Assembly (NCBI GenBank): GCA_903901225.1
Contig: CAIUQE010000037.1
Coordinates: forward strand, 39,885 to 103,884
DNA length: 64,000 nt
From: Candidatus Omnitrophota bacterium
GTDB taxonomy: Bacteria > Omnitrophota > Gorgyraeia > Zapsychrales > Fredricksoniimonadaceae
Reading direction: 5' to 3'
Below the pieces are notes generated by a model that was not told the DNA's origin, did no database searches, and was given only the letters and a program-made list of their open reading frames with translations. How positions within the stretch are numbered: the stretch's first letter is position 1; the number at the start of each line of letters is the position of its first letter. Of the stretch, positions 1-64,000 are shown one piece after another. The position numbers and the translations under genes were made by a program.

Positions 1-67
1 CACAATGATCACACCGTAAAAGAAACCGCTGCTTGAAAAGACCCGTTTGACAGCCGGCAGGAGACCA

Positions 68-2206
68 TTAAAACGCATCGTCATCCCCTTTCCCCGCGTT
101 GAATCCTTCCCGACGGGAAAGAAAAAGAACAGCCGTCAGGGTAAACAGGAACAAAGCTCCCAGGAAATAAATATAAAAATAATGCGCTGGTGTCAGGAAC
201 CGGAACAGAACTTCGCTTTTACCTTCGGGCAGCCATACGCCCTTGAACGAATAGTCAGCTCTTAACAGGCGCGCCTCTTTTCCATTGATGAACACATGCC
301 ATCCGGAATGGTAATTGTCGGACCAGACAAGGAATTTAGGGCCGGGCAGGTCGATCGTCAACTTGACCGTATTCGCGTCAAAAGACAATATTTTGAAGAA
401 AGGCGTCTTATTATCGATGGCCTGCGCCGGCACATTCATGGGCCTCAGGGAACGGACATCCTGCGGTTTTGAAGCACGCGCGGGCAGCAACGCAACGTTC
501 ATATTATTCTGCCAGACCTGCGCCAGTTTAATGAAACCATCTTCGGCCTCATCGTCATACGTGACCGTGTTGTCCACCAGATAAAACTTGGATGACGTGA
601 ACATTAATCTGACCGCCGGTGGCATATGGACAAAAAGTTCCTGATACCAGCGCGTACCGCAATAAATGCCCGCGCCCGTGATGTCTGAGTCAAAAGAGCT
701 TCTTTTCAGATCAAAGCTTGTTGATGCTAAAGCCTGATAACGGCTGACCTGGTCATTCTTACCAGCTTTAAGGGTGTTCCGGGGTAAATAATTTATCAGC
801 GCCACTGATTGGATCATGACCGCTGCGAGCAAAAAACAACCCAGGACTTTGTTGCTCCACTGCCCGCGGAGGACGCCCGCGAAAAATAGGAACGATGCCG
901 CAATCGCGATCCACGATGTCAGGTTCACCCCGTTCTGCGTCAGCGCCCACGCGCCGAACAAAAGGTGCACAACGAGGATATAAACGAAAATTAACGGTTC
1001 GCGTCTGCCGCGAAATTTTACCAGGAATATTTCAAGTTGCCATGCCGCGAAAAGGACCGCCATCGGGAATGCCGCGATCCAGAAGAAGAAGGACATCATG
1101 CGCATGTATTTGAAAATAAAAACATGGTCATACAAAACCTTGTACGCCGGCGTCGTGTCCGTGATCGAAATGACGACCAAAAACAGGACATTCAGCAGAA
1201 GGAACGCGGTGCGGCGCGACAAAGGGTTGATGAATGAGACCAATACCATGAGGAAAAAGAAATACGTCACAAAGAAATCAACAGCTGTCATCTCATTGTG
1301 ATCCGCAAAGACCCTGTCAAAATACCCCTGCGCCATCAAGTCGCCCACCTTGATATGGTTCATGCTGACGGCAAGGGTGGACATTTCAGCTGTCCCCACG
1401 TTACGTCCGGGCATGACGAATTCCCCATGCCTGGAATCACGGAAAAACACAGCTTCAGGCGCCAGCGCCAGCATAAAAAAGATCACGCCGGCGAGGACGA
1501 ACAACTTGTTACCCCTGATAAAAGCCGCGGTATTGGTAAAAAACTCAACAGCCTCGCGCCAGAAAAAAAGAAGGGACAAACAACAAAAGGCCAGTACCGT
1601 TGTGATGAAAAAGAACGGGATATAGGTCGTGAGCCCGATCGCCGTGAAAAGAAGGACGCCGAGGAATTGATGTTTCTTGCGCTCGAGCGCGAACGCCAGG
1701 AAGAAATAAAAGAACCAGACCAGCGGGATGAACAACAGGATGATGTAATCAGAAAAAACCCTGCCGCCCCAACCGGAGAACAGAAGGATCAGGAACGCGG
1801 CCGTATACGCCAGCCTTTCCTTCAAGAAAAGACGGGCAATGAGCCAAAAGCCGACAACCCCCAGAAAATAGTAAACTGTCAGGAAAAAACGGTACGCGAC
1901 AAAATCCGTCGCTCCTATAAGCTTGGCCCCGGCAACAAGCAGATAGAACGGGTTGCCGTCCCCGATCCGCCTCAAAAAGAAACTGTAAGGAAAGCCGTAG
2001 CAATACGTCGGGTCCCACTGCGGATAAACACCGCGGATCAGATTGTTCACAAAGAAAAGCGTTTGCTGATAATACGACCCGTCACCAACATCAGGCAATA
2101 AGCGCGCGGTAATGAATCCCCAGAAGACGGCCATCCACAACAGGAAAGGAAGGACCACCAGGAAAATAAATTCGCGGCGAATGGGTGTGGAAAGAAAGCG
2201 GTTCAT
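68..2206 (-). CDS. YfhO-family polytopic membrane protein (GT-C type glycosyltransferase candidate)
   Basis: 712-aa ORF with many hydrophobic helices and a large C-terminal soluble part; N-terminal motif GVYPQWDPTYCYGFPY resembles the YfhO GslPlWNPy signature; start ATG overlaps the gpsA stop (ATGA). Confidence 0.5.
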   Translation of the reverse strand: MNRFLSTPIRREFIFLVVLPFLLWMAVFWGFITARLLPDVGDGSYYQQTLFFVNNLIRGVYPQWDPTYCYGFPYSFFLRRIGDGNPFYLLVAGAKLIGATDFVAYRFFLTVYYFLGVVGFWLIARLFLKERLAYTAAFLILLFSGWGGRVFSDYIILLFIPLVWFFYFFLAFALERKKHQFLGVLLFTAIGLTTYIPFFFITTVLAFCCLSLLFFWREAVEFFTNTAAFIRGNKLFVLAGVIFFMLALAPEAVFFRDSRHGEFVMPGRNVGTAEMSTLAVSMNHIKVGDLMAQGYFDRVFADHNEMTAVDFFVTYFFFLMVLVSFINPLSRRTAFLLLNVLFLVVISITDTTPAYKVLYDHVFIFKYMRMMSFFFWIAAFPMAVLFAAWQLEIFLVKFRGRREPLIFVYILVVHLLFGAWALTQNGVNLTSWIAIAASFLFFAGVLRGQWSNKVLGCFLLAAVMIQSVALINYLPRNTLKAGKNDQVSRYQALASTSFDLKRSSFDSDITGAGIYCGTRWYQELFVHMPPAVRLMFTSSKFYLVDNTVTYDDEAEDGFIKLAQVWQNNMNVALLPARASKPQDVRSLRPMNVPAQAIDNKTPFFKILSFDANTVKLTIDLPGPKFLVWSDNYHSGWHVFINGKEARLLRADYSFKGVWLPEGKSEVLFRFLTPAHYFYIYFLGALFLFTLTAVLFLSRREGFNAGKGDDDAF

Positions 2207-3207
2207 TCAGATTTTAATGACCTGGCCATAAGGCCGGCGACGGCTTTAAGCGGGTTTTTGCGGGCGTAGAGAACCTGATAAACGGCGTCCGTGATCGGCA
2301 TCTCAACGCCAAGCTTTTGTGCTAACCGGTGTACGGATTTGGCCGTGACAACACCTTCAACGACAGCATCCATCGATGAAAGGACCTCTTTGACAGGCCT
2401 GCCACGCCCGATCTCACAGCCAGCCGAACGATTGCGGCTATTAGGGCTGAAACATGTGGTGGCCAGGTCCCCCAGGCCCGCAAGGCCATTGAACGTGGCG
2501 GGATCAGCTCCCATCTTTCTACCAAGACGTTTCATTTCAACAAGCCCGCGCGTCAGGATCGCGGCCTTGGTATTGGTCCCGAAACCCAGCCCGTCGCAAA
2601 TACCGCACGCCAGGGCAATGATATTCTTCACGCTGCCGCACAACTCCACCCCGAGGATGTCGTTGTTGGTGTAAATGCGGAACGTTGCCGAGCTGAACAA
2701 AGCCTGGACATAAGAAGCCAGGCGCGGGTTCCTGGCGGCGGCCACGGCCGTGGTGGGGATGTTCTTCGCGACCTCGATCGCTATGGTTGGCCCTGAAAGG
2801 ACGGCCACGTCAACATCGCCGAGTTCCCTGACGATCAACTGCGACATGGTGTCAAATGTCCCCAGTTCGATGCCCTTGACCACGCTCACAAACGCTTTAC
2901 GCGCATGCTCATGGCGGTGGATCTTTTTCAATGTGGACGCCAGGAACTGCGACGGGACCGCAAGGACAATGACATCATTCCCTTCAACAGCGGCACCCAG
3001 GTCATCCGTCAACGCCACCGCGTCGGGTATCCTGATCCCGGGAAGGAATTTCCTGTTGACGCGAAGCTTGCGGGTCCGCGCCACATTCTCCGGAAAAGCG
3101 CCCCAGATGGTAGCATGATGGCCGTTACGCGACAAAAGGATGGCCAGCGTGGTCCCCCAGGCACCGTCACCGATAACGGCTATTTTAGCGGGTGAAATAT
3201 TCATCAT
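2203..3207 (-). CDS. gpsA: NAD(P)H-dependent glycerol-3-phosphate dehydrogenase
   Basis: N-terminal Rossmann motif AVIGDGAWGTTLA and full-length similarity to GpsA; ORF extends to 3258 but the ATGATGA at 3201-3207 overlapping the upstream stop is the likely start. Confidence 0.85.
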   Translation of the reverse strand: MMNISPAKIAVIGDGAWGTTLAILLSRNGHHATIWGAFPENVARTRKLRVNRKFLPGIRIPDAVALTDDLGAAVEGNDVIVLAVPSQFLASTLKKIHRHEHARKAFVSVVKGIELGTFDTMSQLIVRELGDVDVAVLSGPTIAIEVAKNIPTTAVAAARNPRLASYVQALFSSATFRIYTNNDILGVELCGSVKNIIALACGICDGLGFGTNTKAAILTRGLVEMKRLGRKMGADPATFNGLAGLGDLATTCFSPNSRNRSAGCEIGRGRPVKEVLSSMDAVVEGVVTAKSVHRLAQKLGVEMPITDAVYQVLYARKNPLKAVAGLMARSLKSE

Positions 3208-3908
3208 TTCCAGGCAAACTTCTCTCGAAGTATCTCCCAATAGTACGCCGCGCCCCATTTCAGGACCTGGAGCTTGCGTTCTCCCCCGTCGCGTTTTGGT
3301 TCATCACCGGGGATCTCGGATATCCTCAATTTACGTTTGGCGGCACGGACGGACAATAACGGCTCCCAGCTGACATGGGTCCTGAATAAACGCTCTTCAT
3401 AAGAAAAACTTTCATCCTTATCCAGGTCAAGTTCATGGATCAGCCCCTTACGGTAGATCCTGTAAATGACCATCGCATCCGTGTAACGCGCGCCGTGAAA
3501 GAAATTGATCGACCCGGTAAAGAGCCAGTTACCGAAAGCCGTGACAATATCATCATCGTAACTTTTCGCGCCGGGAGCATAGCGCGACACAATGACCATG
3601 TCGCGACCCTTATTGAATTCCTCGATGCAGGGCCCCAGCAATTCAGGGATCGAGTTGCCGTCAGGGCTGAAGGTCAGGATGGCGTCGCCCCTAATAAAAG
3701 GAAGGGCATCCATGTACGCACCGCGGATGCCGGGGCTTTTCTGGATGACAACGTCATACCCCATACTCCGGGCGACCTCAACGGTCTTGTCTTTGGAATT
3801 GCCATCGACCACAAGGATCTGCTCAAAAAGCGAATGGTCGACGCGCGGCATGACATGGCGCATGCCGGTCTCTTCGTTCAATGTGGGTATAAGCAACGTT
3901 ACTTTCAT
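3204..3908 (-). CDS. GT2 family glycosyltransferase (polyprenol-phosphate sugar synthase-like catalytic domain, no C-terminal TM)
   Basis: LLIPTLNEE...VVDGNSKD...SPDGN motifs typical of GT2/DPM1-like enzymes; 234 aa. Confidence 0.7.
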   Translation of the reverse strand: MKVTLLIPTLNEETGMRHVMPRVDHSLFEQILVVDGNSKDKTVEVARSMGYDVVIQKSPGIRGAYMDALPFIRGDAILTFSPDGNSIPELLGPCIEEFNKGRDMVIVSRYAPGAKSYDDDIVTAFGNWLFTGSINFFHGARYTDAMVIYRIYRKGLIHELDLDKDESFSYEERLFRTHVSWEPLLSVRAAKRKLRISEIPGDEPKRDGGERKLQVLKWGAAYYWEILREKFAWK

Positions 3909-3943
3909 TGAGACCTTACGGAAGTGTATACTTGTGTCATTAG

Positions 3944-4017
3944 TGGAGCGAGAGACCGGAATCGAACCGGCGTCACCAGCTTGGAAGGCTAGGGTTCTAC
4001 CACTGAACTACTCTCGC
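3944..4017 (-). tRNA. tRNA-Gly (anticodon TCC), CCA encoded
   Basis: Reverse complement GCGAGAGTAGTTCAGTGGTAGAAC...CCTTCCAAG...GGTTCGATTCCGGTCTCTCGCTCCA folds as a cloverleaf with anticodon UCC. Confidence 0.85.
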
Positions 4018-4039
4018 GCAAATCTAAAATATTCGTCGA

Positions 4040-4050
4040 ATTATACCACA
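4040..4050 (-). promoter_or_regulatory. extended -10 element (TGtGGTATAAT) about 20 nt upstream of tRNA-Gly
   Basis: Minus-strand sequence TGTGGTATAAT with perfect TATAAT; no good -35; same TGTGGTATAA core as the divergent tRNA-Thr promoter. Confidence 0.35.
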
Positions 4051-4156
4051 GAGACATTTTCGGATACGGATTTTTGTAAAAAATGACAAAATACCCTTTG
4101 GGGCGGATCTTTCTAATGAAAAATCCGGATTAAAATATGCTTTTCCAAAAACATCC

Positions 4157-4185
4157 TCGACATGGCCATGAAGGTGTGGTATAAG
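4157..4185 (+). promoter_or_regulatory. sigma70-type promoter for tRNA-Thr/tRNA-Tyr (TCGACA-17-TGgTATAAG)
   Basis: -35 TCGACA (5/6), 17-nt spacer, extended -10 TGGTATAAG ending about 10 nt before the tRNA-Thr 5' end. Confidence 0.45.
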
Positions 4186-4194
4186 ATTCATCTC

Positions 4195-4267
4195 GCCGAC
4201 GTAGCTCAGTTGGTAGAGCAGCTGATTTGTAATCAGCTGGTCGGGGGTTCGACTCCTCTCGTCGGCT
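4195..4267 (+). tRNA. tRNA-Thr (anticodon TGT)
   Basis: GCCGACGTAGCTCAGTTGGTAGAGCAGCTGATTTGTAATCAGC...GGTTCGACTCC...CGTCGGCT cloverleaf; anticodon loop TTTGTAA. Confidence 0.85.
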
Positions 4268-4288
4268 TTTTTTGACAAAATTTCATGT

Positions 4289-4374
4289 GGGTAGATACCC
4301 AAGTGGCCAAAGGGGACAGACTGTAAATCTGTTGCGCTTGCGCTTCGAAGGTTCGAATCCTTCTCTGCCCACCA
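4289..4374 (+). tRNA. tRNA-Tyr (anticodon GTA), long variable arm, CCA encoded
   Basis: GGGTAGATACCCAAGTGGCCAAAGGGGACAGACTGTAAATCTG...TTCGAAGGTTCGAATCCTTCTCTGCCCACCA; closely resembles bacterial tRNA-Tyr. Confidence 0.85.
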
Positions 4375-4388
4375 TTCTTTCTCCATAG

Positions 4389-4430
4389 CAAAAGACCTCT
4401 TACCCGAATGGGAAGAGGTCTTTTGCTTTT
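4389..4430 (+). terminator. rho-independent terminator after tRNA-Tyr
   Basis: AAAGACCTCTT-acccgaatggg-AAGAGGTCTTT perfect 11-bp stem (extendable) followed by TTTTGCTTTT. Confidence 0.55.
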
Positions 4431-4521
4431 GAAGGAGAAAGAATGGTGGGCTCCCAAATGGGCGGACATAAAGTCCGCCCCTACGCCTAATATTCTTCCC
4501 GGACGCGTGCGTGAACTTTTA

Positions 4522-5319
4522 TCAGTACGTCTTGAAATTCTTCCAGGTCGAATTCCTGAGAGTTACGGTGCCGTACAGGTAGAGCATAGACACATCGGCG
4601 GCAGACAAGGCGCGGTTGTAAATGCGGACGTCGTCCACGAAGCCTTTCCAGCGGTTACTCGCTGAACCTACATATCTACCTATATATCCAGTCACAGGAT
4701 TTGGAAGAGATAATACATCATTGCCTGGAGATGCTCTTTTTATCCCATCCACATAAAGACAAGCTTGAGTGCTATCCCAAGCTGCTACAACATGATGCCA
4801 ATTGTTATCATCATAATTGGGACTGGAAGAAACTATATCTCTGGCACTCCCTGAAACGACATAATATGCGTGCAAATAACTCCCTATGCCACTTGAAGCA
4901 ACATCTGCCATGAAAATCCCAACTCTATTAGAGCTTGTTCCTATCTCTACAATTCTTGCGTTTGTATTTGTTTGTGTCCCACCCTTAATCCAAACACTGA
5001 GTGACCCCGTATTTACAACCTATGCTGCGGAAGACGGAATAGCCACGTCCTGACTGCTCGCCGGATCGAAACTCATCGCACCCTGCCCGATCTTCCCCTT
5101 CACATAGGTCGGGCCACCTGTACACGTCCCCGTGTTACCGTGATTGCTGGCATCCACGACCGTTGCGCCGGCGCAGGTACCCGAAGAGGCTTCGTCAAGC
5201 TTCCAATACCCTACCAGCCCCGACCATATATCAGCATAGCAAGGGATAGACTGGAAGAAACAAAACGTGAAGATCAAAAGTATTAAAAAAGTTCTTAGGG
5301 AAGGATGTCGGCTGGCCAT
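4522..5319 (-). pseudogene. secreted LamG / concanavalin A-like lectin domain protein interrupted by one in-frame TAG (at 5020-5022)
   Basis: ORFs 5020-5319 (signal peptide + LamG N-terminal part) and 4522-4911 (LamG C-terminal part with DDVRIYNRALS motif) are in the same frame; the 36 codons between them have no stop and read VVNTGSLSVWIKGG..., which is LamG-like; the single TAG sits where Leu is expected (TTG to TAG). Confidence 0.6.
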
Positions 5320-5329
5320 AACTTTTTAA

Positions 5330-5358
5330 ATCATACGTCAATGTGGCTCACTTTACAA
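5330..5358 (-). promoter_or_regulatory. candidate promoter for the LamG gene (TTGTAA-17-TATGAT)
   Basis: Minus-strand TTGTAA, 17-nt spacer, TATGAT, about 10 nt upstream of the ATG at 5319. Confidence 0.3.
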
Positions 5359-5371
5359 TTCCAAAATGCCT

Positions 5372-5400
5372 TTTCAAAAATTTGCGAACAACGCTATACT
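5372..5400 (+). promoter_or_regulatory. candidate promoter (TTTCAA-17-TATACT) placing the TSS at or next to the ATG at 5407 (leaderless mRNA candidate)
   Basis: -10 TATACT ends 6 nt before ATG 5407; no Shine-Dalgarno sequence upstream. Confidence 0.3.
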
Positions 5401-5406
5401 GAACTC

Positions 5407-5670
5407 ATGGCTGAAAACTCTGAACTCCTTAGCGGTATACCTCTTCCCCCCGGCACCGCCGCCATGTTCTCCCCCGCGCTGCTCATCGGAGGGCTGATCT
5501 TTGGCTCAGTGGGCGCGTATGCCTTCATCCACGGCTGGAAAACCAAGGCCTGGCGCTCCCTGCTCATTGGCAGCGCTTTGTCGGTCTACCCGTGGTTCGT
5601 CACCAACACGATCCTTTTCTACCTCCTTGGCATCGGGTTATGCGTACTTTTATTCAAATTCCGTGATTAA
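5407..5670 (+). CDS. small hypothetical membrane protein (two predicted TM helices)
   Basis: ORF 5305-5670; start chosen at internal Met 5407 (MAENSELL...) because the upstream part is low-complexity and promoter-like; hydrophobic segments LLIGGLIFGSVGAYAFI and ILFYLLGIGLCVLLF. Confidence 0.4.
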   Translation: MAENSELLSGIPLPPGTAAMFSPALLIGGLIFGSVGAYAFIHGWKTKAWRSLLIGSALSVYPWFVTNTILFYLLGIGLCVLLFKFRD

Positions 5671-5718
5671 CCTCATGGGATTGTTGCGCCGCAATTTCTT
5701 CTCTGCTATCATACGCGC

Positions 5719-7422
5719 ATGCTTGAATCACTTACCATAAAGAACTTCGGCATCATCGACCAGGTCGCCCTCGAGCTTTCCCCTCAGCTTAATATCATGA
5801 CCGGCGAAACAGGCGCGGGGAAATCCATCCTCATTGACGCGCTGCGCTTCTGCCTGGGCGAACGGTTCCAATCCAGTTACCTGCGCGACGACAATGCGCC
5901 ATGCACCGTTGAAGCCGTTTTCCGGCTTTCGCCACAACTTCTCAAGGCATTGCCCTTGCTCGAAGACTTCCCTTCCGAAGATGGCGTAACTATCATCCAG
6001 CGCAGTGTGAGCGCTGACGGCAAGAACCGCGTCAAGCTCAACGGCCTTTCAACCACTGTCGCGCAATTAAAAGAGATCGGTGATACGCTCATCGATTTTC
6101 ATGGCCCCCACGACCATCAGCAATTACTGGCCGAGCACCATCATCTGGAGATCATTGACGCTCTGACCGACCTTAAAGATGTCCGGGCGGAATACGCCCC
6201 TTTATACCAGGACTACCTCCAGGCCCAGGAAAAACTGCGGCATTTGACCGAACTGGCCCAAACCCGTGAACGCGACCTGGATCTATTGACCCATCAGGTC
6301 AAGGAACTGGAACAAGTCCCCCTTGACGAAGAGTCTTTTGAAGCCTTGCAACGCGACCATGTCAAGATCAGCAATGCGTCTAAACTTTATGAAAACATCT
6401 CCCTGGCGGTGGATTGCCTCGAGAACGATGAGGCTGGTGCGAATGCCACGCTCGGCCGCGCTTTCAAGCCTCTTCAAGCCCTGACCCGCATTGATGAGAA
6501 GGCATCTGAATTTGTCGACACTCTCGCTGCCGTCCAGGAACAGTCCGCCGCCCTCGCCGCCAGGCTCAAGGACTATTCCGACTCGCTGTCATTCGATCCC
6601 GGGTTTGCTGAGGGGATCAATGAAAAATTCGACATTTATCACCAGATCCAGCGCAAATACGGCCCGACACTCAAAGACGCGCAACTTTTTTATACCCAGG
6701 CCGCCGAGAAACTCGCCCTGCTGAGCGACTACGAACACAACACCGAGGTCATTCGCGAAGAGATCAAGGACAAGGAAGACACACTGTCCAAACTGGCCCA
6801 GACCATTTCCCTGCGCCGCAAAAAAAGCGCCGGTCTACTCAAACAAACCATTGAAAAAGAACTTCAGGAACTTGGCTTTAAAGCGGTCATTTTTGAAGCC
6901 CATGTTAACAAGAGCTCCCTGGGGCCTTCGGGGGCCGATACCGTCACATTCTTTATCAGCACCAACGCGGGTGAAGCCCTTAAACCGCTGGCAGAGATCA
7001 TTTCTTCGGGTGAAGCGGCACGCGTCATGCTGGCCGTCAAACGGGCCCTGATGAAGGTCGACCCGGTGCCTGTGCTCATTTTTGATGAAGTTGACGCGCA
7101 GATCGGCGGCCGGCTAGGCACCGTCATCGGCACAAAACTCAGCGAGATCGCGGCCCACCGGCAGGTCATCCTTATCACCCACTTGCCACAAATCGCCGCG
7201 TTCGCCCAGACACATTTTAAAATATCCAAAGTTGTTGAAAAAGGACGGACAAAGACCACGGTAACCCCCATAACCGGCCAGGACAGGGTCAATGAGCTGG
7301 CTCATATGATGGCCGGTGACACCATGACCGGCACGGCGCTGAAACATGCCGAAGAAATGCTCAGGAACGTGGATCCTGCTGTCACGGCCACGGCGACAAA
7401 ATCAAAAAAAGGACGCCTCTGA
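5719..7422 (+). CDS. recN: DNA repair protein RecN
   Basis: N-terminal MLESLTIKNFGII...MTGETGAGKSIL Walker A, coiled-coil middle, C-terminal SMC-like signature; 567 aa. Confidence 0.9.
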   Translation: MLESLTIKNFGIIDQVALELSPQLNIMTGETGAGKSILIDALRFCLGERFQSSYLRDDNAPCTVEAVFRLSPQLLKALPLLEDFPSEDGVTIIQRSVSADGKNRVKLNGLSTTVAQLKEIGDTLIDFHGPHDHQQLLAEHHHLEIIDALTDLKDVRAEYAPLYQDYLQAQEKLRHLTELAQTRERDLDLLTHQVKELEQVPLDEESFEALQRDHVKISNASKLYENISLAVDCLENDEAGANATLGRAFKPLQALTRIDEKASEFVDTLAAVQEQSAALAARLKDYSDSLSFDPGFAEGINEKFDIYHQIQRKYGPTLKDAQLFYTQAAEKLALLSDYEHNTEVIREEIKDKEDTLSKLAQTISLRRKKSAGLLKQTIEKELQELGFKAVIFEAHVNKSSLGPSGADTVTFFISTNAGEALKPLAEIISSGEAARVMLAVKRALMKVDPVPVLIFDEVDAQIGGRLGTVIGTKLSEIAAHRQVILITHLPQIAAFAQTHFKISKVVEKGRTKTTVTPITGQDRVNELAHMMAGDTMTGTALKHAEEMLRNVDPAVTATATKSKKGRL

Positions 7423-7425
7423 CAC

Positions 7426-8175
7426 ATGGATCTCTGTGAACGGACTTCCAATACTATTCGCCATCCCTGGGAAACGACCCGCGCGCGCATGATCTTAAAG
7501 CTTCTCGCGCGGGAAGTACCTGATGAAACCCCGTTGCGCGTCCTTGACGTCGGCTGCGGCGACGGCTATTTCCTGAAACTGGTCAAAGAAAAATTCCCGC
7601 GCGCAAGCATTGACGGTGTGGATCTGAACATCGATACCGCGGTCAAAGAAGACCTCAGCCGGCATGGGATCGGGACGGCCAGGGATATCCGGGACCTCAA
7701 AGGCCCGTACGATGTCATATTCCTGCTGGATGTCATTGAACATTTGAATGACGACGCATCGCTGCTTGAACAGCTGGTCAAAGGATACGCAGGCAAAGGA
7801 TGCCTTTTCATCATCACGGTCCCCGCCCATCCCGCGCTGTTCTCATCCCAGGACCGTTTTCTGCGCCACTACAGGCGTTACCAAAGGCACACTTTCCTTC
7901 GACTGGTCCGTAACGCGGGCCTGAACATAGATCAGGACGGGACAATGTTCGCTTCATTACTCTTCCCCCGATTGGCAAGCTGCCTGGCAGAAAAATTTTT
8001 GCGCCTGCAACCCCGACAGCACGCCGGCCTTGGACAATGGCGGCATGGCGCATTCCTAACCATGATGGTCGAGGCGCTGCTTGATGTTGATAATAATTTC
8101 CTGTTTATTGTCCGGCGGATGGGCCTAGCCCTTCCCGGATTAAGCCTCTGGGCTTTCGCAAGGAAAAACACATGA
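7426..8175 (+). CDS. class I SAM-dependent methyltransferase
   Basis: VLDVGCGDGYFL motif I and downstream acidic motif DVIFLLDVIEHL; 4 nt after recN, ATGA overlap with next gene. Confidence 0.7.
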   Translation: MDLCERTSNTIRHPWETTRARMILKLLAREVPDETPLRVLDVGCGDGYFLKLVKEKFPRASIDGVDLNIDTAVKEDLSRHGIGTARDIRDLKGPYDVIFLLDVIEHLNDDASLLEQLVKGYAGKGCLFIITVPAHPALFSSQDRFLRHYRRYQRHTFLRLVRNAGLNIDQDGTMFASLLFPRLASCLAEKFLRLQPRQHAGLGQWRHGAFLTMMVEALLDVDNNFLFIVRRMGLALPGLSLWAFARKNT

Positions 8176-8927
8176 ACACAACGGTCCTGGTCATTCCATG
8201 TTTCAATGAAGCCGCCCGCCTCAACGGCGACGCGTTCACGGCTTTTCTTCAACGGCATCCCCATATCCATTGCCTGTTCGTCAATGACGGCAGCACGGAT
8301 ACCACGGCCGGGATACTTGATAGCCTGGCCCAAAAGTCGACCAACATCTCCGTCTTGCATCTTAAAACAAACTCAGGAAAGGCAGAGGCTGTCCGACAAG
8401 GTTTTATTAAAGCTTTTGCCATGAAGGCGTCCGCGGTCGGGTTCATTGACGCTGACCTGGCCGCCCCGCTGGAATGCGTCCCTGAACTTGAACACTACCT
8501 CATCGAACCAAGGACCGAGATCGTCATAGGCGCGCGTGTCGCGCTTTTAGGCCGTCGCATACAACGTGACGAAACGCGGCACTTTTGCGGCCGTGTTTTC
8601 GCGACGCTGGCTTCCAGAGTGCTTCATCTTCGTATTTACGATACTCAATGCGGCGCCAAACTGTTCAGGGTCACGGACCGGCTAAAAAAAGTATTCGCGG
8701 CTCCATTCTCGGTCAAATGGATCTTTGACGTGGAGATCCTCGCGAGGTTCATGATCACGGAAAAAGACGGTTATACCCTGGTGCGGGATATCTGCGTTGA
8801 ACACCCCCTGCAAACATGGACCGATATCAAGGGGTCCAAGCTCCGCTCCAGGGATTTCTTCATCAGTACGCTTGACCTGTGGAAGATCTACGTGTTAATC
8901 CAAAAAAATACCTTGCCGCCGTATTGA
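8172..8927 (+). CDS. GT2 family glycosyltransferase
   Basis: VLVIPCFNEAARL...FVNDGSTD...IDADL motifs of GT2 nucleotide-sugar transferases. Confidence 0.7.
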   Translation: MNTTVLVIPCFNEAARLNGDAFTAFLQRHPHIHCLFVNDGSTDTTAGILDSLAQKSTNISVLHLKTNSGKAEAVRQGFIKAFAMKASAVGFIDADLAAPLECVPELEHYLIEPRTEIVIGARVALLGRRIQRDETRHFCGRVFATLASRVLHLRIYDTQCGAKLFRVTDRLKKVFAAPFSVKWIFDVEILARFMITEKDGYTLVRDICVEHPLQTWTDIKGSKLRSRDFFISTLDLWKIYVLIQKNTLPPY

Positions 8928-9027
8928 GCGCGTGATAATTTAACCTCTACTTTCCGCGGAACAACAGGGTGTGTCCAGCCCACCTTATATCGTTAACTTT
9001 GAGACGAACAACACAAGGAGTTCCTGT

Positions 9028-10233
9028 ATGAAAAAGATCGGCATCCTCACATCAGGCGGCGACTGCGGCGGGCTTAATGGCGTTGTCAAAGGCGCGGCCC
9101 AAACAGCTAACAGCCTCGGGATCACCCCCTACGTCATCCCCAACGGTTACGCAGGCCTTTACAACCTCGTTGAATTTGACAAACTCACCGCGCTGACACC
9201 CGATCGCGCGGACAAGATCGATGCCAACCTGGCCGGGTCCGAAGCCGGGCACTCACGCGTGAAGGTGAAGAAGATCGAGGATCCCAAAAAATACGAACGG
9301 ATCAAGGAAGGCATGAAGAAGTTCGGCATTGACGGCCTGGTGATCTCCGGCGGCGATGACTCAGGGTCGGTCATGGTCGATCTGTTCGAACAGGGCATCA
9401 AATGTGTCCACGCGCCCAAGACCATGGACCTGGACCTGCAAACCTATTCCGTCGGAGCGGACTCCACGATCAACAAGATCGCCCAATACGTTGAAGAACT
9501 GAAGACCACCGCCTTGACCCATAACCGCGTCCTTATCCTTGAAGTATTCGGCCGCTACGCCGGTCATACCGCTTTTCGCGGTGGTGTTGCCGCTGACGCG
9601 GACGCCATCCTTATCCCCGAAATACCGACCGATTTCGACGTGCTTTACGACCACATCAAGGAACGTTATTTCGCGCGTATTTTAAAGAGCGATGTGATGG
9701 CCGGCAATTATATGATCGTTGTCGCTGAAGGCTTACGCAACATTGACGGCTCTGATATCGTGGATGAAGCCGCGGGCATTGACGCGTTTGGCCACAAAAA
9801 ACTTGCCGGCGCCGGGAAATACGCGGTCCAGGAGATCACCAGGCGCTTCAAGGCGGACCCCCAGATCAAGGACCTGATGAAGCAAACAAAGATGTATGTT
9901 GAAAAAATGAACGAGATCCCCGAGATCCGCTCCGTCGTCCCTGGCCATCTTGTCCGTTGCGGGCATTCTTCCGCGTATGACGTGTGTTTCGGCAAGGAAG
10001 CCGGCGCCGCGGCCGTCATGCTCCTTCACAAGGGGCTGGTGGGTGTCACGATCGTCGGTATTGACGGGGAAAATATCCGCTACATGGAATCAAAGAAAGC
10101 CATTGTCCAGCGCCATGTGGACCTCTCCCAGGTGGAGGTTTATGAGCAGATGGGCGTTTGTTTTGGCCGCAAGCACGGAACCTACAAACCGAAGTTTGAA
10201 CAAGTTGAAGGCAAGATAACCCGGCACCTGTGA
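9028..10233 (+). CDS. pfp: 6-phosphofructokinase, probably pyrophosphate-dependent (PPi-PFK)
   Basis: PFK family GILTSGGDCGGLN and ISGGDDSGS...APKTMDLD; residues aligning to E. coli PfkA G104/G124 are D and K, the PPi-specificity determinants; start moved to ATG 9028, which follows AAGGAG. Confidence 0.75.
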   Translation: MKKIGILTSGGDCGGLNGVVKGAAQTANSLGITPYVIPNGYAGLYNLVEFDKLTALTPDRADKIDANLAGSEAGHSRVKVKKIEDPKKYERIKEGMKKFGIDGLVISGGDDSGSVMVDLFEQGIKCVHAPKTMDLDLQTYSVGADSTINKIAQYVEELKTTALTHNRVLILEVFGRYAGHTAFRGGVAADADAILIPEIPTDFDVLYDHIKERYFARILKSDVMAGNYMIVVAEGLRNIDGSDIVDEAAGIDAFGHKKLAGAGKYAVQEITRRFKADPQIKDLMKQTKMYVEKMNEIPEIRSVVPGHLVRCGHSSAYDVCFGKEAGAAAVMLLHKGLVGVTIVGIDGENIRYMESKKAIVQRHVDLSQVEVYEQMGVCFGRKHGTYKPKFEQVEGKITRHL

Positions 10234-10260
10234 TCTTTGTTGCTTCGCCAGCAGTCGTTC

Positions 10261-10296
10261 TTCACAGGCAGGGTTATTCCCTGCCCTGCCTGTGAA
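10261..10296. terminator. 13-bp perfect GC-rich hairpin between convergent genes; contains the stop codon of the DUF2079-like gene
   Basis: TTCACAGGCAGGG-ttattccctg-CCCTGCCTGTGAA; no U-tract on either strand. Confidence 0.35.
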
Positions 10297-11689
10297 AAAG
10301 CTTTAATCCCCCCCGCTGTTCCATCAATTTCCATCCGTCTGAAAAAAACTTCCTGATACGGATCTTTTCCGGCTGAGAATCCGTCATCCACGGATCATGG
10401 GTATCGACCAAGGCGTATGTGACATCTTCCGGAAGCTCAAATATCTTGCCCATAGCGAATTCAGTGTTTCGGGATTTTTCCGGATCCTGGAATTTATCAT
10501 TATAAACTTTATAAAATGAATAAGCTTTCAGGCGCGAGGACAAGGGCGCAAGCACATCGAACGAAGTAACAACGCCTGCCTGGGGCGGTATCTTTTGAAT
10601 AAGTTCCCAGCGAAAAGCCACCTCCGTATCCGAAAAACGCCGGACATCCTGCCATAACACATTCTTATAACGAATAGCACCCACGCCGCATCCCATCATG
10701 AATAACACCAAAAACACAACGAACATCTTCCTGCCGAACCTGGAGCCTACCCAAGCCAGTGAATCAATGAGCGCCACGAAAATGAAAGGTGTCATGGCAA
10801 ACCCGTAAAAATAAAATATGCTGTGTTCCGTGGGGTGGATCGAGAGCGCGTGCAACAGGAAAATCGGCACCCCCAGGACAAGCGACGCCGGAGAAATAAA
10901 AGCGATCGCCCCGCAGGGGCTGAAAAGATCTGCCAGGAACCGCGCGTTCCAGGCTGAGAACAAAGACTGGCCCATGGCCATCGGCGCGGCAAAAAGATGC
11001 TTGTACCTTAACCAGGCCGAAACACCTTCCTCTCCGCGAAAACATTTGACCGTGACCATGGCCATCGCCAATCCCACGCATGAGAACAGGATCGCACCCC
11101 AATTCCAGGCGAATGAGCGGCGCTGGATTAGTCCATACATCCCGAAAGCCATGACAACAAGGATCAGGTTTTCTTTCGTCAGGCACAACAACACGGCAAC
11201 GATCCAAAAGAGACGCAGATCCTTGCGCCGCCAGGCGTCAAACATCATAAAAATAAAGAGCGGCGCGAAACACTCCATGCTGAACTCGTACAAGAGCGCA
11301 AAACAATTCGGCACAAAAAAGGAGAACAGCAAAACGATGGCAACAGCCCCCGCATGGCCAAGTTTTTCATGGGCCAACCGGTAAAGCCAGTAAAGACTCA
11401 AGGCAAAGGCGGCTGCCTTGATATACAGGAGTGTGAGCGGCGACGGGAACAAGGCATACGCAGGAAGCAGAAATAAAACAATATATGAAGCATGGTCGCC
11501 CAGGAAATTATACCCGAAGATCGAACTGTACTGACGCCCCTGGATCATGTTCCAGAAGGACTGGTTGAAAAAAGCAAGGTCCCAATCATAAAAACCAAGA
11601 TACAGGTACTTATACGTGAGTACGGCGGCCCATAACAGGAAAACAAAGGCCATGATCCAGAAGATGCCGGTGTTGGAGTTCCTGTTCAT
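10274..11689 (-). CDS. polytopic membrane protein, DUF2079-like (GT-C fold candidate)
   Basis: 471 aa, about 12 hydrophobic helices, N-terminal GFYDWDLAFFNQ motif like DUF2079 proteins. Confidence 0.4.
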   Translation of the reverse strand: MNRNSNTGIFWIMAFVFLLWAAVLTYKYLYLGFYDWDLAFFNQSFWNMIQGRQYSSIFGYNFLGDHASYIVLFLLPAYALFPSPLTLLYIKAAAFALSLYWLYRLAHEKLGHAGAVAIVLLFSFFVPNCFALLYEFSMECFAPLFIFMMFDAWRRKDLRLFWIVAVLLCLTKENLILVVMAFGMYGLIQRRSFAWNWGAILFSCVGLAMAMVTVKCFRGEEGVSAWLRYKHLFAAPMAMGQSLFSAWNARFLADLFSPCGAIAFISPASLVLGVPIFLLHALSIHPTEHSIFYFYGFAMTPFIFVALIDSLAWVGSRFGRKMFVVFLVLFMMGCGVGAIRYKNVLWQDVRRFSDTEVAFRWELIQKIPPQAGVVTSFDVLAPLSSRLKAYSFYKVYNDKFQDPEKSRNTEFAMGKIFELPEDVTYALVDTHDPWMTDSQPEKIRIRKFFSDGWKLMEQRGGLKLFHRQGRE

Positions 11690-13185
11690 GGACCCGCCTT
11701 GCTAAGCGCAGGAGGATCATAACGAAATACCCATATAACCTTATGGAATTCTTTCACCAGCACAAAACCTGCCTTTTCTAGCGCAGCTTTTTTGATATCA
11801 TCGAACGGATAAAGCCAGTCCGGTTGGTGAAAAAATTCCCATCGGTCCACGACGAGATACGAGGCTACCCGTTGCGTCCGGACCGGATGGAACTGCTCTC
11901 TGGGCATACGCACAGGGAATATCCGTCCGCCATCCTCGCCGAATCCGATCCCGGTAACATATCTCATCTGACGACGGGAACCGGCAAAGATGATGTCCTG
12001 CGGCGCAACATGGCTCCTGATCCAGCTCCCCGCCTCCCCATATCCTGTATAACCACGGTCCGACAAAAATTCGTCTTTATGTTGAAAGAAAGGCACAAAC
12101 AATAGTAAAGACGCCAGAAGGACGACCCATTTGACCACACGACGGTGGCCGGGATCGCGCACACACAGATCTACCACACCTTTTACCCCAAGCCCGCCGA
12201 TGATCGCGAGCAACGGCACAACCGGCAGGATATAGCGGATGTCTTTTTCGGCTCCAAAAGACATGACGGCGAGTGGCACGATCAACATGATATAAAAAAG
12301 AGACCTGATGCCCGGTAAAGCCGCGAGAAAATAAATACCCAAAACGAAAGAAACAAGCTGCAGCGGACCACCGGGAAGGACATTAAAGATCAACGGATAA
12401 TATCCCGCCGGCTGGTTAAAGCAAACACCCGGTCCGCCGGTTGTCCTCAAGAAATCGACCGAAAGGATGAACAACGGCAAAAGTGGTAAAAGCCCAAAGA
12501 AGCAAGTAATCCCAAGGCTCCTGGCACGGTCCACGATCTTAAGGTCCTGGAAAGCAATGAAGAAATACAGGACAAGCACCGGAAGAACAAGAAAAACGCC
12601 ATATCCTTTACAAAGGCACACGAAGATGGCCGCAGCAGAAATACCTGCGAGAGTTCTTTTGTCAGTAAGATCCCCAGACAGCCGGGCATTCAACAACGCT
12701 ATCGCCAGAGAAAGGTATGCAACGGTCAATAATCCATCGATAAGGATAAGGCCGGCATGTTGATAATAAATAACATTCACGGCAAGGAACACGGCCCCCA
12801 ACGCGCCCGAAAATAGGCCTGAAGAGCGCCGGGCCAGTTCAAAGACCAGGACAATGCCCGAAAGATTGATCAGGACCGTTATCGCGTGGAACCCGGCCAT
12901 GTCGGGTGCGAAATATCGCCCCAGTGAAAGGATAATCGGGAAAAGGGGCGGATGCCCCGACAATATGACCGTGCGAAAGATGCTGGAGGGATCGTTCAGG
13001 AACCATTGAACGAATGTCAGGTAAAGCGCTTCGTCGGGCCACAGGCGCTCAATGAACAAGCACGGAAGACGGGCGATAAACGAAAGGATCAGGATAAAGG
13101 CAATAAAACACACCGGCCCGTAACGGAACCAACCGGCCCTTCCCCCATCATGGCCAGGTGATGTCATACCCTTCCTGACGCGCAA
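11686..13185 (-). CDS. ArnT/PMT-like (GT39/GT83 family) membrane glycosyltransferase
   Basis: 499 aa polytopic protein; N-terminal loop with DEALY motif typical of dolichyl/undecaprenyl-phosphate sugar dependent GT-C enzymes. Confidence 0.5.
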   Translation of the reverse strand: MRVRKGMTSPGHDGGRAGWFRYGPVCFIAFILILSFIARLPCLFIERLWPDEALYLTFVQWFLNDPSSIFRTVILSGHPPLFPIILSLGRYFAPDMAGFHAITVLINLSGIVLVFELARRSSGLFSGALGAVFLAVNVIYYQHAGLILIDGLLTVAYLSLAIALLNARLSGDLTDKRTLAGISAAAIFVCLCKGYGVFLVLPVLVLYFFIAFQDLKIVDRARSLGITCFFGLLPLLPLFILSVDFLRTTGGPGVCFNQPAGYYPLIFNVLPGGPLQLVSFVLGIYFLAALPGIRSLFYIMLIVPLAVMSFGAEKDIRYILPVVPLLAIIGGLGVKGVVDLCVRDPGHRRVVKWVVLLASLLLFVPFFQHKDEFLSDRGYTGYGEAGSWIRSHVAPQDIIFAGSRRQMRYVTGIGFGEDGGRIFPVRMPREQFHPVRTQRVASYLVVDRWEFFHQPDWLYPFDDIKKAALEKAGFVLVKEFHKVIWVFRYDPPALSKAGP

Positions 13186-14036
13186 CCATGACTTTTAAGG
13201 ACACGCGGCATCTCATCAAGGATGTCTGTCGCTATCATGGCTATCATGGTCTTACGCCGCGCCGCGGCATCCCCTGCCGCGCCATGGATCAACGCCCCCC
13301 ATTTGGCCGCGTCAAAGGGTTCCAATCCTTGCGCCAGGAAGGCCGCGATCATGCCGGTGAGCACATCCCCGCTGCCCGCCGTCGCCATGCCCTGGTTCCC
13401 CGTTGTGTTGACGTAAGCCGCGCCATCCGGCCTGGCGACAACCGTGCGGTGGCCTTTAAGGACCAGAACACACTTGAATTTTCTTGAAAATTGAACGGCC
13501 GAAAGAACCCTTTCCGACGCGGCGGGAGGCCGGGAAACCCCCAGCAAACGCGCCATTTCTCCGGGATGAGGTGTGAGTATCCTGGGCCCTTTTGCTTTCA
13601 AGAGAATTCCCGGGCATCCGGCCAGCGCGTTGAGTGCGTCCGCGTCGACCACCATGGGCAAAGGACATTCCACGATCAAGCGCATGACAAATTTTACTAT
13701 TGAAGGCTCCAACGATAGTCCGGGGCCGAGGGCCACAGCTGAGAACTTCGAAATATCATTAAGGATCTGATTTGCGGCGGCTGAGGAAAATGTCATCGCC
13801 TTTTTCTGGAGCACCGGAAATGTCATGACAACATGCGACAATTTTTCCTGCAGTGTGAGATTAAGGCCAGCGGGAATCGCGGCAGTCACAAGCCCGGCGC
13901 CTGAACGCATCGCCGCCAGTGAGGTCAGGCAAGGGGCGCCAAGCATGCGCGGCGAGCCCGCCACGACGAGGACATGGCCGAAATTGTTCTTGTGGACGTT
14001 AGTCCTTCGTCTCAACAACGGCGCTGGCAACCGCAT
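13164..14036 (-). CDS. nnrD: ADP-dependent NAD(P)H-hydrate dehydratase (YjeF C-terminal domain)
   Basis: HVLVVAGSPRMLGAPCL...GSGDVLTG motifs of the carbohydrate-kinase-like NnrD fold. Confidence 0.75.
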   Translation of the reverse strand: MRLPAPLLRRRTNVHKNNFGHVLVVAGSPRMLGAPCLTSLAAMRSGAGLVTAAIPAGLNLTLQEKLSHVVMTFPVLQKKAMTFSSAAANQILNDISKFSAVALGPGLSLEPSIVKFVMRLIVECPLPMVVDADALNALAGCPGILLKAKGPRILTPHPGEMARLLGVSRPPAASERVLSAVQFSRKFKCVLVLKGHRTVVARPDGAAYVNTTGNQGMATAGSGDVLTGMIAAFLAQGLEPFDAAKWGALIHGAAGDAAARRKTMIAMIATDILDEMPRVLKSHGCASGRV

Positions 14037-14346
14037 AGAATTTGGAATGGGAGATTGAAAGATGGACCCTGTGCTTCAACCCTTTGATATGGCATTCAGG
14101 CTTGCCCTCGGGGTTGTTGATGACGGTTATGTCTTTCCAGGAAATTTTCTTATTACCCAGGGCCTTGTAGATGGCTTCTTTGGCGGCAAAACGGCCGGCG
14201 TAATGCTGATAGGGTACCGTATGCGACTTGGCATACGCGATCTCTTTGGGATTCAGCACGCGCGTAAGGAACCTGTCACCCCAGGTCTTTACGGCTGAAC
14301 GGATGCGCTCTATCTCAATGATATCAATCCCGGAGCCGATGATCAC
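13999..14346 (-). CDS. acpS: holo-[acyl-carrier-protein] synthase
   Basis: MIIGSGIDIIEIERI...FAAKEAIYKAL...LSISHS; classic AcpS, 115 aa. Confidence 0.85.
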   Translation of the reverse strand: MIIGSGIDIIEIERIRSAVKTWGDRFLTRVLNPKEIAYAKSHTVPYQHYAGRFAAKEAIYKALGNKKISWKDITVINNPEGKPECHIKGLKHRVHLSISHSKFYAVASAVVETKD

Positions 14347-14357
14347 ACATGGCCTTT

Positions 14358-15083
14358 CTAAACGCCGTTCACTCTCGCCAGGGCCAGCATATCTTTAACG
14401 GCCTGGTACAACCCCGTATCGATGGCGTGAGCAATGATCGAATGGCCGATATTAAGCTCGTGGATACCGTTGATCACCGCGACCGCGCGCGTGTTCTGGT
14501 AATGCAGGCCATGCCCCACATTCACGACGAGCCCGGACTTTCGGGCATAGGCCGTCATCGCCGCCAATGCCTTCAACTCCCTGTCCCTCGCCGTTTTCGT
14601 CGGCGCCAGCGCGTAAGCGCCCGTATGGAACTCAATGATGCCGATCCCCAGTTCCAGGGTCTTGTCGATCTGTTGTTTCTCGGGATCAATGAACAGGCTG
14701 ATCGCGATGCCTTTATCCCGCATCCTGGCACAGGAGGCTTTTAAACGTTTGAATTGGGCCACGACATCAAGCCCGCCCTCCGTCGTGACCTCCTGACGGC
14801 GTTCAGGCACCAGCGTAACCTGCACCGGCCTTAAACGACAGGCAATATCAACGATCCCGGGCGCGATCGACATCTCCAGGTTGAAGCGGACGGAAAGTTC
14901 TTTTCTCAGGCGGATGACATCATCATCATTGATATGGCGGCGATCCTCACGCAGGTGAGCCACGATCGAGTCGGCTCCGGCTTTTTCACAGATCAGCGCG
15001 GCGCTCACGGGGTCGGGATAGGCACATCGCCTGGCCTGGCGCAAGGTCGCCACGTGATCGATATTGACACCCAGTAATGGCAT
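14358..15083 (-). CDS. pdxJ: pyridoxine 5'-phosphate synthase
   Basis: MPLLGVNIDHVATLRQARR... TIM-barrel PdxJ; start set at the Met preceded by GAGGTAG. Confidence 0.9.
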   Translation of the reverse strand: MPLLGVNIDHVATLRQARRCAYPDPVSAALICEKAGADSIVAHLREDRRHINDDDVIRLRKELSVRFNLEMSIAPGIVDIACRLRPVQVTLVPERRQEVTTEGGLDVVAQFKRLKASCARMRDKGIAISLFIDPEKQQIDKTLELGIGIIEFHTGAYALAPTKTARDRELKALAAMTAYARKSGLVVNVGHGLHYQNTRAVAVINGIHELNIGHSIIAHAIDTGLYQAVKDMLALARVNGV

Positions 15084-15088
15084 AAAGG

Positions 15089-15187
15089 CTACCTCAGGAT
15101 CTCGCCGTTGACATAGATCCACGTGATGATGGCAAGGCCGAGGGCGATGATCTTCAGCGGAATATTATTCGTGAAAAAAGATCTCAT
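15089..15187 (-). CDS. 32-codon membrane mini-ORF overlapping the cdaA stop (possible CdaR/YbbR N-terminal remnant)
   Basis: ATGA overlap with the cdaA stop; translation MRSFFTNNIPLKIIALGLAIITWIYVNGEILR resembles the N-terminal signal-anchor of CdaR; too short for the ORF track. Confidence 0.3.
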   Translation of the reverse strand: MRSFFTNNIPLKIIALGLAIITWIYVNGEILR

Positions 15188-15957
15188 TTTTTGCCTTTCG
15201 TGACGGAGATCAAGATGTCCCTGAGAATGGCCTGCAAGCGTTCCGGCCCGGTGACGGGGATGAATTTACCGTCACAGGCAATGGATATTTCCCCCGTTTC
15301 CTCGGAAACCAGAAGGGCCACGGCATCCGTGTGTTCCGTCAATCCCAGGGCCGCGCGATGGCGCGTGCCAATGATCTTGCTCAGGTTCTGGTTATCGGTC
15401 AAAGGGAACAGGCACGCCGCCGCGACGATCCTCTGCCCGCGGACCACAACACCCCCGTCGTGGATCGGCGACACGTGCTGGAATATCGTCTGGATCAATT
15501 CCGACGTGACCACGCCGTCGATATAAACACCGCTTTCGATATAGGCGGTTAATTTCGTTTCACGCTCAATGGCAATGATAGCCCCGGTTCTTTTTTCGGA
15601 CAGTTTGAAAACCGCCTCCGAAAGTTCACTGATGACCGCGACAACTTCGGACTCCTCCAGGAAAAGGCTGAACAGATGCCCCCGGCCCAGGCGGGCAAGC
15701 CCGTGACGGAGTTCCTGCTGAAAAAGGATGACCATGGCGAGGATGGAAATGGCGAAGAACTTCATCAGCAGCCAGTTGAGCGTGTCGAAACGCAACAGCT
15801 GGGCCAAAAGGAAAATGATGGCAAGATACGTGATCCCTTTCAAAACCTGAAAAGCGCGCGTCCCCTGAAAGAATAAGAGGATACGGTAAAATATCCACCA
15901 CAGCACGAGGATCTCCAGGAACGGCTTGATCAGTAACCAAAGTTCAAAAAAATTCAT
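15184..15957 (-). CDS. cdaA: diadenylate cyclase (c-di-AMP synthase), membrane-anchored
   Basis: Three N-terminal TM helices then a DisA_N domain with the GAIIAIE, DGGVVVRG and RHRAALGLTE motifs. Confidence 0.85.
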   Translation of the reverse strand: MNFFELWLLIKPFLEILVLWWIFYRILLFFQGTRAFQVLKGITYLAIIFLLAQLLRFDTLNWLLMKFFAISILAMVILFQQELRHGLARLGRGHLFSLFLEESEVVAVISELSEAVFKLSEKRTGAIIAIERETKLTAYIESGVYIDGVVTSELIQTIFQHVSPIHDGGVVVRGQRIVAAACLFPLTDNQNLSKIIGTRHRAALGLTEHTDAVALLVSEETGEISIACDGKFIPVTGPERLQAILRDILISVTKGKK

Positions 15958-15969
15958 CCCAACCTCACG

Positions 15970-16836
15970 TTAATTCGCCCCGATAACGGCATCGGCCATC
16001 TGTGCCGCCTGTTTCATGGCCTTAACATCATGCACCCGCAGGATATGCGCCCCGGCGGCGATGGCCAGCGCGCATGTCACCACAGTCCCCGTCAACCTCC
16101 CGTCGACATCGACATCGAGCGTCCTGCCGATGAATGATTTGCGTGATGTACCGACAAGGACCGGACGACGCAACGTGGCAAATTCACGCAACCGATTCAA
16201 CAAGAGAAGGTTCTGCTCAACGGTCTTTGAGAACCCGACACCCGGATCAACTACGACGCACGCTTTTTTTATACCGTATAAAGAACAATTATCCAAGCTC
16301 TTTTTAAGTTCATTCCTGACGTCCCGGACAACATCCCCATAACGGCAATGCTGTTGCATGGTTCGCGGGGTCCCCCTCATATGCATGAGAACCAGGCCGG
16401 CACCGCGGCGGCCGACACATTCAAGGATACGCGGATCCGCCGGCGTTCCCTGGACCAGATTAACAATAGAAGCCCCCGCGTCCAGGGCCAGACGCGCGAT
16501 CTCGGGCTTGCGCGTGTCGATGGCAATCGGGACTTTAACAGCCTTCGCCAGAGCCTTGATCAACGGCAGGACACGAGCCGCTTCTTCTTTCAACGATACC
16601 AGACGCGCGCCGGGGCGCGTTGATTCACCACCGACATCAATGATATCCGCGCCGTCATTAACAAGCTGTCGCGCGTAACGCAGTCCAGGGACTTTTTCCC
16701 TGATCCTCTTAACCCTTACACCGTCGCCGCTGAAAGAATCCGGCGTCGCGTTGACGATCCCCAGCAGCAGGGTCCGCTCGCCTAACTTCATCCGGAAGGC
16801 CCCGGCATACCACACGAACTTTTTTCTTAAAGCCAC
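15970..16836 (-). CDS. folP: dihydropteroate synthase
   Basis: GIVNATPDSFSGDG pterin-binding signature and full-length similarity. Confidence 0.9.
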   Translation of the reverse strand: MALRKKFVWYAGAFRMKLGERTLLLGIVNATPDSFSGDGVRVKRIREKVPGLRYARQLVNDGADIIDVGGESTRPGARLVSLKEEAARVLPLIKALAKAVKVPIAIDTRKPEIARLALDAGASIVNLVQGTPADPRILECVGRRGAGLVLMHMRGTPRTMQQHCRYGDVVRDVRNELKKSLDNCSLYGIKKACVVVDPGVGFSKTVEQNLLLLNRLREFATLRRPVLVGTSRKSFIGRTLDVDVDGRLTGTVVTCALAIAAGAHILRVHDVKAMKQAAQMADAVIGAN

Positions 16837-16839
16837 GTG

Positions 16840-18768
16840 TTACGCGTCCTCTTTGGGTGCCAGCGGCATGCCCAGCAGCGTCCTGGCTTCCTCGATATCC
16901 ATGACCTCTTTTTCGATCAGGCGATTGGCGATAATATCCAGCTTGTCGCGATGCTGCGCGATAAGGCCGCGGGCGCGCTGGTAAGCGGCATCGACAAGTT
17001 TTTTGACCTCACCATCGATCTCCTGCGCGGTCGCGCTGCCGTAGTCCTTCTCTTCAAAAATGTCACGGCCCAGGAAAGCCGGATGGGTGCTGCGGCCATA
17101 CGCGCGCTTGCCAAGCTGGTCGTTCATCCCGAACATGCACACCATGCTGCGGGCAAGCGAAGCGACTTTTTCAAGGTCATTGGAAACGCCCGTGGTCGTA
17201 TCGTTCATGTAGACCTCTTCGCCGACGAGCCCTCCCAGGAGGACTGTCATTTGGCCAAAAAGTTCGGTCTTCGTGTAATAGTGCTTGTCTTCCGTCGGTG
17301 GTGTCAGCGTGTACCCGCCCGCCATGCCTCTGGGGATGATAGAAACCTTGGAGAAGGTATCAACTTCATTGATCATGAGGCTCAGCAACGCATGCCCCGC
17401 TTCGTGGTGGGCCGTCATGGCTTTCTCTTTCTTGGATGTGGCATGGGATTTTTTCTCCGGCCCCATCGTGACGCGTTCAACGGCGGCAAGGAATTCAGCC
17501 ATCCCGACGCTCTCTTTAGTACGGCGCGCCGCCAGCAGGGCGGCTTCATTGCAAACATTGGCCAGGTCCGCCCCCGAAAAGTAGACGGTCTGCTGGGCGA
17601 TGCGGCGCATATCAACATCCACGTCGAGCTTGATATTGCGGCAGTGGACCTTCAGGATGCCCTCCCGCCCGTTGATGTCAGGCAACCCCACGACGACACG
17701 GCGGTCAAAACGACCCGGGCGCAGCAAGGCAGGGTCGAGCGTGTCCGGCCTGTTGGTCGCGGCCATGACAATGAGGCCGCTGGGAGCGTTGAACCCGTCC
17801 ATTTCCACAAGAAGGGCATTCAGCGTCTGTTCACGCTCGTCGTTGCCGCCGCCGATACCGGCGAAGCGCTGGCGGCCTACCGCGTCGATCTCATCGATGA
17901 ATATGATGCAACCCTTGCCTGATGTGCGGGAGGCTTTCCTCGCCTGCTCAAAAAGGTCGCGCACGCGCGAAGCCCCGACACCGACGAACATCTCCACGAA
18001 ATCAGATCCGCTCAAAGAAAAGAACGGAACGTCCGCCTCTCCGGCCACCGCCTTCGCCAACAGGGTCTTGCCCGTTCCCGGAGGCCCCACAAGAAGGACG
18101 CCTTTAGGTATCTTTCCGCCGAGGCGCTCGAATTTCTTCGGCTCTTTCAGGAACTCAATGATCTCCTGCAACTCTTCCTTGGCCTCATCCACCCCGGCGA
18201 CGTCGCCGAAGGTGATCTTGTTCTGGCCTTTCTCAGAGACCTTGGCGCGTGATTTTCCGAATGACCAGATCTTGTTTCCCATTTCCGCGCCCCTGCGCCC
18301 CAGGAACCATATGAAAAAGATGATCAAAAGGACGGGCACGAAGGAAAAGAACGCCTGGCTCCAGAAGGTTTCCAATGGCTGGACGGTCATGTCCTCCACA
18401 TTCTCGCGCATCAGCGACAGCAGGTCCTTGTCGTCATTGGGGATATTCAGACGGAACTCGGCCCCGTCTTTCATCGTGGCCCGGATAACATTCTCCGCGC
18501 CTTCAGACATGATGATCTTTTTGATGGCCTTGGTGTCCTTGTTCGTTTTCAGGGTGCCGTAAAACTGGCTGTACGTCATCTTGGATGCCGTCTTACTGAC
18601 CGCCGTAGGCTGGCTGGCGATGATCAAAAAGATACACACAATGATAGCCCAGAATATCCAGACGCCGCTGCCGTCCTTGTTGCCGCCCGGGATCATCGGG
18701 GCTTTGGGTGGCCTTGGTTTCTTTTGTGTGGGTGACTGTGGTAACGCCATATCATCTCCTGAATGCAC
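16840..18768 (-). CDS. ftsH: ATP-dependent zinc metalloprotease FtsH
   Basis: Two N-terminal TM helices, AAA+ Walker [18 protein letters not shown] zinc site. Confidence 0.95.
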
Positions 18769-18788
18769 CGGCGATCGTTGTCGCCTGG

Positions 18789-20009
18789 TTAATAGTTCTG
18801 CTCAAAATCCTGTTTGCCTCGTTCATCAAAACCCTTACGCTTGACCTTAACACCACCGAGGTATGTGTCAATGTAGATAAGGTTCCCGTTCTGCTGGAAT
18901 ATACGGGCATCGCCTTCCAATTTGCCGGCGACATAATTCTGCTCGCTGGACAACTCTCCCGTGCTATAAAAAGTTTTAGCGACGCCTGCCTGGATGCCGT
19001 TGACGATCTCCCACTGGCGCTTGATATTGCCACCCGGATAGAATTCCCTCATCTGGCCGTTCTGGCGGCCGCTAGCGTAAGTAACTTCCATCCAAAGCAC
19101 GCCGGATTCAATATACTCACGGGCCAAGCCCTGTTTTTCCCCGGCTTTATAGCTCCAGTCAAGCCATAACTTGCCGTTGGGATAATATTCCCTGCAACTG
19201 CCGTCTTTCTGCCCTTGCTTGTACATACATTCGCTTTTCACGACCGCATTCTCATAATACTCTTTAACGAAACCATTGTACTGATTGCCGGAGTATTCAG
19301 CATCCAGGGCCGGCCCCCCGCTGCGGAAGAACTTCTTGCCGGGACCGGAAATATCCCCGTCCTTAAAGGTCAGGACCCACTCATCCTTGCCATTATCATA
19401 AAACGTGCGGGATACGCCTGACTTTTGGCCATTCTCATAATTCCATACGGCCGAAAGCTGATGATCACCCTTGAATTCCCTGGTTTCACCATTGAGTTCA
19501 TTATCGCGGTAATGGATAATGCTGGTCAGGGCCCCGGACGGGCCGTATTCCCGGCTCTCGCCGTTAAGTTGCCCACGGGTAAATTCAAGCGTGTACTTCA
19601 ATGTTCCGTTCTCGTAGAAATATTTGCACAAGCCTTCCAAGGCATCGTAACGGAACGTCTCGACGCTCTTGGGACTGCCGTTCTCAAAAAATTCACGGGC
19701 AAGGCCATGCTGGACGCCATTGACGTAGTTTTTTTCGACGAACAAGGTCCCGTCGCTGTAATAGGACTTGTACAGCCCCTGCAGCAGGCCGTCTTTATAA
19801 GTCCCGACGCTCAATATCTTCCCGTCGGGATAATATTCACGAAAAGCGCCATTGAGCTTGTTATGCGCGTAAGTTTTTTCTGTCTTTACCCGGCCGTCAT
19901 CAAACAATTCTTTGGCCGTCCCATCCGGAAACTCCTGGGCGGATGACGGACGCGCGTAACACGCGGCGGCACAGAAAATAACAATGAAGACCGATACGAT
20001 TTTTTTCAA
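18789..20009 (-). CDS. secreted MORN-repeat protein (MORN_2 / YwqK-like repeats)
   Basis: Signal peptide, then about 14 repeats of the [FY]Y.NG.L......Y.G...G pattern. Confidence 0.6.
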   Translation of the reverse strand: MKKIVSVFIVIFCAAACYARPSSAQEFPDGTAKELFDDGRVKTEKTYAHNKLNGAFREYYPDGKILSVGTYKDGLLQGLYKSYYSDGTLFVEKNYVNGVQHGLAREFFENGSPKSVETFRYDALEGLCKYFYENGTLKYTLEFTRGQLNGESREYGPSGALTSIIHYRDNELNGETREFKGDHQLSAVWNYENGQKSGVSRTFYDNGKDEWVLTFKDGDISGPGKKFFRSGGPALDAEYSGNQYNGFVKEYYENAVVKSECMYKQGQKDGSCREYYPNGKLWLDWSYKAGEKQGLAREYIESGVLWMEVTYASGRQNGQMREFYPGGNIKRQWEIVNGIQAGVAKTFYSTGELSSEQNYVAGKLEGDARIFQQNGNLIYIDTYLGGVKVKRKGFDERGKQDFEQNY

Positions 20010-20021
20010 AACTTCCTCACC

Positions 20022-20978
20022 TCATCCGGGGTGCTTCATATCCTGCCTGATACTGAACAACGGCCTTTGCTTGACCTCGGTGTAAAGCCTCCCGATATAT
20101 TCGCCGATCAACCCGAGCATGCACATCTGGACACCATTCAACAGAAGGATCGGCAGGACCGTCGACGTCCACCCGGGGACGACCGTCCCGACGGCCTTGC
20201 AATGGATGACCCATCCGATGGCAACAAGCGACATCAAAAACAAACCCAACCCCAGCAGGGATGCCAGGCGCAACGGGAAATACGTGAACGAGACGATCCC
20301 GTCGATAGACAAAGACGCCATTTTCGCGAGATTGAACTTTGAATACCCGAGCTTCCTGGGTTCACGTTTGTAGGTAACAACCGCGTAATGGTTGTCCAGT
20401 CGCAATACCAGCGCGCGCAGGAACCTGTTACGCTCGACAAGGGCGTTATAATCATTGATCAGCGCCCTGGCCATCAGGCGAAAATCCCCGTGGTCTTCCA
20501 CGACATCGGCGCCCATTGTCTTCAGGAGCCTGTAAAACATCCTTGCCGTAAACCTTTTGAAGAACGTATCCGAAGACCTGTCGGCGCGCACACCAAGGAC
20601 CAGGTCAAATCCCTGGCAATAACAGGCGATCATTTCCGGTATCTTTTCGGGAGGGTCCTGGAGGTCCGCGTCGATGGTGATCACCGCGTCGCCCGAAGCG
20701 CGCAGCAGCCCGGCGGAAAGAGCCCCCTGGAAACCAAAATTCCTGCGCAGTTCTATCACCCTGACGTGCTCATCCTTGCGAAACAACTCCTTGAGGATGC
20801 CAAGCGTTGCGTCTTTAGAGCCGTCATCAACATAAACGATCTCATAACGGCCCATTTGCCCCGCGCGCGCCGCCGACCGCAGGGCATCTGTCAGTCGCGC
20901 GTGCGATACAAGGATAGTCTCCGCTTCGTTGAAACAAGGAACCACAACAGAAAGATAATCAAGCTGTCTTTGGAACAA
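20022..20978 (-). CDS. GtrB/ArnC-like polyprenol-phosphate glycosyltransferase (GT2 with two C-terminal TM helices)
   Basis: VVVPCFNEAE...YVDDGSKD...IDADLQDPP motifs and a C-terminal TM pair; TTG start. Confidence 0.75.
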   Translation of the reverse strand: MFQRQLDYLSVVVPCFNEAETILVSHARLTDALRSAARAGQMGRYEIVYVDDGSKDATLGILKELFRKDEHVRVIELRRNFGFQGALSAGLLRASGDAVITIDADLQDPPEKIPEMIACYCQGFDLVLGVRADRSSDTFFKRFTARMFYRLLKTMGADVVEDHGDFRLMARALINDYNALVERNRFLRALVLRLDNHYAVVTYKREPRKLGYSKFNLAKMASLSIDGIVSFTYFPLRLASLLGLGLFLMSLVAIGWVIHCKAVGTVVPGWTSTVLPILLLNGVQMCMLGLIGEYIGRLYTEVKQRPLFSIRQDMKHPG

Positions 20979-21041
20979 GTATCACCTCGATAGACTCTGA
21001 ACAGGAATGTATTTTACAATAAGAAGTGTATATTAAAAACG

Positions 21042-22028
21042 TTATTTATTTTTGTATAGAAGGATGTCCGCGCCTTCCAGTTCCAATACGAGGTTATTCT
21101 TGAGCGAGAGCCTCACACCGGCGGGGCCTGACACCGCTTTGACAAGGGCATCAATATTCTCGAATTCCAACGCGGCGCCGATACGGCGCAACGCCTCACG
21201 CCAGACGCGATACTGGAATGCCGGCGTGAGCGCGGCATACCTTTGGCGCGACAGCACGACCCCTTTGCTGGCTTTGCGCAGCACCCCCGGCAATTTCTTC
21301 ATGAACTCACTTTCAATATATTCATGATCAAACGCGGCGAGAATAGCCATCTCGGCAAGTTTTTTCTTTATGGCCGGAGCATAATTTTTGGCGATGTAAG
21401 GCAGAAGAGACCGCCTGATACGGTTGCGGAGAAAAAGATCGCTGGCATTGCTGGCATCCTCGACATGAGGGATACGCCGCGCGCGCAACAGGCCTTCCAG
21501 TTCACGGCGGTTGAACTCCAGCATGGGCCTTAAGAAAACAACCCCCGTGATCCGGCGTGAATAAAGGATGCTCCGCAGTCCGGCCAGCGATGCCCCGCGA
21601 AAAAGCCGCATCAGGACAGTTTCGGCAAGGTCATCCTGCGTGTGCCCCAGGACAACAGCCGCCGCCTTCAGGGAATGCGCGGTCCTGAGAAAAAAATCAA
21701 AACGTTTCTCCCGGGCGAATTCTTCAATGGAAACACCATCAGGCGGGCGGGCCTTGTTACGCTCCCAGGCGTATTCAAGGCCGAGTTCCCGTGCCATATT
21801 TTCGACAAAGACCCTGTCCCGGGCTGAGCCCTTGCGAAGGGCGTGATCGTAATGGGCTACGACGATGTCAAGCGCAAGCTCATGACGCAGGTCAAAAAGA
21901 AGATGCAACAACGCGGTTGAATCAATGCCGCCGGAGACGCCAACAAGGATGCGCGCGCCATATGGGATCACACTCAGGCGCAGTATCCTGTCTTGCAACG
22001 CTAGCGCGGCAACGGTTTTTTTTACCAT
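21042..22028 (-). CDS. tilS: tRNA(Ile)-lysidine synthetase
   Basis: PP-loop VGVSGGIDSTALLHLL and TilS substrate-binding region. Confidence 0.85.
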   Translation of the reverse strand: MVKKTVAALALQDRILRLSVIPYGARILVGVSGGIDSTALLHLLFDLRHELALDIVVAHYDHALRKGSARDRVFVENMARELGLEYAWERNKARPPDGVSIEEFAREKRFDFFLRTAHSLKAAAVVLGHTQDDLAETVLMRLFRGASLAGLRSILYSRRITGVVFLRPMLEFNRRELEGLLRARRIPHVEDASNASDLFLRNRIRRSLLPYIAKNYAPAIKKKLAEMAILAAFDHEYIESEFMKKLPGVLRKASKGVVLSRQRYAALTPAFQYRVWREALRRIGAALEFENIDALVKAVSGPAGVRLSLKNNLVLELEGADILLYKNK

Positions 22029-22573
22029 TCCCCCTGCATCCCCCTCATTTCATGGCGGGCTTCCTGATACGCCTTGCGCAGGTCCGGCGCGTATTTCATG
22101 TTGGGCGGGACAAGTTTGATGTTCGCGTAACCGAACCGCAGCAACTCGGCGTTAAGCAGTTTACCGTCGGGAAGAAAAACATAGGCTTCCACCAGCCCCT
22201 GGTCATTACGGCGCTGGGTGTCGAACTCAAGCCGCACGGCCTTGCCTTCGACGAGGGCCTTCGCGTAACGCATGGCTTCAACCTCGAAAGGGACCTCGGG
22301 AACTTCGTCGGGAATGATGAACCCGTGGACGTCACGTTTGACATCCACCTGTTTCGGAGGCCTGGGGCCCTTGATCCCGATCAGCGCGATCTTTTCATCA
22401 TCATCCAGAAGTATCCTGTCAACAGCCAGGACACGGGCGACCCGGATGCTCTGATATTTCACGGACGGGGCCAACAGGGGGTTCAGGTCCGCGGCCAGGA
22501 CCGGGGCCATGAAGGACGCCAACCCCAGCACAAAGAGGAACATCGACGGAAAAATTCTTTTTTGCATGGCCAT
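22022..22573 (-). CDS. secreted staphylococcal-nuclease-like (SNase/OB-fold) protein, active site possibly degenerate
   Basis: Signal peptide; VARVLAVDRILLDDDEKIALIGI...AYVFLPDGKLLNAELLRFGYA matches the SNase fold but DGDT and RxxGIDAPE are replaced (DDDE, IGIKGP); overlaps the tilS start by 7 nt. Confidence 0.45.
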   Translation of the reverse strand: MAMQKRIFPSMFLFVLGLASFMAPVLAADLNPLLAPSVKYQSIRVARVLAVDRILLDDDEKIALIGIKGPRPPKQVDVKRDVHGFIIPDEVPEVPFEVEAMRYAKALVEGKAVRLEFDTQRRNDQGLVEAYVFLPDGKLLNAELLRFGYANIKLVPPNMKYAPDLRKAYQEARHEMRGMQGEW

Positions 22574-22662
22574 ATGACCCCTTCTTGCCTGGAGGACCAG
22601 CCGGTCCCAGGAAACCCTTTGGATAAATGTAGACAGGTGCTGTTAACGGAACCGGGATGAAA

Positions 22663-22708
22663 CTATCCTGCGCCGGGAAAACCCCGTTCTGCGGCCGGCG
22701 CAGGATAG
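22663..22708 (-). terminator. 14-bp perfect inverted repeat immediately 3' of tRNA(CAT)
   Basis: CTATCCTGCGCCGG...(18 nt)...CCGGCGCAGGATAG; followed on the transcribed strand by TTTCAT. Confidence 0.4.
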
Positions 22709-22711
22709 AAA

Positions 22712-22788
22712 TGGTGGCGGCGACTGGATTTAAACCAGTGACACAGCGGGTATGAACCGCTTGCTCTATCGGACTGAGCTACACCGCC
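22712..22788 (-). tRNA. tRNA with anticodon CAT (elongator Met or tRNA-Ile2/lysidine substrate), CCA encoded
   Basis: GGCGGTGTAGCTCAGTCCGATAGAGCAAGCGGTTCATACCCGCT...TGGTTTAAATCCAGTCGCCGCCACCA; G1-C72 paired (not initiator); D-loop A19 with T-loop U56 looks like covariation of the G19-C56 pair. Confidence 0.75.
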
Positions 22789-22813
22789 ATGATCAGGAAA
22801 GAAATAATGCGGG

Positions 22814-22842
22814 ATTATAAGGCAAACCCACCGGAAATTCAA
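22814..22842 (-). promoter_or_regulatory. sigma70-type promoter for tRNA(CAT): TTGAAT-17-TATAAT
   Basis: Perfect -10 TATAAT, -35 TTGAAT, 17-nt spacer, about 25 nt upstream of the tRNA 5' end. Confidence 0.5.
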
Positions 22843-22867
22843 GCAGGAAGATCAAAAATCCATGACC

Positions 22868-23173
22868 TTACCTGGTAAAAAAGATTATGAACAGCAAAAC
22901 AACGACAACAACAAGAGCCCCGATATAAAAATCGTTGTAGGCCAGAAGATCCCGCAGGCGCTCCTGGGGCGTATATGGAAATTTAACGGTTTCGGACGCC
23001 ACATGGCCGGAACTCTTCAGGCGCTGAATATCCTCGCGTTTGAAACGCAAGTACTGTTGCGCGATACGATAAGCCTGCAGCTTCTTCTCATCGACAAGCG
23101 ACATGATCCTGCCCTCGCTGACACCAAGGATCTGCCCCGCTTCTCGGACGGTCACATAGGGGTTGCCCGTCAT
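22868..23173 (-). CDS. membrane-anchored excisionase/MerR-type HTH (HTH_17-like) protein
   Basis: N-terminal VTVREAGQILGVSEGRIMSLVDEKKLQAYRI helix-turn-helix; C-terminal IGALVVVVVLLFIIFF TM helix; ATGA overlap with the upstream bactofilin gene. Confidence 0.5.
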   Translation of the reverse strand: MTGNPYVTVREAGQILGVSEGRIMSLVDEKKLQAYRIAQQYLRFKREDIQRLKSSGHVASETVKFPYTPQERLRDLLAYNDFYIGALVVVVVLLFIIFFTR

Positions 23174-23715
23174 TTAACGGCCCCTGCCGCGGCCCAATGG
23201 TCGATCTGCGCGCGCTCGAACTTCACGGATTCTCCTTCACGGGTCACGGGGATCTTGCCATTATTGACAAGTTCCCAGATGACACCTTCCTCGATCTCAA
23301 GGTAAGCCGCGAGATCCTTAATGGTGAACCAGTCACCCGCGGGAACATCATTGAGGGCCATATGGCACATGCCCTGGAAAACAGCGCCTTCCACCACATT
23401 GAGTTTGGGGGCGTGGATATCGCCCAACAGCACGGCGGACGGCATCAGAGTCAAAAGCTTGGTCGCGTGAACATGCCCTTTGACCTTGCCGGCAATAACA
23501 ACATAATCGCCCGTGATATCAGCCTCTACATTGGCGCGGCCACCGACGGTCAAAGACCCTCTCACATCGAGTTTTCCCGTGAATTGACCATTGATCCTAA
23601 GGTCAACAGGCTCCTTGAACGAAAGCGTTCCGTTCATTTCGGCGTTAAGCTCGATGAGGTTCAGGGAAGGTTCCGTGGCCGTTGCCTTGGCTGGTTTTTT
23701 CTCTCCGAAAGCCAT
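23170..23715 (-). CDS. bactofilin-domain protein fused to a C-terminal excisionase-type HTH domain
   Basis: Residues ~20-125 show the bactofilin beta-helix repeat (GTLSFKEPVDLRINGQFTGKLDVRGSLTVGG...VEADITGDYVVIAGKVKGHVHA...); C-terminal FTIKDLAAYLEIEEGVIWELVNNGKIPVTREG is HTH_17-like. Confidence 0.6.
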   Translation of the reverse strand: MAFGEKKPAKATATEPSLNLIELNAEMNGTLSFKEPVDLRINGQFTGKLDVRGSLTVGGRANVEADITGDYVVIAGKVKGHVHATKLLTLMPSAVLLGDIHAPKLNVVEGAVFQGMCHMALNDVPAGDWFTIKDLAAYLEIEEGVIWELVNNGKIPVTREGESVKFERAQIDHWAAAGAVK

Positions 23716-23757
23716 ACTTATCTCCCGATAATATTAATACCGTTCAAGAACCCACAT

Positions 23758-23786
23758 AGGATAACAAAAGGAAAGCTCGACGTCAA
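23758..23786 (-). promoter_or_regulatory. candidate promoter for the bactofilin-HTH operon (TTGACG-17-TATCCT)
   Basis: -35 overlaps the tsaD stop codon; about 45-nt leader with a GGGAG RBS. Confidence 0.3.
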
Positions 23787-24790
23787 TGAGAAGAACGTGA
23801 CGCTACATAAGCAAAACCGGCCACCATCGCCGCGTTATCCATGCACAGATCAAGCGACGGGAAATTAACATTGATCCCCGTTCCCTGTGCCAGGGAATGA
23901 AGCCTGGCCCGCAAACCACGGTTGGCCGCCACCCCCCCGCCCACAAGGAGCGTGCGGCATTTCCGTTTCAAGCAAGCCTGGATGCTCTTTTCCGCCAGAA
24001 CGGAAACAACGCTTTCCTGGAATCCCCGCGCGACTTGCGCGACAGAATAATCTTTGGCCCCGGCATGCTTGCGGACGTAATAAAGGACGGCGGTCTTGAC
24101 GCCGCTGAAGCTGAAATCATGCGTCCCGGCAAGCTCTGCCCTTGGGAACGTCACGGATCGGGGAACAACGCCGGCGGTGTGCGTCGCTTCCGCCTCGTGC
24201 GCCATCCTGTCGATGACAGGGCCGCCTGGATATTCCAGGCCGAGTATCCTCCCCACCTTGTCATAAGCCTCTCCGGCGGCATCGTCGCGCGTCTGCCCGA
24301 TCACCTTAAAATTCCTGAAATCCTTGATGGAAAAAAGGGTTGAGTGCCCGCCGGAAACAGCCAACCCTACCGCGGGCAGGGCCAGTTCGTCGTAGACAGT
24401 CGCGAAACGCGCGGCGCCACGGGAAACAAGATAATTCGCGTAAATATGCGCGTGGACATGGTTCACGTCAACCACCGGCTTTTTCAAGGCATACCCGAGT
24501 GAGTGCGCGAAGGTGATCCCCACCAAAAGCGATCCGATAAGCCCCGGCTTTTGCGTCACCGCCACCGCGTCAATATCCGCCAGTGTCAAGCCCGCGTCTT
24601 CAAGGGCTTTGGCGGTAACGATATTGATGTACTCCAGTTGCTTGCGGGAGGCGATCTCAGGGATGATCCCGCCGAATTTCTGATGCTCCTTGAGGCTCGT
24701 GGCAACGACATTGGAAAGAACCTCCCTGCCGTCGCGCACAATGCTGGCCGAGGTTTCATCGCAGGATGTCTCGATCCCCAGGATGTTCAT
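23783..24790 (-). CDS. tsaD: tRNA N6-adenosine threonylcarbamoyltransferase
   Basis: MNILGIETSCDETSASIV N-terminus and full-length Kae1/TsaD similarity. Confidence 0.9.
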   Translation of the reverse strand: MNILGIETSCDETSASIVRDGREVLSNVVATSLKEHQKFGGIIPEIASRKQLEYINIVTAKALEDAGLTLADIDAVAVTQKPGLIGSLLVGITFAHSLGYALKKPVVDVNHVHAHIYANYLVSRGAARFATVYDELALPAVGLAVSGGHSTLFSIKDFRNFKVIGQTRDDAAGEAYDKVGRILGLEYPGGPVIDRMAHEAEATHTAGVVPRSVTFPRAELAGTHDFSFSGVKTAVLYYVRKHAGAKDYSVAQVARGFQESVVSVLAEKSIQACLKRKCRTLLVGGGVAANRGLRARLHSLAQGTGINVNFPSLDLCMDNAAMVAGFAYVASRSSH

Positions 24791-25635
24791 TCGTTACGCG
24801 CCTTGATATAGTCCCTCAAGGGAATAAAAACATACCCTTGCAGTTTTAGCTTGCGGATCTGCTCACCAACCACCTGCAGCGTCAAGGCGCGATCATGGCC
24901 GATAGCCAGGGCAAAACCTTTTTCTTTGGCGATGCCCGCGGCCAGGAGTAGCTGCCGTTCAATGGAAGCGCGATCCATGCGGTTATCTATAAAGATATCC
25001 CGGCGCGCGAAAGGGATATTGACCTTTGCCGCGACCTGAGAACCAACGGTCTTGTCACTGGTAACGCTGTCAACAAAGAATAGCCCGCGGCGCTTCAGTT
25101 CGGTCAATACCGTCGTCATCAAAGCAACGTTCTCGGTGCCTTTTGATCCTTCATGATTATTGACGCCGATGATACCTTTCATGTTATCAAGCGTTCTTTT
25201 CATCGACCGCCTGACCTCTTCGGGTGTCATGGCGACGGTCAGGAAATAACCGCGGGGATAAGTCTCGTGGATGACATGCGGTTCAATGGGCAGATGCAGG
25301 ATGGCTTCATGGCCGCTGGCATTGGCGCACTGGATGATATCCGTGGAATACTCAAGACCGGGCAGGACGGCCGCGGTCACGGCTCCGTCAAGGGCGGCAA
25401 GCTGTTTGCAATGCGCGCGATTGTAGCCCCAGTCATCAAGGATGATCGTGATATAACCCGCCACTTTGACGGGTGCCGGCCTCGCCACAGGCTTTACGGC
25501 CACAGGCCGGACCGGCGGCCTTGGGACGGGTTTCCTGGAAAAATGGAACAACCCGATCGCTCCCGCCAGGAGGAGGATAAGCGAACCTCCGGCGAACCAC
25601 CAGAAATAACCGTCTTTTTTCTGCGAAGACATCAT
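24787..25635 (-). CDS. divergent polysaccharide deacetylase family protein (YibQ-like)
   Basis: N-terminal TM, ITIILDDWGYN motif of PF04748. Confidence 0.65.
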   Translation of the reverse strand: MMSSQKKDGYFWWFAGGSLILLLAGAIGLFHFSRKPVPRPPVRPVAVKPVARPAPVKVAGYITIILDDWGYNRAHCKQLAALDGAVTAAVLPGLEYSTDIIQCANASGHEAILHLPIEPHVIHETYPRGYFLTVAMTPEEVRRSMKRTLDNMKGIIGVNNHEGSKGTENVALMTTVLTELKRRGLFFVDSVTSDKTVGSQVAAKVNIPFARRDIFIDNRMDRASIERQLLLAAGIAKEKGFALAIGHDRALTLQVVGEQIRKLKLQGYVFIPLRDYIKARNE

Positions 25636-25642
25636 AAAAATT

Positions 25643-27088
25643 TCAATTGCCTGACGCTGTTAATCTTTTGTAGACCCGGATCCCCTTGATCACGCTGATA
25701 GAGCTCTGGATCTGGTTGTCATCACCCATGCGCTTTTTCAAAAGGTCTTCCTGTTTGCGTTTCTCAACCTCGTGAGGATCCGTGACTTTCTCCAGTTCGA
25801 TCTTGTCAAAGACCTCTTTGGCGTTCTTTTCTTTCTTCGCGCCTTTCGCGACTTTTGCCTCAGTATCCCCTTCATTATCCAGCGTGTCTTCATTCTCACC
25901 CTTGGGATAAATACGCTCAATGACAATATCCGGGGTGATGCCGATCTCATGGATACAGACACCCGATGGCGTGAAATATTTGCTGGTCGTCAGGCGCAAC
26001 CCCGACCCGTCAGGCATGGGAATGACGGACTGGACCGAACCTTTGCCATAGGATTTGACGCCCAGCGTGACAGCCCGCTTGTTGTCCTTGAGCGCGCCGG
26101 CCAGGATCTCGCTGCCGGAGGCGCTCCCCTCGTTGATGAGCACAACGATGGGCCACTCCGCGAACTCATTGCTGGTATTACGCGACACGCTGATCGAATT
26201 CTGCGAAGGATGCCGGCCCCTGGTCGAGACAATGGTCTTGCCGTCGGGAAGGAATAATTCGCTGATCTGAATGGCCACATTCAGGAGCCCGCCGGGATTG
26301 TTGCGCAGGTCCAGGATCAGGGCCGTGGCGCCATCCGCCTTGAGCTTCTTGAGGGCCTTGCGCATCTGTTCGCAGGAATCTTCGCGGAACTCCACCAGCC
26401 TCAGATAGGCGATGTTATCAGAAATGATGTGCGGATCCTTGATGTCATGGACATGGATGACCTCACGGGTTATGTCGAATTCATGCAGCTTGAATTCAGA
26501 CTCGCGCAGGATGGTGATATGGACACTCGTCCCTGGCTGGCCGCGCAATTTTTTCACCGCCTGGCTGAGGGTCATGTCGCGGGTCAGCTCTTTCTCGATC
26601 TTGACGATCCTGTCTGCCGAGCGCAAGCCAACCTTCCAGGCCGGCGTATCTTCGATCGGGGTCACGACCGTCAAAAGCCCGTCGCGGATGCTGATCTCGA
26701 TCCCGAGCCCGCCAAACTTTCCCTGCGTGTCAGTTTTTAACTCTTCATAATCCTCAGGCGTCAGGAACTGGCTGTGCGGGTCGAGGGAACTCAACATCCC
26801 CGTCAAAGCGCCGTAAATGACATCCCTGGCCTTTTTGGGTTCAACATACTCTGCCATGATCGTGGTCAAGGCATAGCTGAAAAGTTCCACCTGGGAATAC
26901 AGGTCATCCGCGCCCTTGGCCCCGGCCGTGGCTTCATTATCCGATGCTGCCGCTGCATTCACCGCGGCATTAACAACAGCTTGCGTCCGCTTGCCCTGGG
27001 ACTCGCCCGACTGGGACCTGGCCAAAGAAACAAAGCCGGCCAGGATAACGACGAACGCAATGACAAAAACAAGGTTTTTCTTAAACAT
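25643..27088 (-). CDS. ctpA: carboxyl-terminal processing protease (S41)
   Basis: Signal peptide, PDZ domain (GKFGGLGIEI), S41 catalytic region. Confidence 0.85.
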   Translation of the reverse strand: MFKKNLVFVIAFVVILAGFVSLARSQSGESQGKRTQAVVNAAVNAAAASDNEATAGAKGADDLYSQVELFSYALTTIMAEYVEPKKARDVIYGALTGMLSSLDPHSQFLTPEDYEELKTDTQGKFGGLGIEISIRDGLLTVVTPIEDTPAWKVGLRSADRIVKIEKELTRDMTLSQAVKKLRGQPGTSVHITILRESEFKLHEFDITREVIHVHDIKDPHIISDNIAYLRLVEFREDSCEQMRKALKKLKADGATALILDLRNNPGGLLNVAIQISELFLPDGKTIVSTRGRHPSQNSISVSRNTSNEFAEWPIVVLINEGSASGSEILAGALKDNKRAVTLGVKSYGKGSVQSVIPMPDGSGLRLTTSKYFTPSGVCIHEIGITPDIVIERIYPKGENEDTLDNEGDTEAKVAKGAKKEKNAKEVFDKIELEKVTDPHEVEKRKQEDLLKKRMGDDNQIQSSISVIKGIRVYKRLTASGN

Positions 27089-28517
27089 CCTGCAATCTCC
27101 TTGAAAGGATCTCGTTTATTTTCTTTGGATTGGCCTTGCCCTGCATTCTTTTCATGGCCTGTCCGACGAGAAAGCCGACAGCGCCGGCCTTGCCGCCCTT
27201 GATCTCCGCTACAGCCGCGGGATTGGCCGCGATGATCTCATCAACAACCTTCCCGATCGACTCATCATCGGAGACCTGGGCCAAACCATTTTCCGCGATG
27301 ATCGCGTCGACAGCCTTGCCCGTGTCCAGGACAATGGCGAGAACGTCCTTGCCGACGATATTGCTGATAACACCGGCCTCGACCTTCTGGATGATAGCCA
27401 CCATTGCCTGCGGTGTCAAAGACATCCCCGTAAAAAATATCCTGCGTTCATTCATTTCTTTCATCAACGGGCCGATAAGCCAGTTCGCCACCTTTTTGGC
27501 ATCGGCAGGAAGCTTCACGCAAGCCTCAAAGAAATCCGCCAGTCCCTGATCCTGGACGAGAATAAAGGCATCATAATGATTTAACCCGTACTGGGCCATC
27601 AGACGGGCCAGTTTCACGTAAGGCAATTCCGGGAGACTTTCACGCACAGCCTGCACCTGCCCCTCGTCAAGCGTAAAAGGGACCAGGTCCGGCTCTGGAA
27701 AATAACGGTAATCATGCGCCTGCTCCTTGCTGCGCATGGCAACAGCCGTTCCCTGGGCGTCATTCCACAGCAACGTTTCCTGGACGATATGACCACCTGA
27801 AAGGATAACGCCCGTCTGACGGACAACCTCAAATTCGACCGCGCGCTTCAGGGCGCTGAACGAATTCAGGTTCTTCAACTCGGTCTTGGTACCCAGTTTC
27901 TCCTGCCCTAAAGGACGGATAGAGACGTTGGCGTCGCAACGCAAACTTCCTTTTTCCATGTCGCAATCGGAAACACCCAGATAAGAAAGGGTCAGTTTGA
28001 GGGCGGTCAAATATTCATAGGCTTCCTGCGACGAGCGGATGTCCGGCTCGGAAACGATCTCGACGAGAGGGGTCCCCGTCCTGTTATAATCCACCAGCGA
28101 ACAATTGTTCACCGCGTCATGGACAAGCTTCCCCGCGTCTTCTTCAAGATGCGCCCGCGTAATGCCGATCCGCTTGGACTTCCCTTCAACAACAATATCC
28201 AGATACCCCTGCCGGGCGATCGGCAGGTCATACTGGGATATCTGGTACCCTTTGGGAAGGTCGGGATAAAAATAATTTTTGCGGTCAAACTTAACAAAAT
28301 TGTTGATCGTGGCCCGGAGGGCCAACCCGACTTTAACACCATCGAGAAGGACCTGACGGTTAAGCACAGGCAGCGTTCCGGGAAGGCCCAGGCAGACCGG
28401 GCAAACATTGGTGTTGGGCTCATGCCCGAACTCATTACGGCAGCCGCAAAAGATCTTGGTCTTTGTCTTAAGCTGAAGATGCACTTCCAGTCCAATGACG
28501 GTCTCGAACGTTGTCAT
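27081..28517 (-). CDS. gatB: Asp/Glu-tRNA amidotransferase subunit B
   Basis: [27 protein letters not shown]-terminus; full-length GatB. Confidence 0.9.
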
Positions 28518-29941
28518 AGCACAGCCCTTTCACGATGCCATCCCGTGGCTTGCTCATACGCGTACGCCGCGCGCAACAGGACATCCTCGGCGAACGGCCT
28601 GGCCATCAGTTGCAAACCGACAGGAAGCCCCGCCTGGTCAAAGCCACAGGGAAAGGATATCGCGGGAATGCCCGCCATGTTCGCCGGTATGGTGAACACA
28701 TCCGAAAGGTACATGGCCAAAGGATCGGATATCTTCTCGCCCGCCTTGAACGCCGTAGTCGGAGACGTCGGTGAAAGCACAACATCACAGGCGCTGAAGG
28801 CATTCTCGAAATCCTGCTTGATCAGGGTGCGCACTTTCTGAGCGCGCAAATAATAGGCGTCATAGTAGCCCGATGAAAGGACATAGGTGCCGAGCATAAT
28901 ACGGCGCTTCGCTTCATCGCCAAACCCCCTGGCGCGGGTCTCTTCATACATGTCAAGGAGCGGATTCTTGCGCGCCTTTGGCGGCACCGCGCGCAGGCCA
29001 AAGGCCACGCCGTCGAAACGGGCGAGGTTCGAACTGGCTTCCGCCGTCGCGATAATGTAATAAGTCGCCAGGGCGTATTCGGTGTGCGGAAGGGAAACAT
29101 CAACGATAATGGCTCCCTGGTCGCGATAAAAAAGGATCGCTTTGCGGACCGCGGCCAGGACATCCGGCTCGATCCCGTCGATAAAATATTCTTTAGGCAC
29201 CCCGATCCTCAACCCTTTCACGTCCTTCGTGAGGGCTTCGGTGTAATCCGGCACAGGCACCTGGAGGGACGTGGAATCCCGTTCATCGAATCCCGCGATG
29301 ATGGTCAGAAGTCTCGCGCAGTCCCGTACATCCTTGGTAATGGGGCCGATCTGGTCAAGGCTGGACCCGAAAGCGATAAGGCCGTAGCGCGACACACGCC
29401 CGTAAGTTGGCTTGAGACCGACCACGCCGCAAAAAGACGCTGGTTGACGGATAGACCCGCCCGTATCGCTGCCCAGTGCCCATACAGCCTGCCCCGCGGC
29501 CACGGCGGCCGCGGAACCGCCCGATGACCCGCCTGGCACACGATCGAGGGCCCAGGGGTTCTTCGCCGGGCCGAAAGCGGAAGTTTCGCAGGATGACCCG
29601 AAAGCGAACTCATCCATATTGGCACTGCCGAGGATCACGCCTCCGGCCGCCTTGATCTTCTCGACGACACAAGCGTCATAAGGCGGGCGAAAACCGTCAA
29701 GTATCCTGGAGCCGCAGGTCGTCAGTTGGCCACTGACACAAATATTGTCCTTGATGGCGATGGGGACGGGGCAAGCGCCTCCCCGGGCATTGACCTCTGC
29801 CGTCAAACGGATAAACGCGTTGGTTTTAGGATTGATCTCCACGGCCCGGCGCAACACGGCATCCGCCGCCGCCTGGGCGGTTGCCCGGCCGGTTTGAATA
29901 AGATCCAGCAATGCGTGAGCTGTAAGGTCAAAGAGGTTCAT
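28514..29941 (-). CDS. gatA: Asp/Glu-tRNA amidotransferase subunit A (amidase)
   Basis: Amidase signature [12 protein letters not shown]; 475 aa. Confidence 0.9.
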
Positions 29942-30222
29942 TCGATGACCCTCGGGACCTTATAAGACCCGTCGCGTGTGTTTTCAGAAATACCGAGGGC
30001 CTGTTCCCGGGAAAGACCGGGCTTTATAACATCATCACGAAAGACATTCTCGACATCCAGCACATGGCTTGTCGGCTTGACATGGACGACATCAAGCGCG
30101 CCCAGTTTTTCAACGTAATGAAGGATCGCTTCCAGTTCGCGGGCAAACTTCGGCTCGTCGGCCGTTTCAATATGCAGGCGCGCGAGCGAGGCTATATAAC
30201 GGACAATTTTTTCATCAACCAT
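29938..30222 (-). CDS. gatC: Asp/Glu-tRNA amidotransferase subunit C
   Basis: 94-aa protein with similarity to GatC ([19 protein letters not shown]-terminus); first gene of the gatCAB operon. Confidence 0.85.
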
Positions 30223-30251
30223 GATCTTTTCCAGTTTTTTGATGACTCAGA

Positions 30252-30280
30252 ATATAACACCCGTCGCGGGCGGGCACAAG
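30252..30280 (-). promoter_or_regulatory. candidate gatCAB promoter (TTGTGC-16-TTATAT)
   Basis: Only 60-nt gap upstream of gatC; weak match. Confidence 0.2.
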
Positions 30281-30282
30281 CG

Positions 30283-31932
30283 TTAACTCTCCGATGTCGC
30301 CTCCAGCTGTTTAAGCCCCCTGGGGATCGTGAAATGGAATTCCGCCCCCTGCCCGACATCCGAAACGATCCATATCCTGCCGCCATGGTCATCGACGACA
30401 CTTTTAGCGATACTAAGGCCGGCGCCGGTGCCTTCAAACTTCTCGGCCCCTTGAAGGCGTTTGAATATGGCAAAAACCTCGTCGTGGTCCTTGGGCGCGA
30501 TGCCGATCCCGTTATCTTTGACAATGAATTCGCAATGGGCATCTGTTTCAACAAACCGGATGGAGATCGCCGGTTGCACGTCGGGCCGTCCCGATGAGAA
30601 CTTGATCGCGTTGGTCATAAGGTTAAGGAACAGTTCCTTGACCTTGATCGGGTCGCAAACAATGACCGGCATCCCGGGTTGGACAGACAGATCAACCTTG
30701 TTCTGCCGCAGCTTGTACTCCAGCGTCGCCGTCACATCTTCAATAAGTTTTCCTGTCTCGCACGGCGCGTACGGATTTTTAACGCGCGATATCCTGGTCA
30801 GCGCCAGCAGGTCATTGATAAGGGCATTGGCCCTTTCCACGCCGCGGCAAACCCCGTTGATGCTGTCCTGGCCTTTCTTGTCAAGAAGTTCAAAATGGTG
30901 ATTTTTCAGGAAATCCCCGTACCAGGCAATGCCCATCAGCGGCGAACGGATATCGTGGCTGACCGTATGGACAAAACGGTCAAGCTCGTGATTGACTTTC
31001 TCAAGGTCTTTTTTCTGTTGCGCCATAAGATCGAGATTGGACCGGAGTTCTTCGCTCTGTTCTTCCAACCGCCGCCTGGCTTCCGACAACTGGGAGGACA
31101 TCCGGTTGAACTCGCGGCTCAATTCCCCCAGTTCATCACGGGATGCTTCGGGAAGCTTGATCTCGAGATTCCCGCCCCCGATCTCGTGCGTGGCCTTCAA
31201 AAGCTGGCGCATCGGACGGTTGATCCCGCTGACAATGGACAACGCCAGCCCCATGCCAACAAGGAAGCTGAAAATGAAAACGACCCAGAGGAATTCTTCC
31301 GTCGTTAACTCGTAATTCCTGGCGTTTATTTCCGAGGTTTTTGCGAACGTCTGGACCTGCGTGAGCAATTTTTCAAGTTCATTGCTGAGTTTGCGCTCAT
31401 CCGAATGGATCTGGTCAATATCCTCAACGGATATCTCATAACGGCCTTCCCTGACCGCTTCAAATATCTGCCCCGCCATCGCGTCATAATGGATATGCGC
31501 TTTTTCGATCTCCTTGAGGATGTCCTGCACACGGACAAGATCTTCCTGTGTTCTCGGCGACTTAACGGAGCGCAGGGACTCGGTGATGAGCTGTTTGCTG
31601 TTGACGATATTGATCGCCCCCTCTTTGGCCAGGGCGTCAAAATCCTTCCTGGCAAGCTGGGTATGGAACAGCAGATGTTCTTTTCGGGCCGGTGAAACCT
31701 GCTGGTACGCCAGCTCCTCGGCGATACGGCGGAGCCTTTCAAAAATGACGGCCTTCTGCAATTGATGTTTGGTCACCGTGGTCACGGTCTGCATCAAGGC
31801 GACGTCTTTCTTGACAACCCCGTGCAATTCGCTGCTCACGCTTTTGAGCAGGCCAAAGCTGATGATGCCGTTGACCGCCAGGACAACCAACAGCAGCGAG
31901 ATCAACGCGATGATCTTGGTGGATATCTTCAC
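30283..31932 (-). CDS. sensor histidine kinase (TM - sensor region - HAMP - HisKA - HATPase_c), no adjacent response regulator
   Basis: H-box HTVSHDIRSPLMGI; N/G1/G2 boxes (NLMTNAIKFS, DNGIGI, GTGAGLSI); two TM segments flank a ~180-aa region. Confidence 0.8.
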   Translation of the reverse strand: MKISTKIIALISLLLVVLAVNGIISFGLLKSVSSELHGVVKKDVALMQTVTTVTKHQLQKAVIFERLRRIAEELAYQQVSPARKEHLLFHTQLARKDFDALAKEGAINIVNSKQLITESLRSVKSPRTQEDLVRVQDILKEIEKAHIHYDAMAGQIFEAVREGRYEISVEDIDQIHSDERKLSNELEKLLTQVQTFAKTSEINARNYELTTEEFLWVVFIFSFLVGMGLALSIVSGINRPMRQLLKATHEIGGGNLEIKLPEASRDELGELSREFNRMSSQLSEARRRLEEQSEELRSNLDLMAQQKKDLEKVNHELDRFVHTVSHDIRSPLMGIAWYGDFLKNHHFELLDKKGQDSINGVCRGVERANALINDLLALTRISRVKNPYAPCETGKLIEDVTATLEYKLRQNKVDLSVQPGMPVIVCDPIKVKELFLNLMTNAIKFSSGRPDVQPAISIRFVETDAHCEFIVKDNGIGIAPKDHDEVFAIFKRLQGAEKFEGTGAGLSIAKSVVDDHGGRIWIVSDVGQGAEFHFTIPRGLKQLEATSES

Positions 31933-32321
31933 GGGGCCTCCAGTCTGGAACGCAGATCTTCCGGCAAGGGGTGTGGTTTGAAGTCACGGCTAAGGCAAAC
32001 GAGGGATACCTCGGCCTCCACGAGGACGCGCTCGTCAAGGGCGGCGGTCACCTTCTGCCGGAAAAAGATCTGGACCCCCGTCACTTTGAGGACTTTGGCG
32101 TCGCATATAATGGTGTCACCGTAACGCGCGGGGCTTTTATACTCAACATGGCACTGGCGCACGGCATAAATAAGGCCCCTGTCGGAAAAAGCCTTCACGC
32201 CAAGGCCGAGGTCCTCGAAGAACTGCGTCCTCGCCTCTTCCATGAACTTCAGGTAATTGGCATAATAAACGACGCCACCGGCGTCCGTGTCATGATAATA
32301 AATTTTGCGCTGTATAGGCAT
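31929..32321 (-). CDS. hotdog-fold acyl-CoA thioesterase (YbgC/4HBT family)
   Basis: YHDTDAGGVVYYANYLKFMEEAR signature; 130 aa. Confidence 0.7.
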   Translation of the reverse strand: MPIQRKIYYHDTDAGGVVYYANYLKFMEEARTQFFEDLGLGVKAFSDRGLIYAVRQCHVEYKSPARYGDTIICDAKVLKVTGVQIFFRQKVTAALDERVLVEAEVSLVCLSRDFKPHPLPEDLRSRLEAP

Positions 32322-33111
32322 TGGCTATCCTCGCGTAATCGCTGATCGTCAAGTCACCTGCCCTCAACTCCGGCTTGACGCCGGCCTGCTCGAGCACAGC
32401 GGCCGTTTGTTCCTTGGAACAAAGGGACGCGAGTGAGTTCAATATGTTCTTGCGCCGCTGCTGGAAAGCCTGGCGAACCACCCGCGCAAAAGCCGCCTCA
32501 TCCAGGACGGGTGCCGCGGGTTTTTCACGCAGGTCAAAACGCATGAAACAGGACACGATCTTTGGCGCCGGCCTGAAGGCCATCGGGCTTATTTTAAAAA
32601 GCATCACCGGCACAGCGAACATCTGCACAAAACACGTCAGGGATGAATAATCCCTGCTGCCGGGACTGGCAATGAGGCGCGCGCCAAATTCATACTGCAC
32701 TGTCATAAAGAGCGATGTGAACATTGCCCGCTGCTCAATGGCCATGGCAATGATGGGCGTCGAAATATTGTACGGAACATTGCCGACGACCTTGACCGGA
32801 CTTGCTCCCAATCGGGAAAGGTCAAACTTCAAAATATCCTCATGGTAAACCTCAACGTTCCTGCCCGCGAATTCCTCTTCAAGGCGGGGCGCCAGGGTCC
32901 GGTCAGCCTCAACAGCGATGACCTTCTTCACGCAGGGCGCTATCAGGCGCGTCAAAGCGCCCTGGCCAGGGCCGATCTCCAGGACCGTCTCATCGCAGTT
33001 AAAACCACATGCGTCTATAAGACGGGCCATGACCCTCTGATCCACAAGGAAATTCTGCCCCAGGCGTTTCTTGGGAAAAAAAGAAGGGTCAATGCCGTCA
33101 AAAAGCTTCAC
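32290..33111 (-). CDS. rsmA: 16S rRNA (adenine1518/1519-N6)-dimethyltransferase
   Basis: LGQNFLVD, EIGPGQGALT motifs of KsgA/RsmA. Confidence 0.9.
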   Translation of the reverse strand: MKLFDGIDPSFFPKKRLGQNFLVDQRVMARLIDACGFNCDETVLEIGPGQGALTRLIAPCVKKVIAVEADRTLAPRLEEEFAGRNVEVYHEDILKFDLSRLGASPVKVVGNVPYNISTPIIAMAIEQRAMFTSLFMTVQYEFGARLIASPGSRDYSSLTCFVQMFAVPVMLFKISPMAFRPAPKIVSCFMRFDLREKPAAPVLDEAAFARVVRQAFQQRRKNILNSLASLCSKEQTAAVLEQAGVKPELRAGDLTISDYARIANAYTAQNLLS

Positions 33112-34049
33112 ATGATCTCCATGGCCTGTTCTATGGCCGCTTTCATTGAACCGGGATCCGCCTTTGACCTGCCGGCAATGTCAAAAGCCGTGCCGTGGGC
33201 TGGAGATGTGCGGACGAACGGAAGCCCCGCCGTAACATTGACAAGCCTGTCAAAATAGCTGGCCTTAAGAAAAGGCAACCCCTGGTCGTGGTACATCGAG
33301 ACAATGAGATCAAACCGCTCACGGATATGCGGCTCGAACACCGTATCAGCCGGAAAAGGCCCCTTGACATCCAGACCCGTGGCGCGCAGTTTCCTGATAG
33401 CCGGAATGATCCGGGTTATTTCCTCCCGGCCCATATGCCCGCCTTCTCCAGCGTGCGGGTTCAATCCACAAACAGCAATACGGGGCCGCCTGATACTATA
33501 CCGTTCCCGAAGGAAAGCGTTGGCTGTGGTCACAACTGAACACACCCTGGCTGCTGTTACCTGTGATGGAAGCTCTTTGACAGGCACATGCCGGGTGGCA
33601 AGGACCACCCTGAGATCATCAGCGACAAACAACATTTCAACATTCCTGCAGGAGAACGCCTGTGCCAGGAATGTCGTATGGCCTTTGAAATCCGGAGAAA
33701 AAGGAATGACCCATTCTTTTGAAACAGGGGCTGTCACCAAAGCTCCCGCAACGCCTGAGCTAAGAAGTTTTACCGCCTGCTTGAGATACAGCAATGAATC
33801 AAGCCCCGCCGCTGCCGACGGTTTTCCGGGACGATGTGCCGTTTTATTGGTGCCGGCAACATGCACGACGGAAACAAAAGATGCCTTCTTGCGAAAATAC
33901 CGCCGGAGAATATCTTCATTACCGATAACGATGAAGTCGTGCCCTTTTACCGAAGATAAAGCGTCAAGCGCAGCCGCCGTGACCTCAGGGCCGACCCCGC
34001 AAGGGTCCCCCATCGTGACGGCGATCACCCGGTTATTTGATCTCGACAT
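33108..34049 (-). CDS. pdxA: 4-hydroxythreonine-4-phosphate dehydrogenase
   Basis: IAVTMGDPCGVGPEV N-terminus, HDQGL and TSPAHGTAFDIAG motifs. Confidence 0.9.
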   Translation of the reverse strand: MSRSNNRVIAVTMGDPCGVGPEVTAAALDALSSVKGHDFIVIGNEDILRRYFRKKASFVSVVHVAGTNKTAHRPGKPSAAAGLDSLLYLKQAVKLLSSGVAGALVTAPVSKEWVIPFSPDFKGHTTFLAQAFSCRNVEMLFVADDLRVVLATRHVPVKELPSQVTAARVCSVVTTANAFLRERYSIRRPRIAVCGLNPHAGEGGHMGREEITRIIPAIRKLRATGLDVKGPFPADTVFEPHIRERFDLIVSMYHDQGLPFLKASYFDRLVNVTAGLPFVRTSPAHGTAFDIAGRSKADPGSMKAAIEQAMEIM

Positions 34050-34980
34050 ACGCCTTCTTCCTTAACTTCTCGATCCAGGCGCTGAAAGCCTCCTTGAACT
34101 TGATCTCGAATACTTTCTGGTAAATGTCCTCTTTGAGCTCCTGCAAGGTAGGCGTCACACCCGCGGTGCGCCCTGTCAATTTCAGGATATACAGGCCTTC
34201 CGGGACCCTGAGGATATCCGTGACATTGCCAACGGACATGGTGTCCACTTTCGCCTTGAACTCGGGACTAAGGCTCGAATCGAACACCTCCCCGATGTCA
34301 GGCATCTCGGAATAGATCTTAGCCACCGTCTTGAAGTCTGTCCCGGAGCGTAACTTTTCAAGCGCGGACCGCATCTTTAACATCGCTTCATCATTGCCGG
34401 CATCCGCCTTGATGAAGATCGACTGCAGGTACACCCTCGCGGAACGGCTGTAATCCTGAAGATGGGCATTATAAAAATCGGTGACGTCCTGGGGATTGAC
34501 CGTGATCTTGTCGCGGACTTCCTGCGTCACGATATAACGCGCCTTGAGCTGATTCTCGATCTTTTTACGGATATCCGAAATAGTGACGCCCTCCTTGTTG
34601 ATCTCGGCAAGAAAATCCTGGGTGGCGGGATATTTTGCCTTGATCTCATCCATCCGCTCATCGACAGCCTTGAGACGGATCTGCATGCTCTGACGGTTGG
34701 CCTCGGCAAGGATCAGTTTGTCCTCGATGAGCTGCCCGACACCTTTGCTCTGGTACTCATCCATGATCTCCTTGATATCCTTCGGGCTTCTGCCCTCGAT
34801 GCGCAACTGGGCATAAATGCTGCGCAGGTAATCCTGGAGGTCCTTGGCCGTTATCACGTCACTGTCCACGACCGCGATGATACCATCCTCAAGAGCAAGC
34901 ACCGGAGCTGCGCTGAAGATCCCGATAACAAAAGCCGTCATGAACATGCCAATAATGGTTGAGCGGTATTTAAATGACAT
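34033..34980 (-). CDS. SurA-like periplasmic chaperone / parvulin-type PPIase
   Basis: Signal peptide, SurA-N-like helical domain, parvulin-like C-terminal segment; conserved surA-pdxA-rsmA synteny. Confidence 0.55.
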   Translation of the reverse strand: MSFKYRSTIIGMFMTAFVIGIFSAAPVLALEDGIIAVVDSDVITAKDLQDYLRSIYAQLRIEGRSPKDIKEIMDEYQSKGVGQLIEDKLILAEANRQSMQIRLKAVDERMDEIKAKYPATQDFLAEINKEGVTISDIRKKIENQLKARYIVTQEVRDKITVNPQDVTDFYNAHLQDYSRSARVYLQSIFIKADAGNDEAMLKMRSALEKLRSGTDFKTVAKIYSEMPDIGEVFDSSLSPEFKAKVDTMSVGNVTDILRVPEGLYILKLTGRTAGVTPTLQELKEDIYQKVFEIKFKEAFSAWIEKLRKKAYVEIK

Positions 34981-34998
34981 CCCTGGTCTCCTGTTGCG

Positions 34999-36921
34999 TT
35001 ACGCCGGTTTTACGCCGGACTTGATATTTTCGATCGATTCCTTGAGCAGACGACAATAAAGATCAAAGCCGATTGAAGAAATATAACCATGCTGTTGCTG
35101 GCCCAGCAAATTACCCGCCCCGCGGATCTGGAGGTCCTCAAACGCTATATTAAACCCGGCACCAAGGTCACTGAACTTCTCCAGCGCCTCCAGGCGCCGG
35201 CGCGCGACCCCGGATAGAAGGCCGTGTTCAGGAACAATGAAATACGCGTAAGCCTTGACATCCATCCGCCCCACGCGCCCTCGCAACTGATGAAGGTCCG
35301 AAAGGCCGAACCGGTCCGCTTTGTTGACAATAAGCGTATTGGCGTTGGGTATATCAATGCCGGATTCTATTATAGTGGTGCACACCAAACAATCAATCTG
35401 CCCTTTAAGAAATTGAAGCATGACCTTTTCAAGCTCCCGTCCCGGCATTTGCCCGTGGCCGACCGCCAGCTTCACCCGTGGCACAAGCCGCTGGATGATC
35501 TGGGCGACAGGCATGATATCGTCGACATGATTATGAAGGAAAAAGATCTGCCCGCCGCGGTTCAACTCCCTTTCAACTGCTTCCCGGATAATGTCCTCAT
35601 CAAAATGGATCATGTGCGTGGCCACGGGGACCCTGTTCTGGGGTGGTGTGGATATCACGGACATGTCCCGGCAGCCGGCCATGGCCATGTATAGCGTCCT
35701 GGGAATAGGGGTCGCCGTCAAGGTCAGGACATCCGCCAGGAGCTTCATGTGTTTCAGGCGTTCTTTCGCGGTCACGCCGAAACGCTGTTCTTCGTCGATA
35801 ATGATAAGCCCAAGGTCCTTGAAAGATACGTCCTTTGATAAAAGCCGGTGCGTCCCGATAAGGATATCGATCTTGCCTTCCCTGGCCTCCTGAAGGATAC
35901 CCATCTGTTCACTATGGGTCCGAAAACGGGACACCATCCCCAATCGTACGGGAAAATCTTTCATGCGGCGTGAGAAATTATAATAATGCTGCTCGGCGAG
36001 GACCGTGGTCGGCACGAGGACCGCTACCTGTTTGCCGCCCATGACTGCCTTAAAGGCGGCGCGCATGGCCACTTCCGTCTTCCCATACCCCACGTCTCCG
36101 CATAACAGGCGGTCCATAGGCCGCTGGGCTACCATATCAGCCTTGACCTCAGCCGTGGCCTTGGTCTGGTCGGGCGTTTCCGTGAAGGGGAACTTCTTCT
36201 CGAATTCTTCCTGCCACGCGTTATCCACGGGAAAAGCGAACCCTTTAAGGCTTTCCCGCGCGGCCTGAACGTGGAGCAATTCAGCCGCAAGATGCTGAAG
36301 GCGCTTCTCTATCTGACGCCGGACCTTTTCCCATTCACGGCTGCCGAGCTTGAAAAGGCGCGGCGGCCTTTTGGAAAAACCAATATATTTCTGGACCAGG
36401 TGAAGGTCATGCCGCGGGACAAAAAGCTTATCGCCTCCCTCGTATTCAATGACAAAATGCTCGAGGTCCTTCTGGTCGATCGCGATATCTTCAACACCCA
36501 GGAAACGCCCGATACCATGGATGTTGTGGACGACATAATCCCCTTTCTCGATATCGACAAAATTGCTGAGGGGCATCTCCGACCTGAAAGAAGCTTTCCC
36601 CCGCTCTTTGGCCGGCAGGATAATAACCGCCCTGTGCTCCCAGATGTTCTTGCCCGAAAGGATGTTGAACGTGTAAATGCGACGGACCTTCTCATCGTCC
36701 ATGTCGATCCTGACAGGCGCGTCAAAGTTGACAGGAAAAATATCAATGATCCCGCCGCGAACAGCAAATTGCCCCGCCTCGGCAACGGCCTTTGACCGGG
36801 TATAACCAAATTGCGTGAGATCACGGATGATGTGCTCGGAAGGAATGTTCTGAAGTAGGAAATACTTGAGGGACCTGAACATAAGCAGCCACGAACATAA
36901 AACCCCCGGCTCCGGCAACAT
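34999..36921 (-). CDS. mfd: transcription-repair coupling factor, compact form (partial D2 - RID/D4 - translocase D5/D6; no D1a, D3 or D7)
   Basis: AVRGGIIDIFP (UvrB-homology piece), RID region GDYVVHNIHGIGRF...FPFTETPDQ, SF2 motifs LLCGDVGYGKTEVA, DEEQRFGV, TRG motif; 640 aa versus about 1150 in E. coli. Confidence 0.75.
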   Translation of the reverse strand: MLPEPGVLCSWLLMFRSLKYFLLQNIPSEHIIRDLTQFGYTRSKAVAEAGQFAVRGGIIDIFPVNFDAPVRIDMDDEKVRRIYTFNILSGKNIWEHRAVIILPAKERGKASFRSEMPLSNFVDIEKGDYVVHNIHGIGRFLGVEDIAIDQKDLEHFVIEYEGGDKLFVPRHDLHLVQKYIGFSKRPPRLFKLGSREWEKVRRQIEKRLQHLAAELLHVQAARESLKGFAFPVDNAWQEEFEKKFPFTETPDQTKATAEVKADMVAQRPMDRLLCGDVGYGKTEVAMRAAFKAVMGGKQVAVLVPTTVLAEQHYYNFSRRMKDFPVRLGMVSRFRTHSEQMGILQEAREGKIDILIGTHRLLSKDVSFKDLGLIIIDEEQRFGVTAKERLKHMKLLADVLTLTATPIPRTLYMAMAGCRDMSVISTPPQNRVPVATHMIHFDEDIIREAVERELNRGGQIFFLHNHVDDIMPVAQIIQRLVPRVKLAVGHGQMPGRELEKVMLQFLKGQIDCLVCTTIIESGIDIPNANTLIVNKADRFGLSDLHQLRGRVGRMDVKAYAYFIVPEHGLLSGVARRRLEALEKFSDLGAGFNIAFEDLQIRGAGNLLGQQQHGYISSIGFDLYCRLLKESIENIKSGVKPA

Positions 36922-36952
36922 GCCGGAACCGGGGATAAGAACTAGTGTGCTA

Positions 36953-39151
36953 TTACTGCCACTTCTTCTGGCTCAAAAGGACCAGCGGCGTCACAATGAA
37001 CATGGTCGAATAGACACCGCAGACAAATCCTATCATAAGGACCAGCGAGAAGGTGTTGAGCACTTCACCGCCAAAAAGGAACAAGGCAACAACAACGAGC
37101 AACGTGACAAACGTGCTCAAGACCGTGCGCCCGAGGGTTTGATTGATACTGAGATTAATCACCTCACCCAGGGACAATTTGCGGTTCTTGAGCATATTCT
37201 CACGCACACGATCAAAGACAACGATCGTGTCATTGACCGAATAACCCGCGATGGTCAACAGCGCCGTGACCACCAGGAGGTCGATCTGCCGTCCCATGAT
37301 GACCGAAAGGCCCAGCGCGACAAGGATATCGTGCAGCAACGCTATCACGCCGGCCGCCGCAAATCCGAAATTCTTGAAACGGATCCCGACGTAAATGAGG
37401 ATCGCGGCCAGTGCCAGAAGGATGGCCCAAACAGCCTTTTCACGTAAAGCCTTACCAACAACAGGCCCGACTTTCTCGATACGCAGGGTCTCGAACTTGT
37501 TGTCCTTGAACTCTTTCTTGAATGTCGCGACAACGTTCTCATAACTGTCTTCGCTCGTACGGACAATGACATCCTCGGGATTCTTGTCGAACTGCTGGAT
37601 GACAGCGTCCTTGATGTTCGCGTCCTTGAGCGCCTTGCGGATCAGTTCGGCGGAAACAGCCGTCTGGAAACGGTACTCCTGCACCTGCCCGCCGGCAAAA
37701 TCGATCCCGTAGGCGAGGCTTCCCTTGGAAATGATCGCGAAAGCACCTGCCGCGGTCACGATGCCCGACAGCAGCAAGAACAGGTACATGGGCTTGATAA
37801 AATCGATCTTGGTCTGTTTGAAAAGACGCATCATCTTAAGCGTCGTCAATTTGCGGTTCTCCAGGAGGTACTCGAACATGGCCCGTGTGATATAGACCGC
37901 CGTGAACAGGCTCGCCGCAAGACCGATGCTCAGCGTGATGGCAAAACCCTTGATCGGGCCGGACCCGAACTGGAACAGCAGGAACGCCGCGATCAGTGAT
38001 GTGACGTGCGAGTCAATGATCGCGTTGAGCGCCCTGTCATAACCGCTGGCGATGGCCGCGGCAAGCGTTCGCCCGTTCTCAAGCTCTTCCCTGATACGTT
38101 CATTGATAAGGACGTTGGCGTCAACGGCCATGCCCAGCGTCAGCACGATACCCGCGATGCCCGGCAGGGTCAGCGTGACCTGGGAACCCGGCATCATGAC
38201 ATTGATAAAACCCATCGCGCCAATGATCATCCCCAGGTTCACCAGCAGGGCCAAAGACGCGATGATCCCGCCGATCCAGTAATAAACGATCATGAACGCG
38301 AGGACGAACAATGAGCCGTACAGCGTCGCGTGGATCCCGGCATTGATGGAATCCTTGCCCAGCAAAGGCCCGATCGTACGTTCTTCTTCCACAATGAGCG
38401 GTGCGGGCAGCGAACCGGACCGGAGCGCGAGGGCCAGGACAGACGCCTCGTCATAGGAAAACTGGCCGGTGATCTCCGCCGTTCCCGTGGTGATCGCTTC
38501 ACGGATATTCGGAGCGGATAGAACCTCGTTATCCATGACAATGGCGAGGCGTTCGCCGACATGCTTGTTTGTCAGGTCACCAAAATCCTTGGTGCCTTTG
38601 CCGTTGAATGACAATGATATCTTCGGCAGCATGGTCGAAGAATCAAAATCAACCTTGGCATCAGAAATGGCGTCACCCTGGAGGATCGCTTCCGATTTGA
38701 TGAGAACAGCGTCTTTCCCTTCGCCTTTGGTGAACTTCAACTCATACCCTTCAGGAACCTTGCCCGCGAGCGCGTCCTTCACCCTGGCAGGATCGCTGTC
38801 GACGATCTTGAACTCAAGATGGGCCACCCGTTTGACCATGTCCACAGCCTTGTCACGGTCGGTCACACCCGGCAACTGGACAAGGATCTGGTCCTCGCCC
38901 TGCCGCTGGATCGCCGTCTCGCCGACCCCCATGCTGTCAATACGATTGCGCAGGATCTCCATCGCGCGCAGGACCGCGTCTTCCTTCGCTTTCAGCGAGA
39001 GCTTTGACGTGTCGACCTTGAGGATGAGGTGCATCCCGCCCCTCAGGTCTAATCCCAAATTGATGCGTTTGTTGATAGGCCAGGCGAACGCCACGCACGC
39101 GGCGATGACACCCAGGATGATGATAAAACGGTTGCGAAGGTTCTTCGTCAT
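36953..39151 (-). CDS. secDF: protein translocase subunit SecDF (fused SecD-SecF)
   Basis: 732 aa, two RND-like 6-TM bundles with large periplasmic domains. Confidence 0.9.
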   Translation of the reverse strand: MTKNLRNRFIIILGVIAACVAFAWPINKRINLGLDLRGGMHLILKVDTSKLSLKAKEDAVLRAMEILRNRIDSMGVGETAIQRQGEDQILVQLPGVTDRDKAVDMVKRVAHLEFKIVDSDPARVKDALAGKVPEGYELKFTKGEGKDAVLIKSEAILQGDAISDAKVDFDSSTMLPKISLSFNGKGTKDFGDLTNKHVGERLAIVMDNEVLSAPNIREAITTGTAEITGQFSYDEASVLALALRSGSLPAPLIVEEERTIGPLLGKDSINAGIHATLYGSLFVLAFMIVYYWIGGIIASLALLVNLGMIIGAMGFINVMMPGSQVTLTLPGIAGIVLTLGMAVDANVLINERIREELENGRTLAAAIASGYDRALNAIIDSHVTSLIAAFLLFQFGSGPIKGFAITLSIGLAASLFTAVYITRAMFEYLLENRKLTTLKMMRLFKQTKIDFIKPMYLFLLLSGIVTAAGAFAIISKGSLAYGIDFAGGQVQEYRFQTAVSAELIRKALKDANIKDAVIQQFDKNPEDVIVRTSEDSYENVVATFKKEFKDNKFETLRIEKVGPVVGKALREKAVWAILLALAAILIYVGIRFKNFGFAAAGVIALLHDILVALGLSVIMGRQIDLLVVTALLTIAGYSVNDTIVVFDRVRENMLKNRKLSLGEVINLSINQTLGRTVLSTFVTLLVVVALFLFGGEVLNTFSLVLMIGFVCGVYSTMFIVTPLVLLSQKKWQ

Positions 39152-39175
39152 GTTATCCTCGAAATATTAAAAAAA

Positions 39176-39454
39176 TTATTCCGCCTTTTTCTTCAGGACC
39201 AGAACAGCTTCTTTATCGAATTCCACGCGGACATTCTCATCCAGGCGCAGGACGACCGAAGTCTCCTTGATATTGACGACGATCCCGTGAATACCGCCGG
39301 ATGTGACCACCTCGTCATTCTTTTTCAGGTTCTTGACCATCTCCTGATGATCTTTCTGCTTTTTCTTCTCGGGACGGATCACAAGAAAATAAAATATCCC
39401 GAAAATAAGGACCATCGGGAGCAGTTGCATGATGAACGCAGGCTGTTGAGGCAT
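39176..39454 (-). CDS. yajC: preprotein translocase subunit YajC
   Basis: 92 aa, single TM, then VVTSGGIHGIVVNI motif. Confidence 0.85.
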   Translation of the reverse strand: MPQQPAFIMQLLPMVLIFGIFYFLVIRPEKKKQKDHQEMVKNLKKNDEVVTSGGIHGIVVNIKETSVVLRLDENVRVEFDKEAVLVLKKKAE

Positions 39455-39511
39455 AGAAGTATCCTTTCACGGCCTTATGCCGCCACAATGGCGACGGACC
39501 GGCTGTTGTAA

Positions 39512-39763
39512 TTACTTGGTTCTTTTTGTTTTATTGTAAAGGGTACGGACCGTGTCGGACATCTGAGCGCCGTTCTTGATCCATTTCTCGACCTTGGACG
39601 TGTCTATTTTGTAGACCGCCGGTTTCTTGGACGGATCGTAATGACCCACGATCTCCAGCACCCTGCTGTCACGGGCCTTGCACTTGCTGATGACCACGAT
39701 GCGCCAGTTGTAATTCTTCTGCGCCGGGGCCCCTGTCCTCTGCATTCTGATCTTGACTTCCAT
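39512..39763 (-). CDS. rpsP: 30S ribosomal protein S16
   Basis: MEVKIRMQRTG...RIVV...GAQMSDTVRTL matches bS16; start set at the Met after AGGAG (the ORF's 49-codon N-terminal extension looks non-coding). Confidence 0.85.
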   Translation of the reverse strand: MEVKIRMQRTGAPAQKNYNWRIVVISKCKARDSRVLEIVGHYDPSKKPAVYKIDTSKVEKWIKNGAQMSDTVRTLYNKTKRTK

Positions 39764-39794
39764 TGCTCCTGTTTCCTTTCTTCGTTCGCTTAAG

Positions 39795-41297
39795 TTAGCG
39801 CTGATGGGCCAGTTCGAGGGCCCTGATCTGCGCCTTTGCCTTGTTGACTGTTTCTTCATATTCACACGCCGGGTCGGAATCGGCCACAATGCCGGCCCCG
39901 GCCTGGACATATGCCTTATGCCCCTTGATCACAATGGTGCGTATTGTAATACAAGTATCCAGATCTTGCGAGAAACTTATGTAACCGACACATCCGCCAT
40001 AAGGGCCGCGCTTGACCGGCTCCAGTTCCTCAATGATCTCCATGGCGCGGATCTTGGGGGCGCCTGAAAGGGTTCCCGCCGGAAATGTCGCCTCCAGCGC
40101 CGCGATCGCGTCGTTCCCCGGCTTAAGGCGACCCTGCACATTGGAGACGATGTGCATGACATGAGAATATTTCTCAACGGACATAAAATCATTGACGTTA
40201 ACGGTCCCCTCCTGACAAACACGGCCGAGGTCATTACGCCCCAGGTCCACCAGCATCACATGTTCCGCGACCTCTTTCGGATCGGCCAGCAGTTCTTTTT
40301 CAAGGACCGCGTCTTCTTCAGGTGTCCTGCCGCGCGGACGGGTCCCCGCGATGGGGCGTGTTTCGACGAGACCTTTTTCGCAGCGCACCAGCAGTTCCGG
40401 CGAAGATCCGACAATGGAAAGGTCATCCATGTTCAGCAGATACATGTACGGCGATGGATTGAGAGATCTCAATGTCCGGTAAATATTTACAGGAGACGCC
40501 TTGATATCAACATCAAACCTTTGTGAAATGACCGCCTGGATGATCTCACCGGCCTTGATCTCTTCCTTGGCCCGTAAGACCATGTTCTCATAGGCCTTGC
40601 GCGTGCAGTTGGAATGGACGTTAATTTTCCCCGTGCGTGCCCGCCGGGACACCGGCGGCTTCAGCGGCTTGTCCATGTCAGCGACAAGGCGATCGATGCG
40701 CCGAAGCGCGTCCTGATACTTTTGAAGCAGCGCCGCGCGACTGTCTTTCGCCGATGTCTGAACGCAGGCCACCACTTTGATGGTGTGATGAAGATGGTCG
40801 AAGATCACCATGTCCTTGGTCATCATGAGCACCACATCGGGCAAATTCAGGTCATCGGGCCGGGTATCAGGGATCTTTTCAAAGAAACGGACCGCGTCAT
40901 AACTGAGGTAACCGACAAACCCGCCGCATGCCTGGGGCAAGCCCGGGATATTGACAAACTTCAAGCCTTCCATCATTTCCCTGACAAGGTCCAGGGGGCT
41001 GCGGTCAAACTTGCGTTTCTCGACCGTCTTCTTCCCGTTCAGGAACCGGATGATATCGGCCTGATGATGCTTGACCCGGATAACACATTCGGGGTCTCGG
41101 GCCAGAAAAGAATACCGTGCCAGCTTTTCCCCGCCTTCGACGGATTCCAGAAGAAAGGAATATTTCGAACGGGATGAAAGTTTTATATACGCGGCCACCG
41201 GCGTCTCAAGGTCGCCATAAATATCCCTGAATACAGGGACAAGGTTCCCCTGACGGGCATACGCAAGAAATTCCTTCTCCGTGACCTGTTTCATCAT
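39795..41297 (-). CDS. trpE: anthranilate synthase component I (feedback-regulatory LLESX10S motif present)
   Basis: [24 protein letters not shown] and [10 protein letters not shown] motifs of the chorismate-utilising TrpE/PabB family; 4-nt overlap with hisF; no trpG nearby. Confidence 0.75.
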
Positions 41298-42049
41298 GAA
41301 CGGACCTTCACGCCTGTGTCTTTGAGATGTTTTTTCACATCACCGATCTTGATCTCGCCGTAATGAAAAATTGACGCTGCCAGGCCCGCGTCCGCGCCGG
41401 TTTGAGCGAACAGATCGCTAAAATGCGCGCAACGGCCAGCCCCGCCGGACGCGATCACCGGGATATTGACGGCCGCCGCGACCGCCCTGGTCAGGGCAAT
41501 ATCAAAACCGTTCTTCGTCCCGTCCGCGTCCATGCTCGTCAAAAGTATCTCGCCGGCACCGAGCTTAAAAACTTCCAGGGCCCACGCCACGGCATCCTTA
41601 TCCGTTTCCCTGCGGCCGCCATGCGTGAACACTTTCCATCCAGCCTGTGTTTTCTTCGCGTCGATCGCGATAACGATACACTGGCTGCCAAAACGCGCGG
41701 CAGCCTCACGCACCAGCAAAGGATCATGCACCGCCGCTGAATTGATCGATATTTTATCAGCGCCGGCATTCAACAACGCGCGGATATCCTCAACGGAATT
41801 GATACCTCCCCCGACGGTCAAGGGCATGAATATCTGCTCGGCCGTGCGGCGAACCACATCAATGAACGTTTTTCTGCCCTCATGGCTGGCCGTGATATCC
41901 AGGAAAACAAGCTCATCAGCGCCTTCCCTGTCGTATATCCGGGCCGTCTCAACAGGATCACCCGCGTCACGCAGATCGACAAAATTAACGCCCTTGACAA
42001 CACGCCCGTCCTTGACGTCCAGGCAAGGAATGATACGCTTGGTCAACAT
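41294..42049 (-). CDS. hisF: imidazole glycerol phosphate synthase cyclase subunit
   Basis: [20 protein letters not shown]-terminus; full-length HisF. Confidence 0.9.
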
Positions 42050-42762
42050 ACCCCGGCCGCTTCCTTCAGATCCAGCGTGCCTTCATAAATCGCCTTGCCG
42101 ACAATAACGCCATAAAGATCGCTCCTTTTCAGCGCGGCAAGGGCCCTGATGTCGCCCAGGTCCTTAACACCGCCCGAAGCGATGACGCGCGCCTCGCCCA
42201 CATTGAGCATTTCTTTCAGTCCTTCAATATTTGGACCGATCAAAGTCCCGTCGCGGGGAATGTCAGTATAAATTATATATTTGAGCCCCATCGCGACAAA
42301 ATCACGGGCAAGATCAACCCCCTTGACAGCGGACAATTCCACCCATCCGCGTCGAGCGACGAAACCATTCCAGCAATCAAGGCTCACCGCAATACGGTCA
42401 TTCCACGTCAACAGGGCCTCGCGCAGGAAAGAAGGCTCATCCACCACTTTGGTGCCAAGGATAACCCTGGTGACACCCGCCTGAAGATAATCATTGATCA
42501 CCTCATGCGTGCGAATACCTCCGCCCACCTCAACGGGGATCTTGATCTCTTTCACGATCTTTTTGATGACACTTTCATTAACGCGGCTTCCCGATTCGGC
42601 CCCGTCGAGGTCAACAACATGCAGGTCGGTCGCGCCTTCCCCCTGCCAATGCCGCGCCATTTCAACAGGATCAGAGCCGTATTCCGTGACTTTATCGAAC
42701 CGGCCCTTGAACAGGCGCACCACCTTGCCATTCTTGATGTCGATCGCCGGGATTATCCGCAT
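42043..42762 (-). CDS. hisA: 1-(5-phosphoribosyl)-5-[(5-phosphoribosylamino)methylideneamino]imidazole-4-carboxamide isomerase
   Basis: [17 protein letters not shown]; start moved to an internal Met to avoid a 79-nt overlap with hisH. Confidence 0.85.
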
Positions 42763-43358
42763 ACCACAAAATTCTCCAGTATTTTCAAGCCGACCTCCTG
42801 GCTCTTTTCCGGATGGAACTGAACCCCCCATACATTACCCTGACAGACGGAAGATGTATAGGGAAAACCGTAATCTGTGAATGTGGCGATGGCCTGAAGA
42901 TCATCGGGCTTGGCATAATAGGAGTGGGCAAAATACACAAAGGCCCCTTCCCCGACATCTTTGTACATCCTGCAATCTTTCTGAACAATGCGCAACTGAT
43001 TCCAGCCCATCTGGGGAACTTTGACCGAATCAGGAAAACGTTCGACGGTCCCGCGAAGGATACCAAGCCCCTTAACATCGCCGCCTTCCCGGCTCAAATC
43101 AAATAAAAGCTGGAAGCCGAGGCAAATACCCAGAAAAGGCCTGCCGCCGGCGACGAAAGACTTGATCGCGTCAACGAACCGTAATTCCTCAAGTTTCTCC
43201 ATGGCGGGTTTCATCGCGCCAACACCCGGAAGGACCAGTTTGTCGACCCCTTCCAGATCTTGCAAACGCGTCACAATGCGCGTCGCAGCGCCGACGTTCT
43301 CCATGGCTTTCTGGACGCTGCGCAGGTTTCCCATGCCGTAATCAATGATGCCGATCAT
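42753..43358 (-). CDS. hisH: imidazole glycerol phosphate synthase glutaminase subunit
   Basis: MIGIIDYGMGNLRSV, GICLGFQLL and HSYY motifs of class I GATase HisH. Confidence 0.9.
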   Translation of the reverse strand: MIGIIDYGMGNLRSVQKAMENVGAATRIVTRLQDLEGVDKLVLPGVGAMKPAMEKLEELRFVDAIKSFVAGGRPFLGICLGFQLLFDLSREGGDVKGLGILRGTVERFPDSVKVPQMGWNQLRIVQKDCRMYKDVGEGAFVYFAHSYYAKPDDLQAIATFTDYGFPYTSSVCQGNVWGVQFHPEKSQEVGLKILENFVVCG

Positions 43359-43975
43359 CAGTCAATGATCCCTTTGGTTGACGGAACGATCCCCTCGCGG
43401 CGCGGGTCGATCTGCGTCGCCTGGTCCAACGCAAGACCCAGTGCTTTGAAGACCGCCTCAACATTGGTATGGACATCATCTGAAGCGTTCTGGATGGTAA
43501 CGCTGAGCGTCGCGCCCAGCGCGTGCGCGAATGATTCCAGGAAATGTTCAAGGTACGTGAGGGAATATTCGTCCTTGTTCTTGATCTGGAGGATCTTGTC
43601 ATCCTCGACATTAAGTTTGAAAAAACCGCGGCCGCTGATATCAATGATCACGCGCGCGAGGGTCGCTTCCATGGGCGCCCCGGCACAACCAAAGCGGCGT
43701 ATGCCCGCCTTATCGGCAAGAGCCTGCTTGAACGCCTTGCCCAGGACGATCCCTATATCTTCGTTCGTATGATGAATGTCGATCTGCGTGTCCGACTTCA
43801 GCACATCGAGCTCGATATCAAAAAGGCCATGGAACGCGAATAATTCGATCATATGGTCAAGGAACCCGATGCCGGTCTTGATGTCCGTACGGTCGCCGCG
43901 GCCATCAACGTCCAATATCAGCTTGATATGCGTCTCTTTGCTCTTGCGTTCGATCGTGGCTTTCCTGGTCGCCAT
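43358..43975 (-). CDS. hisB: imidazoleglycerol-phosphate dehydratase
   Basis: 205 aa; metal-binding His/Glu repeats (HHTNEDIGI..., HALGAT...). Confidence 0.9.
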   Translation of the reverse strand: MATRKATIERKSKETHIKLILDVDGRGDRTDIKTGIGFLDHMIELFAFHGLFDIELDVLKSDTQIDIHHTNEDIGIVLGKAFKQALADKAGIRRFGCAGAPMEATLARVIIDISGRGFFKLNVEDDKILQIKNKDEYSLTYLEHFLESFAHALGATLSVTIQNASDDVHTNVEAVFKALGLALDQATQIDPRREGIVPSTKGIID

Positions 43976-43986
43976 AAGGCCTCCTG

Positions 43987-45210
43987 CTATTTAAACCTGA
44001 CGTTCACTGATTCCGCGTGTTTGACAAGGCCTTCGGTAAGCGCCACCCGCTCAAGCGGTTCCCGCACTTTTTCAAGGGCCTTCTTCGAATACGCGATAAT
44101 ATGGCTTGTTTTCATAAAACTTGAAATGCTCAACCCTGAAGCGAACTTCGCGGTCCCCAGCGTCGGGAGGACATGGCTGGGCCCCGCGATATAATCCCCG
44201 AGCGGTGTCGGGCTGTACGGCCCCAGGAAAATCGCTCCCGCGTGCCTTATCATCCGGGCCACGCGCACGGGGTCGCTCGTCAGGATCTGCAAGTGCTCCG
44301 GCGCGATGCGATTCGCGATATCGGCGGCTTCTTCCATGTTCTTGGCGTAAATGACAAAACCACCCTGCACCCGGCCCTTTACCTGACGGATCAGTTGCTT
44401 GGATGTCGAAATCAGGATCGAAAGCCCCCCTGCGTGCTCAAGCTGGGATTCAAAATCAGCCACCACAAAATCCGGGTCACTGTAACGATTGGCGATGATA
44501 ACAAGTTCCGTCGGGCCCGCCAGCATGTCAATGTCCACATAACCGAAAAGCTGGCGTTTGGCTTCCGTCACATACGCGTTGCCAGGGCCAACGATCTTGT
44601 CGACACGGGGGACCGTCTTCGTCCCCAGCGCCAACGCGGCAATGGCCTGCGCGCCGCCGATCTTGTAAACCTCGTTGACATTCAACAGATTAGCCACGGC
44701 GAGAATATGCGGATTGACATGCCCGTCTTTTCCTGGTGGCGTCACAATGACGATACGCTTGACCCCGGCGATCTTGGCCGGGATAACGGTCATGTAAACA
44801 GAGGAAACCAAAGGCGCTGTCCCGGCGGGAATATAGACGCCGACAATATCAATGGGACGGAATTCCTCCTTAAGGACAACGCCATCCTCACTCTTGACGG
44901 AACAGGGCTTCTTGACCTGACTGCGATAAAAGGTCGTCACATTATGGATGATCAGTTTGAGCGTGGATACAAACTCAGGTTTAATGTTCTGAAACGCCCC
45001 GCTGATCTCGCTTTCCGCCACACGCAGGTCCTTGGCCGCGACCTGGACCTTGTCAAAACGACGGGTGTACTTGAGGACCGCCTCATCGCCTGATGTCCTG
45101 ACATCTTCAATGATCCGCGCGACTTTCTCGACCGTGCTTTTACGGCGATAATACATATTGCGGTCGTAAAGCTGCTGAATGTTCTTACTGTGCAATTTTA
45201 TGGATCTCAT
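43987..45210 (-). CDS. hisD: histidinol dehydrogenase
   Basis: Full-length HisD similarity; terminates with TAG, showing TAG is a functional stop here. Confidence 0.9.
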   Translation of the reverse strand: MRSIKLHSKNIQQLYDRNMYYRRKSTVEKVARIIEDVRTSGDEAVLKYTRRFDKVQVAAKDLRVAESEISGAFQNIKPEFVSTLKLIIHNVTTFYRSQVKKPCSVKSEDGVVLKEEFRPIDIVGVYIPAGTAPLVSSVYMTVIPAKIAGVKRIVIVTPPGKDGHVNPHILAVANLLNVNEVYKIGGAQAIAALALGTKTVPRVDKIVGPGNAYVTEAKRQLFGYVDIDMLAGPTELVIIANRYSDPDFVVADFESQLEHAGGLSILISTSKQLIRQVKGRVQGGFVIYAKNMEEAADIANRIAPEHLQILTSDPVRVARMIRHAGAIFLGPYSPTPLGDYIAGPSHVLPTLGTAKFASGLSISSFMKTSHIIAYSKKALEKVREPLERVALTEGLVKHAESVNVRFK

Positions 45211-45211
45211 T

Positions 45212-47839
45212 TCAGATCAATCCTTTCACAAGCCTCACCGCCATATCAACAGCGTCGGCAAGCTTCCCGGGCTCTTTCCCGCCGGCCTGGGCCATATTGG
45301 GCCTTCCGCCGCCCGAACCTCCCATGAGCGGTGCCGCTTTCTGGACAAGCTCGCCCGCTTTGATATTCCTGGCGACCAGATCATCGGTGACGGTCACAAG
45401 AAGGGCCGCCTCATCATTGACCGCCCCAAGGACATGCACCGATGACGGGCATTTTTGTTTGATGATATCCGATACGCGCCGGAGCGTCTCCATGTCGACA
45501 TCTTTGAAAATATGATGGACAATGACAGCGCCCTTGACAGTTTCCGCCCGCGCCAGAATATCATCAAGCCCTGCCTTGATGACATTGAAATTAAGGTCAC
45601 TGACCTTTTTCTGAAGGTCTTTCAGTCGTTTGGACTGAAGCTCGACCTTGACAGCAACATCTTCAGGCGTGGTCTTAAGCAGGGCCGCTGCCTTATCAAG
45701 GACATGATCCCTGCCACGGACGGCATCGATCGCCCCCGTTCCGGTGACAGCCTCGATACGGCGGATACCCTGCGCCACCGCTCCTTCGGAAATCACCCTG
45801 AATAAACCTGCCTGGCCCGTGCAATCCAAATGGGTCCCACCGCAAAATTCACGCGAATGATCGCCCGCGCTGACCACCCGTACCGTCGTCCCGTATTTCT
45901 CGGCGAAGAACGCGAGCGCCCCGCTGGTACTGGCCTCTTCCAGTGACATTTCCTTTTTCACGACAGGATCACTGCGGCGGATAAACGCGTTCACCATGTC
46001 CTCGATCTTCTCGATCTCACCTTTGGTGACAGCTTTGGGATGGATGAAATCGAACCGCAAGCGGTCGCTGTCAACCAGGGAACCCTGTTGTTTGACATGC
46101 TCACCCAGGACCGCGCGAAGGGCCGCCTGCAACAAATGCGTGGCCGTATGGTTACGCGCCACGGACATCCTCCGTTCACCGTCGATCGACGCACTGACCT
46201 GCTCGCCGCGGCGCAAAACTCCCCGTGTCACCGTACCTTTATGCGTATAAACATCCGTTAATTTCTGCGTGTCAGTTACCTGCACGCTGACAAGCTGTGT
46301 GCCAATGATCCCGGTATCCGCGCATTGCCCGCCCTGGGCCGCGTAAAAAGGCGTCTTGTCAAGGATGACCGTGACAATATCACCGGGTTTTGCCTCTTCC
46401 GCAACACCTCCATTGACAAACAATTTCAAGACGACGGCATCAGCCACCGGCTGGTCATACCCGACGAACACAGTTTTGGGCAGATCCATTATATCAACCT
46501 CTCCCGACAAAAAAACATCGCCCTGCATCTTGCTCGACGCGCGGGACCGGTCTTTCTGCTGGGCCATCAATGTTTCCGCATGAAGCCCGGCCTGGGTGAG
46601 AATAGCATCACCAAAAACCTCTTTGACCTTGGACTGGATCAATGCCAGCGGGAGTCCGTAGGTGTCACGGTAGCGGAACATCAATTCACCCACCGGCTGA
46701 GCTTCAGGCTTCGTCCGCGCGAGTTCCGCGACGAATTCAGGAACTTTCTGAGCGTTCAATTTAATGACAGATTCTTCCACGCGTTTGACCGCCGCTTCGA
46801 TCTCTGACTGCTTCCCGAGAAGTTCCGGATAAGCATCTTTCATAACGCTAATAACAACAGGGATGAGCGTGTGCCCAAGAGGTTTCGTGATACCGGCCTG
46901 AAGGAGGATGTTGGACATATCCACGATAAGCTTGCGCATCACATACCCGCGGCCCTCGTTTGAAGGGACAACACCGTCGGCAAGGCCAAAAGTTACCGCG
47001 CGCGCATGGTCCGCGATCACGCGGGTCTCCTTCAAGGATATCTTGCCGCCCTCCGCGGCCACAGACCGGGTCACGGCCTGGGTAAGGGGCACAAAAAGGT
47101 CGGTCTCAAAATTGTTGTGCTTGCCCTGCATGACCGCGGTCAGCCGCTCCAGGCCCATCCCCGTATCAATATTACGCGCCGGTAAAGGTTCGAGCACGCC
47201 GCCATCCTTGCGGTTGTACTGCGTGAACACAAGGTTCCAGACTTCGCAGAAACGGCCGCAACTGCAATCCGGATCACAATGGGGGTTCTTGCAACCCGCG
47301 ACACCCCAGTCAAAGAATATCTCCGAACAGGGGCCGCAGGGGCCATTGGGCCCGTTCAGGCGCGCGTTTGAGGGCCAAAAGTTGGACTTGTCGCCGAGTT
47401 TTACGATACGCGCTGCCGGGACCTTGATCTCATTAAGCCATATGGCATACGCTTCCTCATCATCCTTATTGACGGAAACCCACAATTTTTCCGCCGGGAT
47501 ACCCATGACTTTGGTCAGGAATTCCCAACCCCAGGCAATGGCCTCGGCCTTGAAATAATCCCCGAAAGAGAAATTCCCGAGCATCTCGAACATGGTGTGA
47601 TGAAAGTCCGTGACACCGACCTCGGTCAGGTCATCCGTCCGCAAGCATTTCTGCGATGTGGTGGCCCGCCTGAAATCCGTGACATGCCCCATGAACTGCA
47701 GCTTGAACTGCTGCATGCCGGCCGTCGTGAACAACACGGTCGGGTCATCCTTGGGGACCAGTGAATCACTTGAAATGACCTTATGGCCTTTGGACCTGAA
47801 GAATTCAAGGTATTTGGCGCGGATCTCGTGGCCTGTCAT
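45212..47839 (-). CDS. alaS: alanine--tRNA ligase
   Basis: 875 aa; class II aaRS core plus editing domain; 1-nt gap to hisD. Confidence 0.95.
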   Translation of the reverse strand: MTGHEIRAKYLEFFRSKGHKVISSDSLVPKDDPTVLFTTAGMQQFKLQFMGHVTDFRRATTSQKCLRTDDLTEVGVTDFHHTMFEMLGNFSFGDYFKAEAIAWGWEFLTKVMGIPAEKLWVSVNKDDEEAYAIWLNEIKVPAARIVKLGDKSNFWPSNARLNGPNGPCGPCSEIFFDWGVAGCKNPHCDPDCSCGRFCEVWNLVFTQYNRKDGGVLEPLPARNIDTGMGLERLTAVMQGKHNNFETDLFVPLTQAVTRSVAAEGGKISLKETRVIADHARAVTFGLADGVVPSNEGRGYVMRKLIVDMSNILLQAGITKPLGHTLIPVVISVMKDAYPELLGKQSEIEAAVKRVEESVIKLNAQKVPEFVAELARTKPEAQPVGELMFRYRDTYGLPLALIQSKVKEVFGDAILTQAGLHAETLMAQQKDRSRASSKMQGDVFLSGEVDIMDLPKTVFVGYDQPVADAVVLKLFVNGGVAEEAKPGDIVTVILDKTPFYAAQGGQCADTGIIGTQLVSVQVTDTQKLTDVYTHKGTVTRGVLRRGEQVSASIDGERRMSVARNHTATHLLQAALRAVLGEHVKQQGSLVDSDRLRFDFIHPKAVTKGEIEKIEDMVNAFIRRSDPVVKKEMSLEEASTSGALAFFAEKYGTTVRVVSAGDHSREFCGGTHLDCTGQAGLFRVISEGAVAQGIRRIEAVTGTGAIDAVRGRDHVLDKAAALLKTTPEDVAVKVELQSKRLKDLQKKVSDLNFNVIKAGLDDILARAETVKGAVIVHHIFKDVDMETLRRVSDIIKQKCPSSVHVLGAVNDEAALLVTVTDDLVARNIKAGELVQKAAPLMGGSGGGRPNMAQAGGKEPGKLADAVDMAVRLVKGLI

Positions 47840-48306
47840 ATTTTACTGATCACTTTCATGATAATGCCCATATTAAACCCCCTGCGCGCGAGATAATCCA
47901 TCAAACGTCTCTTGCGTTTTAGAGGATCAACATCACGATACTTCCCGGCTCTTTTTTCGGCGAGCCGGCGGACCATTTCAACTTCATCAACACTTTCCAT
48001 GGCCTGCCGGCACGCGGCATCGATCAACTCTTTGGGGACACCCTTGTCCGCCAGTTCAAGCGCTATCCGCCGCAAACCCATGGGTTTGTTCAACCGGTAT
48101 TGGATCCACGCCCTGGCGAACGCGACATCATCCAGAAAACCAGCCCCGGTCAGATCCTGAATGATACCCGCAACCATGCCAGACTCATAACCTTTATCCA
48201 GCATTTTACGGCGTAGCTCATCCGAACTTCTTGGCCTAAATTTTAAAAGGCGAAGGGCGTAACCCTTCGCCTTTTTTAGCTCTGTTTTTCCCGTTGAGCC
48301 ATCCAT
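47836..48306 (-). CDS. recX: regulatory protein RecX
   Basis: 156 aa helical repeat protein directly downstream of recA (conserved recA-recX-alaS order). Confidence 0.75.
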   Translation of the reverse strand: MDGSTGKTELKKAKGYALRLLKFRPRSSDELRRKMLDKGYESGMVAGIIQDLTGAGFLDDVAFARAWIQYRLNKPMGLRRIALELADKGVPKELIDAACRQAMESVDEVEMVRRLAEKRAGKYRDVDPLKRKRRLMDYLARRGFNMGIIMKVISKI

Positions 48307-48313
48307 CCCCGAA

Positions 48314-49369
48314 CTACTCGCTTTTTTTTGGCGGAACGGGCACTATCTTTGACTTCTCAATGACCAGTTTTTCTATCTTTTGGGCCACTTTGGGATTGTC
48401 CTGTAAGAACTTACGGACATTGTCCCTGCCCTGCCCGATGCGTTCGCCTTCAAAAGCGAACCACGCGCCTGACTTATCAATGACATTGTACCTGATACCC
48501 GTATCCATCAGGTCGCTCGCCGCCGATATCCCCTCGTCAAAATGGATCTCGAATTCAGCTTCCTTGAACGGGGCCGCCACCTTGTTTTTGACGATCTTGG
48601 CCCTGACACGGTTGCCGATCACCTCATCGCCCCTCTTCAATGTTTCAATGCGGCGAAGGTCGATGCGCACCGACGAGTAGAACTTGAGGGCATTGCCGCC
48701 GGTGGTGGTCTCGGGATTGCCGAACATGACGCCTATCTTCATGCGGATCTGGTTGATGAAAATAAGGCATGTGTTGGACTTGCTGGTCACCGCCGTGAGC
48801 TTCCTCAGCGCCTGGGACATCAACCGGGCGTGCAACCCCATATGGCTGTCACCCATATCGCCCTCGATCTCGGCTTTAGGGGTCAACGCGGCCACGGAAT
48901 CAATGATCACAAGGTCAACGGCGCTGGAGCGCACCAGTGTTTCCGCGATCTCTAGCGCCTGCTCTCCCGTATCCGGCTGTGAAACAAGCAGGTCTTCCAG
49001 TTTCACGCCGATCTTGGCCGCGTACGAAGCGTCAAAGGCATGCTCCGCGTCAATGAACGCCGCCACCCCGCCCTTCTTCTGGATCTGGCGGATAATGCTC
49101 AGCGTCAATGTGGTTTTCCCTGAAGATTCAGGGCCATAGATCTCCACAACCCTGCCGCGCGGGATACCGCCGATGCCCAGCGCGATATCAAGGCCGATCG
49201 ATCCCGTGGGGATCGCGTCCACATCCACGCGGGCCTGCCCGTCCAGCTTCATGATGGACCCCTTCCCGAACTGCTTCTCGATCTGCGTCAGGGCAAGATC
49301 AAGCGCTTTCTTGCGATTCTCGATGTCCGCGGGTGTCACTTTCTTCACTTCGCTCATACATACCTCCAC
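48314..49369 (-). CDS. recA: recombinase RecA
   Basis: [15 protein letters not shown] Walker A and full-length RecA similarity; true start may be the Met 4 codons in (MSEVKK...). Confidence 0.95.
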
Positions 49370-49426
49370 TACTGATAATAATTAATAAGAAGGGGTGGAT
49401 GATTATACAAAAGAGGTGCCTGATTG

Positions 49427-51208
49427 TCAACGCAGGTTCAACGAACAAACCTTTCGCGTGTCGTCGTAAACATATTCATTCAAATAATGCGCGTAAACAT
49501 ACTGCCAGATCTTTTTCGTTTCTATCGAATCCGCGCGCGCCATCTCCTGATCGAAGGCCCATGCCGCAGCCGCATACTCCGAGAATTGCAATGAAAGACG
49601 GATCATATCCTCGCCATATTTATAATCTGAAGAACCTTGAACAGCATCGGCATAAGCATGCAAGGCCGCAGCAACATCCCCTTTTTGCTCGAAAATATGG
49701 CCCAGAAGAAACATACCCACGGGATATCTGTCGACCTTCATATATGTCCTTAGATACAACTCCGCGGACATGACGTCATTCTTTGCCAAATAGGCCTTCA
49801 CCATCCCGATCACCGGCGCGCTGGGAGTTTCATCCGTAAAAGGAGCCAAGGCAATAGCCATTTCATTGTACTTAATGCCATCATCATAGTTCCCGGCATT
49901 GACCGCTGCTTCGCCGGCAACCTCATAACCTTTATGGTCTTTGGGATACTTGGCGATCCAGGCCAACCCGATCGTCATATTATCTTTCCAAAGGCGTTCA
50001 TTATAAAAAGTCGCGCTAGCGCACAACCCGATCAGTAAAACCATCCCCCAACGCGCAAGGCCTTTAAAGGCAGGGGCATTGCCTTGATAAACCTTATCGT
50101 ATAGGACGCCCAAAAGGACCCATACCGCGATCCCCGGCATATACAGGTACCTCAAAGCAATCGGATTCCACGTCGGGATAAGGTTGGACACCGGCAGATA
50201 GGTCAACAAAAACCAGAGCCCCCAGAAAACGGGCCTGTCTTTTATAACAATGGCACGGATCACCCATATGAAATATCCCGCGCATAAAAAAAATAAAACC
50301 CAGAATTCGATCGTTACGGCGGATAAAAGCCGCGGCAGATACAAACCGGGAAAAGAAATAAGGTTCGCGGGCAAACAGAAAGCCCTTAAATTAATACCGA
50401 GTGCCGTTATGACCAACCCCGCATGCTTCAACAAGGACCACCCCCCCCAAACACCAAGGACTGTCTGGTTGGGAAAAATAATGACATAACAGTAAAGATA
50501 CAGCGCCATGACAGCGCCAAATAATAGGAACCAGACACTATCTGTCTTTGCGCGAAAATTACCCGGATACAACCGGTCGTAAAGAATGAACATCAACGGC
50601 AGGAACAAAGCTGTCTCTTTTGAGAAGATCGCCAGAAAAAAAACAGCAACTGCGCCGGCGGCCCAGAGACCAGCCCCCTGCCTGCGAAAAATACACCAGC
50701 ACCCCAATGAAAGGAGAGAAAAGAATACGACGAGAAGGTCCGCCCTGTAACCTATGGCCGCCACCGCCTCGGACTGGACCGGATGGGCTGAAAAAAGGAT
50801 GGCCGCGACAAAAGCCGCCTGTGGGGAAATAAAGAACTCACTCAACAGTAGGAAGATCAGGATCGTGTTCAACAAATGCAACAGAAGATTTGTGCCATGA
50901 AGCCCCCCGGCCTTATCTCCCCATAATTTAACATCCAGAAAATAGGTAAGGCTGAGCACCGGTCGATACGCGATAGAACCTGACCCTTTATTGGCAGATT
51001 CATGCTTGATCAATACCTCCGGGCGCGTCGTATAATCTTGCGAAAATAACATGCCGATATTTGAAAAGGAACGATAAAACGTATTATTGATGAAGATGAT
51101 CGCGTCATCTCCGGCAAAACCGTTGAGAACAACACTCCCGTGGAGGATCAGCGTCAACAGGACCAGAAGAAAAAGTTTTTTGGGATATAAGGAAATGCCG
51201 GAGGTCAT
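49427..51208 (-). CDS. TMTC-like polytopic membrane glycosyltransferase candidate (DUF1736-like core) with C-terminal TPR repeats
   Basis: 593 aa; N-terminal LNGFAGDDAIIF motif, about 11 TM helices, C-terminal TPR-like helical repeats. Confidence 0.5.
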   Translation of the reverse strand: MTSGISLYPKKLFLLVLLTLILHGSVVLNGFAGDDAIIFINNTFYRSFSNIGMLFSQDYTTRPEVLIKHESANKGSGSIAYRPVLSLTYFLDVKLWGDKAGGLHGTNLLLHLLNTILIFLLLSEFFISPQAAFVAAILFSAHPVQSEAVAAIGYRADLLVVFFSLLSLGCWCIFRRQGAGLWAAGAVAVFFLAIFSKETALFLPLMFILYDRLYPGNFRAKTDSVWFLLFGAVMALYLYCYVIIFPNQTVLGVWGGWSLLKHAGLVITALGINLRAFCLPANLISFPGLYLPRLLSAVTIEFWVLFFLCAGYFIWVIRAIVIKDRPVFWGLWFLLTYLPVSNLIPTWNPIALRYLYMPGIAVWVLLGVLYDKVYQGNAPAFKGLARWGMVLLIGLCASATFYNERLWKDNMTIGLAWIAKYPKDHKGYEVAGEAAVNAGNYDDGIKYNEMAIALAPFTDETPSAPVIGMVKAYLAKNDVMSAELYLRTYMKVDRYPVGMFLLGHIFEQKGDVAAALHAYADAVQGSSDYKYGEDMIRLSLQFSEYAAAAWAFDQEMARADSIETKKIWQYVYAHYLNEYVYDDTRKVCSLNLR

Positions 51209-51948
51209 AACAGACTGCTAAGGCGGGCAAAAGCCGAAACGGCTATCGCCGCCGTATCAACCTTCAGGACAGTATCACCCAAAGAGACGGGGACCGCGCC
51301 GGCATCAACCGCCATACGGATCTCTTTTGATGTGAAATCGCCTTCAGGCCCGATAAAAAAAGCCACTTCCCTGCATGCGCCAATGCCAGCCAAGGCTCTC
51401 GCGACAGGGATCCTCTCCCCTTCAAGCCATGGGATCAGTATCTTGACGTGCTGACGGATCAATAGATGCAGGGCCATGGAGAAAGACAGCGGCTCCGATA
51501 CGGCGGGAAAATGCAGGATCTTCGCCTGCTTCGCCGCGTTGATAACAACCCGCGCGAAACGGTCTGCTTTCTTTTCATTCCTGCGGAGGTCGGCAACAAC
51601 CTCGGTCCTCTCGGATAACAGCGGAATAATACGTGTCACGCCGAGCTCCGTGCATTTCTCTATAATAGACTCGAACTTAGCCCTTTTTGGAATAGCGCAG
51701 GCGATCGTTAAACGAAGCATGTCAACGGGAGGAACGACCTGGATGTCGCGGCAGGCAATAACAGCTGAAGTGACCCCCAGCTGGTCAACGACCCCCGTGG
51801 CCAGGGCACCCTTGCCATTGACCAGCTCCACTTCGTCGCCTTTTCTTAAACGCAATACCCTGGAAAGGTGTTGAAATTCATCAGGGTCATCCAGCAGGAT
51901 CTTCTGGTCATCATTCTCGAAAGAAGAAAAAAACCTTGGTGTGGCCAT
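51205..51948 (-). CDS. rsmE: 16S rRNA (uracil1498-N3)-methyltransferase
   Basis: N-terminal PUA-like then SPOUT domain (GPEGDFTSKE). Confidence 0.85.
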   Translation of the reverse strand: MATPRFFSSFENDDQKILLDDPDEFQHLSRVLRLRKGDEVELVNGKGALATGVVDQLGVTSAVIACRDIQVVPPVDMLRLTIACAIPKRAKFESIIEKCTELGVTRIIPLLSERTEVVADLRRNEKKADRFARVVINAAKQAKILHFPAVSEPLSFSMALHLLIRQHVKILIPWLEGERIPVARALAGIGACREVAFFIGPEGDFTSKEIRMAVDAGAVPVSLGDTVLKVDTAAIAVSAFARLSSLL

Positions 51949-51950
51949 GC

Positions 51951-52580
51951 CTAAAAACCTGCAGGGCTCTGCCGGAATTTCACGACTGTCTGGGGATTGG
52001 CCGCAGTGCCGCTGGTCAAAGCAGCTCCGGAGACCGCTGCCCCGGCGGAAGGATCTTTACGATTGACAAGGGTCATGTCAAAATAATAATCACCCGTAGT
52101 TGGGGCCGTAGTTGCCAGAGGACGGGGAATGATCGTCGAAGAGATCGTAAATTCATCACTGACCAGCGTTCCTGAAAATGTGCCTGTATTATCGCAGGTG
52201 CCGGCGGAAGTCCCTGTATCACAGGCATAAACATTCGTTCCAACAAGCGTAAAACAGTGCCAGTTATCATCGATATAAATATTGGGCGTATATGTCCCCG
52301 AGACCTCAACATCCCTGCGAAAACAGACTGTCTTATTGCTGACATCGATTGAGATCCCGGAATTCGAAGTCGTAAGGTCGCCATGAACGCGCTTGACGCT
52401 CTGACGAATATAATCCTCCAGGGCCCTGGTCATCAGATAGACCTGAATATCACCTGTCACCTGCTTGCCGGTGCTGCGCAGTCCATATTCCGCGGCAAGG
52501 ACGCCCCCCACGACCACCGATACAATAATGGTCGCTATGATCAGTTCCGTCAGCGTCAGCGCGCGTAAACTTTTTGACAT
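51951..52580 (-). CDS. prepilin-type (class III signal peptide) protein, minor pseudopilin candidate; Ala at -1
   Basis: MSKSLRA|LTLTELIIATIIV: positive leader, hydrophobic helix, Glu at +5. Confidence 0.5.
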   Translation of the reverse strand: MSKSLRALTLTELIIATIIVSVVVGGVLAAEYGLRSTGKQVTGDIQVYLMTRALEDYIRQSVKRVHGDLTTSNSGISIDVSNKTVCFRRDVEVSGTYTPNIYIDDNWHCFTLVGTNVYACDTGTSAGTCDNTGTFSGTLVSDEFTISSTIIPRPLATTAPTTGDYYFDMTLVNRKDPSAGAAVSGAALTSGTAANPQTVVKFRQSPAGF

Positions 52581-52589
52581 AAACGTATG

Positions 52590-52937
52590 CTACCAGGTTA
52601 CCGTAATGACTACTTTCCGGGCACCAACGGAATTGGTGACAACATAGGACGCTGAGCACCCTGAGAAATCGGTATCCGTCAACCCGGAGTGGGTACCGAT
52701 CGACAAATTCCCCGCAGCCCAGGCCTGGGCATTGACATCCTTGCTCAATCCATCAAGGATCTTCTTGGCCATCAGGGAAGCATTCAACCTCCCAACACTG
52801 GAACTCTCTGTCTGTTTTAATTTAGCGATGGAGCCAAAAGCAAGCATCGCGGAACCGGCAAAAATAACAGCCGCCACGACGACTTCAACAAGTGAATATG
52901 CTTTATTGGAATAATAATGCCGTCTGAACAGTATCAT
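52590..52937 (-). CDS. prepilin-type protein; Ala at -1
   Basis: Start moved to an internal Met: MILFRRHYYSNKA|YSLVEVVVAAVIFAG with Glu +5. Confidence 0.45.
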   Translation of the reverse strand: MILFRRHYYSNKAYSLVEVVVAAVIFAGSAMLAFGSIAKLKQTESSSVGRLNASLMAKKILDGLSKDVNAQAWAAGNLSIGTHSGLTDTDFSGCSASYVVTNSVGARKVVITVTW

Positions 52938-52941
52938 ATCG

Positions 52942-53346
52942 TTATGGACACGATGAATTCGAGGTTGCACATGACGGGTTGGTTGTCGAAAGGTCAGCAT
53001 TCAGATCGACCGTGATCACATAATCCGTACTTCCGGCAGTTGAAGTAGCATTGCAGGTATTAACAGCCGCGGTTCCGGATCCGCACTTATAAGTTGCCTG
53101 GTTTGCAACAATGTTCAGGCTTAATGCTGTGTTAATGTCGGTTATGGATGCTGATCCAGTAAGATTTGAACCTGTTCTTGCTTTATAGATTACATTCGCT
53201 GCGCTGATCATGGTCAGGCTTGTGATCGCATCACGTGCCCTTGACCGCCGGGAAGTTTTTCCATAATTTGGCAGAGCAAATCCCGCCAGGATGCCAATGA
53301 TGATAACCACCAACATGAGTTCAATAAGAGTGAATGAACGACGCAT
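52942..53346 (-). CDS. prepilin-type pilin; Ser at -1; C-terminal Cys-rich tail ending CP
   Basis: MRRS|FTLIELMLVVIIIGILAGFALP; paralog of the 54851-55234 gene (both end ...TVDLNA...NP.C...CP). Confidence 0.55.
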   Translation of the reverse strand: MRRSFTLIELMLVVIIIGILAGFALPNYGKTSRRSRARDAITSLTMISAANVIYKARTGSNLTGSASITDINTALSLNIVANQATYKCGSGTAAVNTCNATSTAGSTDYVITVDLNADLSTTNPSCATSNSSCP

Positions 53347-53354
53347 CGGACACC

Positions 53355-53753
53355 TCACGGGCAAGCCGTATTAGGACAAAGTTTCTTTAAGGATGCGGTA
53401 CATGACGGACAAGTATACGCGCCTGCAGTTGAAACATAAAGCGTATAAGCACCACCCGTTCTGGTTATTCCGATATTTCCGGCCACCGAACCGGTGTTAC
53501 AATCGGGAGCTGTGTAATTTTGAGGGGTAACATCGACATCCAAAGTAGTGCAGTCGGTGCTATACGCCCCATTATGCTCGAGAGAATAACGGGCTTCAGA
53601 TGCATGCAGTAATTGTGCGGCGCTAATGGCTTCGGCAAAAACCGCGCCCTCTCTCGAACCCGTTAAACGGGGAAGCGCAACGGCCGCCAAAATCCCTATA
53701 ATAATGATCACCACTATTATTTCAATTAAAGTAAAGGCTTTGTTTTCTGCCAT
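53355..53753 (-). CDS. prepilin-type pilin; Ala at -1; four C-terminal Cys
   Basis: MAENKA|FTLIEIIVVIIIIGILAAVALP; start chosen at the Met with better RBS spacing (alternative 53780). Confidence 0.55.
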   Translation of the reverse strand: MAENKAFTLIEIIVVIIIIGILAAVALPRLTGSREGAVFAEAISAAQLLHASEARYSLEHNGAYSTDCTTLDVDVTPQNYTAPDCNTGSVAGNIGITRTGGAYTLYVSTAGAYTCPSCTASLKKLCPNTACP

Positions 53754-53780
53754 CTGCGCCTTCTTTCTCTTTAAATACAT

Positions 53781-53817
53781 ATCCCCTTGGCCAAGAGCTT
53801 GACTCGGCCAAAGGGAT
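53781..53817 (-). terminator. hairpin (12-bp arms, 1 mismatch) just downstream of the major pilin gene; attenuator/terminator candidate
   Basis: ATCCCCTTGGCC...GGCCAAAGGGAT followed on the transcribed strand by AUGUAUUUAAAG. Confidence 0.35.
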
Positions 53818-53841
53818 ATATATGTCAACAAAGAACACTTC

Positions 53842-54010
53842 CTACTGCTTCAAATTGGCAAAAATGCCCCCTTTGAGCTTGTTAACTGATCCATTTGTAA
53901 CATTAATTGTAAAGGTGATAACGTCTGCTGTTGAACCACCAAGCGATGCGGTTCCTAACGCAGAAGTTGCGCTCGCGCCAGCTACATATGTGTACACAAA
54001 AGCACCCGAG
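53842..54010. repeat. near-identical direct repeat, copy 1 (3' end of pilin gene)
   Basis: About 150 bp about 95% identical to 54423-54590; the same spurious opposite-strand ORF translation appears in both copies. Confidence 0.7.
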
Positions 54011-54252
54011 GTCGGAAACTGGAAACCTGACAGTTGCGCCGTTGTATCGCACTTAGTTATATCTTCAGAAGCTGTATAACATTCCATAATTTTATGCATG
54101 AGCGAGCCAAGAATACCGTAGGCTTCGGCTGCTTTTGAAACACTGACCTGGTTAGAAAGCTTCGGCAAAGCCACGGCAGCGAGGACACCAATGATAATAA
54201 CAACGATGATTATTTCAATGAGCGTAAAACCTTTTTTATTCTTTTTAATCAT
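53842..54252 (-). CDS. type IV major pilin / pseudopilin candidate with canonical Gly at -1
   Basis: MIKKNKKG|FTLIEIIIVVIIIGVLAAVALP; own TATAAT promoter and strong RBS; 136 aa. Confidence 0.7.
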   Translation of the reverse strand: MIKKNKKGFTLIEIIIVVIIIGVLAAVALPKLSNQVSVSKAAEAYGILGSLMHKIMECYTASEDITKCDTTAQLSGFQFPTSGAFVYTYVAGASATSALGTASLGGSTADVITFTINVTNGSVNKLKGGIFANLKQ

Positions 54253-54272
54253 AACCTTCCCCCTTTTTGTAA

Positions 54273-54302
54273 ATTATAACGATAAAAAATAAAAATTACT
54301 AA
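54273..54302 (-). promoter_or_regulatory. promoter for the major pilin gene: perfect TATAAT -10, weak -35, AT-rich upstream region
   Basis: Minus strand TTAGTA-(17/18)-TATAAT, then a 13-nt leader with GGGGAAGG RBS and ATG at 54252. Confidence 0.45.
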
Positions 54303-54422
54303 AACAAAATTTCAACTATCAAAAGTATAACTTAGAAAAATATCGATATCAAGGACTTCTTGATAAATTATTGCCTTATTTTTTTCAAAGCTAAATCATC
54401 GCACATATAATTTTGAAAAGCA

Positions 54423-54590
54423 TTATTGCTTCAAATTAGAAAAAATGCCCCCTTTAAGCTTGTTAACTGATCCATTTGTAACATTAATTGTAAAGGTGAT
54501 AACGTCTGCTGTTGAACCACCAAGCGATGCGGTTCCTGTCGCAGAAGTTGCACTCGCGCCAGCAACATATGAATATACAAAGTTAGCTGA
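54423..54590. repeat. near-identical direct repeat, copy 2 (3' end of pilin paralog)
   Basis: See copy 1 at 53842-54010. Confidence 0.7.
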
Positions 54591-54833
54591 CGACGGAAAC
54601 GCGAAACTTGGCAGTTTAGCGACGGCATCGCACTGATTCATATTTTCAGCCATTGTATAACATTCCATGATTTTACGCATAAGCGTGCCTAAAATACTGT
54701 ACGCTTCCGCGGCTTTCGCGACACTGACCTGGTTGGCCAATTTCGGCAATGCCGTAGAAGCCAGGACACCAATGATAATGACCACAATGATAATTTCGAT
54801 AAGCGTGAAAGCTTTCGTTTTAAGTCGGGTCAT
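54423..54833 (-). CDS. type IV pilin paralog of 53842-54252; Ala at -1
   Basis: MTRLKTKA|FTLIEIIIVVIIIGVLASTALP; C-terminal 40 aa nearly identical to the neighbouring copy; start moved to an internal Met after GGAGGA. Confidence 0.65.
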   Translation of the reverse strand: MTRLKTKAFTLIEIIIVVIIIGVLASTALPKLANQVSVAKAAEAYSILGTLMRKIMECYTMAENMNQCDAVAKLPSFAFPSSANFVYSYVAGASATSATGTASLGGSTADVITFTINVTNGSVNKLKGGIFSNLKQ

Positions 54834-54850
54834 ATAGTCCTCCGTAAATC

Positions 54851-55234
54851 CTATGGGCAATAAGTTCCAGAACAAAGCGGATTAGATGCCGTAACACCCG
54901 CGTTTAAATCAACAGTTGTTGAAAAATCACCACTCACCGTTGCCGTACAAAGATGTGACCCGCAAGAATACGACAACCCGTTAGGGATAATATTTAACCC
55001 GAGCCCGGAATTTATACTGCTTATACTGGAAACAACACCAGACGGGGCAAAATTATACCCGTTCTTTGATTTATAGATCGCGTTCGCGCCGCAGACAAGA
55101 GAAAGATTAGCGATCGAATCGCTGGCTTTGGCTCTTTTTATTGTTTTTGAAAATCCCGGCATAAAGAAAGCCGCCATGATCCCAATGATCACAACAACCA
55201 GCAACAGCTCAACAAGTGAAAAAGCTTTACGCAT
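54851..55234 (-). CDS. prepilin-type pilin; Ala at -1; C-terminal CP motif
   Basis: MRKA|FSLVELLLVVVIIGIMAAFFMP; paralog of the 52942-53346 gene. Confidence 0.55.
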   Translation of the reverse strand: MRKAFSLVELLLVVVIIGIMAAFFMPGFSKTIKRAKASDSIANLSLVCGANAIYKSKNGYNFAPSGVVSSISSINSGLGLNIIPNGLSYSCGSHLCTATVSGDFSTTVDLNAGVTASNPLCSGTYCP

Positions 55235-55393
55235 CGCACACTTCACAGACATAGCCGCCAACCTCACGGGACAACTTTGTCAAATGTCCAAATAATCATG
55301 AAGATCTAAATGCCAACAATGATACGCACATGTCAGCATCTAGCCCCATTACAAATATAAACCATTATAATGATGTTAACAAGCCCGGAACGC

Positions 55394-56626
55394 CTACCCG
55401 GTGGCCAAGGTTAGAATGGGCATGAACATGGCCGTAACGATCACGCCGATGATAGAACCCATGAATACGAGCATGACCGGCTCAATGACAGAACCGAACG
55501 CTTTCATGAATGTTTCAATGTTCTTCTTATAATAAACGGCAACATGATTCAACATTTTTCCCAATTCACCTGTTTCTTCACCAACACGGATCATTTGAAC
55601 GGCCATGGGAGGAAAAAACCCGCTTTGTTCCATAGGCTCGGCCAGCAACCTCCCCTCACGGACGCCTTCCCGGATCCGCTTGATGACTTCGGCACAAATC
55701 AAATTATCCACCAGGCGTTCTGAGATTTCCAAGGCATAAAGGATCGGTACGCCGCTATCCACGAGGATCGCCATTTGAGAGGTGAATTTTTCAACCACAA
55801 TGAGTTTGATCGTTTTGCCGAACACGGGCAAGCGAAACAAAAAAGCCTCAAATTGCCGACGGCCAGGGCCGGCGCTAACATACCCCTTGAACATGAAGAC
55901 AGCCGCTGCGATCCCTCCGGCCAGAAGGATAAACTTTTCCTTGACGACCTTGAAGACAAACAAAAGCCATGTCGTGATGCCGGGTAACGTGGCATGCATG
56001 TCATTGAATATTTTCTCAAAGGTAGGGCCGATAAATATGGCAAAGAAAAGTATGGCCGCCGAACAAATAAAACAAAGGACCATGGGATAGACCATGGCAC
56101 CCAGAATCGCGGAACGGAACGCGGCCTCCTGTTCCATGTATAACGTCAATTGAAGGAGGACTTTAGGCATGGTTCCCGAAGCCTCTCCCACTTCCACAAG
56201 GCTGACCCAGAACGGCGAAAAAACTTTTGGATATTTGGACAAAGCACGGCTGAAGGACTGCCCCTGTTCGACATCACGAATAGCGGCATCAAGAACATTG
56301 GCGAGCTCACGACTCTCAACCTGTTGCGAGATAACCGTGAGCGATCGCAATAACGGGACACCCGCCTCGATCATGGTCGCCAATTGCCGCGCAAAAGATA
56401 CAATGTCCTCCAAAGAAACACCGCCGCGAGTGAACTTCCTTATGGATTCACCCTGAGAGATATCCGCTCTGACGGCAGGGGCAAGGTCAGATTGTTTTTT
56501 TACTCCGGTAACAAAAAGGCCCTTGGCCTGAACCTCTTGAACGGCGCGATCGCTCGCATCCGCTTCAACTACCTCGTTAAAGATACGTCCGGACATGTCT
56601 TTGGCTGTTACCAGGAATTTTGACAT
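55394..56626 (-). CDS. gspF: type II secretion / type IV pilus platform protein (GspF/PilC family)
   Basis: 410 aa; two T2SSF repeats each followed by TM helices. Confidence 0.85.
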   Translation of the reverse strand: MSKFLVTAKDMSGRIFNEVVEADASDRAVQEVQAKGLFVTGVKKQSDLAPAVRADISQGESIRKFTRGGVSLEDIVSFARQLATMIEAGVPLLRSLTVISQQVESRELANVLDAAIRDVEQGQSFSRALSKYPKVFSPFWVSLVEVGEASGTMPKVLLQLTLYMEQEAAFRSAILGAMVYPMVLCFICSAAILFFAIFIGPTFEKIFNDMHATLPGITTWLLFVFKVVKEKFILLAGGIAAAVFMFKGYVSAGPGRRQFEAFLFRLPVFGKTIKLIVVEKFTSQMAILVDSGVPILYALEISERLVDNLICAEVIKRIREGVREGRLLAEPMEQSGFFPPMAVQMIRVGEETGELGKMLNHVAVYYKKNIETFMKAFGSVIEPVMLVFMGSIIGVIVTAMFMPILTLATG

Positions 56627-56636
56627 AGAGTACTCC

Positions 56637-58355
56637 TTATCCGATCGTCACGCCAAGTATCTCATCCAGGCTTGTGACACCCTCTTCAACCTTCTTGATC
56701 CCTGTTTCAAAAAGAGTCGCCATCCCGGCCTGACGGGCAGCATCACGCAATTCCGAATAAGGGGCATTCTTGCCTATCAAACGCCTCATATTATCATCCA
56801 CTAACAGGACCTCGGCAACCACCAAACGGCCTTTATACCCCGTGTGAGAACATTTATCGCATCCCTTGGCCCGGTAGATCAGGTCAGTGGCAAGTTTTAC
56901 CTCTCCTAACTCATCGGGTTTTGGCTCATACGCTTCTTTGCAACTGGGACAAAGTTTCCGGCCAAGCCGCTGAGCGACGATCATGGTCAACGAGGGCGTC
57001 AAAAGATAAGAAGGAACGCCAATGTCCAGCAAACGTGAAATAGCGGATGGGGCGTCATTCGTATGCAGCGTGGAAAGCACAAAATGGCCCGTCAAAGCCG
57101 CGCGCGCGCATATCTGCGCGGTCTCAAGATCACGCACCTCCCCCACCATGATAATATCAGGGTCCTGACGCAAAAAAGAGCGTAACGCTTCGGCGAAGGT
57201 GAAACCAATATCCGGCCGAACATGAACCTGATTAACCCCATCGATACGAAATTCAACGGGGTCCTCCGCGGTCATGATATTTTTGGAAGGGGACATGACC
57301 TCGCCAAGACAGGAATACAATGTTGTTGACTTTCCGCTACCGGTGGGGCCAGTTACAAAAAACAAACCATAAGGGGTCTGTAAGGCCTTGCGGATAATAA
57401 CCAGCTGCTTGGCATCAAACCCCAGGATCGACAGGTCTAAGCGGATGGCATCTTTATCAAGAATACGCATAACGATCTTCTCACCCCACACCGTGGGAAG
57501 AGACGACACGCGAAGATCGACCGTGCGATTTTCAAGCTTCGCCGAGATACGGCCATCCTGAGGCAAGCGCCTTTCCGCGATATCAAGCTTAGCCAGGATC
57601 TTCACGCGAGAAACTATATGCTGATGAAGATGTTTGCCGGGAGGAGGGATCTGATAAAGCTCGCCATCAATACGATACCTGAGCTCGATCTTGTCTTTGA
57701 AGGGCTCAATGTGAATATCACTCGCACGCTCATCTATGGCCTGGCGAATAATGAGATCCACAAGTTTAATAACAGGCGCTTCTTCAGCCCTGGCGATAAG
57801 CCTGTCAAGGCTGAGTTCGGTTTCAGATACTTCATCACTGGAAATACTATCGTTGGATGAGGTTGATCGCGCCCGTTCAACCGCCTTTCCCCACATAGTC
57901 GCGTTGAGATCCTCTGCTGCAAGATAAAAATCTGAAATGGCCTTGATAAGGTCCGAACGGGTCGCGATGACAAAATTGATGTCACAATTTGTCATCTTCT
58001 TCAAATTGTCGATCATGATAAGATCAAAAGGATTAAAAATAGCACAGGTCAACGAGTTGATATTGCGGCTAAGCGGGAGGACCAAATGTTCTTTCGCGTA
58101 TTCATAAGGGACAAGCTTGCCAAGTCCCTGGTCTTTCTGTGGAACAAGAAGACCGGAAGCTTTCGAAGCATAAGGGATAAGGAGCTGCGTCCCCAGGGCA
58201 CTGGCCAAATCTTCTTCCTGAATAAGGCCTTTTTTTAATAACAATTCACCCAGATGCCCTTTTTCGGACTTCTGACTTTCAACGACATCCTGAAGCTGGG
58301 CCTCGGTAATAAGGCCCTGCTTGATCAAAATTTCGCCAAGCCTTAACCTTGCCAT
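56637..58355 (-). CDS. gspE: type II/IV secretion ATPase (GspE/PilB/MshE family) with N-terminal MshEN-type c-di-GMP-binding domain
   Basis: Walker A GPTGSGKSTT, Asp box, His box, tetra-Cys CPSC...CDKC; N-terminus has two copies of the RLGxx[LVI][LVI]xxG[LVI][LVI]x4[LVI]x3[LVI]xxQ motif. Confidence 0.9.
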   Translation of the reverse strand: MARLRLGEILIKQGLITEAQLQDVVESQKSEKGHLGELLLKKGLIQEEDLASALGTQLLIPYASKASGLLVPQKDQGLGKLVPYEYAKEHLVLPLSRNINSLTCAIFNPFDLIMIDNLKKMTNCDINFVIATRSDLIKAISDFYLAAEDLNATMWGKAVERARSTSSNDSISSDEVSETELSLDRLIARAEEAPVIKLVDLIIRQAIDERASDIHIEPFKDKIELRYRIDGELYQIPPPGKHLHQHIVSRVKILAKLDIAERRLPQDGRISAKLENRTVDLRVSSLPTVWGEKIVMRILDKDAIRLDLSILGFDAKQLVIIRKALQTPYGLFFVTGPTGSGKSTTLYSCLGEVMSPSKNIMTAEDPVEFRIDGVNQVHVRPDIGFTFAEALRSFLRQDPDIIMVGEVRDLETAQICARAALTGHFVLSTLHTNDAPSAISRLLDIGVPSYLLTPSLTMIVAQRLGRKLCPSCKEAYEPKPDELGEVKLATDLIYRAKGCDKCSHTGYKGRLVVAEVLLVDDNMRRLIGKNAPYSELRDAARQAGMATLFETGIKKVEEGVTSLDEILGVTIG

Positions 58356-58360
58356 AAGCC

Positions 58361-59839
58361 TTACCTGTTATATCCCGCCCGCTCATCCGCGCGATCAAGT
58401 TCCATCTGGATAGTATCCGATCGTTGAGGCCCGGAAGTTTCGCGGTCTTGCGCATTCACGACCGCGTTCTTGTTTGCTTGGTAGCCGGCATCAGAGGACA
58501 GAATATGCGGCGTGATAAATATAACAAGCTCACGATCAGTGGTACTGACTGATTTATGACGAAAAAGACGACCCATGATCGGGATATCCCCCAAAATAGG
58601 GACTTTGGTGGATGTGGTATTGTTAACGGCACGCAATAGGCCTCCAAGAACAAAAGTCTCTCCGTCACGCACCCGCATCATCACCTTTGCCCCGCGTGTT
58701 TCGGGGTCTTTAAATCCGGCGAACGCGGAATCTCTGACCTCAATGACCTTGGGGGAAACGGCGATCATGATCTCCCCTGACAGCAGGTTGATCTGCGGCG
58801 TGACCGTAAGAATTACACCTGTTTCATAGCGCTCAGCCGTATTCGTTGTGACCAATGTCGTCCCCGAACCTGAATTGGTCGAAGTCACACCGATAACCTC
58901 ATTGGTGGATATCTGTATCTGCGCTGTTTCATTATTCAATGTCAGTAGACGTGGCCGCGCCAGCGTCTTTGTGTCTGTTTTAGTCGTCAAAAACTGCAAA
59001 GCGGCAGAGAACGCTTGGCCGTTCATAACCCCCCTCGAATAAGTTGTTCCCATCGCGCCGTTATTCAACGCATCCTTTTGGCTCAACGGCCATAAAAAGT
59101 CATTGCCACCCAACCCCTGAATGTTATAAAGCGTAGCACCAAACTTAACCCCCATCTGCTGAAGTGCCGACTTGGACGTGTCGATCATTTCAACCTGGAT
59201 AAGCACTTGCGGTATGGATACATCAAGTTTGGCAATAATGCCTTCAATAGCTGGGAAATTCTCTTCCAAAGCCGTTATGACCAAACTATTCGTGCGCAGA
59301 TCAGTCACGATCTTGCCCCCATCACCAACGACCGATTGCAATGCAGATACAATATCGCCACCTGTACCGGCACCTGCAGCCGCTGCCGCCCCGGTCGCCG
59401 TTGGATCAGTAATTGATATCGTTGAAAGAACTTTGGACCCGGGCAAAGCGGTATATTTCAAAGGATACACGCGCGTTGCTGTCTTTTTTACCAGAGTTAG
59501 TTGCGGTGTCACAAAGAAGATATTCGACCGCGCATCATATGTGAACTTAAGATCGTTTGCCGTTAAAACTTTATCCAGCGCCACCTCAACAGGGACATCG
59601 TTAAGAAGCACTGTCACAGTCAAGTTCTTAACAAGACTTGAAAGAATAAAATTTGATCCAATCTTTTTAGAAAAAACCTTCAAAACATCTTTAATATCCG
59701 CATCTTTAAAATCAAGGGATATCACCTTCGAATATTGCGCAAGAAGAAAAGGGCTGCCCTGGTCCGGATCAGCCGCAAAAGAACCCGTCACGCCAATAAA
59801 AAACAGGATAATGGATATAATGGCTGGGCTTTTCTTCAC
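58361..59839 (-). CDS. secretin (GspD/PilQ family), short form
   Basis: Signal peptide, N0-like domain (ISLDFKDADIKDVLKVFSKKIG), secretin_N repeats, C-terminal secretin domain; 492 aa. Confidence 0.85.
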   Translation of the reverse strand: MKKSPAIISIILFFIGVTGSFAADPDQGSPFLLAQYSKVISLDFKDADIKDVLKVFSKKIGSNFILSSLVKNLTVTVLLNDVPVEVALDKVLTANDLKFTYDARSNIFFVTPQLTLVKKTATRVYPLKYTALPGSKVLSTISITDPTATGAAAAAGAGTGGDIVSALQSVVGDGGKIVTDLRTNSLVITALEENFPAIEGIIAKLDVSIPQVLIQVEMIDTSKSALQQMGVKFGATLYNIQGLGGNDFLWPLSQKDALNNGAMGTTYSRGVMNGQAFSAALQFLTTKTDTKTLARPRLLTLNNETAQIQISTNEVIGVTSTNSGSGTTLVTTNTAERYETGVILTVTPQINLLSGEIMIAVSPKVIEVRDSAFAGFKDPETRGAKVMMRVRDGETFVLGGLLRAVNNTTSTKVPILGDIPIMGRLFRHKSVSTTDRELVIFITPHILSSDAGYQANKNAVVNAQDRETSGPQRSDTIQMELDRADERAGYNR

Positions 59840-59846
59840 TTTCTCC

Positions 59847-60320
59847 TCATTCGTTATTAAAAGATGTCGTAAATTTCTCTTCCTTGAATAAGAACACGAT
59901 GCCTTTTTTTTCTATCTTAAATATTTTTGCACCGGCGACAATTTCACCCTCCTGAAGCACCTGCCCATTGATAACGGCTACAGGATGCTCACCATCATAT
60001 AAAACCCCCGTGATCTTCATATCGGGAAGAACAACTTTTTGCTTGACTGGCGGCGGCGCCTTAACTTTAACAACCCGGGGTGGTATCGCCTTCTTCGCCT
60101 CCTGCATTAATTTAGTTTCACGCGCACGCCGGGCCTCATTGATACGTTGCATAAAAAGATCAAAAAGCTCAGGGACTTGGGTCTTGATGCTAAAAGGATC
60201 CATCAAGGAAGATTCTGTCTTGTCTTCAGGGGGTGGATTTTCCTGGGCTAAAGCCGACACTCCCTGTCCATGGTACAGAAAAAAGCAAAGTACGATAATA
60301 GTATATAGGCAACGCCGCAT
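59847..60320 (-). CDS. PilP/GspC-like lipoprotein-type secretin partner
   Basis: Signal peptide MRRCLYTIIVLCFFLY; C-terminal KITGVLYDGEHPVAVINGQVLQEGEIVAGAKIFKIEKKGIVFLFK resembles the PilP/GspC beta-domain; start moved to an internal Met to limit overlap. Confidence 0.45.
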   Translation of the reverse strand: MRRCLYTIIVLCFFLYHGQGVSALAQENPPPEDKTESSLMDPFSIKTQVPELFDLFMQRINEARRARETKLMQEAKKAIPPRVVKVKAPPPVKQKVVLPDMKITGVLYDGEHPVAVINGQVLQEGEIVAGAKIFKIEKKGIVFLFKEEKFTTSFNNE

Positions 60321-60324
60321 ATTA

Positions 60325-61020
60325 CTATTTTTTTTGAAGATTTTTTTTGTCATTCTCCACCAATGCGATTGACGCGACATCCAGGATCATTGACAACGAG
60401 AACTTCGTCTGATTCTCGGCAACAGCGGTCTGATCGTCCCTCATTTCAAATTCGTTGATGCTGGAGTTAATCGAACAGGAATTCACCTTAACGAAGTGTT
60501 TCCCTTTCTCCAGGTCACGCACAAAAGCCAACGCATCCTGAAATGTCATCCCTGAACACAAAAATCTGATGCTCACCGTACGAAAAAAACCGCTGGACGT
60601 TCTGCGAACGGGCTCAAATGAATTGATCTGGATATTAAGATCTGTTGCTGTTTGCGTAATAAAAGATACCAGATCAGCGTCGGATAAAGCCAGCGGGATC
60701 GTCCCCACAAAAGCCTTCCTGGCCTTGAGCGCATCCTGATACTCACGAACAGGAACCTCCTTGGCCAACAGCGCAGAAACTTTCATCTTATAATCGGAAT
60801 ATTCGCTATAACGAACATTTGCCGTAATCGCAGCCCAGATCAAAAAAACAATAACAATGATCAAATAAAGGACCAGGGCTTGCTTCTCGTTAATGAACTC
60901 CCTGAGATCTTCAGGCTTTAAGTTCTTTATGTTGTAAAGTAATTTTTTGAGATCATCGACAGAAACACTTGAGAAGCGACCGGGGTCGATCTTGAACTTC
61001 TTAAGATCAGGAGTATTCAT
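60325..61020 (-). CDS. PilO/GspM-like bitopic assembly protein
   Basis: Cytoplasmic N-terminus, single TM (LVLYLIIVIVFLIWAAI), about 160-aa periplasmic domain; position between the PilMN fusion and the PilP-like gene. Confidence 0.45.
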   Translation of the reverse strand: MNTPDLKKFKIDPGRFSSVSVDDLKKLLYNIKNLKPEDLREFINEKQALVLYLIIVIVFLIWAAITANVRYSEYSDYKMKVSALLAKEVPVREYQDALKARKAFVGTIPLALSDADLVSFITQTATDLNIQINSFEPVRRTSSGFFRTVSIRFLCSGMTFQDALAFVRDLEKGKHFVKVNSCSINSSINEFEMRDDQTAVAENQTKFSLSMILDVASIALVENDKKNLQKK

Positions 61021-62666
61021 TTCCCCTCACATGCGATCGAAAAGGCAACGATCTTATTTTGGGTAGCTTTGAATTCTTTAGCAATAACTCCGGAAAGTTT
61101 TATGTTCTTGAAAAGAGAAGACATCATGGCATCAGCTTGCAACGTATCAACAAAAACATTAACAAGCACATACGTTTCATTAAGATCACGCGAATACGCC
61201 GACCCGGAAAAGGTCATTCTTACAATTGTTTTAAGGGATGTGTAGGCCGAAACGGGCAAGCCATCCAACGCGTCGGATTGCTCTGTTGGATTTTCAACGG
61301 CGGCTGTTTTGTCATCAAAATCAACCTGGACATTTTCTATCCATATCCCCTTAGGAACAAGGCTCGCGAATCTGGCAACAAACGGCTCCATGCGGCTTTT
61401 TAAAGGCAGCTTCTTGAGTGCGGTCAGTTTTTCTACTTCTTCAAGAGTTTTTTTCTGAGCTTCTTCCTGTGTCAAGTCCGGACTGGTGCTCAAACGTTCA
61501 GAAACAGCCAGGAACTGGTCACGCACTGTCCTGACAAGCTCGCCGCCGCCCCATGAGGTCAGGACCATCAAAAACACACAGATAACCCCGATAACAACCG
61601 GGAGAATGAGCTGGCGATTCCTTTCCAGTATTTCATCTTTCTTCAAGGAAACCTGACGGGAAGCCCCTTCAGAAAGATTAAAGTCAATGACGGATGGGAC
61701 CGTGCCCGCAAGAGCTGCCCCGAAAGCAGCAACCTCACCCACGTCTGTCACATTGGACAGTCCGAGCTGACGCAAAGGATCAACAATATCGACGGGCATA
61801 CCTATATCTTCGCTCAACCCTGACCAGAAAGACTGGTTCAACCCGGAAGAAAAAATGATGATCTTGTTGATGTCTTCATTCTCATGCTGGCGCGAAAAAA
61901 ACTCAAAAGACATCCTGACCTCATTGAACAATTTCATGCGAGACACTTCTTCATTACCCTTGGGAACAGGCAACGGCAACAGCGCTGAGGCCAACTCCGG
62001 CATGATCTGGACTTTAAAATCCCGAATGAATTTTACATGGCCTTTCGAGGTGATGATCAGCGATCCGGAATCTTTGGAAGTCAGGAGGATCGCCGTCACC
62101 TGCGAAGGCTCGATCTGCTTTTTAAAGATCAAGGACCTGATCAAACTGGTCGGACCTGGCTCACTGTAAACAACGTTAAGCCCGGATTGTGAAAGGACAT
62201 TCAGATACCTTTGAAAAACATCCTTGCGAATGGCAACAAAAAGTATCCCGATCTGCCGCGCATCGCCCTTGACCAGGGTTGTTGGATAATATGTATACGC
62301 CATCTCATCGATCGGGAAAGGAGTATATTTCTTTGCTTCATACGCGACAACATCCTGGATCTCACTGGTTTTCATCCACGGAATAACAAACCAGCGGATC
62401 AAAACATCTTTGGAAGGAATGGAAAAATATGTTTCAAGGACCGAAAAGCCTTTGTTCGTGACCGCTTTCTGGATGGCATCAAGAAAAGAGGGGTCATCAA
62501 AATCGGGGTTCCCGCCCGCATCAGGCTTCAAAAGGGAGGAAAATGGCACAAACGCGGAAATTGTCGCCGCATCCCGATCCACTTCAACAAAGCTGAAGCC
62601 GGTTTCTCCCCAATGAAGACCGAGTCGTTTACGATTGCTGGGCATGTGTGTTATCCATAAAATCAA
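61017..62666 (-). CDS. PilM-PilN fusion (GspL-like): cytoplasmic actin-like domain, TM helix, periplasmic domain
   Basis: 549 aa; about 340-aa N-terminal region with the PilM/FtsA-like ATPase fold pattern, TM LILPVVIGVICVFLMVL, about 190-aa C-terminal periplasmic region. Confidence 0.55.
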   Translation of the reverse strand: MILWITHMPSNRKRLGLHWGETGFSFVEVDRDAATISAFVPFSSLLKPDAGGNPDFDDPSFLDAIQKAVTNKGFSVLETYFSIPSKDVLIRWFVIPWMKTSEIQDVVAYEAKKYTPFPIDEMAYTYYPTTLVKGDARQIGILFVAIRKDVFQRYLNVLSQSGLNVVYSEPGPTSLIRSLIFKKQIEPSQVTAILLTSKDSGSLIITSKGHVKFIRDFKVQIMPELASALLPLPVPKGNEEVSRMKLFNEVRMSFEFFSRQHENEDINKIIIFSSGLNQSFWSGLSEDIGMPVDIVDPLRQLGLSNVTDVGEVAAFGAALAGTVPSVIDFNLSEGASRQVSLKKDEILERNRQLILPVVIGVICVFLMVLTSWGGGELVRTVRDQFLAVSERLSTSPDLTQEEAQKKTLEEVEKLTALKKLPLKSRMEPFVARFASLVPKGIWIENVQVDFDDKTAAVENPTEQSDALDGLPVSAYTSLKTIVRMTFSGSAYSRDLNETYVLVNVFVDTLQADAMMSSLFKNIKLSGVIAKEFKATQNKIVAFSIACEGK

Positions 62667-62717
62667 TTAAATCTCTTGGCTGACCTAATGTCAAGGCATT
62701 TGAAAGAAACTTCATTA

Positions 62718-63065
62718 CTAATAAGAAACGGTCGTGTCGATCCTGGTCGTCCCTGAGGGTCCCGCGCTCGCTGTACTCGTGAATGTGACAGTATACGTCC
62801 TGCTGCCCGCAATCCCGCCGGTAGAACTGGGCGTGGGCTCGGAATAATCAGAGGGAGGAACACCGCCATTCTGATACCCTCTCCAGAAAGCTCCCTTGGC
62901 CAGTATTTCCGCCTGAATATGAGCCGCCTGGCTCTCCGCGATCGCGGCCTTGCTCAGGTAACGGCTTACCGTCCCTAATGTAATAAGAGACATTACCAAG
63001 ATCGCCGCAATAACAATGACCAAGACCAACCCTCTGTCTTTCCGAAAAATCCCGGCATCAAGCAT
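62718..63065 (-). CDS. GspK-like minor pseudopilin candidate (Gly -1, no Glu +5)
   Basis: Start moved to an internal Met: MLDAGIFRKDRG|LVLVIVIAAILVMSLITLG resembles GspK N-termini (RGVALIxVLLxVAxLT); short (about 115 aa). Confidence 0.3.
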   Translation of the reverse strand: MLDAGIFRKDRGLVLVIVIAAILVMSLITLGTVSRYLSKAAIAESQAAHIQAEILAKGAFWRGYQNGGVPPSDYSEPTPSSTGGIAGSRTYTVTFTSTASAGPSGTTRIDTTVSY

Positions 63066-63300
63066 CGTCTTCCTCCGTGTAGCTTGAACAAATGGAACAG
63101 CGTAATATTTTTCTGTGAAGGTAATCAACGCACACATGTCCGCAATACGGACATTGCCTGACATGGTCGGTCAAATCTGCGTTCACATCAAAATTATCCA
63201 CACCTTGATAATGCTCACACCACATCAAAGCAACATAAAAAACAACGAAAGCTGCAAAAAGAAAAGCCCCTGCCGCAAAAGAGACATCCATTTTGATCAT
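63058..63300 (-). CDS. small membrane-anchored zinc-ribbon protein (hypothetical)
   Basis: N-terminal TM FAAGAFLFAAFVVFYVALMW then CPYC...(16)...CSIC; 80 aa. Confidence 0.35.
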   Translation of the reverse strand: MIKMDVSFAAGAFLFAAFVVFYVALMWCEHYQGVDNFDVNADLTDHVRQCPYCGHVCVDYLHRKILRCSICSSYTEEDDA

Positions 63301-63716
63301 CGCCGGTCCAAGCGTAATTTTATGCCCCCTTCCAGCGGCGCCTCATCTAGATGAGCATCAGTCTTGGGCATGTTCGCCTGATCAGGTTCGACGCGCTCAC
63401 CGAGGAAGCGCGGAATAAGCTCATCGGGACGCGGCAACAAATCCTCCGCCTGGCCTGGCTTCTCGACTTGAATGCCTCGTCGCCAGTTATCCTCGTGAAC
63501 ACCATTACCGTAATAAAAGCGGGGCATCCCAAGATCGACGACGGCTGCGGGCTGAACTCTCGACGACGAAACCTCCTGATGCCTGAGAATAGCGCCCAAA
63601 AAGACATAGTTGATCCGGTAAATGTCCTGAGTTCCCCTGACCGTCAATGTAAAACAAGCTAAAACAGCCACATGGATCAAAAAAGATATGCCGGCGTTAC
63701 GGTACAACAACATCAC
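63297..63716 (-). CDS. hypothetical membrane-anchored protein (possibly a short TonB/TolA-like partner of ExbD)
   Basis: N-terminal TM, Pro/Glu-containing linker; lies directly downstream of an exbD/tolR-like gene; weak. Confidence 0.2.
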   Translation of the reverse strand: MMLLYRNAGISFLIHVAVLACFTLTVRGTQDIYRINYVFLGAILRHQEVSSSRVQPAAVVDLGMPRFYYGNGVHEDNWRRGIQVEKPGQAEDLLPRPDELIPRFLGERVEPDQANMPKTDAHLDEAPLEGGIKLRLDRR

Positions 63717-64000
63717 TCTTCTCTGTCTGTAGCCAGGTTGATGGTTGAAAAGCCAAGGCTACGGCCCATATCCCATATCTCCACCACCCTGCCAATTGAA
63801 GCGCGCCGGTCCGCTTGGATAAGAACCGACCGGGAGTCAGTCCTGGCCGAAGCAAGAAAATTTCTCAATTCCAGCAAGGTAACTATTTTATCATGAACGT
63901 ACACGATATTCTCACCTGTAACAACTATTTTTATATCTTTCCCGCTGGCCATGTCGCTCGTGATCGCTTTCGGAAGCTTAACCCCGAACGGCGTGGACAA
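63713..64000 (-). CDS. ExbD/TolR family biopolymer transport protein (5' end outside the window)
   Basis: C-terminal periplasmic domain pattern ...SVLIQADRRASIGRVVEIWDMGRSLGFSTINLAT. Confidence 0.6.
   Translation of the reverse strand: MSTPFGVKLPKAITSDMASGKDIKIVVTGENIVYVHDKIVTLLELRNFLASARTDSRSVLIQADRRASIGRVVEIWDMGRSLGFSTINLATDREE

Follow-up and report, generated by a model that had tools for sequence, protein, structure and literature searches.

Pilin array and operon context

The window analysed here is a 64,000-nucleotide stretch of DNA from an uncultured Candidatus Omnitrophota bacterium. It contains seven consecutive minus-strand genes (51951-55252), here called pilin1 to pilin7, whose products each have a signal peptide of class III (prepilin). 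The array forms the last part of a type IVa-pilus-like operon with PilM/N, PilO-like, secretin, PilB-type ATPase and PilC genes; as type IV pilus gene clusters go, it is an ordinary one. The other genes, all on the minus strand, encode a PilC/GspF platform protein (55394..56626; T2SSF, 3.1e-57), a PilB/MshE-type extension ATPase with an MshEN N-terminal domain (56637..58355; T2SSE, 2e-137; MshEN, 3.2e-14), a PilQ/GspD-like secretin (58361..59839; Secretin, 3.6e-40; Secretin_N, 9.4e-10), a small protein whose C-terminal domain is T2SSB-like (59847..60320; T2SSB, 29.7 bits; cutoff 28.4), a PilO/GspM-like protein with matches under thresholds (60325..61020; T2SSM_b, 20.5 bits; PilO, 18.3 bits) and a PilM-like protein (61017..62645; PilM_2, 7e-10) with a fused long C-terminal membrane part that is presumably PilN-like. 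A 115-aa pilin-like protein without Glu+5 (..RKDRG/LVLVIVIAAIL..; slashes mark predicted cleavage sites) is encoded at 62718..63065, again on the minus strand, and may be PilX/GspK/ComGG-like, given a weak ComGG_2 match (E = 0.013). No Peptidase_A24 match and no match to a prepilin peptidase catalytic-motif regular expression were found within about 84 kb around the array, and the same expression gave no match within about 10 kb of pilC at 12 related loci.

Pilins 1, 4 and 5 carry the Cys-Pro tail that an earlier note on this DNA, made from the sequence alone, had seen in three of the pilins. Pilin1 (54851..55252; 133 aa) is a PilA4-like pilin with the N-terminus MSVKCAMRKA/FSLVE, six Cys residues, the ending ..GTYCP and an N_methyl score of 23.7 bits, over the cutoff. 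Pilin4 (53355..53753; 132 aa from MAENKA) reads MAENKA/FTLIE and has six Cys and the ending ..NTACP; an alternative upstream ATG falls within a hairpin arm, and gene calls give 132 or 141 aa across assemblies. Pilin5 (52942..53346; 134 aa), also PilA4-like, reads MRRS/FTLIE and has four Cys and the ending ..NSSCP; its AF2 model (pLDDT 73.6) has 6xxd as top PDB match (TM 0.55).

Pilin6 (52590..52937; 115 aa; MILFRRHYYSNKA/YSLVE) is a small minor pilin whose syntenic class is present in 10 loci. Its profile matches, all under cutoffs (ComGE, E = 4.8e-4; XpsI, 0.012; GspI, 0.086), weakly suggest a GspI/PilV/ComGE-like protein. For the large minor pilin7 (51951..52580; 209 aa; MSKSLRA/LTLTE), with five homologues found and an unusable AF2 model (pLDDT 40.7), size and position suggest a GspJ/PilW-like role. 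The Pfam N_methyl and TIGR02532 thresholds are passed by 5/7 pilins; pilins 6 and 7 score lower (16 bits; cutoff 21.2) but are syntenic and kept in relatives.

Pilin3 (53842..54252; 136 aa, two Cys; MIKKNKKG/FTLIE) has an N_methyl score of 36.7 bits, and its residues 4-121 match the PpdD-like PRK10574 under the cutoff. Pilin2 (54423..54833; 136 aa; MTRLKTKA/FTLIE) is a paralog of this putative major pilin, with about 97% identity over the 3' ~135 nt. A 170-nt AT-rich spacer upstream of pilin3 holds a candidate sigma-70-like promoter, TTGATA-17-TATACT (54324..54352, minus strand; a consensus match only, at 10/12), followed by a GGGGGAAGG ribosome-binding site. Directly past the stop codon lies a perfect 21-bp stem-loop (53775..53823, minus strand; dG -43.3 kcal/mol, z = -8.1, equally stable shuffles 0/200), which probably acts as a partial terminator or stabilises the mRNA. 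The promoter-like site of its own, the AT-rich spacer and the strong ribosome-binding site, together with the very stable hairpin and the tandem copies of this class seen in relatives, make it plausible that pilin3 is the major pilin.

Residues preceding the predicted cleavage site

Glycine is the textbook residue just before the cleavage site of bacterial prepilins. In pilins 1 to 7 the -1 residues are Ala, Ala, Gly, Ala, Ser, Ala and Ala (codons GCT, GCT, GGT, GCC, TCA, GCA and GCG), exactly the one Gly, five Ala and one Ser that the earlier note had reported, with all ORFs present on the minus strand. All seven motifs have Glu at +5 and at least 12 hydrophobic residues thereafter. All seven pilins also obey the PilFind rule (Imam et al. 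2011, PMC3244431), which asks for [GAS]-x4-[DE] close to the N-terminus and then 14 residues without charge.

Start codons are ambiguous in several ORFs (GTG or TTG extensions), and that of pilin4 differs between gene callers, which could point to an artefact of wrong starts, wrong frame or assembly errors. However, the -1 residue is set by the invariant xFTLIE register with Glu+5, whichever start codon is chosen, and the wrong-start refutation that the earlier note had raised therefore fails. No Gly occurs in the six residues upstream of the site in any of the six non-Gly leaders. The same pilin proteins recur, identical, on 16-33 independently assembled contigs, which rules out assembly error, and the Ala/Ser state is kept at orthologous loci of other species. 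As to chance fluctuation, the -1 residue was Gly in 108, Ala in 8 and Ser in 2 of 118 generic pilin matches; at this background (non-Gly 10/118) the probability of at least 6/7 non-Gly residues is P = 2.4e-6, compared with P = 0.03 at the related-Omnitrophota frequency (31/72). The array is thus unusual among bacteria generally and only somewhat extreme within its own lineage. We consider artefact or chance extremely improbable and reject both.

Conservation in related Omnitrophota loci

Among 79 pilin-like ORFs from 16 related Omnitrophota loci, the -1 residue was Gly in 42, Ala in 31 and Ser in 6, with no other residue; the class counts are not phylogenetically independent. Major-like pilins had Gly in 20 cases and Ala in two, whereas the near relatives of the Cys-Pro tail pilins (n = 18) had Ala in 14, Ser in four and Gly in none (Fisher p = 3e-9, uncorrected for shared ancestry). 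The GspI-like (five Gly, four Ala, one Ser) and GspJ-like (six Gly, four Ala) classes were mixed. The Ser codons TCA, AGC, TCA and AGT indicate independent origins. At two loci, L008 and L012, the sole Cys-Pro tail pilin has Ser next to neighbours with Gly, so Ser occurs in an apparently functional single-copy gene. Orthologues also switch: pilin5 has Ser where its counterpart at locus L017 has Ala, and pilin2 has Ala where that of L017 has Gly. Also kept are the aromatic residue at +1, Glu+5 and the basic one at -2. In loci of Gammaproteobacteria and other outgroups, retrieved by the same procedure, the -1 residue was Gly in 13/13.

The Ala/Ser state proposed for checking at orthologous loci is thus conserved in homologues, and is a real, lineage-wide trait. 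What the earlier note had called "systematic loss of Gly" in the paralogs is a trait of the family or lineage and not a peculiarity of this array.

The Cys-Pro tail family and Thermus PilA4

Judged from profile searches, pilins 1, 4 and 5 belong to a large PilA4-homologous family (11,877 representatives at E <= 1e-10). Among the best 150 of these 11,877, the -1 residue was Ala in 75 (52%), Gly in 44 (31%) and Ser in 25 (17%), with no other residue. These 144 motif-matched representatives and the 79 Omnitrophota ORFs make up 223 sequences, and 223/223 have Gly, Ala or Ser at -1. Nearest neighbours in the family, at about 51% identity, share their -1 residue in 58% of cases, compared with 39% by chance, and differ in 42% of pairs.

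The family profile aligns end to end with Thermus thermophilus PilA4 (profile positions 10-144 to residues 1-125; E = 1.6e-12). The Cys-Pro tail pilins and PilA4 both have a C-terminal CP, PilA4 (6xxd) ending ..ESCP. The PilA4 leader ends in Gly; it is missing from the solved chain 6xxd. In PilA4, a disulphide joins the penultimate Cys to one in a beta-strand (PMC7203116). As in the Thermus type IVa pilus, a diderm system with secretin, PilB-type ATPase and PilC, several pilins share one machinery (PMC7203116). Unlike PilA4, the Omnitrophota homologues have Ala or Ser at -1, number three and have, for the most part, 4-6 Cys; they also adjoin a separate PpdD-like putative major pilin. PilA4, to which the Cys-Pro tail pilins are homologous, is a true major pilin in Thermus, and this bears on the "major" label of pilin3.

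Comparison with known prepilin processing

In P. aeruginosa PilA and S. sanguinis PilE1, PilD accepts only small -1 residues and Ala can replace Gly, while Glu+5 is required for assembly and not for cleavage (10.1101/459388, citing Strom and Lory 1991). The -1 residues of the window pilins are likewise all small. In S. sanguinis, the G-1A variant underwent normal processing, as has likewise been reported for P. aeruginosa, whereas the G-1S variant was not processed and had a dominant-negative effect (10.1101/459388); tolerance of Ser is therefore not universal. The natural Ser of 6/79 Omnitrophota pilins and of 17% of the PilA4-like representatives (best 150 of 11,877) suggests a somewhat wider tolerance of the cognate enzymes, presumably including that of this lineage.

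Every Com pilin of S. pneumoniae has a leader ending in Ala, and this whole set, ComGC-ComGG, has the conserved Ala recognised by the prepilin peptidase (PMC8727766). A non-Gly -1 residue is thus compatible with normal processing and assembly, and Ala is more than "tolerated", as the earlier note had put it, being natural in pneumococci and neutral as G-1A in S. sanguinis. The Com system differs in being monoderm, without secretin or PilMNO; its major pilin has Ala where the putative Omnitrophota one has Gly, Ser at -1 is not reported in it, and NCBIfam ComGC/D/E match the window pilins through the N-terminal helix only (e.g. 24-31 bits against a cutoff of 75). PilFind, trained on Gram-positive pilins, does not describe the class-specific split between Gly and Ala/Ser or the bias of the PilA4-like family in a diderm candidate phylum.

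Ala is also frequent before the cut in archaeal class III signal peptides. The tabulated archaeal processing sites mostly have Ala or Gly before the hydrophobic domain (PMC4371748), and Ser, contrary to the earlier note, is not especially typical of archaeal substrates. Unlike PibD/FlaK/EppA substrates, the window pilins have the bacterial +1 Phe, Glu+5, N_methyl/TIGR02532 matches and a secretin-containing bacterial operon; nothing ties them to archaeal systems.

Discussion

We consider it likely, on the comparative sequence evidence, that the seven genes together provide the pilins of a type IVa-pilus-like machine, all cleaved by an unlinked PilD-type peptidase that accepts Gly, Ala and Ser. 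That the -1 residue is strictly one of the three smallest and often switches among them, with +1 Phe and +5 Glu conserved, argues for cleavage of the Ala/Ser pilins by such an enzyme. Pilin3 is the probable bulk subunit, with pilin2 as its recent paralog; pilins 1, 4 and 5 are best explained as disulfide-rich, PilA4-like pilins of the Cys-Pro tail type, and pilins 6 and 7 as tip-type minor pilins. All seven would enter the inner membrane and be cut after the -1 residue, the S1 pocket of the peptidase taking any of the three residues. Selection would hold Gly in the high-flux major subunit, while in lower-abundance or alternative subunits the residue would drift, or be weakly selected, among Gly, Ala and Ser; in the PilA4-like family, Ala/Ser is now the majority state. 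The lack of Gly in all 18 close relatives of the Cys-Pro tail pilins fits pure drift poorly, and there may be positive selection for non-Gly residues.

The earlier note had left the choice between a relaxed peptidase and uncleaved minor pilins; comparison across loci and family members speaks for the former. Uncleaved Ala/Ser pilins would be membrane-anchored, leader-bearing factors for assembly, priming or regulation outside the filament. Ser at -1 blocks S. sanguinis PilD and bulkier residues block that of P. aeruginosa (10.1101/459388), bacterial leaders are said in reviews to end "invariably" in Gly (PMC4471445), and pilins 6 and 7 fall under the N_methyl thresholds. However, a pilin no longer subject to cleavage would not be expected to keep to the three smallest residues, and an uncut site should relax beyond the Gly, Ala or Ser found in every motif-matched sequence. 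The conserved +1 Phe/Tyr (the N-methylation site), Glu+5 and basic -2 residue, the alternation of Gly with Ala/Ser among orthologues and the proven natural cleavage after Ala (PMC8727766) also speak against this reading, which would make 6/7 pilins non-assembling, even the almost identical copy of the major pilin; we regard it as quite improbable. We also think it unlikely that the -1 residue is a processing code, with Gly for fast cleavage of the bulk subunit and Ala/Ser assigning PilA4-like and tip pilins to slower cleavage or to a second, dedicated peptidase. Such a code would account for the strong class association (major-like 20/22 Gly, Cys-Pro tail 0/18), for the repeated origin of Ser through different codons while Gly, one mutation from Ala, is absent in 18, and for the non-Gly majority in the family (69%; best 150 of 11,877). 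The homology of the Cys-Pro tail pilins to a filament-forming major pilin (PMC7203116) is in line with it, as are the paralogous archaeal peptidases EppA and FlaK, which tell substrates apart by residues adjoining the cut (PMC4371748). Yet Gly occurs in 31% of the wider family (best 150), nearest neighbours often differ, GspI-like and GspJ-like orthologues switch freely, in S. sanguinis neither processing nor assembly was measurably altered by G-1A (10.1101/459388), neither a second nor any peptidase gene was seen in the ~84 kb or within ~10 kb of pilC at the 12 loci, and the class statistics ignore shared ancestry.

Ala and Ser at -1 lie within the range known or predicted for bacterial prepilin peptidases, Ala being already known from pneumococcal Com pilins and the PilFind motif [GAS]x4[DE]. 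A processing code, if true, would set subunit order or stoichiometry, or decide which of two filament types a single machine builds; the two-filament version has a parallel in Thermus, which builds PilA4 and PilA5 pili.

Pilin array and class III signal sequences

The minus strand from 51951 to 55252 carries seven consecutive genes, here numbered pilin1 (55252 side) to pilin7 (51951 side), each encoding a leader, a small residue, the motif [F/Y/L]-[S/T]-L-[I/V/T]-E and a hydrophobic helix. With starts chosen by the best ribosome-binding-site support and the gene calls on the public contig, and with a slash at the predicted prepilin cleavage site, the N-termini read MSVKCAMRKA/FSLVE (pilin1), MTRLKTKA/FTLIE (pilin2), MIKKNKKG/FTLIE (pilin3), MAENKA/FTLIE (pilin4), MRRS/FTLIE (pilin5), MILFRRHYYSNKA/YSLVE (pilin6) and MSKSLRA/LTLTE (pilin7). 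The ORFs and motifs thus confirm what an earlier note on this stretch had described: only pilin3 has the textbook Gly at −1, the residue just before the cleavage site, while five pilins have Ala and one has Ser. A PROSITE-type pattern that requires Gly matched pilin3 alone.

The leaders are short and basic (4–13 aa, net charge 0 to +4), and the +1 residues of pilins 1–7 are F, F, F, F, F, Y and L. No pilin lacks Glu+5, and a stretch of at least 12–14 uncharged residues comes after it in each case. The earlier note had suggested class III signal peptide predictors as a check, and the published PilFind motif [GAS]x4[DE] (PMC3244431) occurs in 7/7. Pilins 1–5 also score above the cutoffs of Pfam PF07963 N_methyl (23.7–36.7 bits, cutoff 21.2) and TIGR02532 (24.2–33.5 bits, cutoff 16.3), whereas pilins 6 and 7 remain under both (16 bits and 12.5–13.5 bits, respectively); these two are regarded as putative class III pilins on the basis of motif, synteny and conservation.

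The pattern is not an artefact, and chance is likewise excluded as its explanation. The earlier note had reckoned with wrongly chosen start codons, but the −1 position is defined by its register with Glu+5, so that the residue is the same whichever start is used, and no Gly occurs nearby in any of the six non-Gly leaders. Assembly error was rejected because the pilin proteins recur unchanged on 16–33 independent contigs. Finding six non-Gly sites among seven has a probability of 2.4e-6 on the background of generic pilins, on which chance fluctuation was rejected, and of 0.03 on the lineage's own frequency. An archaeal origin of the pilins was also rejected.

Pilins with a Cys-Pro tail

Pilins 1, 4 and 5, for which the reported Cys-Pro C-termini (..YCP, ..ACP and ..SCP) were verified, form one family. 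A profile built from these three and three homologues matches chain 6xxd_A, Thermus thermophilus PilA4, with E = 1.6e-12, and the alignment of profile positions 10–144 with chain residues 1–125 indicates full-length homology. The C-terminus of PilA4 itself reads ..ESCP, and its penultimate Cys has been observed in a disulphide bond to the beta-sheet (PMC7203116), which would account for the Cys-Pro tail; the tail was consequently rejected as a novel feature. The AF2 model of pilin5 (pLDDT 73.6, pTM 0.62) has 6xxd_A as its best Foldseek match in the PDB (probability 1.00, TM 0.55–0.58, E = 0.015), which lends moderate support to a PilA4-like pilin fold.

A search of 1.84 billion representatives with the Cys-Pro tail profile gave 11,877 matches at E <= 1e-10. 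In the best 150 of these, the pilin motif was recognisable in 144, and 140 of the 144 have a Cys within the last six residues, with Cys counts that are mostly even. The exact combination of penultimate Cys and terminal Pro, as in pilins 1, 4 and 5, is present in 62/144. A looser definition of the class, by a Cys anywhere in the last six residues, was abandoned, since it also takes in the major-like pilins of one related locus, L005. In that locus, three major-like pilin genes that hardly differ from one another stand in tandem (14376–15900), all with Gly at −1 and all ending in ..ALCAGY, about 1.5 kb downstream of the minor-pilin block of the same MAG.

Putative major pilin and remaining pilins

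Judging from its surroundings, pilin3 (53842–54252, minus strand) is the most likely of the seven to be the bulk subunit. The 170 nt upstream of it form an AT-rich spacer that contains a promoter-like site and a strong ribosome-binding site, and its stop codon is directly followed by a perfect 21-bp stem-loop (53775–53823, minus strand; dG −43.3 kcal/mol, z = −8.1). The stem-loop has no clear U-tract, hides the ATG that would be the alternative, upstream start of pilin4, and probably acts as an attenuator or mRNA stabiliser. In relatives, the pilin3 class occurs as tandem duplicates. Promoter-like site, hairpin and class duplication favour pilin3 as the bulk subunit, and the first two point to pilin3 rather than to the PilA4-like pilins.

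Pilin2 (54423–54833, minus strand) is a paralog of pilin3. The last ~135 nt of the two genes are about 97% identical and the 5' two thirds about 75%, a contrast that points to a recent gene conversion or a partial duplication. Their −1 codons differ, GCT (Ala) in pilin2 and GGT (Gly) in pilin3; in L017, the closest relative, both copies encode Gly. The G+C content of the pilin region (52000–56000) is 0.43–0.48, compared with ~0.54 for most of the window.

Pilin6 may be GspI/PilV/ComGE-like, a tentative assignment given that its hits are weak, and pilin7 (51951–52580) would be GspJ/PilW-like, judged by size and position. The family of pilin7 is very narrow compared with the huge Cys-Pro tail family, with only five homologues (45–100% identity) among 5.8 billion clusters, and its AF2 model (pLDDT 40.7) is unusable. 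Membership in the Com pilins was rejected with NCBIfam equivalogs (ComGC 24–31 bits, cutoff 75; ComGE 16–25 bits, cutoff 49; ComGD 10–17 bits, cutoff 70), as was membership in the type II secretion pseudopilins (GspG 29–40 bits against 88.85, GspH 21–35 against 80, GspI 13 against 44); matches to the Gsp models are restricted to the N-terminal helix.

Operon context

The pilin genes close an operon that comprises genes for a TPR protein, ExbB and ExbD, three small ORFs (including the pilin-like one without Glu+5 described below), a PilM(-N) fusion, a PilO/GspM-like protein, a T2SSB-like protein, a secretin, a PilB/MshE-type ATPase and PilC. Downstream of the pilins lie rsmE, a gene for a membrane TPR protein, recA, recX, alaS and hisD. 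The machinery is of the type IVa kind (T2SSE 2e-137 with MshEN, T2SSF 3.1e-57, PilM_2 7e-10, Secretin 3.6e-40); the PilO/GspM-like protein scores under the thresholds. We conclude from the sequence that the window encodes a predicted type IVa pilus in a candidate phylum, with PilA4-like pilins as putative accessory or alternative subunits.

The PilM-like protein (61017–62645, minus strand, 542 aa) matches PilM_2 only in residues 55–159, and the membrane segment in its long C-terminal part makes it appear to be a fusion of PilM with a PilN-like module. Upstream of pilM, a 115-aa pilin-like ORF (62718–63065, minus strand; ..RKDRG/LVLVIVIAAIL..) lacks Glu+5, has Gly ahead of the helix and weakly matches ComGG/GspK; it is likely the eighth pilin of the system, of the PilX/GspK type. 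The genes for an 828-aa TPR protein, ExbB (MotA_ExbB) and ExbD are directly upstream of the pilus operon and co-oriented with it. After them come two small unannotated ORFs of 138 aa and 80 aa, the latter with a four-Cys motif; the whole set occupies positions 6439–10001 of the flank L023, upstream of window position 64000, and 63713–64000 of the window. Together with the small ORFs, TPR protein, ExbB and ExbD are unusual neighbours for a type IV pilus operon. The opposite flank, L022, encodes a stand-alone PilZ-domain protein of 127 aa (13265–13648), about 3 kb past window position 1. MshEN has been listed as a c-di-GMP target domain (PMC12448109), and the nearby PilZ protein and the MshEN domain of the pilus ATPase hint at possible c-di-GMP control of the pilus.

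The source-contig record carrying the exact window sequence is ENA ERZ18660404 scaffold_14 (201 kb), and the Pfam annotations of its positions 87,853–171,498 (~84 kb; the window and 10 kb on each side) include no Peptidase_A24 or DiS_P_DiS domain. Regular expressions for GxGDxK and looser catalytic motifs gave nothing credible in any ORF of the window, of the 10 kb beyond either end or of the fetched loci; for the surroundings of pilC in the related loci, the negative result for a prepilin peptidase comes from this motif search. Nor was a PilT retraction ATPase found in the ~84 kb, where the one T2SSE ATPase is the extension-type enzyme of the operon.

Residue −1 in related loci

Related loci were fetched via PilC, yielding 16 non-redundant Omnitrophota loci with 79 pilin-like ORFs; a metagenome PilC scan contributed six loci, one of them a duplicate of L011. 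The 13 closest PilC loci (48–86% identity) are all from Candidatus Omnitrophota MAGs, except for one record deposited as Planctomycetales. Across the 79 ORFs, the −1 residue is Gly in 42, Ala in 31 and Ser in 6, and never anything else. Conservation in homologues, which the earlier note had proposed to examine, was borne out, since the state is kept by pilin class: the major-like class has Gly in 20, Ala in 2 and Ser in none, and the Cys-Pro tail class has Gly in none, Ala in 14 and Ser in 4, a contrast with a Fisher p of 3e-9 when shared ancestry is ignored. GspI-like pilins (5 Gly, 4 Ala, 1 Ser) and GspJ-like pilins (6 Gly, 4 Ala, no Ser) are mixed. The non-Gly pattern is conserved in these loci and follows pilin class. 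Controls gave 108 Gly, 8 Ala and 2 Ser for generic pilin hits, and Gly in 13/13 for outgroup loci fetched in the same manner.

Residues also change between orthologues. Pilin5 has Ser in the window and Ala in L017, and pilin2 has Ala in the window and Gly in L017. The Ser codons in the Cys-Pro tail class (TCA, AGC, TCA and AGT) differ, from which it follows that Ser at −1 arose more than once. In L008 and L012 the sole PilA4-like pilin has Ser and the neighbouring pilins have Gly, which places Ser in an apparently functional single-copy gene. A possible Cys-rich-tail pilin of L011 (..CPNGCV) has Gly. Among the 144 motif-bearing sequences in the best 150 of the 11,877 family matches, −1 is Ala in 75, Gly in 44, Ser in 25 and no other residue, so that about two thirds are non-Gly. 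Nearest neighbours (~51% identity) agree at −1 in 58% of cases, where 39% is expected by chance, which indicates phylogenetic signal together with frequent switching.

Discussion

The most economical reading of these sequences is that a tolerant PilD-type peptidase, encoded elsewhere in the genome, would process all seven pilins, accepting Gly, Ala or Ser at −1. These are the three smallest residues, and a strict restriction to them, seen in 223/223 sequences with the motif, is what a steric constraint would produce at a site where cleavage continues. This is supported by the intact basic −2, aromatic +1 and Glu+5, by the interchange of Gly, Ala and Ser between orthologues, and by the Ser borne by the only PilA4-like pilin of L008 and L012. 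The same observations make it unlikely that the Ala/Ser pilins stay uncleaved, the other possibility raised in the earlier note. That major-like pilins have kept Gly could reflect stronger selection for efficient processing of a high-flux subunit.

Experimental precedent covers Ala in particular. In S. sanguinis, a G-1A substitution leaves processing and assembly unimpaired, with a similar result reported for P. aeruginosa; G-1S, by contrast, was not processed in S. sanguinis, which speaks against the reading above (10.1101/459388). In the pneumococcal Com pilins, all natural leaders end in Ala (PMC8727766). The non-Gly sites are therefore within the known or predicted substrate range, Ala being proven and Ser being part of the PilFind motif, and we infer tolerance of Ser in the Omnitrophota lineage. 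A more far-reaching interpretation is that −1 has been selected as a processing code in Omnitrophota and the PilA4-like family, in which Gly would mark the bulk subunit and Ala or Ser a second class that is cleaved more slowly or by a separate peptidase. Gly at 0/18 in the close Cys-Pro tail relatives and the homology of these pilins to a filament-forming pilin give such a code some support, but it is weakened by the 31% share of Gly in the family at large and by free switching in the other pilin classes, and we consider it improbable. If true, it could set the moment at which the Ala/Ser subunits join the fibre, or allow a single machine to alternate between two types of filament. A functional class split would mean a new layer of control in the assembly of pili, but the data can be explained without one.

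Type-4a pili have been reported as common in Omnitrophota, and type IV pili in candidate phyla have been proposed to mediate host attachment (PMC10066038); that paper contains nothing on leader peptides or PilD. According to a review, Gly is 'invariably' the last residue of bacterial leaders (PMC4471445), which, going by the leaders compiled here, does not hold for this lineage and family. Motifs and pilin-finding programs in which Gly is obligatory at −1 would overlook 6/7 of the window pilins and about two thirds of the PilA4-like family (11,877 representatives, E <= 1e-10), so that pili in candidate phyla are expected to be under-annotated. Both the division by class (Gly for the putative major pilin, Ala or Ser for the PilA4-like ones) and the roughly two-thirds share of non-Gly in a very large pilin family appear to be undescribed in the papers examined. 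They represent no new kind of system; they are useful for annotation and provide a lead on peptidase specificity. Since Ser occurs naturally at −1, the cognate prepilin peptidases are predicted to have a wider S1 tolerance than the S. sanguinis enzyme.

Follow-up and report, generated by a model that had tools for sequence, protein, structure and literature searches.

A single polypeptide of 542 aa, encoded on the (-) strand of the window (the whole stretch of 64,000 nucleotides, or 64 kb, analyzed here) by a gene at 61017..62645, with its ATG at 62645 and its stop codon at 61017-61019, is very probably a genuine end-to-start fusion of pilM and pilN. This protein, referred to here as PilMN, would serve at the inner membrane as the 'alignment/assembly' subunit of a type IV filament machine. 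The machine is conserved across the whole phylum Omnitrophota, and the literature annotates it as a type IVa pilus (T4aP). Judged by its sequence, PilMN is PilM plus PilN, and not GspL. In the literature on Omnitrophota T4aP clusters we found no mention of a PilM–PilN fusion.

Domain composition of PilMN

The N-terminal half (residues 1-313; 61707..62645, (-) strand) was recognized as a cytoplasmic PilM-like actin-fold domain by PilM_2, TIGR01175, profile searches of PDB sequences, and Foldseek. Specifically, the window protein scored 38.7 bits against Pfam PilM_2 (PF11104; cut-off 27), a model that also matched 28 of 28 homologues, and it aligned with TIGR01175 at E=5e-18 and 65 bits, under the 133-bit trusted cut-off of that model. 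Among PDB sequences, the family profile retrieved M. xanthus PilM (3jc8, E=1.8e-18) and T. thermophilus PilM (2ych, E=1.3e-11). The actin-like fold was confirmed because the AF2 model (pLDDT 76) matched PilM structures in Foldseek at E values around 1e-17: the ten best matches were all PilM (5eou, 5eq6, 5eox, 5eoy, 3jc8, and 2ych; E 7.5e-18 to 7.7e-16), and the next were FtsA (~1e-11) and EpsL-cyto (4e-11). Moreover, the model reached TM scores of 0.65-0.71 against PilN-bound PilM structures (5eou, 2ych, and 3jc8) and of 0.58-0.60 against PilN-free PilM. The actin-like, PilM-type N-domain that a sequence-only reading of this DNA had proposed was thus borne out by PilM_2 and by structure prediction, with PilM as its closest relative, but its size was overestimated at ~340 aa, the domain having ~313 aa. 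Approximately 29 residues are absent from a shortened region, where M. xanthus PilM holds a larger insert. Unlike PilM as its family is defined, which is a separate soluble cytoplasmic protein, this domain is covalently joined to PilN.

A single transmembrane (TM) helix follows at residues ~346-366 (61548..61610, (-) strand), which in family proteins form the only strongly hydrophobic 19-aa window and which lie within a long helix placed by AF2 over residues 335-385. The basic residues in the stretch ahead of it, KKDEILERNR, imply an N-in/C-out topology. The remainder of the protein (residues 367-542; 61020..61547, (-) strand) is the periplasmic PilN part, composed of a coiled-coil helix and a ferredoxin-like alpha-beta-beta-alpha-beta-beta domain, with a disordered, variable insert between beta1 and beta2 (~residues 448-470).

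Pfam PilN (PF05137) gave the window protein 15.2-17.2 bits, under its cut-off of 22.8, and matched 66 of the 76 family members (best E=2e-10). Because the window protein alone lies under this cut-off, the PilN assignment rests on family-level profiles and on the fold. A family profile extending from the junction to the C-terminus matched M. xanthus PilN among PDB sequences with E=1.1e-7 over PilN residues 4-141, and the alignment ran collinearly from residue 4 (RINLLP) across the TM helix, the coiled coil, and the first half of the domain. This broader profile superseded a narrower C-domain profile built from 20 sequences, which among PDB sequences retrieved only M. xanthus PilN, at a non-significant E=0.85. 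Hence both the TM helix and the PilN-like periplasmic domain anticipated from the sequence were recovered. As in PilN, an (R/K)-I-N-L-L-type motif is followed by a single TM helix, which leads through a coiled coil to a periplasmic domain with a ferredoxin-like fold, and on these sequence comparisons the C-terminal part is a whole PilN that includes the N-terminal docking motif.

The junction motif and its probable docking to PilM

The two halves meet at a motif, V-I-D-F-N-L-S-E-G (residues 318-326; 61668..61694, (-) strand), that was delineated by alignment, the PilN profile, and pLDDT, and that is separated from the last PilM helix by five residues (313-317). Its family consensus was [IV]-[KD]-[FILV]-N-L, with the N present in 61 and the L in 63 of 76 sequences, and distant clades had KIKINL/VRINL (K-I-N-L) at this position. 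In the profile search, the motif aligned with RINLLP, residues 4-9 of M. xanthus PilN, and the alignments identify it as the PilM-docking motif from the N-terminus of PilN, kept in the fusion. The spacing between the last PilM helix and the motif was fixed in 73 of the 76 sequences, and the stretch between the motif and the TM helix varied from 15 to 38 residues. In the AF2 monomer model, the motif had a pLDDT of 82-88. A search of the literature for an INLLP motif in PilN returned none.

By analogy with PilM·PilN and GspL, we infer that the motif most likely docks in cis. The retained (K/D)-(I/F)-N-L motif would sit in the PilM groove, most likely that of its own chain, and would in this way turn the PilM–PilN contact into a permanent one at a 1:1 ratio. 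Alternatively, the motif may enter the PilM domain of a neighboring subunit, such that the fusion would drive head-to-tail polymerization of the cytoplasmic ring. The invariant five-residue spacing fits a geometric constraint of either kind, and PilM forms rings in the machine according to the 3jc8 architectural model. Nevertheless, we consider docking in trans unlikely: the AF2 monomer already orders the motif region, the model most resembles PilN-bound conformers of PilM, and an engineered single chain, PilM:PilN(1-12), which is ~15 residues longer than PilM, proved stable and was crystallized (5eou), in a binding mode that may be cis or trans.

The remaining steps can be outlined by the same analogy with PilM·PilN and GspL. 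The cytoplasmic actin-like domains of PilMN would form a ring under the membrane, to which the platform protein and the PilB/GspE-type ATPase would dock. The connection would run across the membrane along the TM helix and the coiled coil, and the ferredoxin-like domain would pair with the PilO/GspM-like protein.

The PilM nucleotide site

In T. thermophilus PilM, Lys-26 has a role in ATP binding, and an in vitro result is available for K26A in Thermus (PMC6325625). The equivalent position was S, N, T, or G, and never K, in the 76 aligned sequences from the phylum. Additionally, the acidic position of the first phosphate loop (T. thermophilus E19/D; LG(L)D/E-IG) was occupied by Y in 54, F in 10, H in seven, and C in two sequences (n=76). 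With the ATP-binding residues of PilM replaced across all 76 aligned sequences, nucleotide binding appears to have been lost, and the PilM domain would dispense with it as GspL does. The cytoplasmic domain of GspL probably does not bind nucleotide, judging from EpsL structures. These replacements support the view that the PilM nucleotide is dispensable, in agreement with the in vitro K26A result and with GspL. Moreover, a phylum-wide fusion in which the ATP site is lost supports the view that PilM and PilN stay in permanent, stoichiometric contact and that this contact is not a regulatory one.

Gene neighborhood

The operon order, conserved among related loci, was pilMN, pilO-like gene, HR-domain gene, secretin, ATPase, platform protein, and pilins, all on the (-) strand. 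The gene following pilMN (60325..61020) begins with an ATG that overlaps the stop codon of pilMN (ATGA), an arrangement suggestive of translational coupling. Its product, a bitopic PilO/GspM-like protein of 231 aa, matched T2SSM_b (E=4.7e-4), PilO (E=2.7e-3), and GspM_XpsM (E=8e-5), with all three scores under the respective cut-offs, and the gene was syntenic in related loci. The hhalign alignments between the PilN part of PilMN and this PilO-like family were collinear but weak (probability 16-62%) and are not taken as a sign of paralogy.

Next in order is an HR-domain protein (59847..60320) of 157 aa from the called start (maximal ORF 177 aa), which matched Pfam T2SSB, the GspB HR domain, at 29.3 bits (cut-off 28.4), and did not match the PilP HMM. 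It was syntenic in nearly all loci that reach past pilMN. The GspB HR domain has a fold common to GspC-HR and PilP, and all three bind the secretin N0 domain (PMC9239104); the protein in the window is probably a linker to secretin N0 of the PilP/GspC/GspB class. Separate PilO-like and PilP-like partner genes, as previously proposed, were therefore present, but the first is only weakly PilO/GspM-like and the second is best matched by GspB.

The secretin (58361..59839; 492 aa) matched Pfam Secretin (E=3.6e-40) and Secretin_N, and scored 203 bits as PilQ and 197 bits as GspD, both under cut-off. It is followed by a PilB/GspE-type extension ATPase (56637..58355; 572 aa; T2SSE E=2e-137) that scored 626 bits as PilB and 588 bits as GspE and that carries at its N-terminus an MshEN c-di-GMP-binding motif (NF053729, 55 bits; cut-off 38). 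The PilC/GspF platform protein (55394..56626; 410 aa; T2SSF E=3e-57) scored 331 bits as GspF and 302 bits as PilC. Finally, seven pilin or pseudopilin genes (51951..55252; 115-209 aa) all had the N_methyl motif and included two near-identical pilins of 136 aa encoded in tandem; none of the seven matched the GspG-K or PilA/V/W/X families. The description of the partners as T4aP-like was not clearly upheld, with the core components scoring about equally against T4aP and type II secretion system (T2SS) models and falling under trusted cut-offs.

Upstream of pilMN, three small conserved membrane proteins of 115, 80, and 138 aa (62718..63713, (-) strand; gene calls) follow ExbB/ExbD. The first has a pilin-like hydrophobic N-terminus without Glu5 and the second is Zn-ribbon-like. 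A weak ComGG-like match (E=0.013) was obtained among them, and they were syntenic in related loci. Synteny with ExbB/ExbD was observed phylum-wide, and might be a sign that the machine is coupled to a proton-motive-force motor.

Pilus or secretion machine

PilMN could, in principle, be the functional GspL of a T2SS-like machine that secretes folded proteins by means of a short periplasmic pseudopilus, in which case the fusion would reflect T2SS identity. The GspL-like architecture ascribed to the protein from its sequence was indeed found in full, with an actin-like domain in the cytoplasm joined through a TM helix to a ferredoxin-like domain in the periplasm, as in GspL (EpsL/XcpY/PulL), and the lost nucleotide site points in the same direction. 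The PilO-like protein scores slightly better as GspM/T2SSM_b, and the HR protein and the platform protein score best as GspB and GspF, respectively. Moreover, a second, PilB/PilT-like (retraction) ATPase was found neither in the 64-kb window nor within 10 kb on either side in ~80 related loci, and T2SS is thought to descend from a T4aP that lost PilT, PulL being equal to a PilM-PilN fusion (PMC10191384). Additionally, secretion/pilus genes flank giant putative effector genes of Omnitrophota (bioRxiv 10.64898/2026.06.07.730766).

However, the searches with T2SSL, PilM_2, and PilN models that the sequence-only reading had recommended did not retrieve GspL. T2SSL (PF05134) matched one of 28 members, at E=0.19 only, no GspL model in NCBIfam, TIGR gspL included, matched the window protein at E<=0.1, and no GspL chain was retrieved from PDB sequences by the family profiles at E<=10, as opposed to PilM_2, which was above its cut-off, and PilN, which matched at the family level. 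PilM structures likewise matched PilMN better than EpsL-cyto did (E 1e-17 vs 1e-11). The T2SS partners at the locus were limited to a GspB-type HR domain and a weak GspM-like match. GspG/H/I/J/K models matched none of the seven pilins, and GspC, including any GspC-type PDZ protein, and other T2SS hallmarks were absent from the locus. The ATPase scored higher as PilB than as GspE, and a PilT gene may lie in another part of the genome. Furthermore, T4aP clusters are reported to be near-universal in Omnitrophota, where they are classed as T4aP, and to be expressed in V. archaeovorus (PMC10066038). Overall, we regard the identification of PilMN as a T2SS GspL as improbable. The filament built by this machine may serve adhesion to host cells, the role proposed in the literature, or secretion, both being compatible with the data.

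Integrity and distribution of the fused gene

In the ORF list of the window, the pilMN reading frame was uninterrupted over 61017..62666 (-). The single frame described earlier as a 549-aa ORF was therefore correct except for its start: the TTG at 62666 lies 21 nt too far upstream, and the conserved start Met, from which 28 of 28 homologues align, is the ATG at 62645, giving the 542-aa product MPSNRKRLG... This exact protein corresponds to database entry P0001 and occurred on at least 18 independent contigs from several samples and assemblers. Among Omnitrophota species-level loci, 75 of 80 had a single fused ORF of 505-550 aa, with identity down to ~21-25%. The family comprised 502 representative clusters at 50% identity (E<=1e-30), and the best 150 of these 502 matches were nearly all full-length. 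An internal restart that would yield a separate PilN was considered and dropped, there being no Met near the PilM–PilN junction in the window protein and no conserved start-like residue there in the family. That a sequencing or assembly error, or a hidden frameshift, had joined separate pilM and pilN genes is exceedingly improbable, because the same protein is found on these 18 or more contigs, is fused in 75 of 80 loci, and recurs in ~500 clusters, the absence of a junction Met also stands against it, and at the level of assemblies neither the frameshift or stop between the halves for which a check had been advised nor any other support for an artefact was found.

The fusion also bears on annotation. 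The database name of the protein is currently only "PilM", although its actual content is PilM and PilN in one chain, and pipelines that score Omnitrophota T4aP clusters would otherwise report PilN as missing.

Relationship to T4aP, GspL, and other fusions

Both halves of PilMN are sequence homologues of the separate PilM and PilN of T4aP (M. xanthus 3jc8; T. thermophilus 2ych/4bhq; P. aeruginosa 5eou/5eox). The likeness extends to the actin-like and ferredoxin-like folds, to the N-terminal (R/K)INL(L) motif of PilN, which PilMN keeps, and to the operon order M, N, O, linker, and secretin. In contrast to T4aP, the two proteins are covalently joined, K26 and the acidic phosphate-loop residue are replaced in 76 of 76 Omnitrophota sequences, ~29 residues that M. 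xanthus PilM has are missing from the PilM domain, a disordered insert is present in the PilN domain, the linker encoded at the locus matches GspB-HR and not the PilP HMM, and no PilT is nearby.

PilM and PilN together are regarded as equivalent to GspL (PMC4471445, PMC10191384). By sequence comparison, the traits that PilMN appears to have in common with GspL are the fusion itself and the loss of the PilM ATP-binding residues, whereas a sequence relationship to GspL/T2SSL models was not detectable. PilMN keeps the PilN docking motif, which may set it apart from GspL. A tentative reading, which we consider rather doubtful, is that the family is a surviving intermediate-like state between split PilM/PilN (T4aP) and GspL (T2SS), because it is fused, nucleotide-free, and without a nearby retraction ATPase, yet is PilM plus PilN by sequence with a docking motif at fixed spacing. 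If this were the case, a type IV filament machine with a secretin could do without a reversible PilM–PilN association and without ATP binding by PilM, and the family would offer a natural experiment and a tractable single-chain subject for the structure of the PilM–PilN interface.

The suggestion that such a fusion is the defining feature of T2SS GspL did not hold, since the C. difficile T4aP has a natural PilM–PilN fusion (Melville & Craig 2013, as cited in PMC6916266). According to the description given there, this is likewise a natural single-gene fusion in a T4aP-type machine, and the monoderm D-[MILF]-N-type motif that is proposed there for the PilM–PilN contact resembles IDFNLS in the window. 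The C. difficile system differs in being monoderm, without a secretin or HR linker, whereas the Omnitrophota machine is of diderm type with a secretin. PilMN is a real, ordinary, and well-conserved variant that is modestly new, fusions of this kind being already known. It reveals no new kind of machine, and GspL and the C. difficile fusion already make the same points.

Finally, the N-half of PilMN matched the Amuc_1101 / MUL2B 'PilM-like pilus complex protein' family of Akkermansia (NF045709, 608-aa model) at E=1.2e-14, but its 54 bits, compared with the family cut-off of 650, show that it is not a member and is at best remotely related. The PilN parts of six of 76 PilMN relatives also matched this model (best E=5e-5), one of them at model positions 371-476. 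In NCBIfam scans, none of ten distant C-terminal halves matched the Amuc_1101 model, and a second set gave one weak match. The matches of both halves suggest that the Amuc_1101 family has the same PilM–TM–PilN-like layout. The Akkermansia locus, which has been implicated in mucin use (PMC13174399), also encodes a secretin, Amuc_1098.

A PilM-PilN fusion fixed across Omnitrophota

The minus-strand gene pilMN (61017..62645) encodes a PilM domain (about residues 1-313) and a PilN part in one polypeptide of 542 aa (PilMN). The sequence-only reading had put the fusion at 549 aa, and the minus strand at 61017..62666 was indeed an ORF without interruption that counts 549 aa from a TTG in the ORF listing. 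We set the gene at 61017..62645 because all homologues start at the Met seven codons downstream of that TTG (MPSNRKRLG...), and because an entry in the public protein collection (P0001) has 100% identity to the 542-aa product from the ATG at 62645. The single-polypeptide fusion seen in the sequence alone is confirmed. At least 18 contigs, drawn from several samples and from two assembly sources, carry the identical PilMN protein, which at the level of assemblies excludes a frameshift or sequencing error. The pilMN stop codon overlaps the start ATG of the gene that follows (ATGA), a usual sign of what would here be translational coupling.

Thirty database clusters, with identity down to 35%, were all about 515-565 aa in length, and the named entries among them were 'pilus assembly protein PilM [Candidatus Omnitrophica]'. 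When one genome per species was scanned, 210 species held a relative. Matches in the best 80 of these, almost all labelled Omnitrophota/Omnitrophica in their record titles, with some 'uncultured Planctomycetales', spanned query residues about 1-540 at identities down to 21-25%; by our own ORF extraction, 75 of these 80 loci held a single ORF of 505-550 aa, the remainder being cut by contig ends. Finally, an exhaustive HMMER search over 1.84 billion representatives returned 502 clusters at E<=1e-30, and the best 150 were nearly all full-length (500-556 aa). Based on length and coverage across clusters, loci and representatives, the fusion is an ancestral, phylum-wide trait, and an Omnitrophota genome is the most likely source of the window.

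Fusion had been regarded as the defining feature of GspL, but it is not unique to GspL: a natural PilM-PilN fusion is documented for the T4aP of C. difficile in a passage of PMC6916266 citing Melville & Craig 2013. Additionally, the N-terminal half of PilMN matched the Akkermansia Amuc_1101/MUL2B 'PilM' family (608-aa model, E=1.2e-14), and in 6 of 76 relatives the PilN part by itself matched the same model, one of them at model positions 371-476; this family probably has the same layout. PilMN is thus a fusion of a known kind with T4aP precedents, and we reject it as a new system type. In Omnitrophota, T4aP clusters are near-universal, are expressed in V. archaeovorus, and have a proposed role in attachment to host cells (Seymour et al. 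2023, PMC10066038). The main text of that study mentions neither PilM nor a fusion, and our literature search found no Omnitrophota-PilM link of relevance. As far as the literature found shows, fixation of the fusion across an entire diderm phylum is new, as are the retention of a PilN docking motif at invariant spacing and the loss of PilM nucleotide-binding residues. PilMN can help annotation, and it offers a natural test for ideas on PilM-PilN dynamics.

The PilM half and its nucleotide site

PilM is the closest relative of the N-terminal half. Pfam PilM_2 scored 38.7 bits on PilMN (cut-off 27), and TIGR01175 matched residues 63-312 (E=5e-18), under its trusted cut-off. In the PDB sequence search, the family profile matched PilM of M. 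xanthus (3jc8, E=1.8e-18), T. thermophilus (2ych, 1.3e-11) and P. aeruginosa, and no GspL chains. The actin-like fold proposed earlier was recovered in an AF2 model from a 28-sequence alignment (mean pLDDT 76), for which the ten best Foldseek matches were PilM structures (E 7.5e-18 to 7.7e-16), followed by FtsA (about 1e-11) and EpsL/GspL cytoplasmic domains (4e-11 to 1e-8). Superposition gave TM scores of 0.65-0.71 with PilN-bound PilM (5eou, 2ych, 3jc8) versus 0.58-0.60 with PilN-free PilM.

ATP binding by this domain has likely been lost, as judged from replaced residues and an altered loop in the HMMER alignment. The counterpart of T. thermophilus PilM K26 is S18 in the window protein, and across 76 Omnitrophota sequences this position held S, N, T or G, never K. 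In the first phosphate loop (LGLD/EIG), H11 takes the place of the acidic residue (family: Y 54, F 10, H 7, C 2), and the second Gly-rich loop reads RDFKVQ versus RDvtIGG in M. xanthus. About 29 residues of M. xanthus PilM past the latter are absent, replaced in the AF2 model by a low-confidence loop (residues 212-228). Such a loss is plausible functionally, since K26A PilM retains PilF binding and, in combination with PilN, stimulates PilF (PMC6325625).

The PilN half and the junction

The C-terminal half comprises an entire PilN, from its first residues onward. Directly past the last PilM helix, residues 318-326 (VIDFNLSEG) are among the best-conserved stretches of the family, with a phylum consensus of [IV]-[KD]-[FILV]-N-L (N in 61 and L in 63 of 76 sequences) and distant-clade versions such as ...KIKINLI..., ...KVRINLA... 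and ...KIRLNLI.... A profile (A3) running from this motif to the C-terminus in 76 sequences matched M. xanthus PilN (E=1.1e-7); the alignment opened with the motif opposite PilN residue 4 (RINLLPVRAV...) and stayed collinear across the TM helix and coiled coil and over the first half of the periplasmic domain. Pfam PilN matched 66 of the 76 members (best 2e-10), while the window protein alone reached 17 bits, under the 22.8 cut-off. Only one segment (about residues 346-366) is strongly hydrophobic, and basic residues precede it, which indicates a PilM-in/PilN-out topology.

Structure comparison of the C-terminal part retrieved the expected fold, with scores of 9.1 for the XcpY/GspL periplasmic domain, 8.7 for T. 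thermophilus PilN, and 8.3 for both PilO and the EpsL periplasmic domain; Foldseek with the same model was uninformative. By fold alone, PilN and the GspL periplasmic domain are inseparable. The GspL-like reading stands for architecture, which PilMN has in common with GspL, and fails for identity, since its descent is from PilM plus PilN. With its fixed fusion, retained docking motif and lost nucleotide-binding residues, PilMN combines T4aP and GspL traits in a mosaic.

The residue count from L312, the conserved leucine in the last PilM helix, to motif N323 was the same in 73 of 76 sequences, and the motif-to-TM linker ranged from 15 to 38 residues; pLDDT was 82-88 for the motif and 55-68 for the following linker. 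PilM binds the N-terminus of PilN (PDB 2ych; PMC6325625), and a single-chain construct, PilM:PilN(1-12), which exceeds PilM by about 15 residues, has been crystallised after engineering (5eou). We infer that the motif still fills the groove of PilM, with docking in cis as the simplest arrangement; docking in trans, into the PilM of an adjacent subunit, is a live alternative.

The PilN-like domain carries, between its first two strands, a disordered acidic/low-complexity insert (about residues 448-470; 61236..61304, minus strand; pLDDT below 50) of variable length; in the homologue P0006 it is rich in Lys/Ala and longer by up to about 22 residues.

Operon and partner genes

On the minus strand, three small membrane proteins and pilMN are followed by a 231-aa PilO/GspM-like protein (T2SSM_b 4.7e-4, PilO 2.7e-3, XpsM 8e-5, all sub-threshold), a 157-177-aa protein with a GspB-type HR domain (T2SSB 29.3 bits, cut-off 28.4), a 492-aa secretin, a PilB/GspE ATPase with an MshEN c-di-GMP motif, a PilC/GspF platform protein, and seven small pilins with N-methyl motifs but no match to GspG-K or PilA/V/W/X families. 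This order was kept in essentially all related loci. The partners had been called T4aP-like; in fact, T4aP and T2SS models scored every core component nearly equally (ATPase, PilB 626 versus GspE 588 bits; platform, PilC 302 versus GspF 331; secretin, PilQ 203 versus GspD 197), such that they are not specifically T4aP-like. 'PilP-like' was right for function class and wrong for sequence family, as the GspB HR domain has the fold of GspC-HR and PilP and binds the secretin N0 domain (PMC9239104).

No second PilB/PilT-type ATPase or PilT-type retraction ATPase was present in the 64-kb window, or within 10 kb on either side at loci L005-L084, which carry pilMN relatives. Among the window ORFs scanned with Pfam (part of the window), there was no prepilin peptidase, nor the 'symbiotic' F-type ATPase that often adjoins Omnitrophota T4aP clusters (Seymour et al., PMC10066038); the rest was housekeeping (AlaRS, HisD, TrpE, SecDF, Mfd, GatA/B, RecA) plus a histidine kinase.

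The ATPase (56637..58355, minus strand) carried an N-terminal MshEN-type motif (NF053729 55 bits, cut-off 38; Pfam MshEN E=3e-14), and the machine is probably regulated by c-di-GMP. Tandem 136-aa pilin genes (53842..54252 and 54423..54833, minus strand), near-identical in their C-terminal halves (phmmer E about 1e-65), probably represent a duplication and are candidates for the major pilin; related loci had 1 to 4 copies.

Immediately upstream of pilMN, on the same strand, were genes for an 828-aa TPR protein, ExbB, ExbD and the three small membrane proteins (62718..64000, minus strand; 5371..9928 in locus L001). Of the 62 Omnitrophota loci that extend 3 kb or more upstream, 54 had TPR, 38 ExbB, 37 ExbD, 29 the 80-aa gene and 24 the 115-aa gene. 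A Ton/Tol-like proton-motive motor is possibly linked functionally to the pilus machine. The small proteins comprised 138 aa, 80 aa (Zn-ribbon-like) and 115 aa. The last (62718..63065, minus strand), just upstream of pilMN, had a pilin-like hydrophobic N-terminus RGLVLVIVIAAILV, with no Glu at position 5, no N_methyl match, and a weak ComGG-like match (E=0.013); this makes it a possible minor pilin of the GspK/PilX type, encoded away from the other seven.
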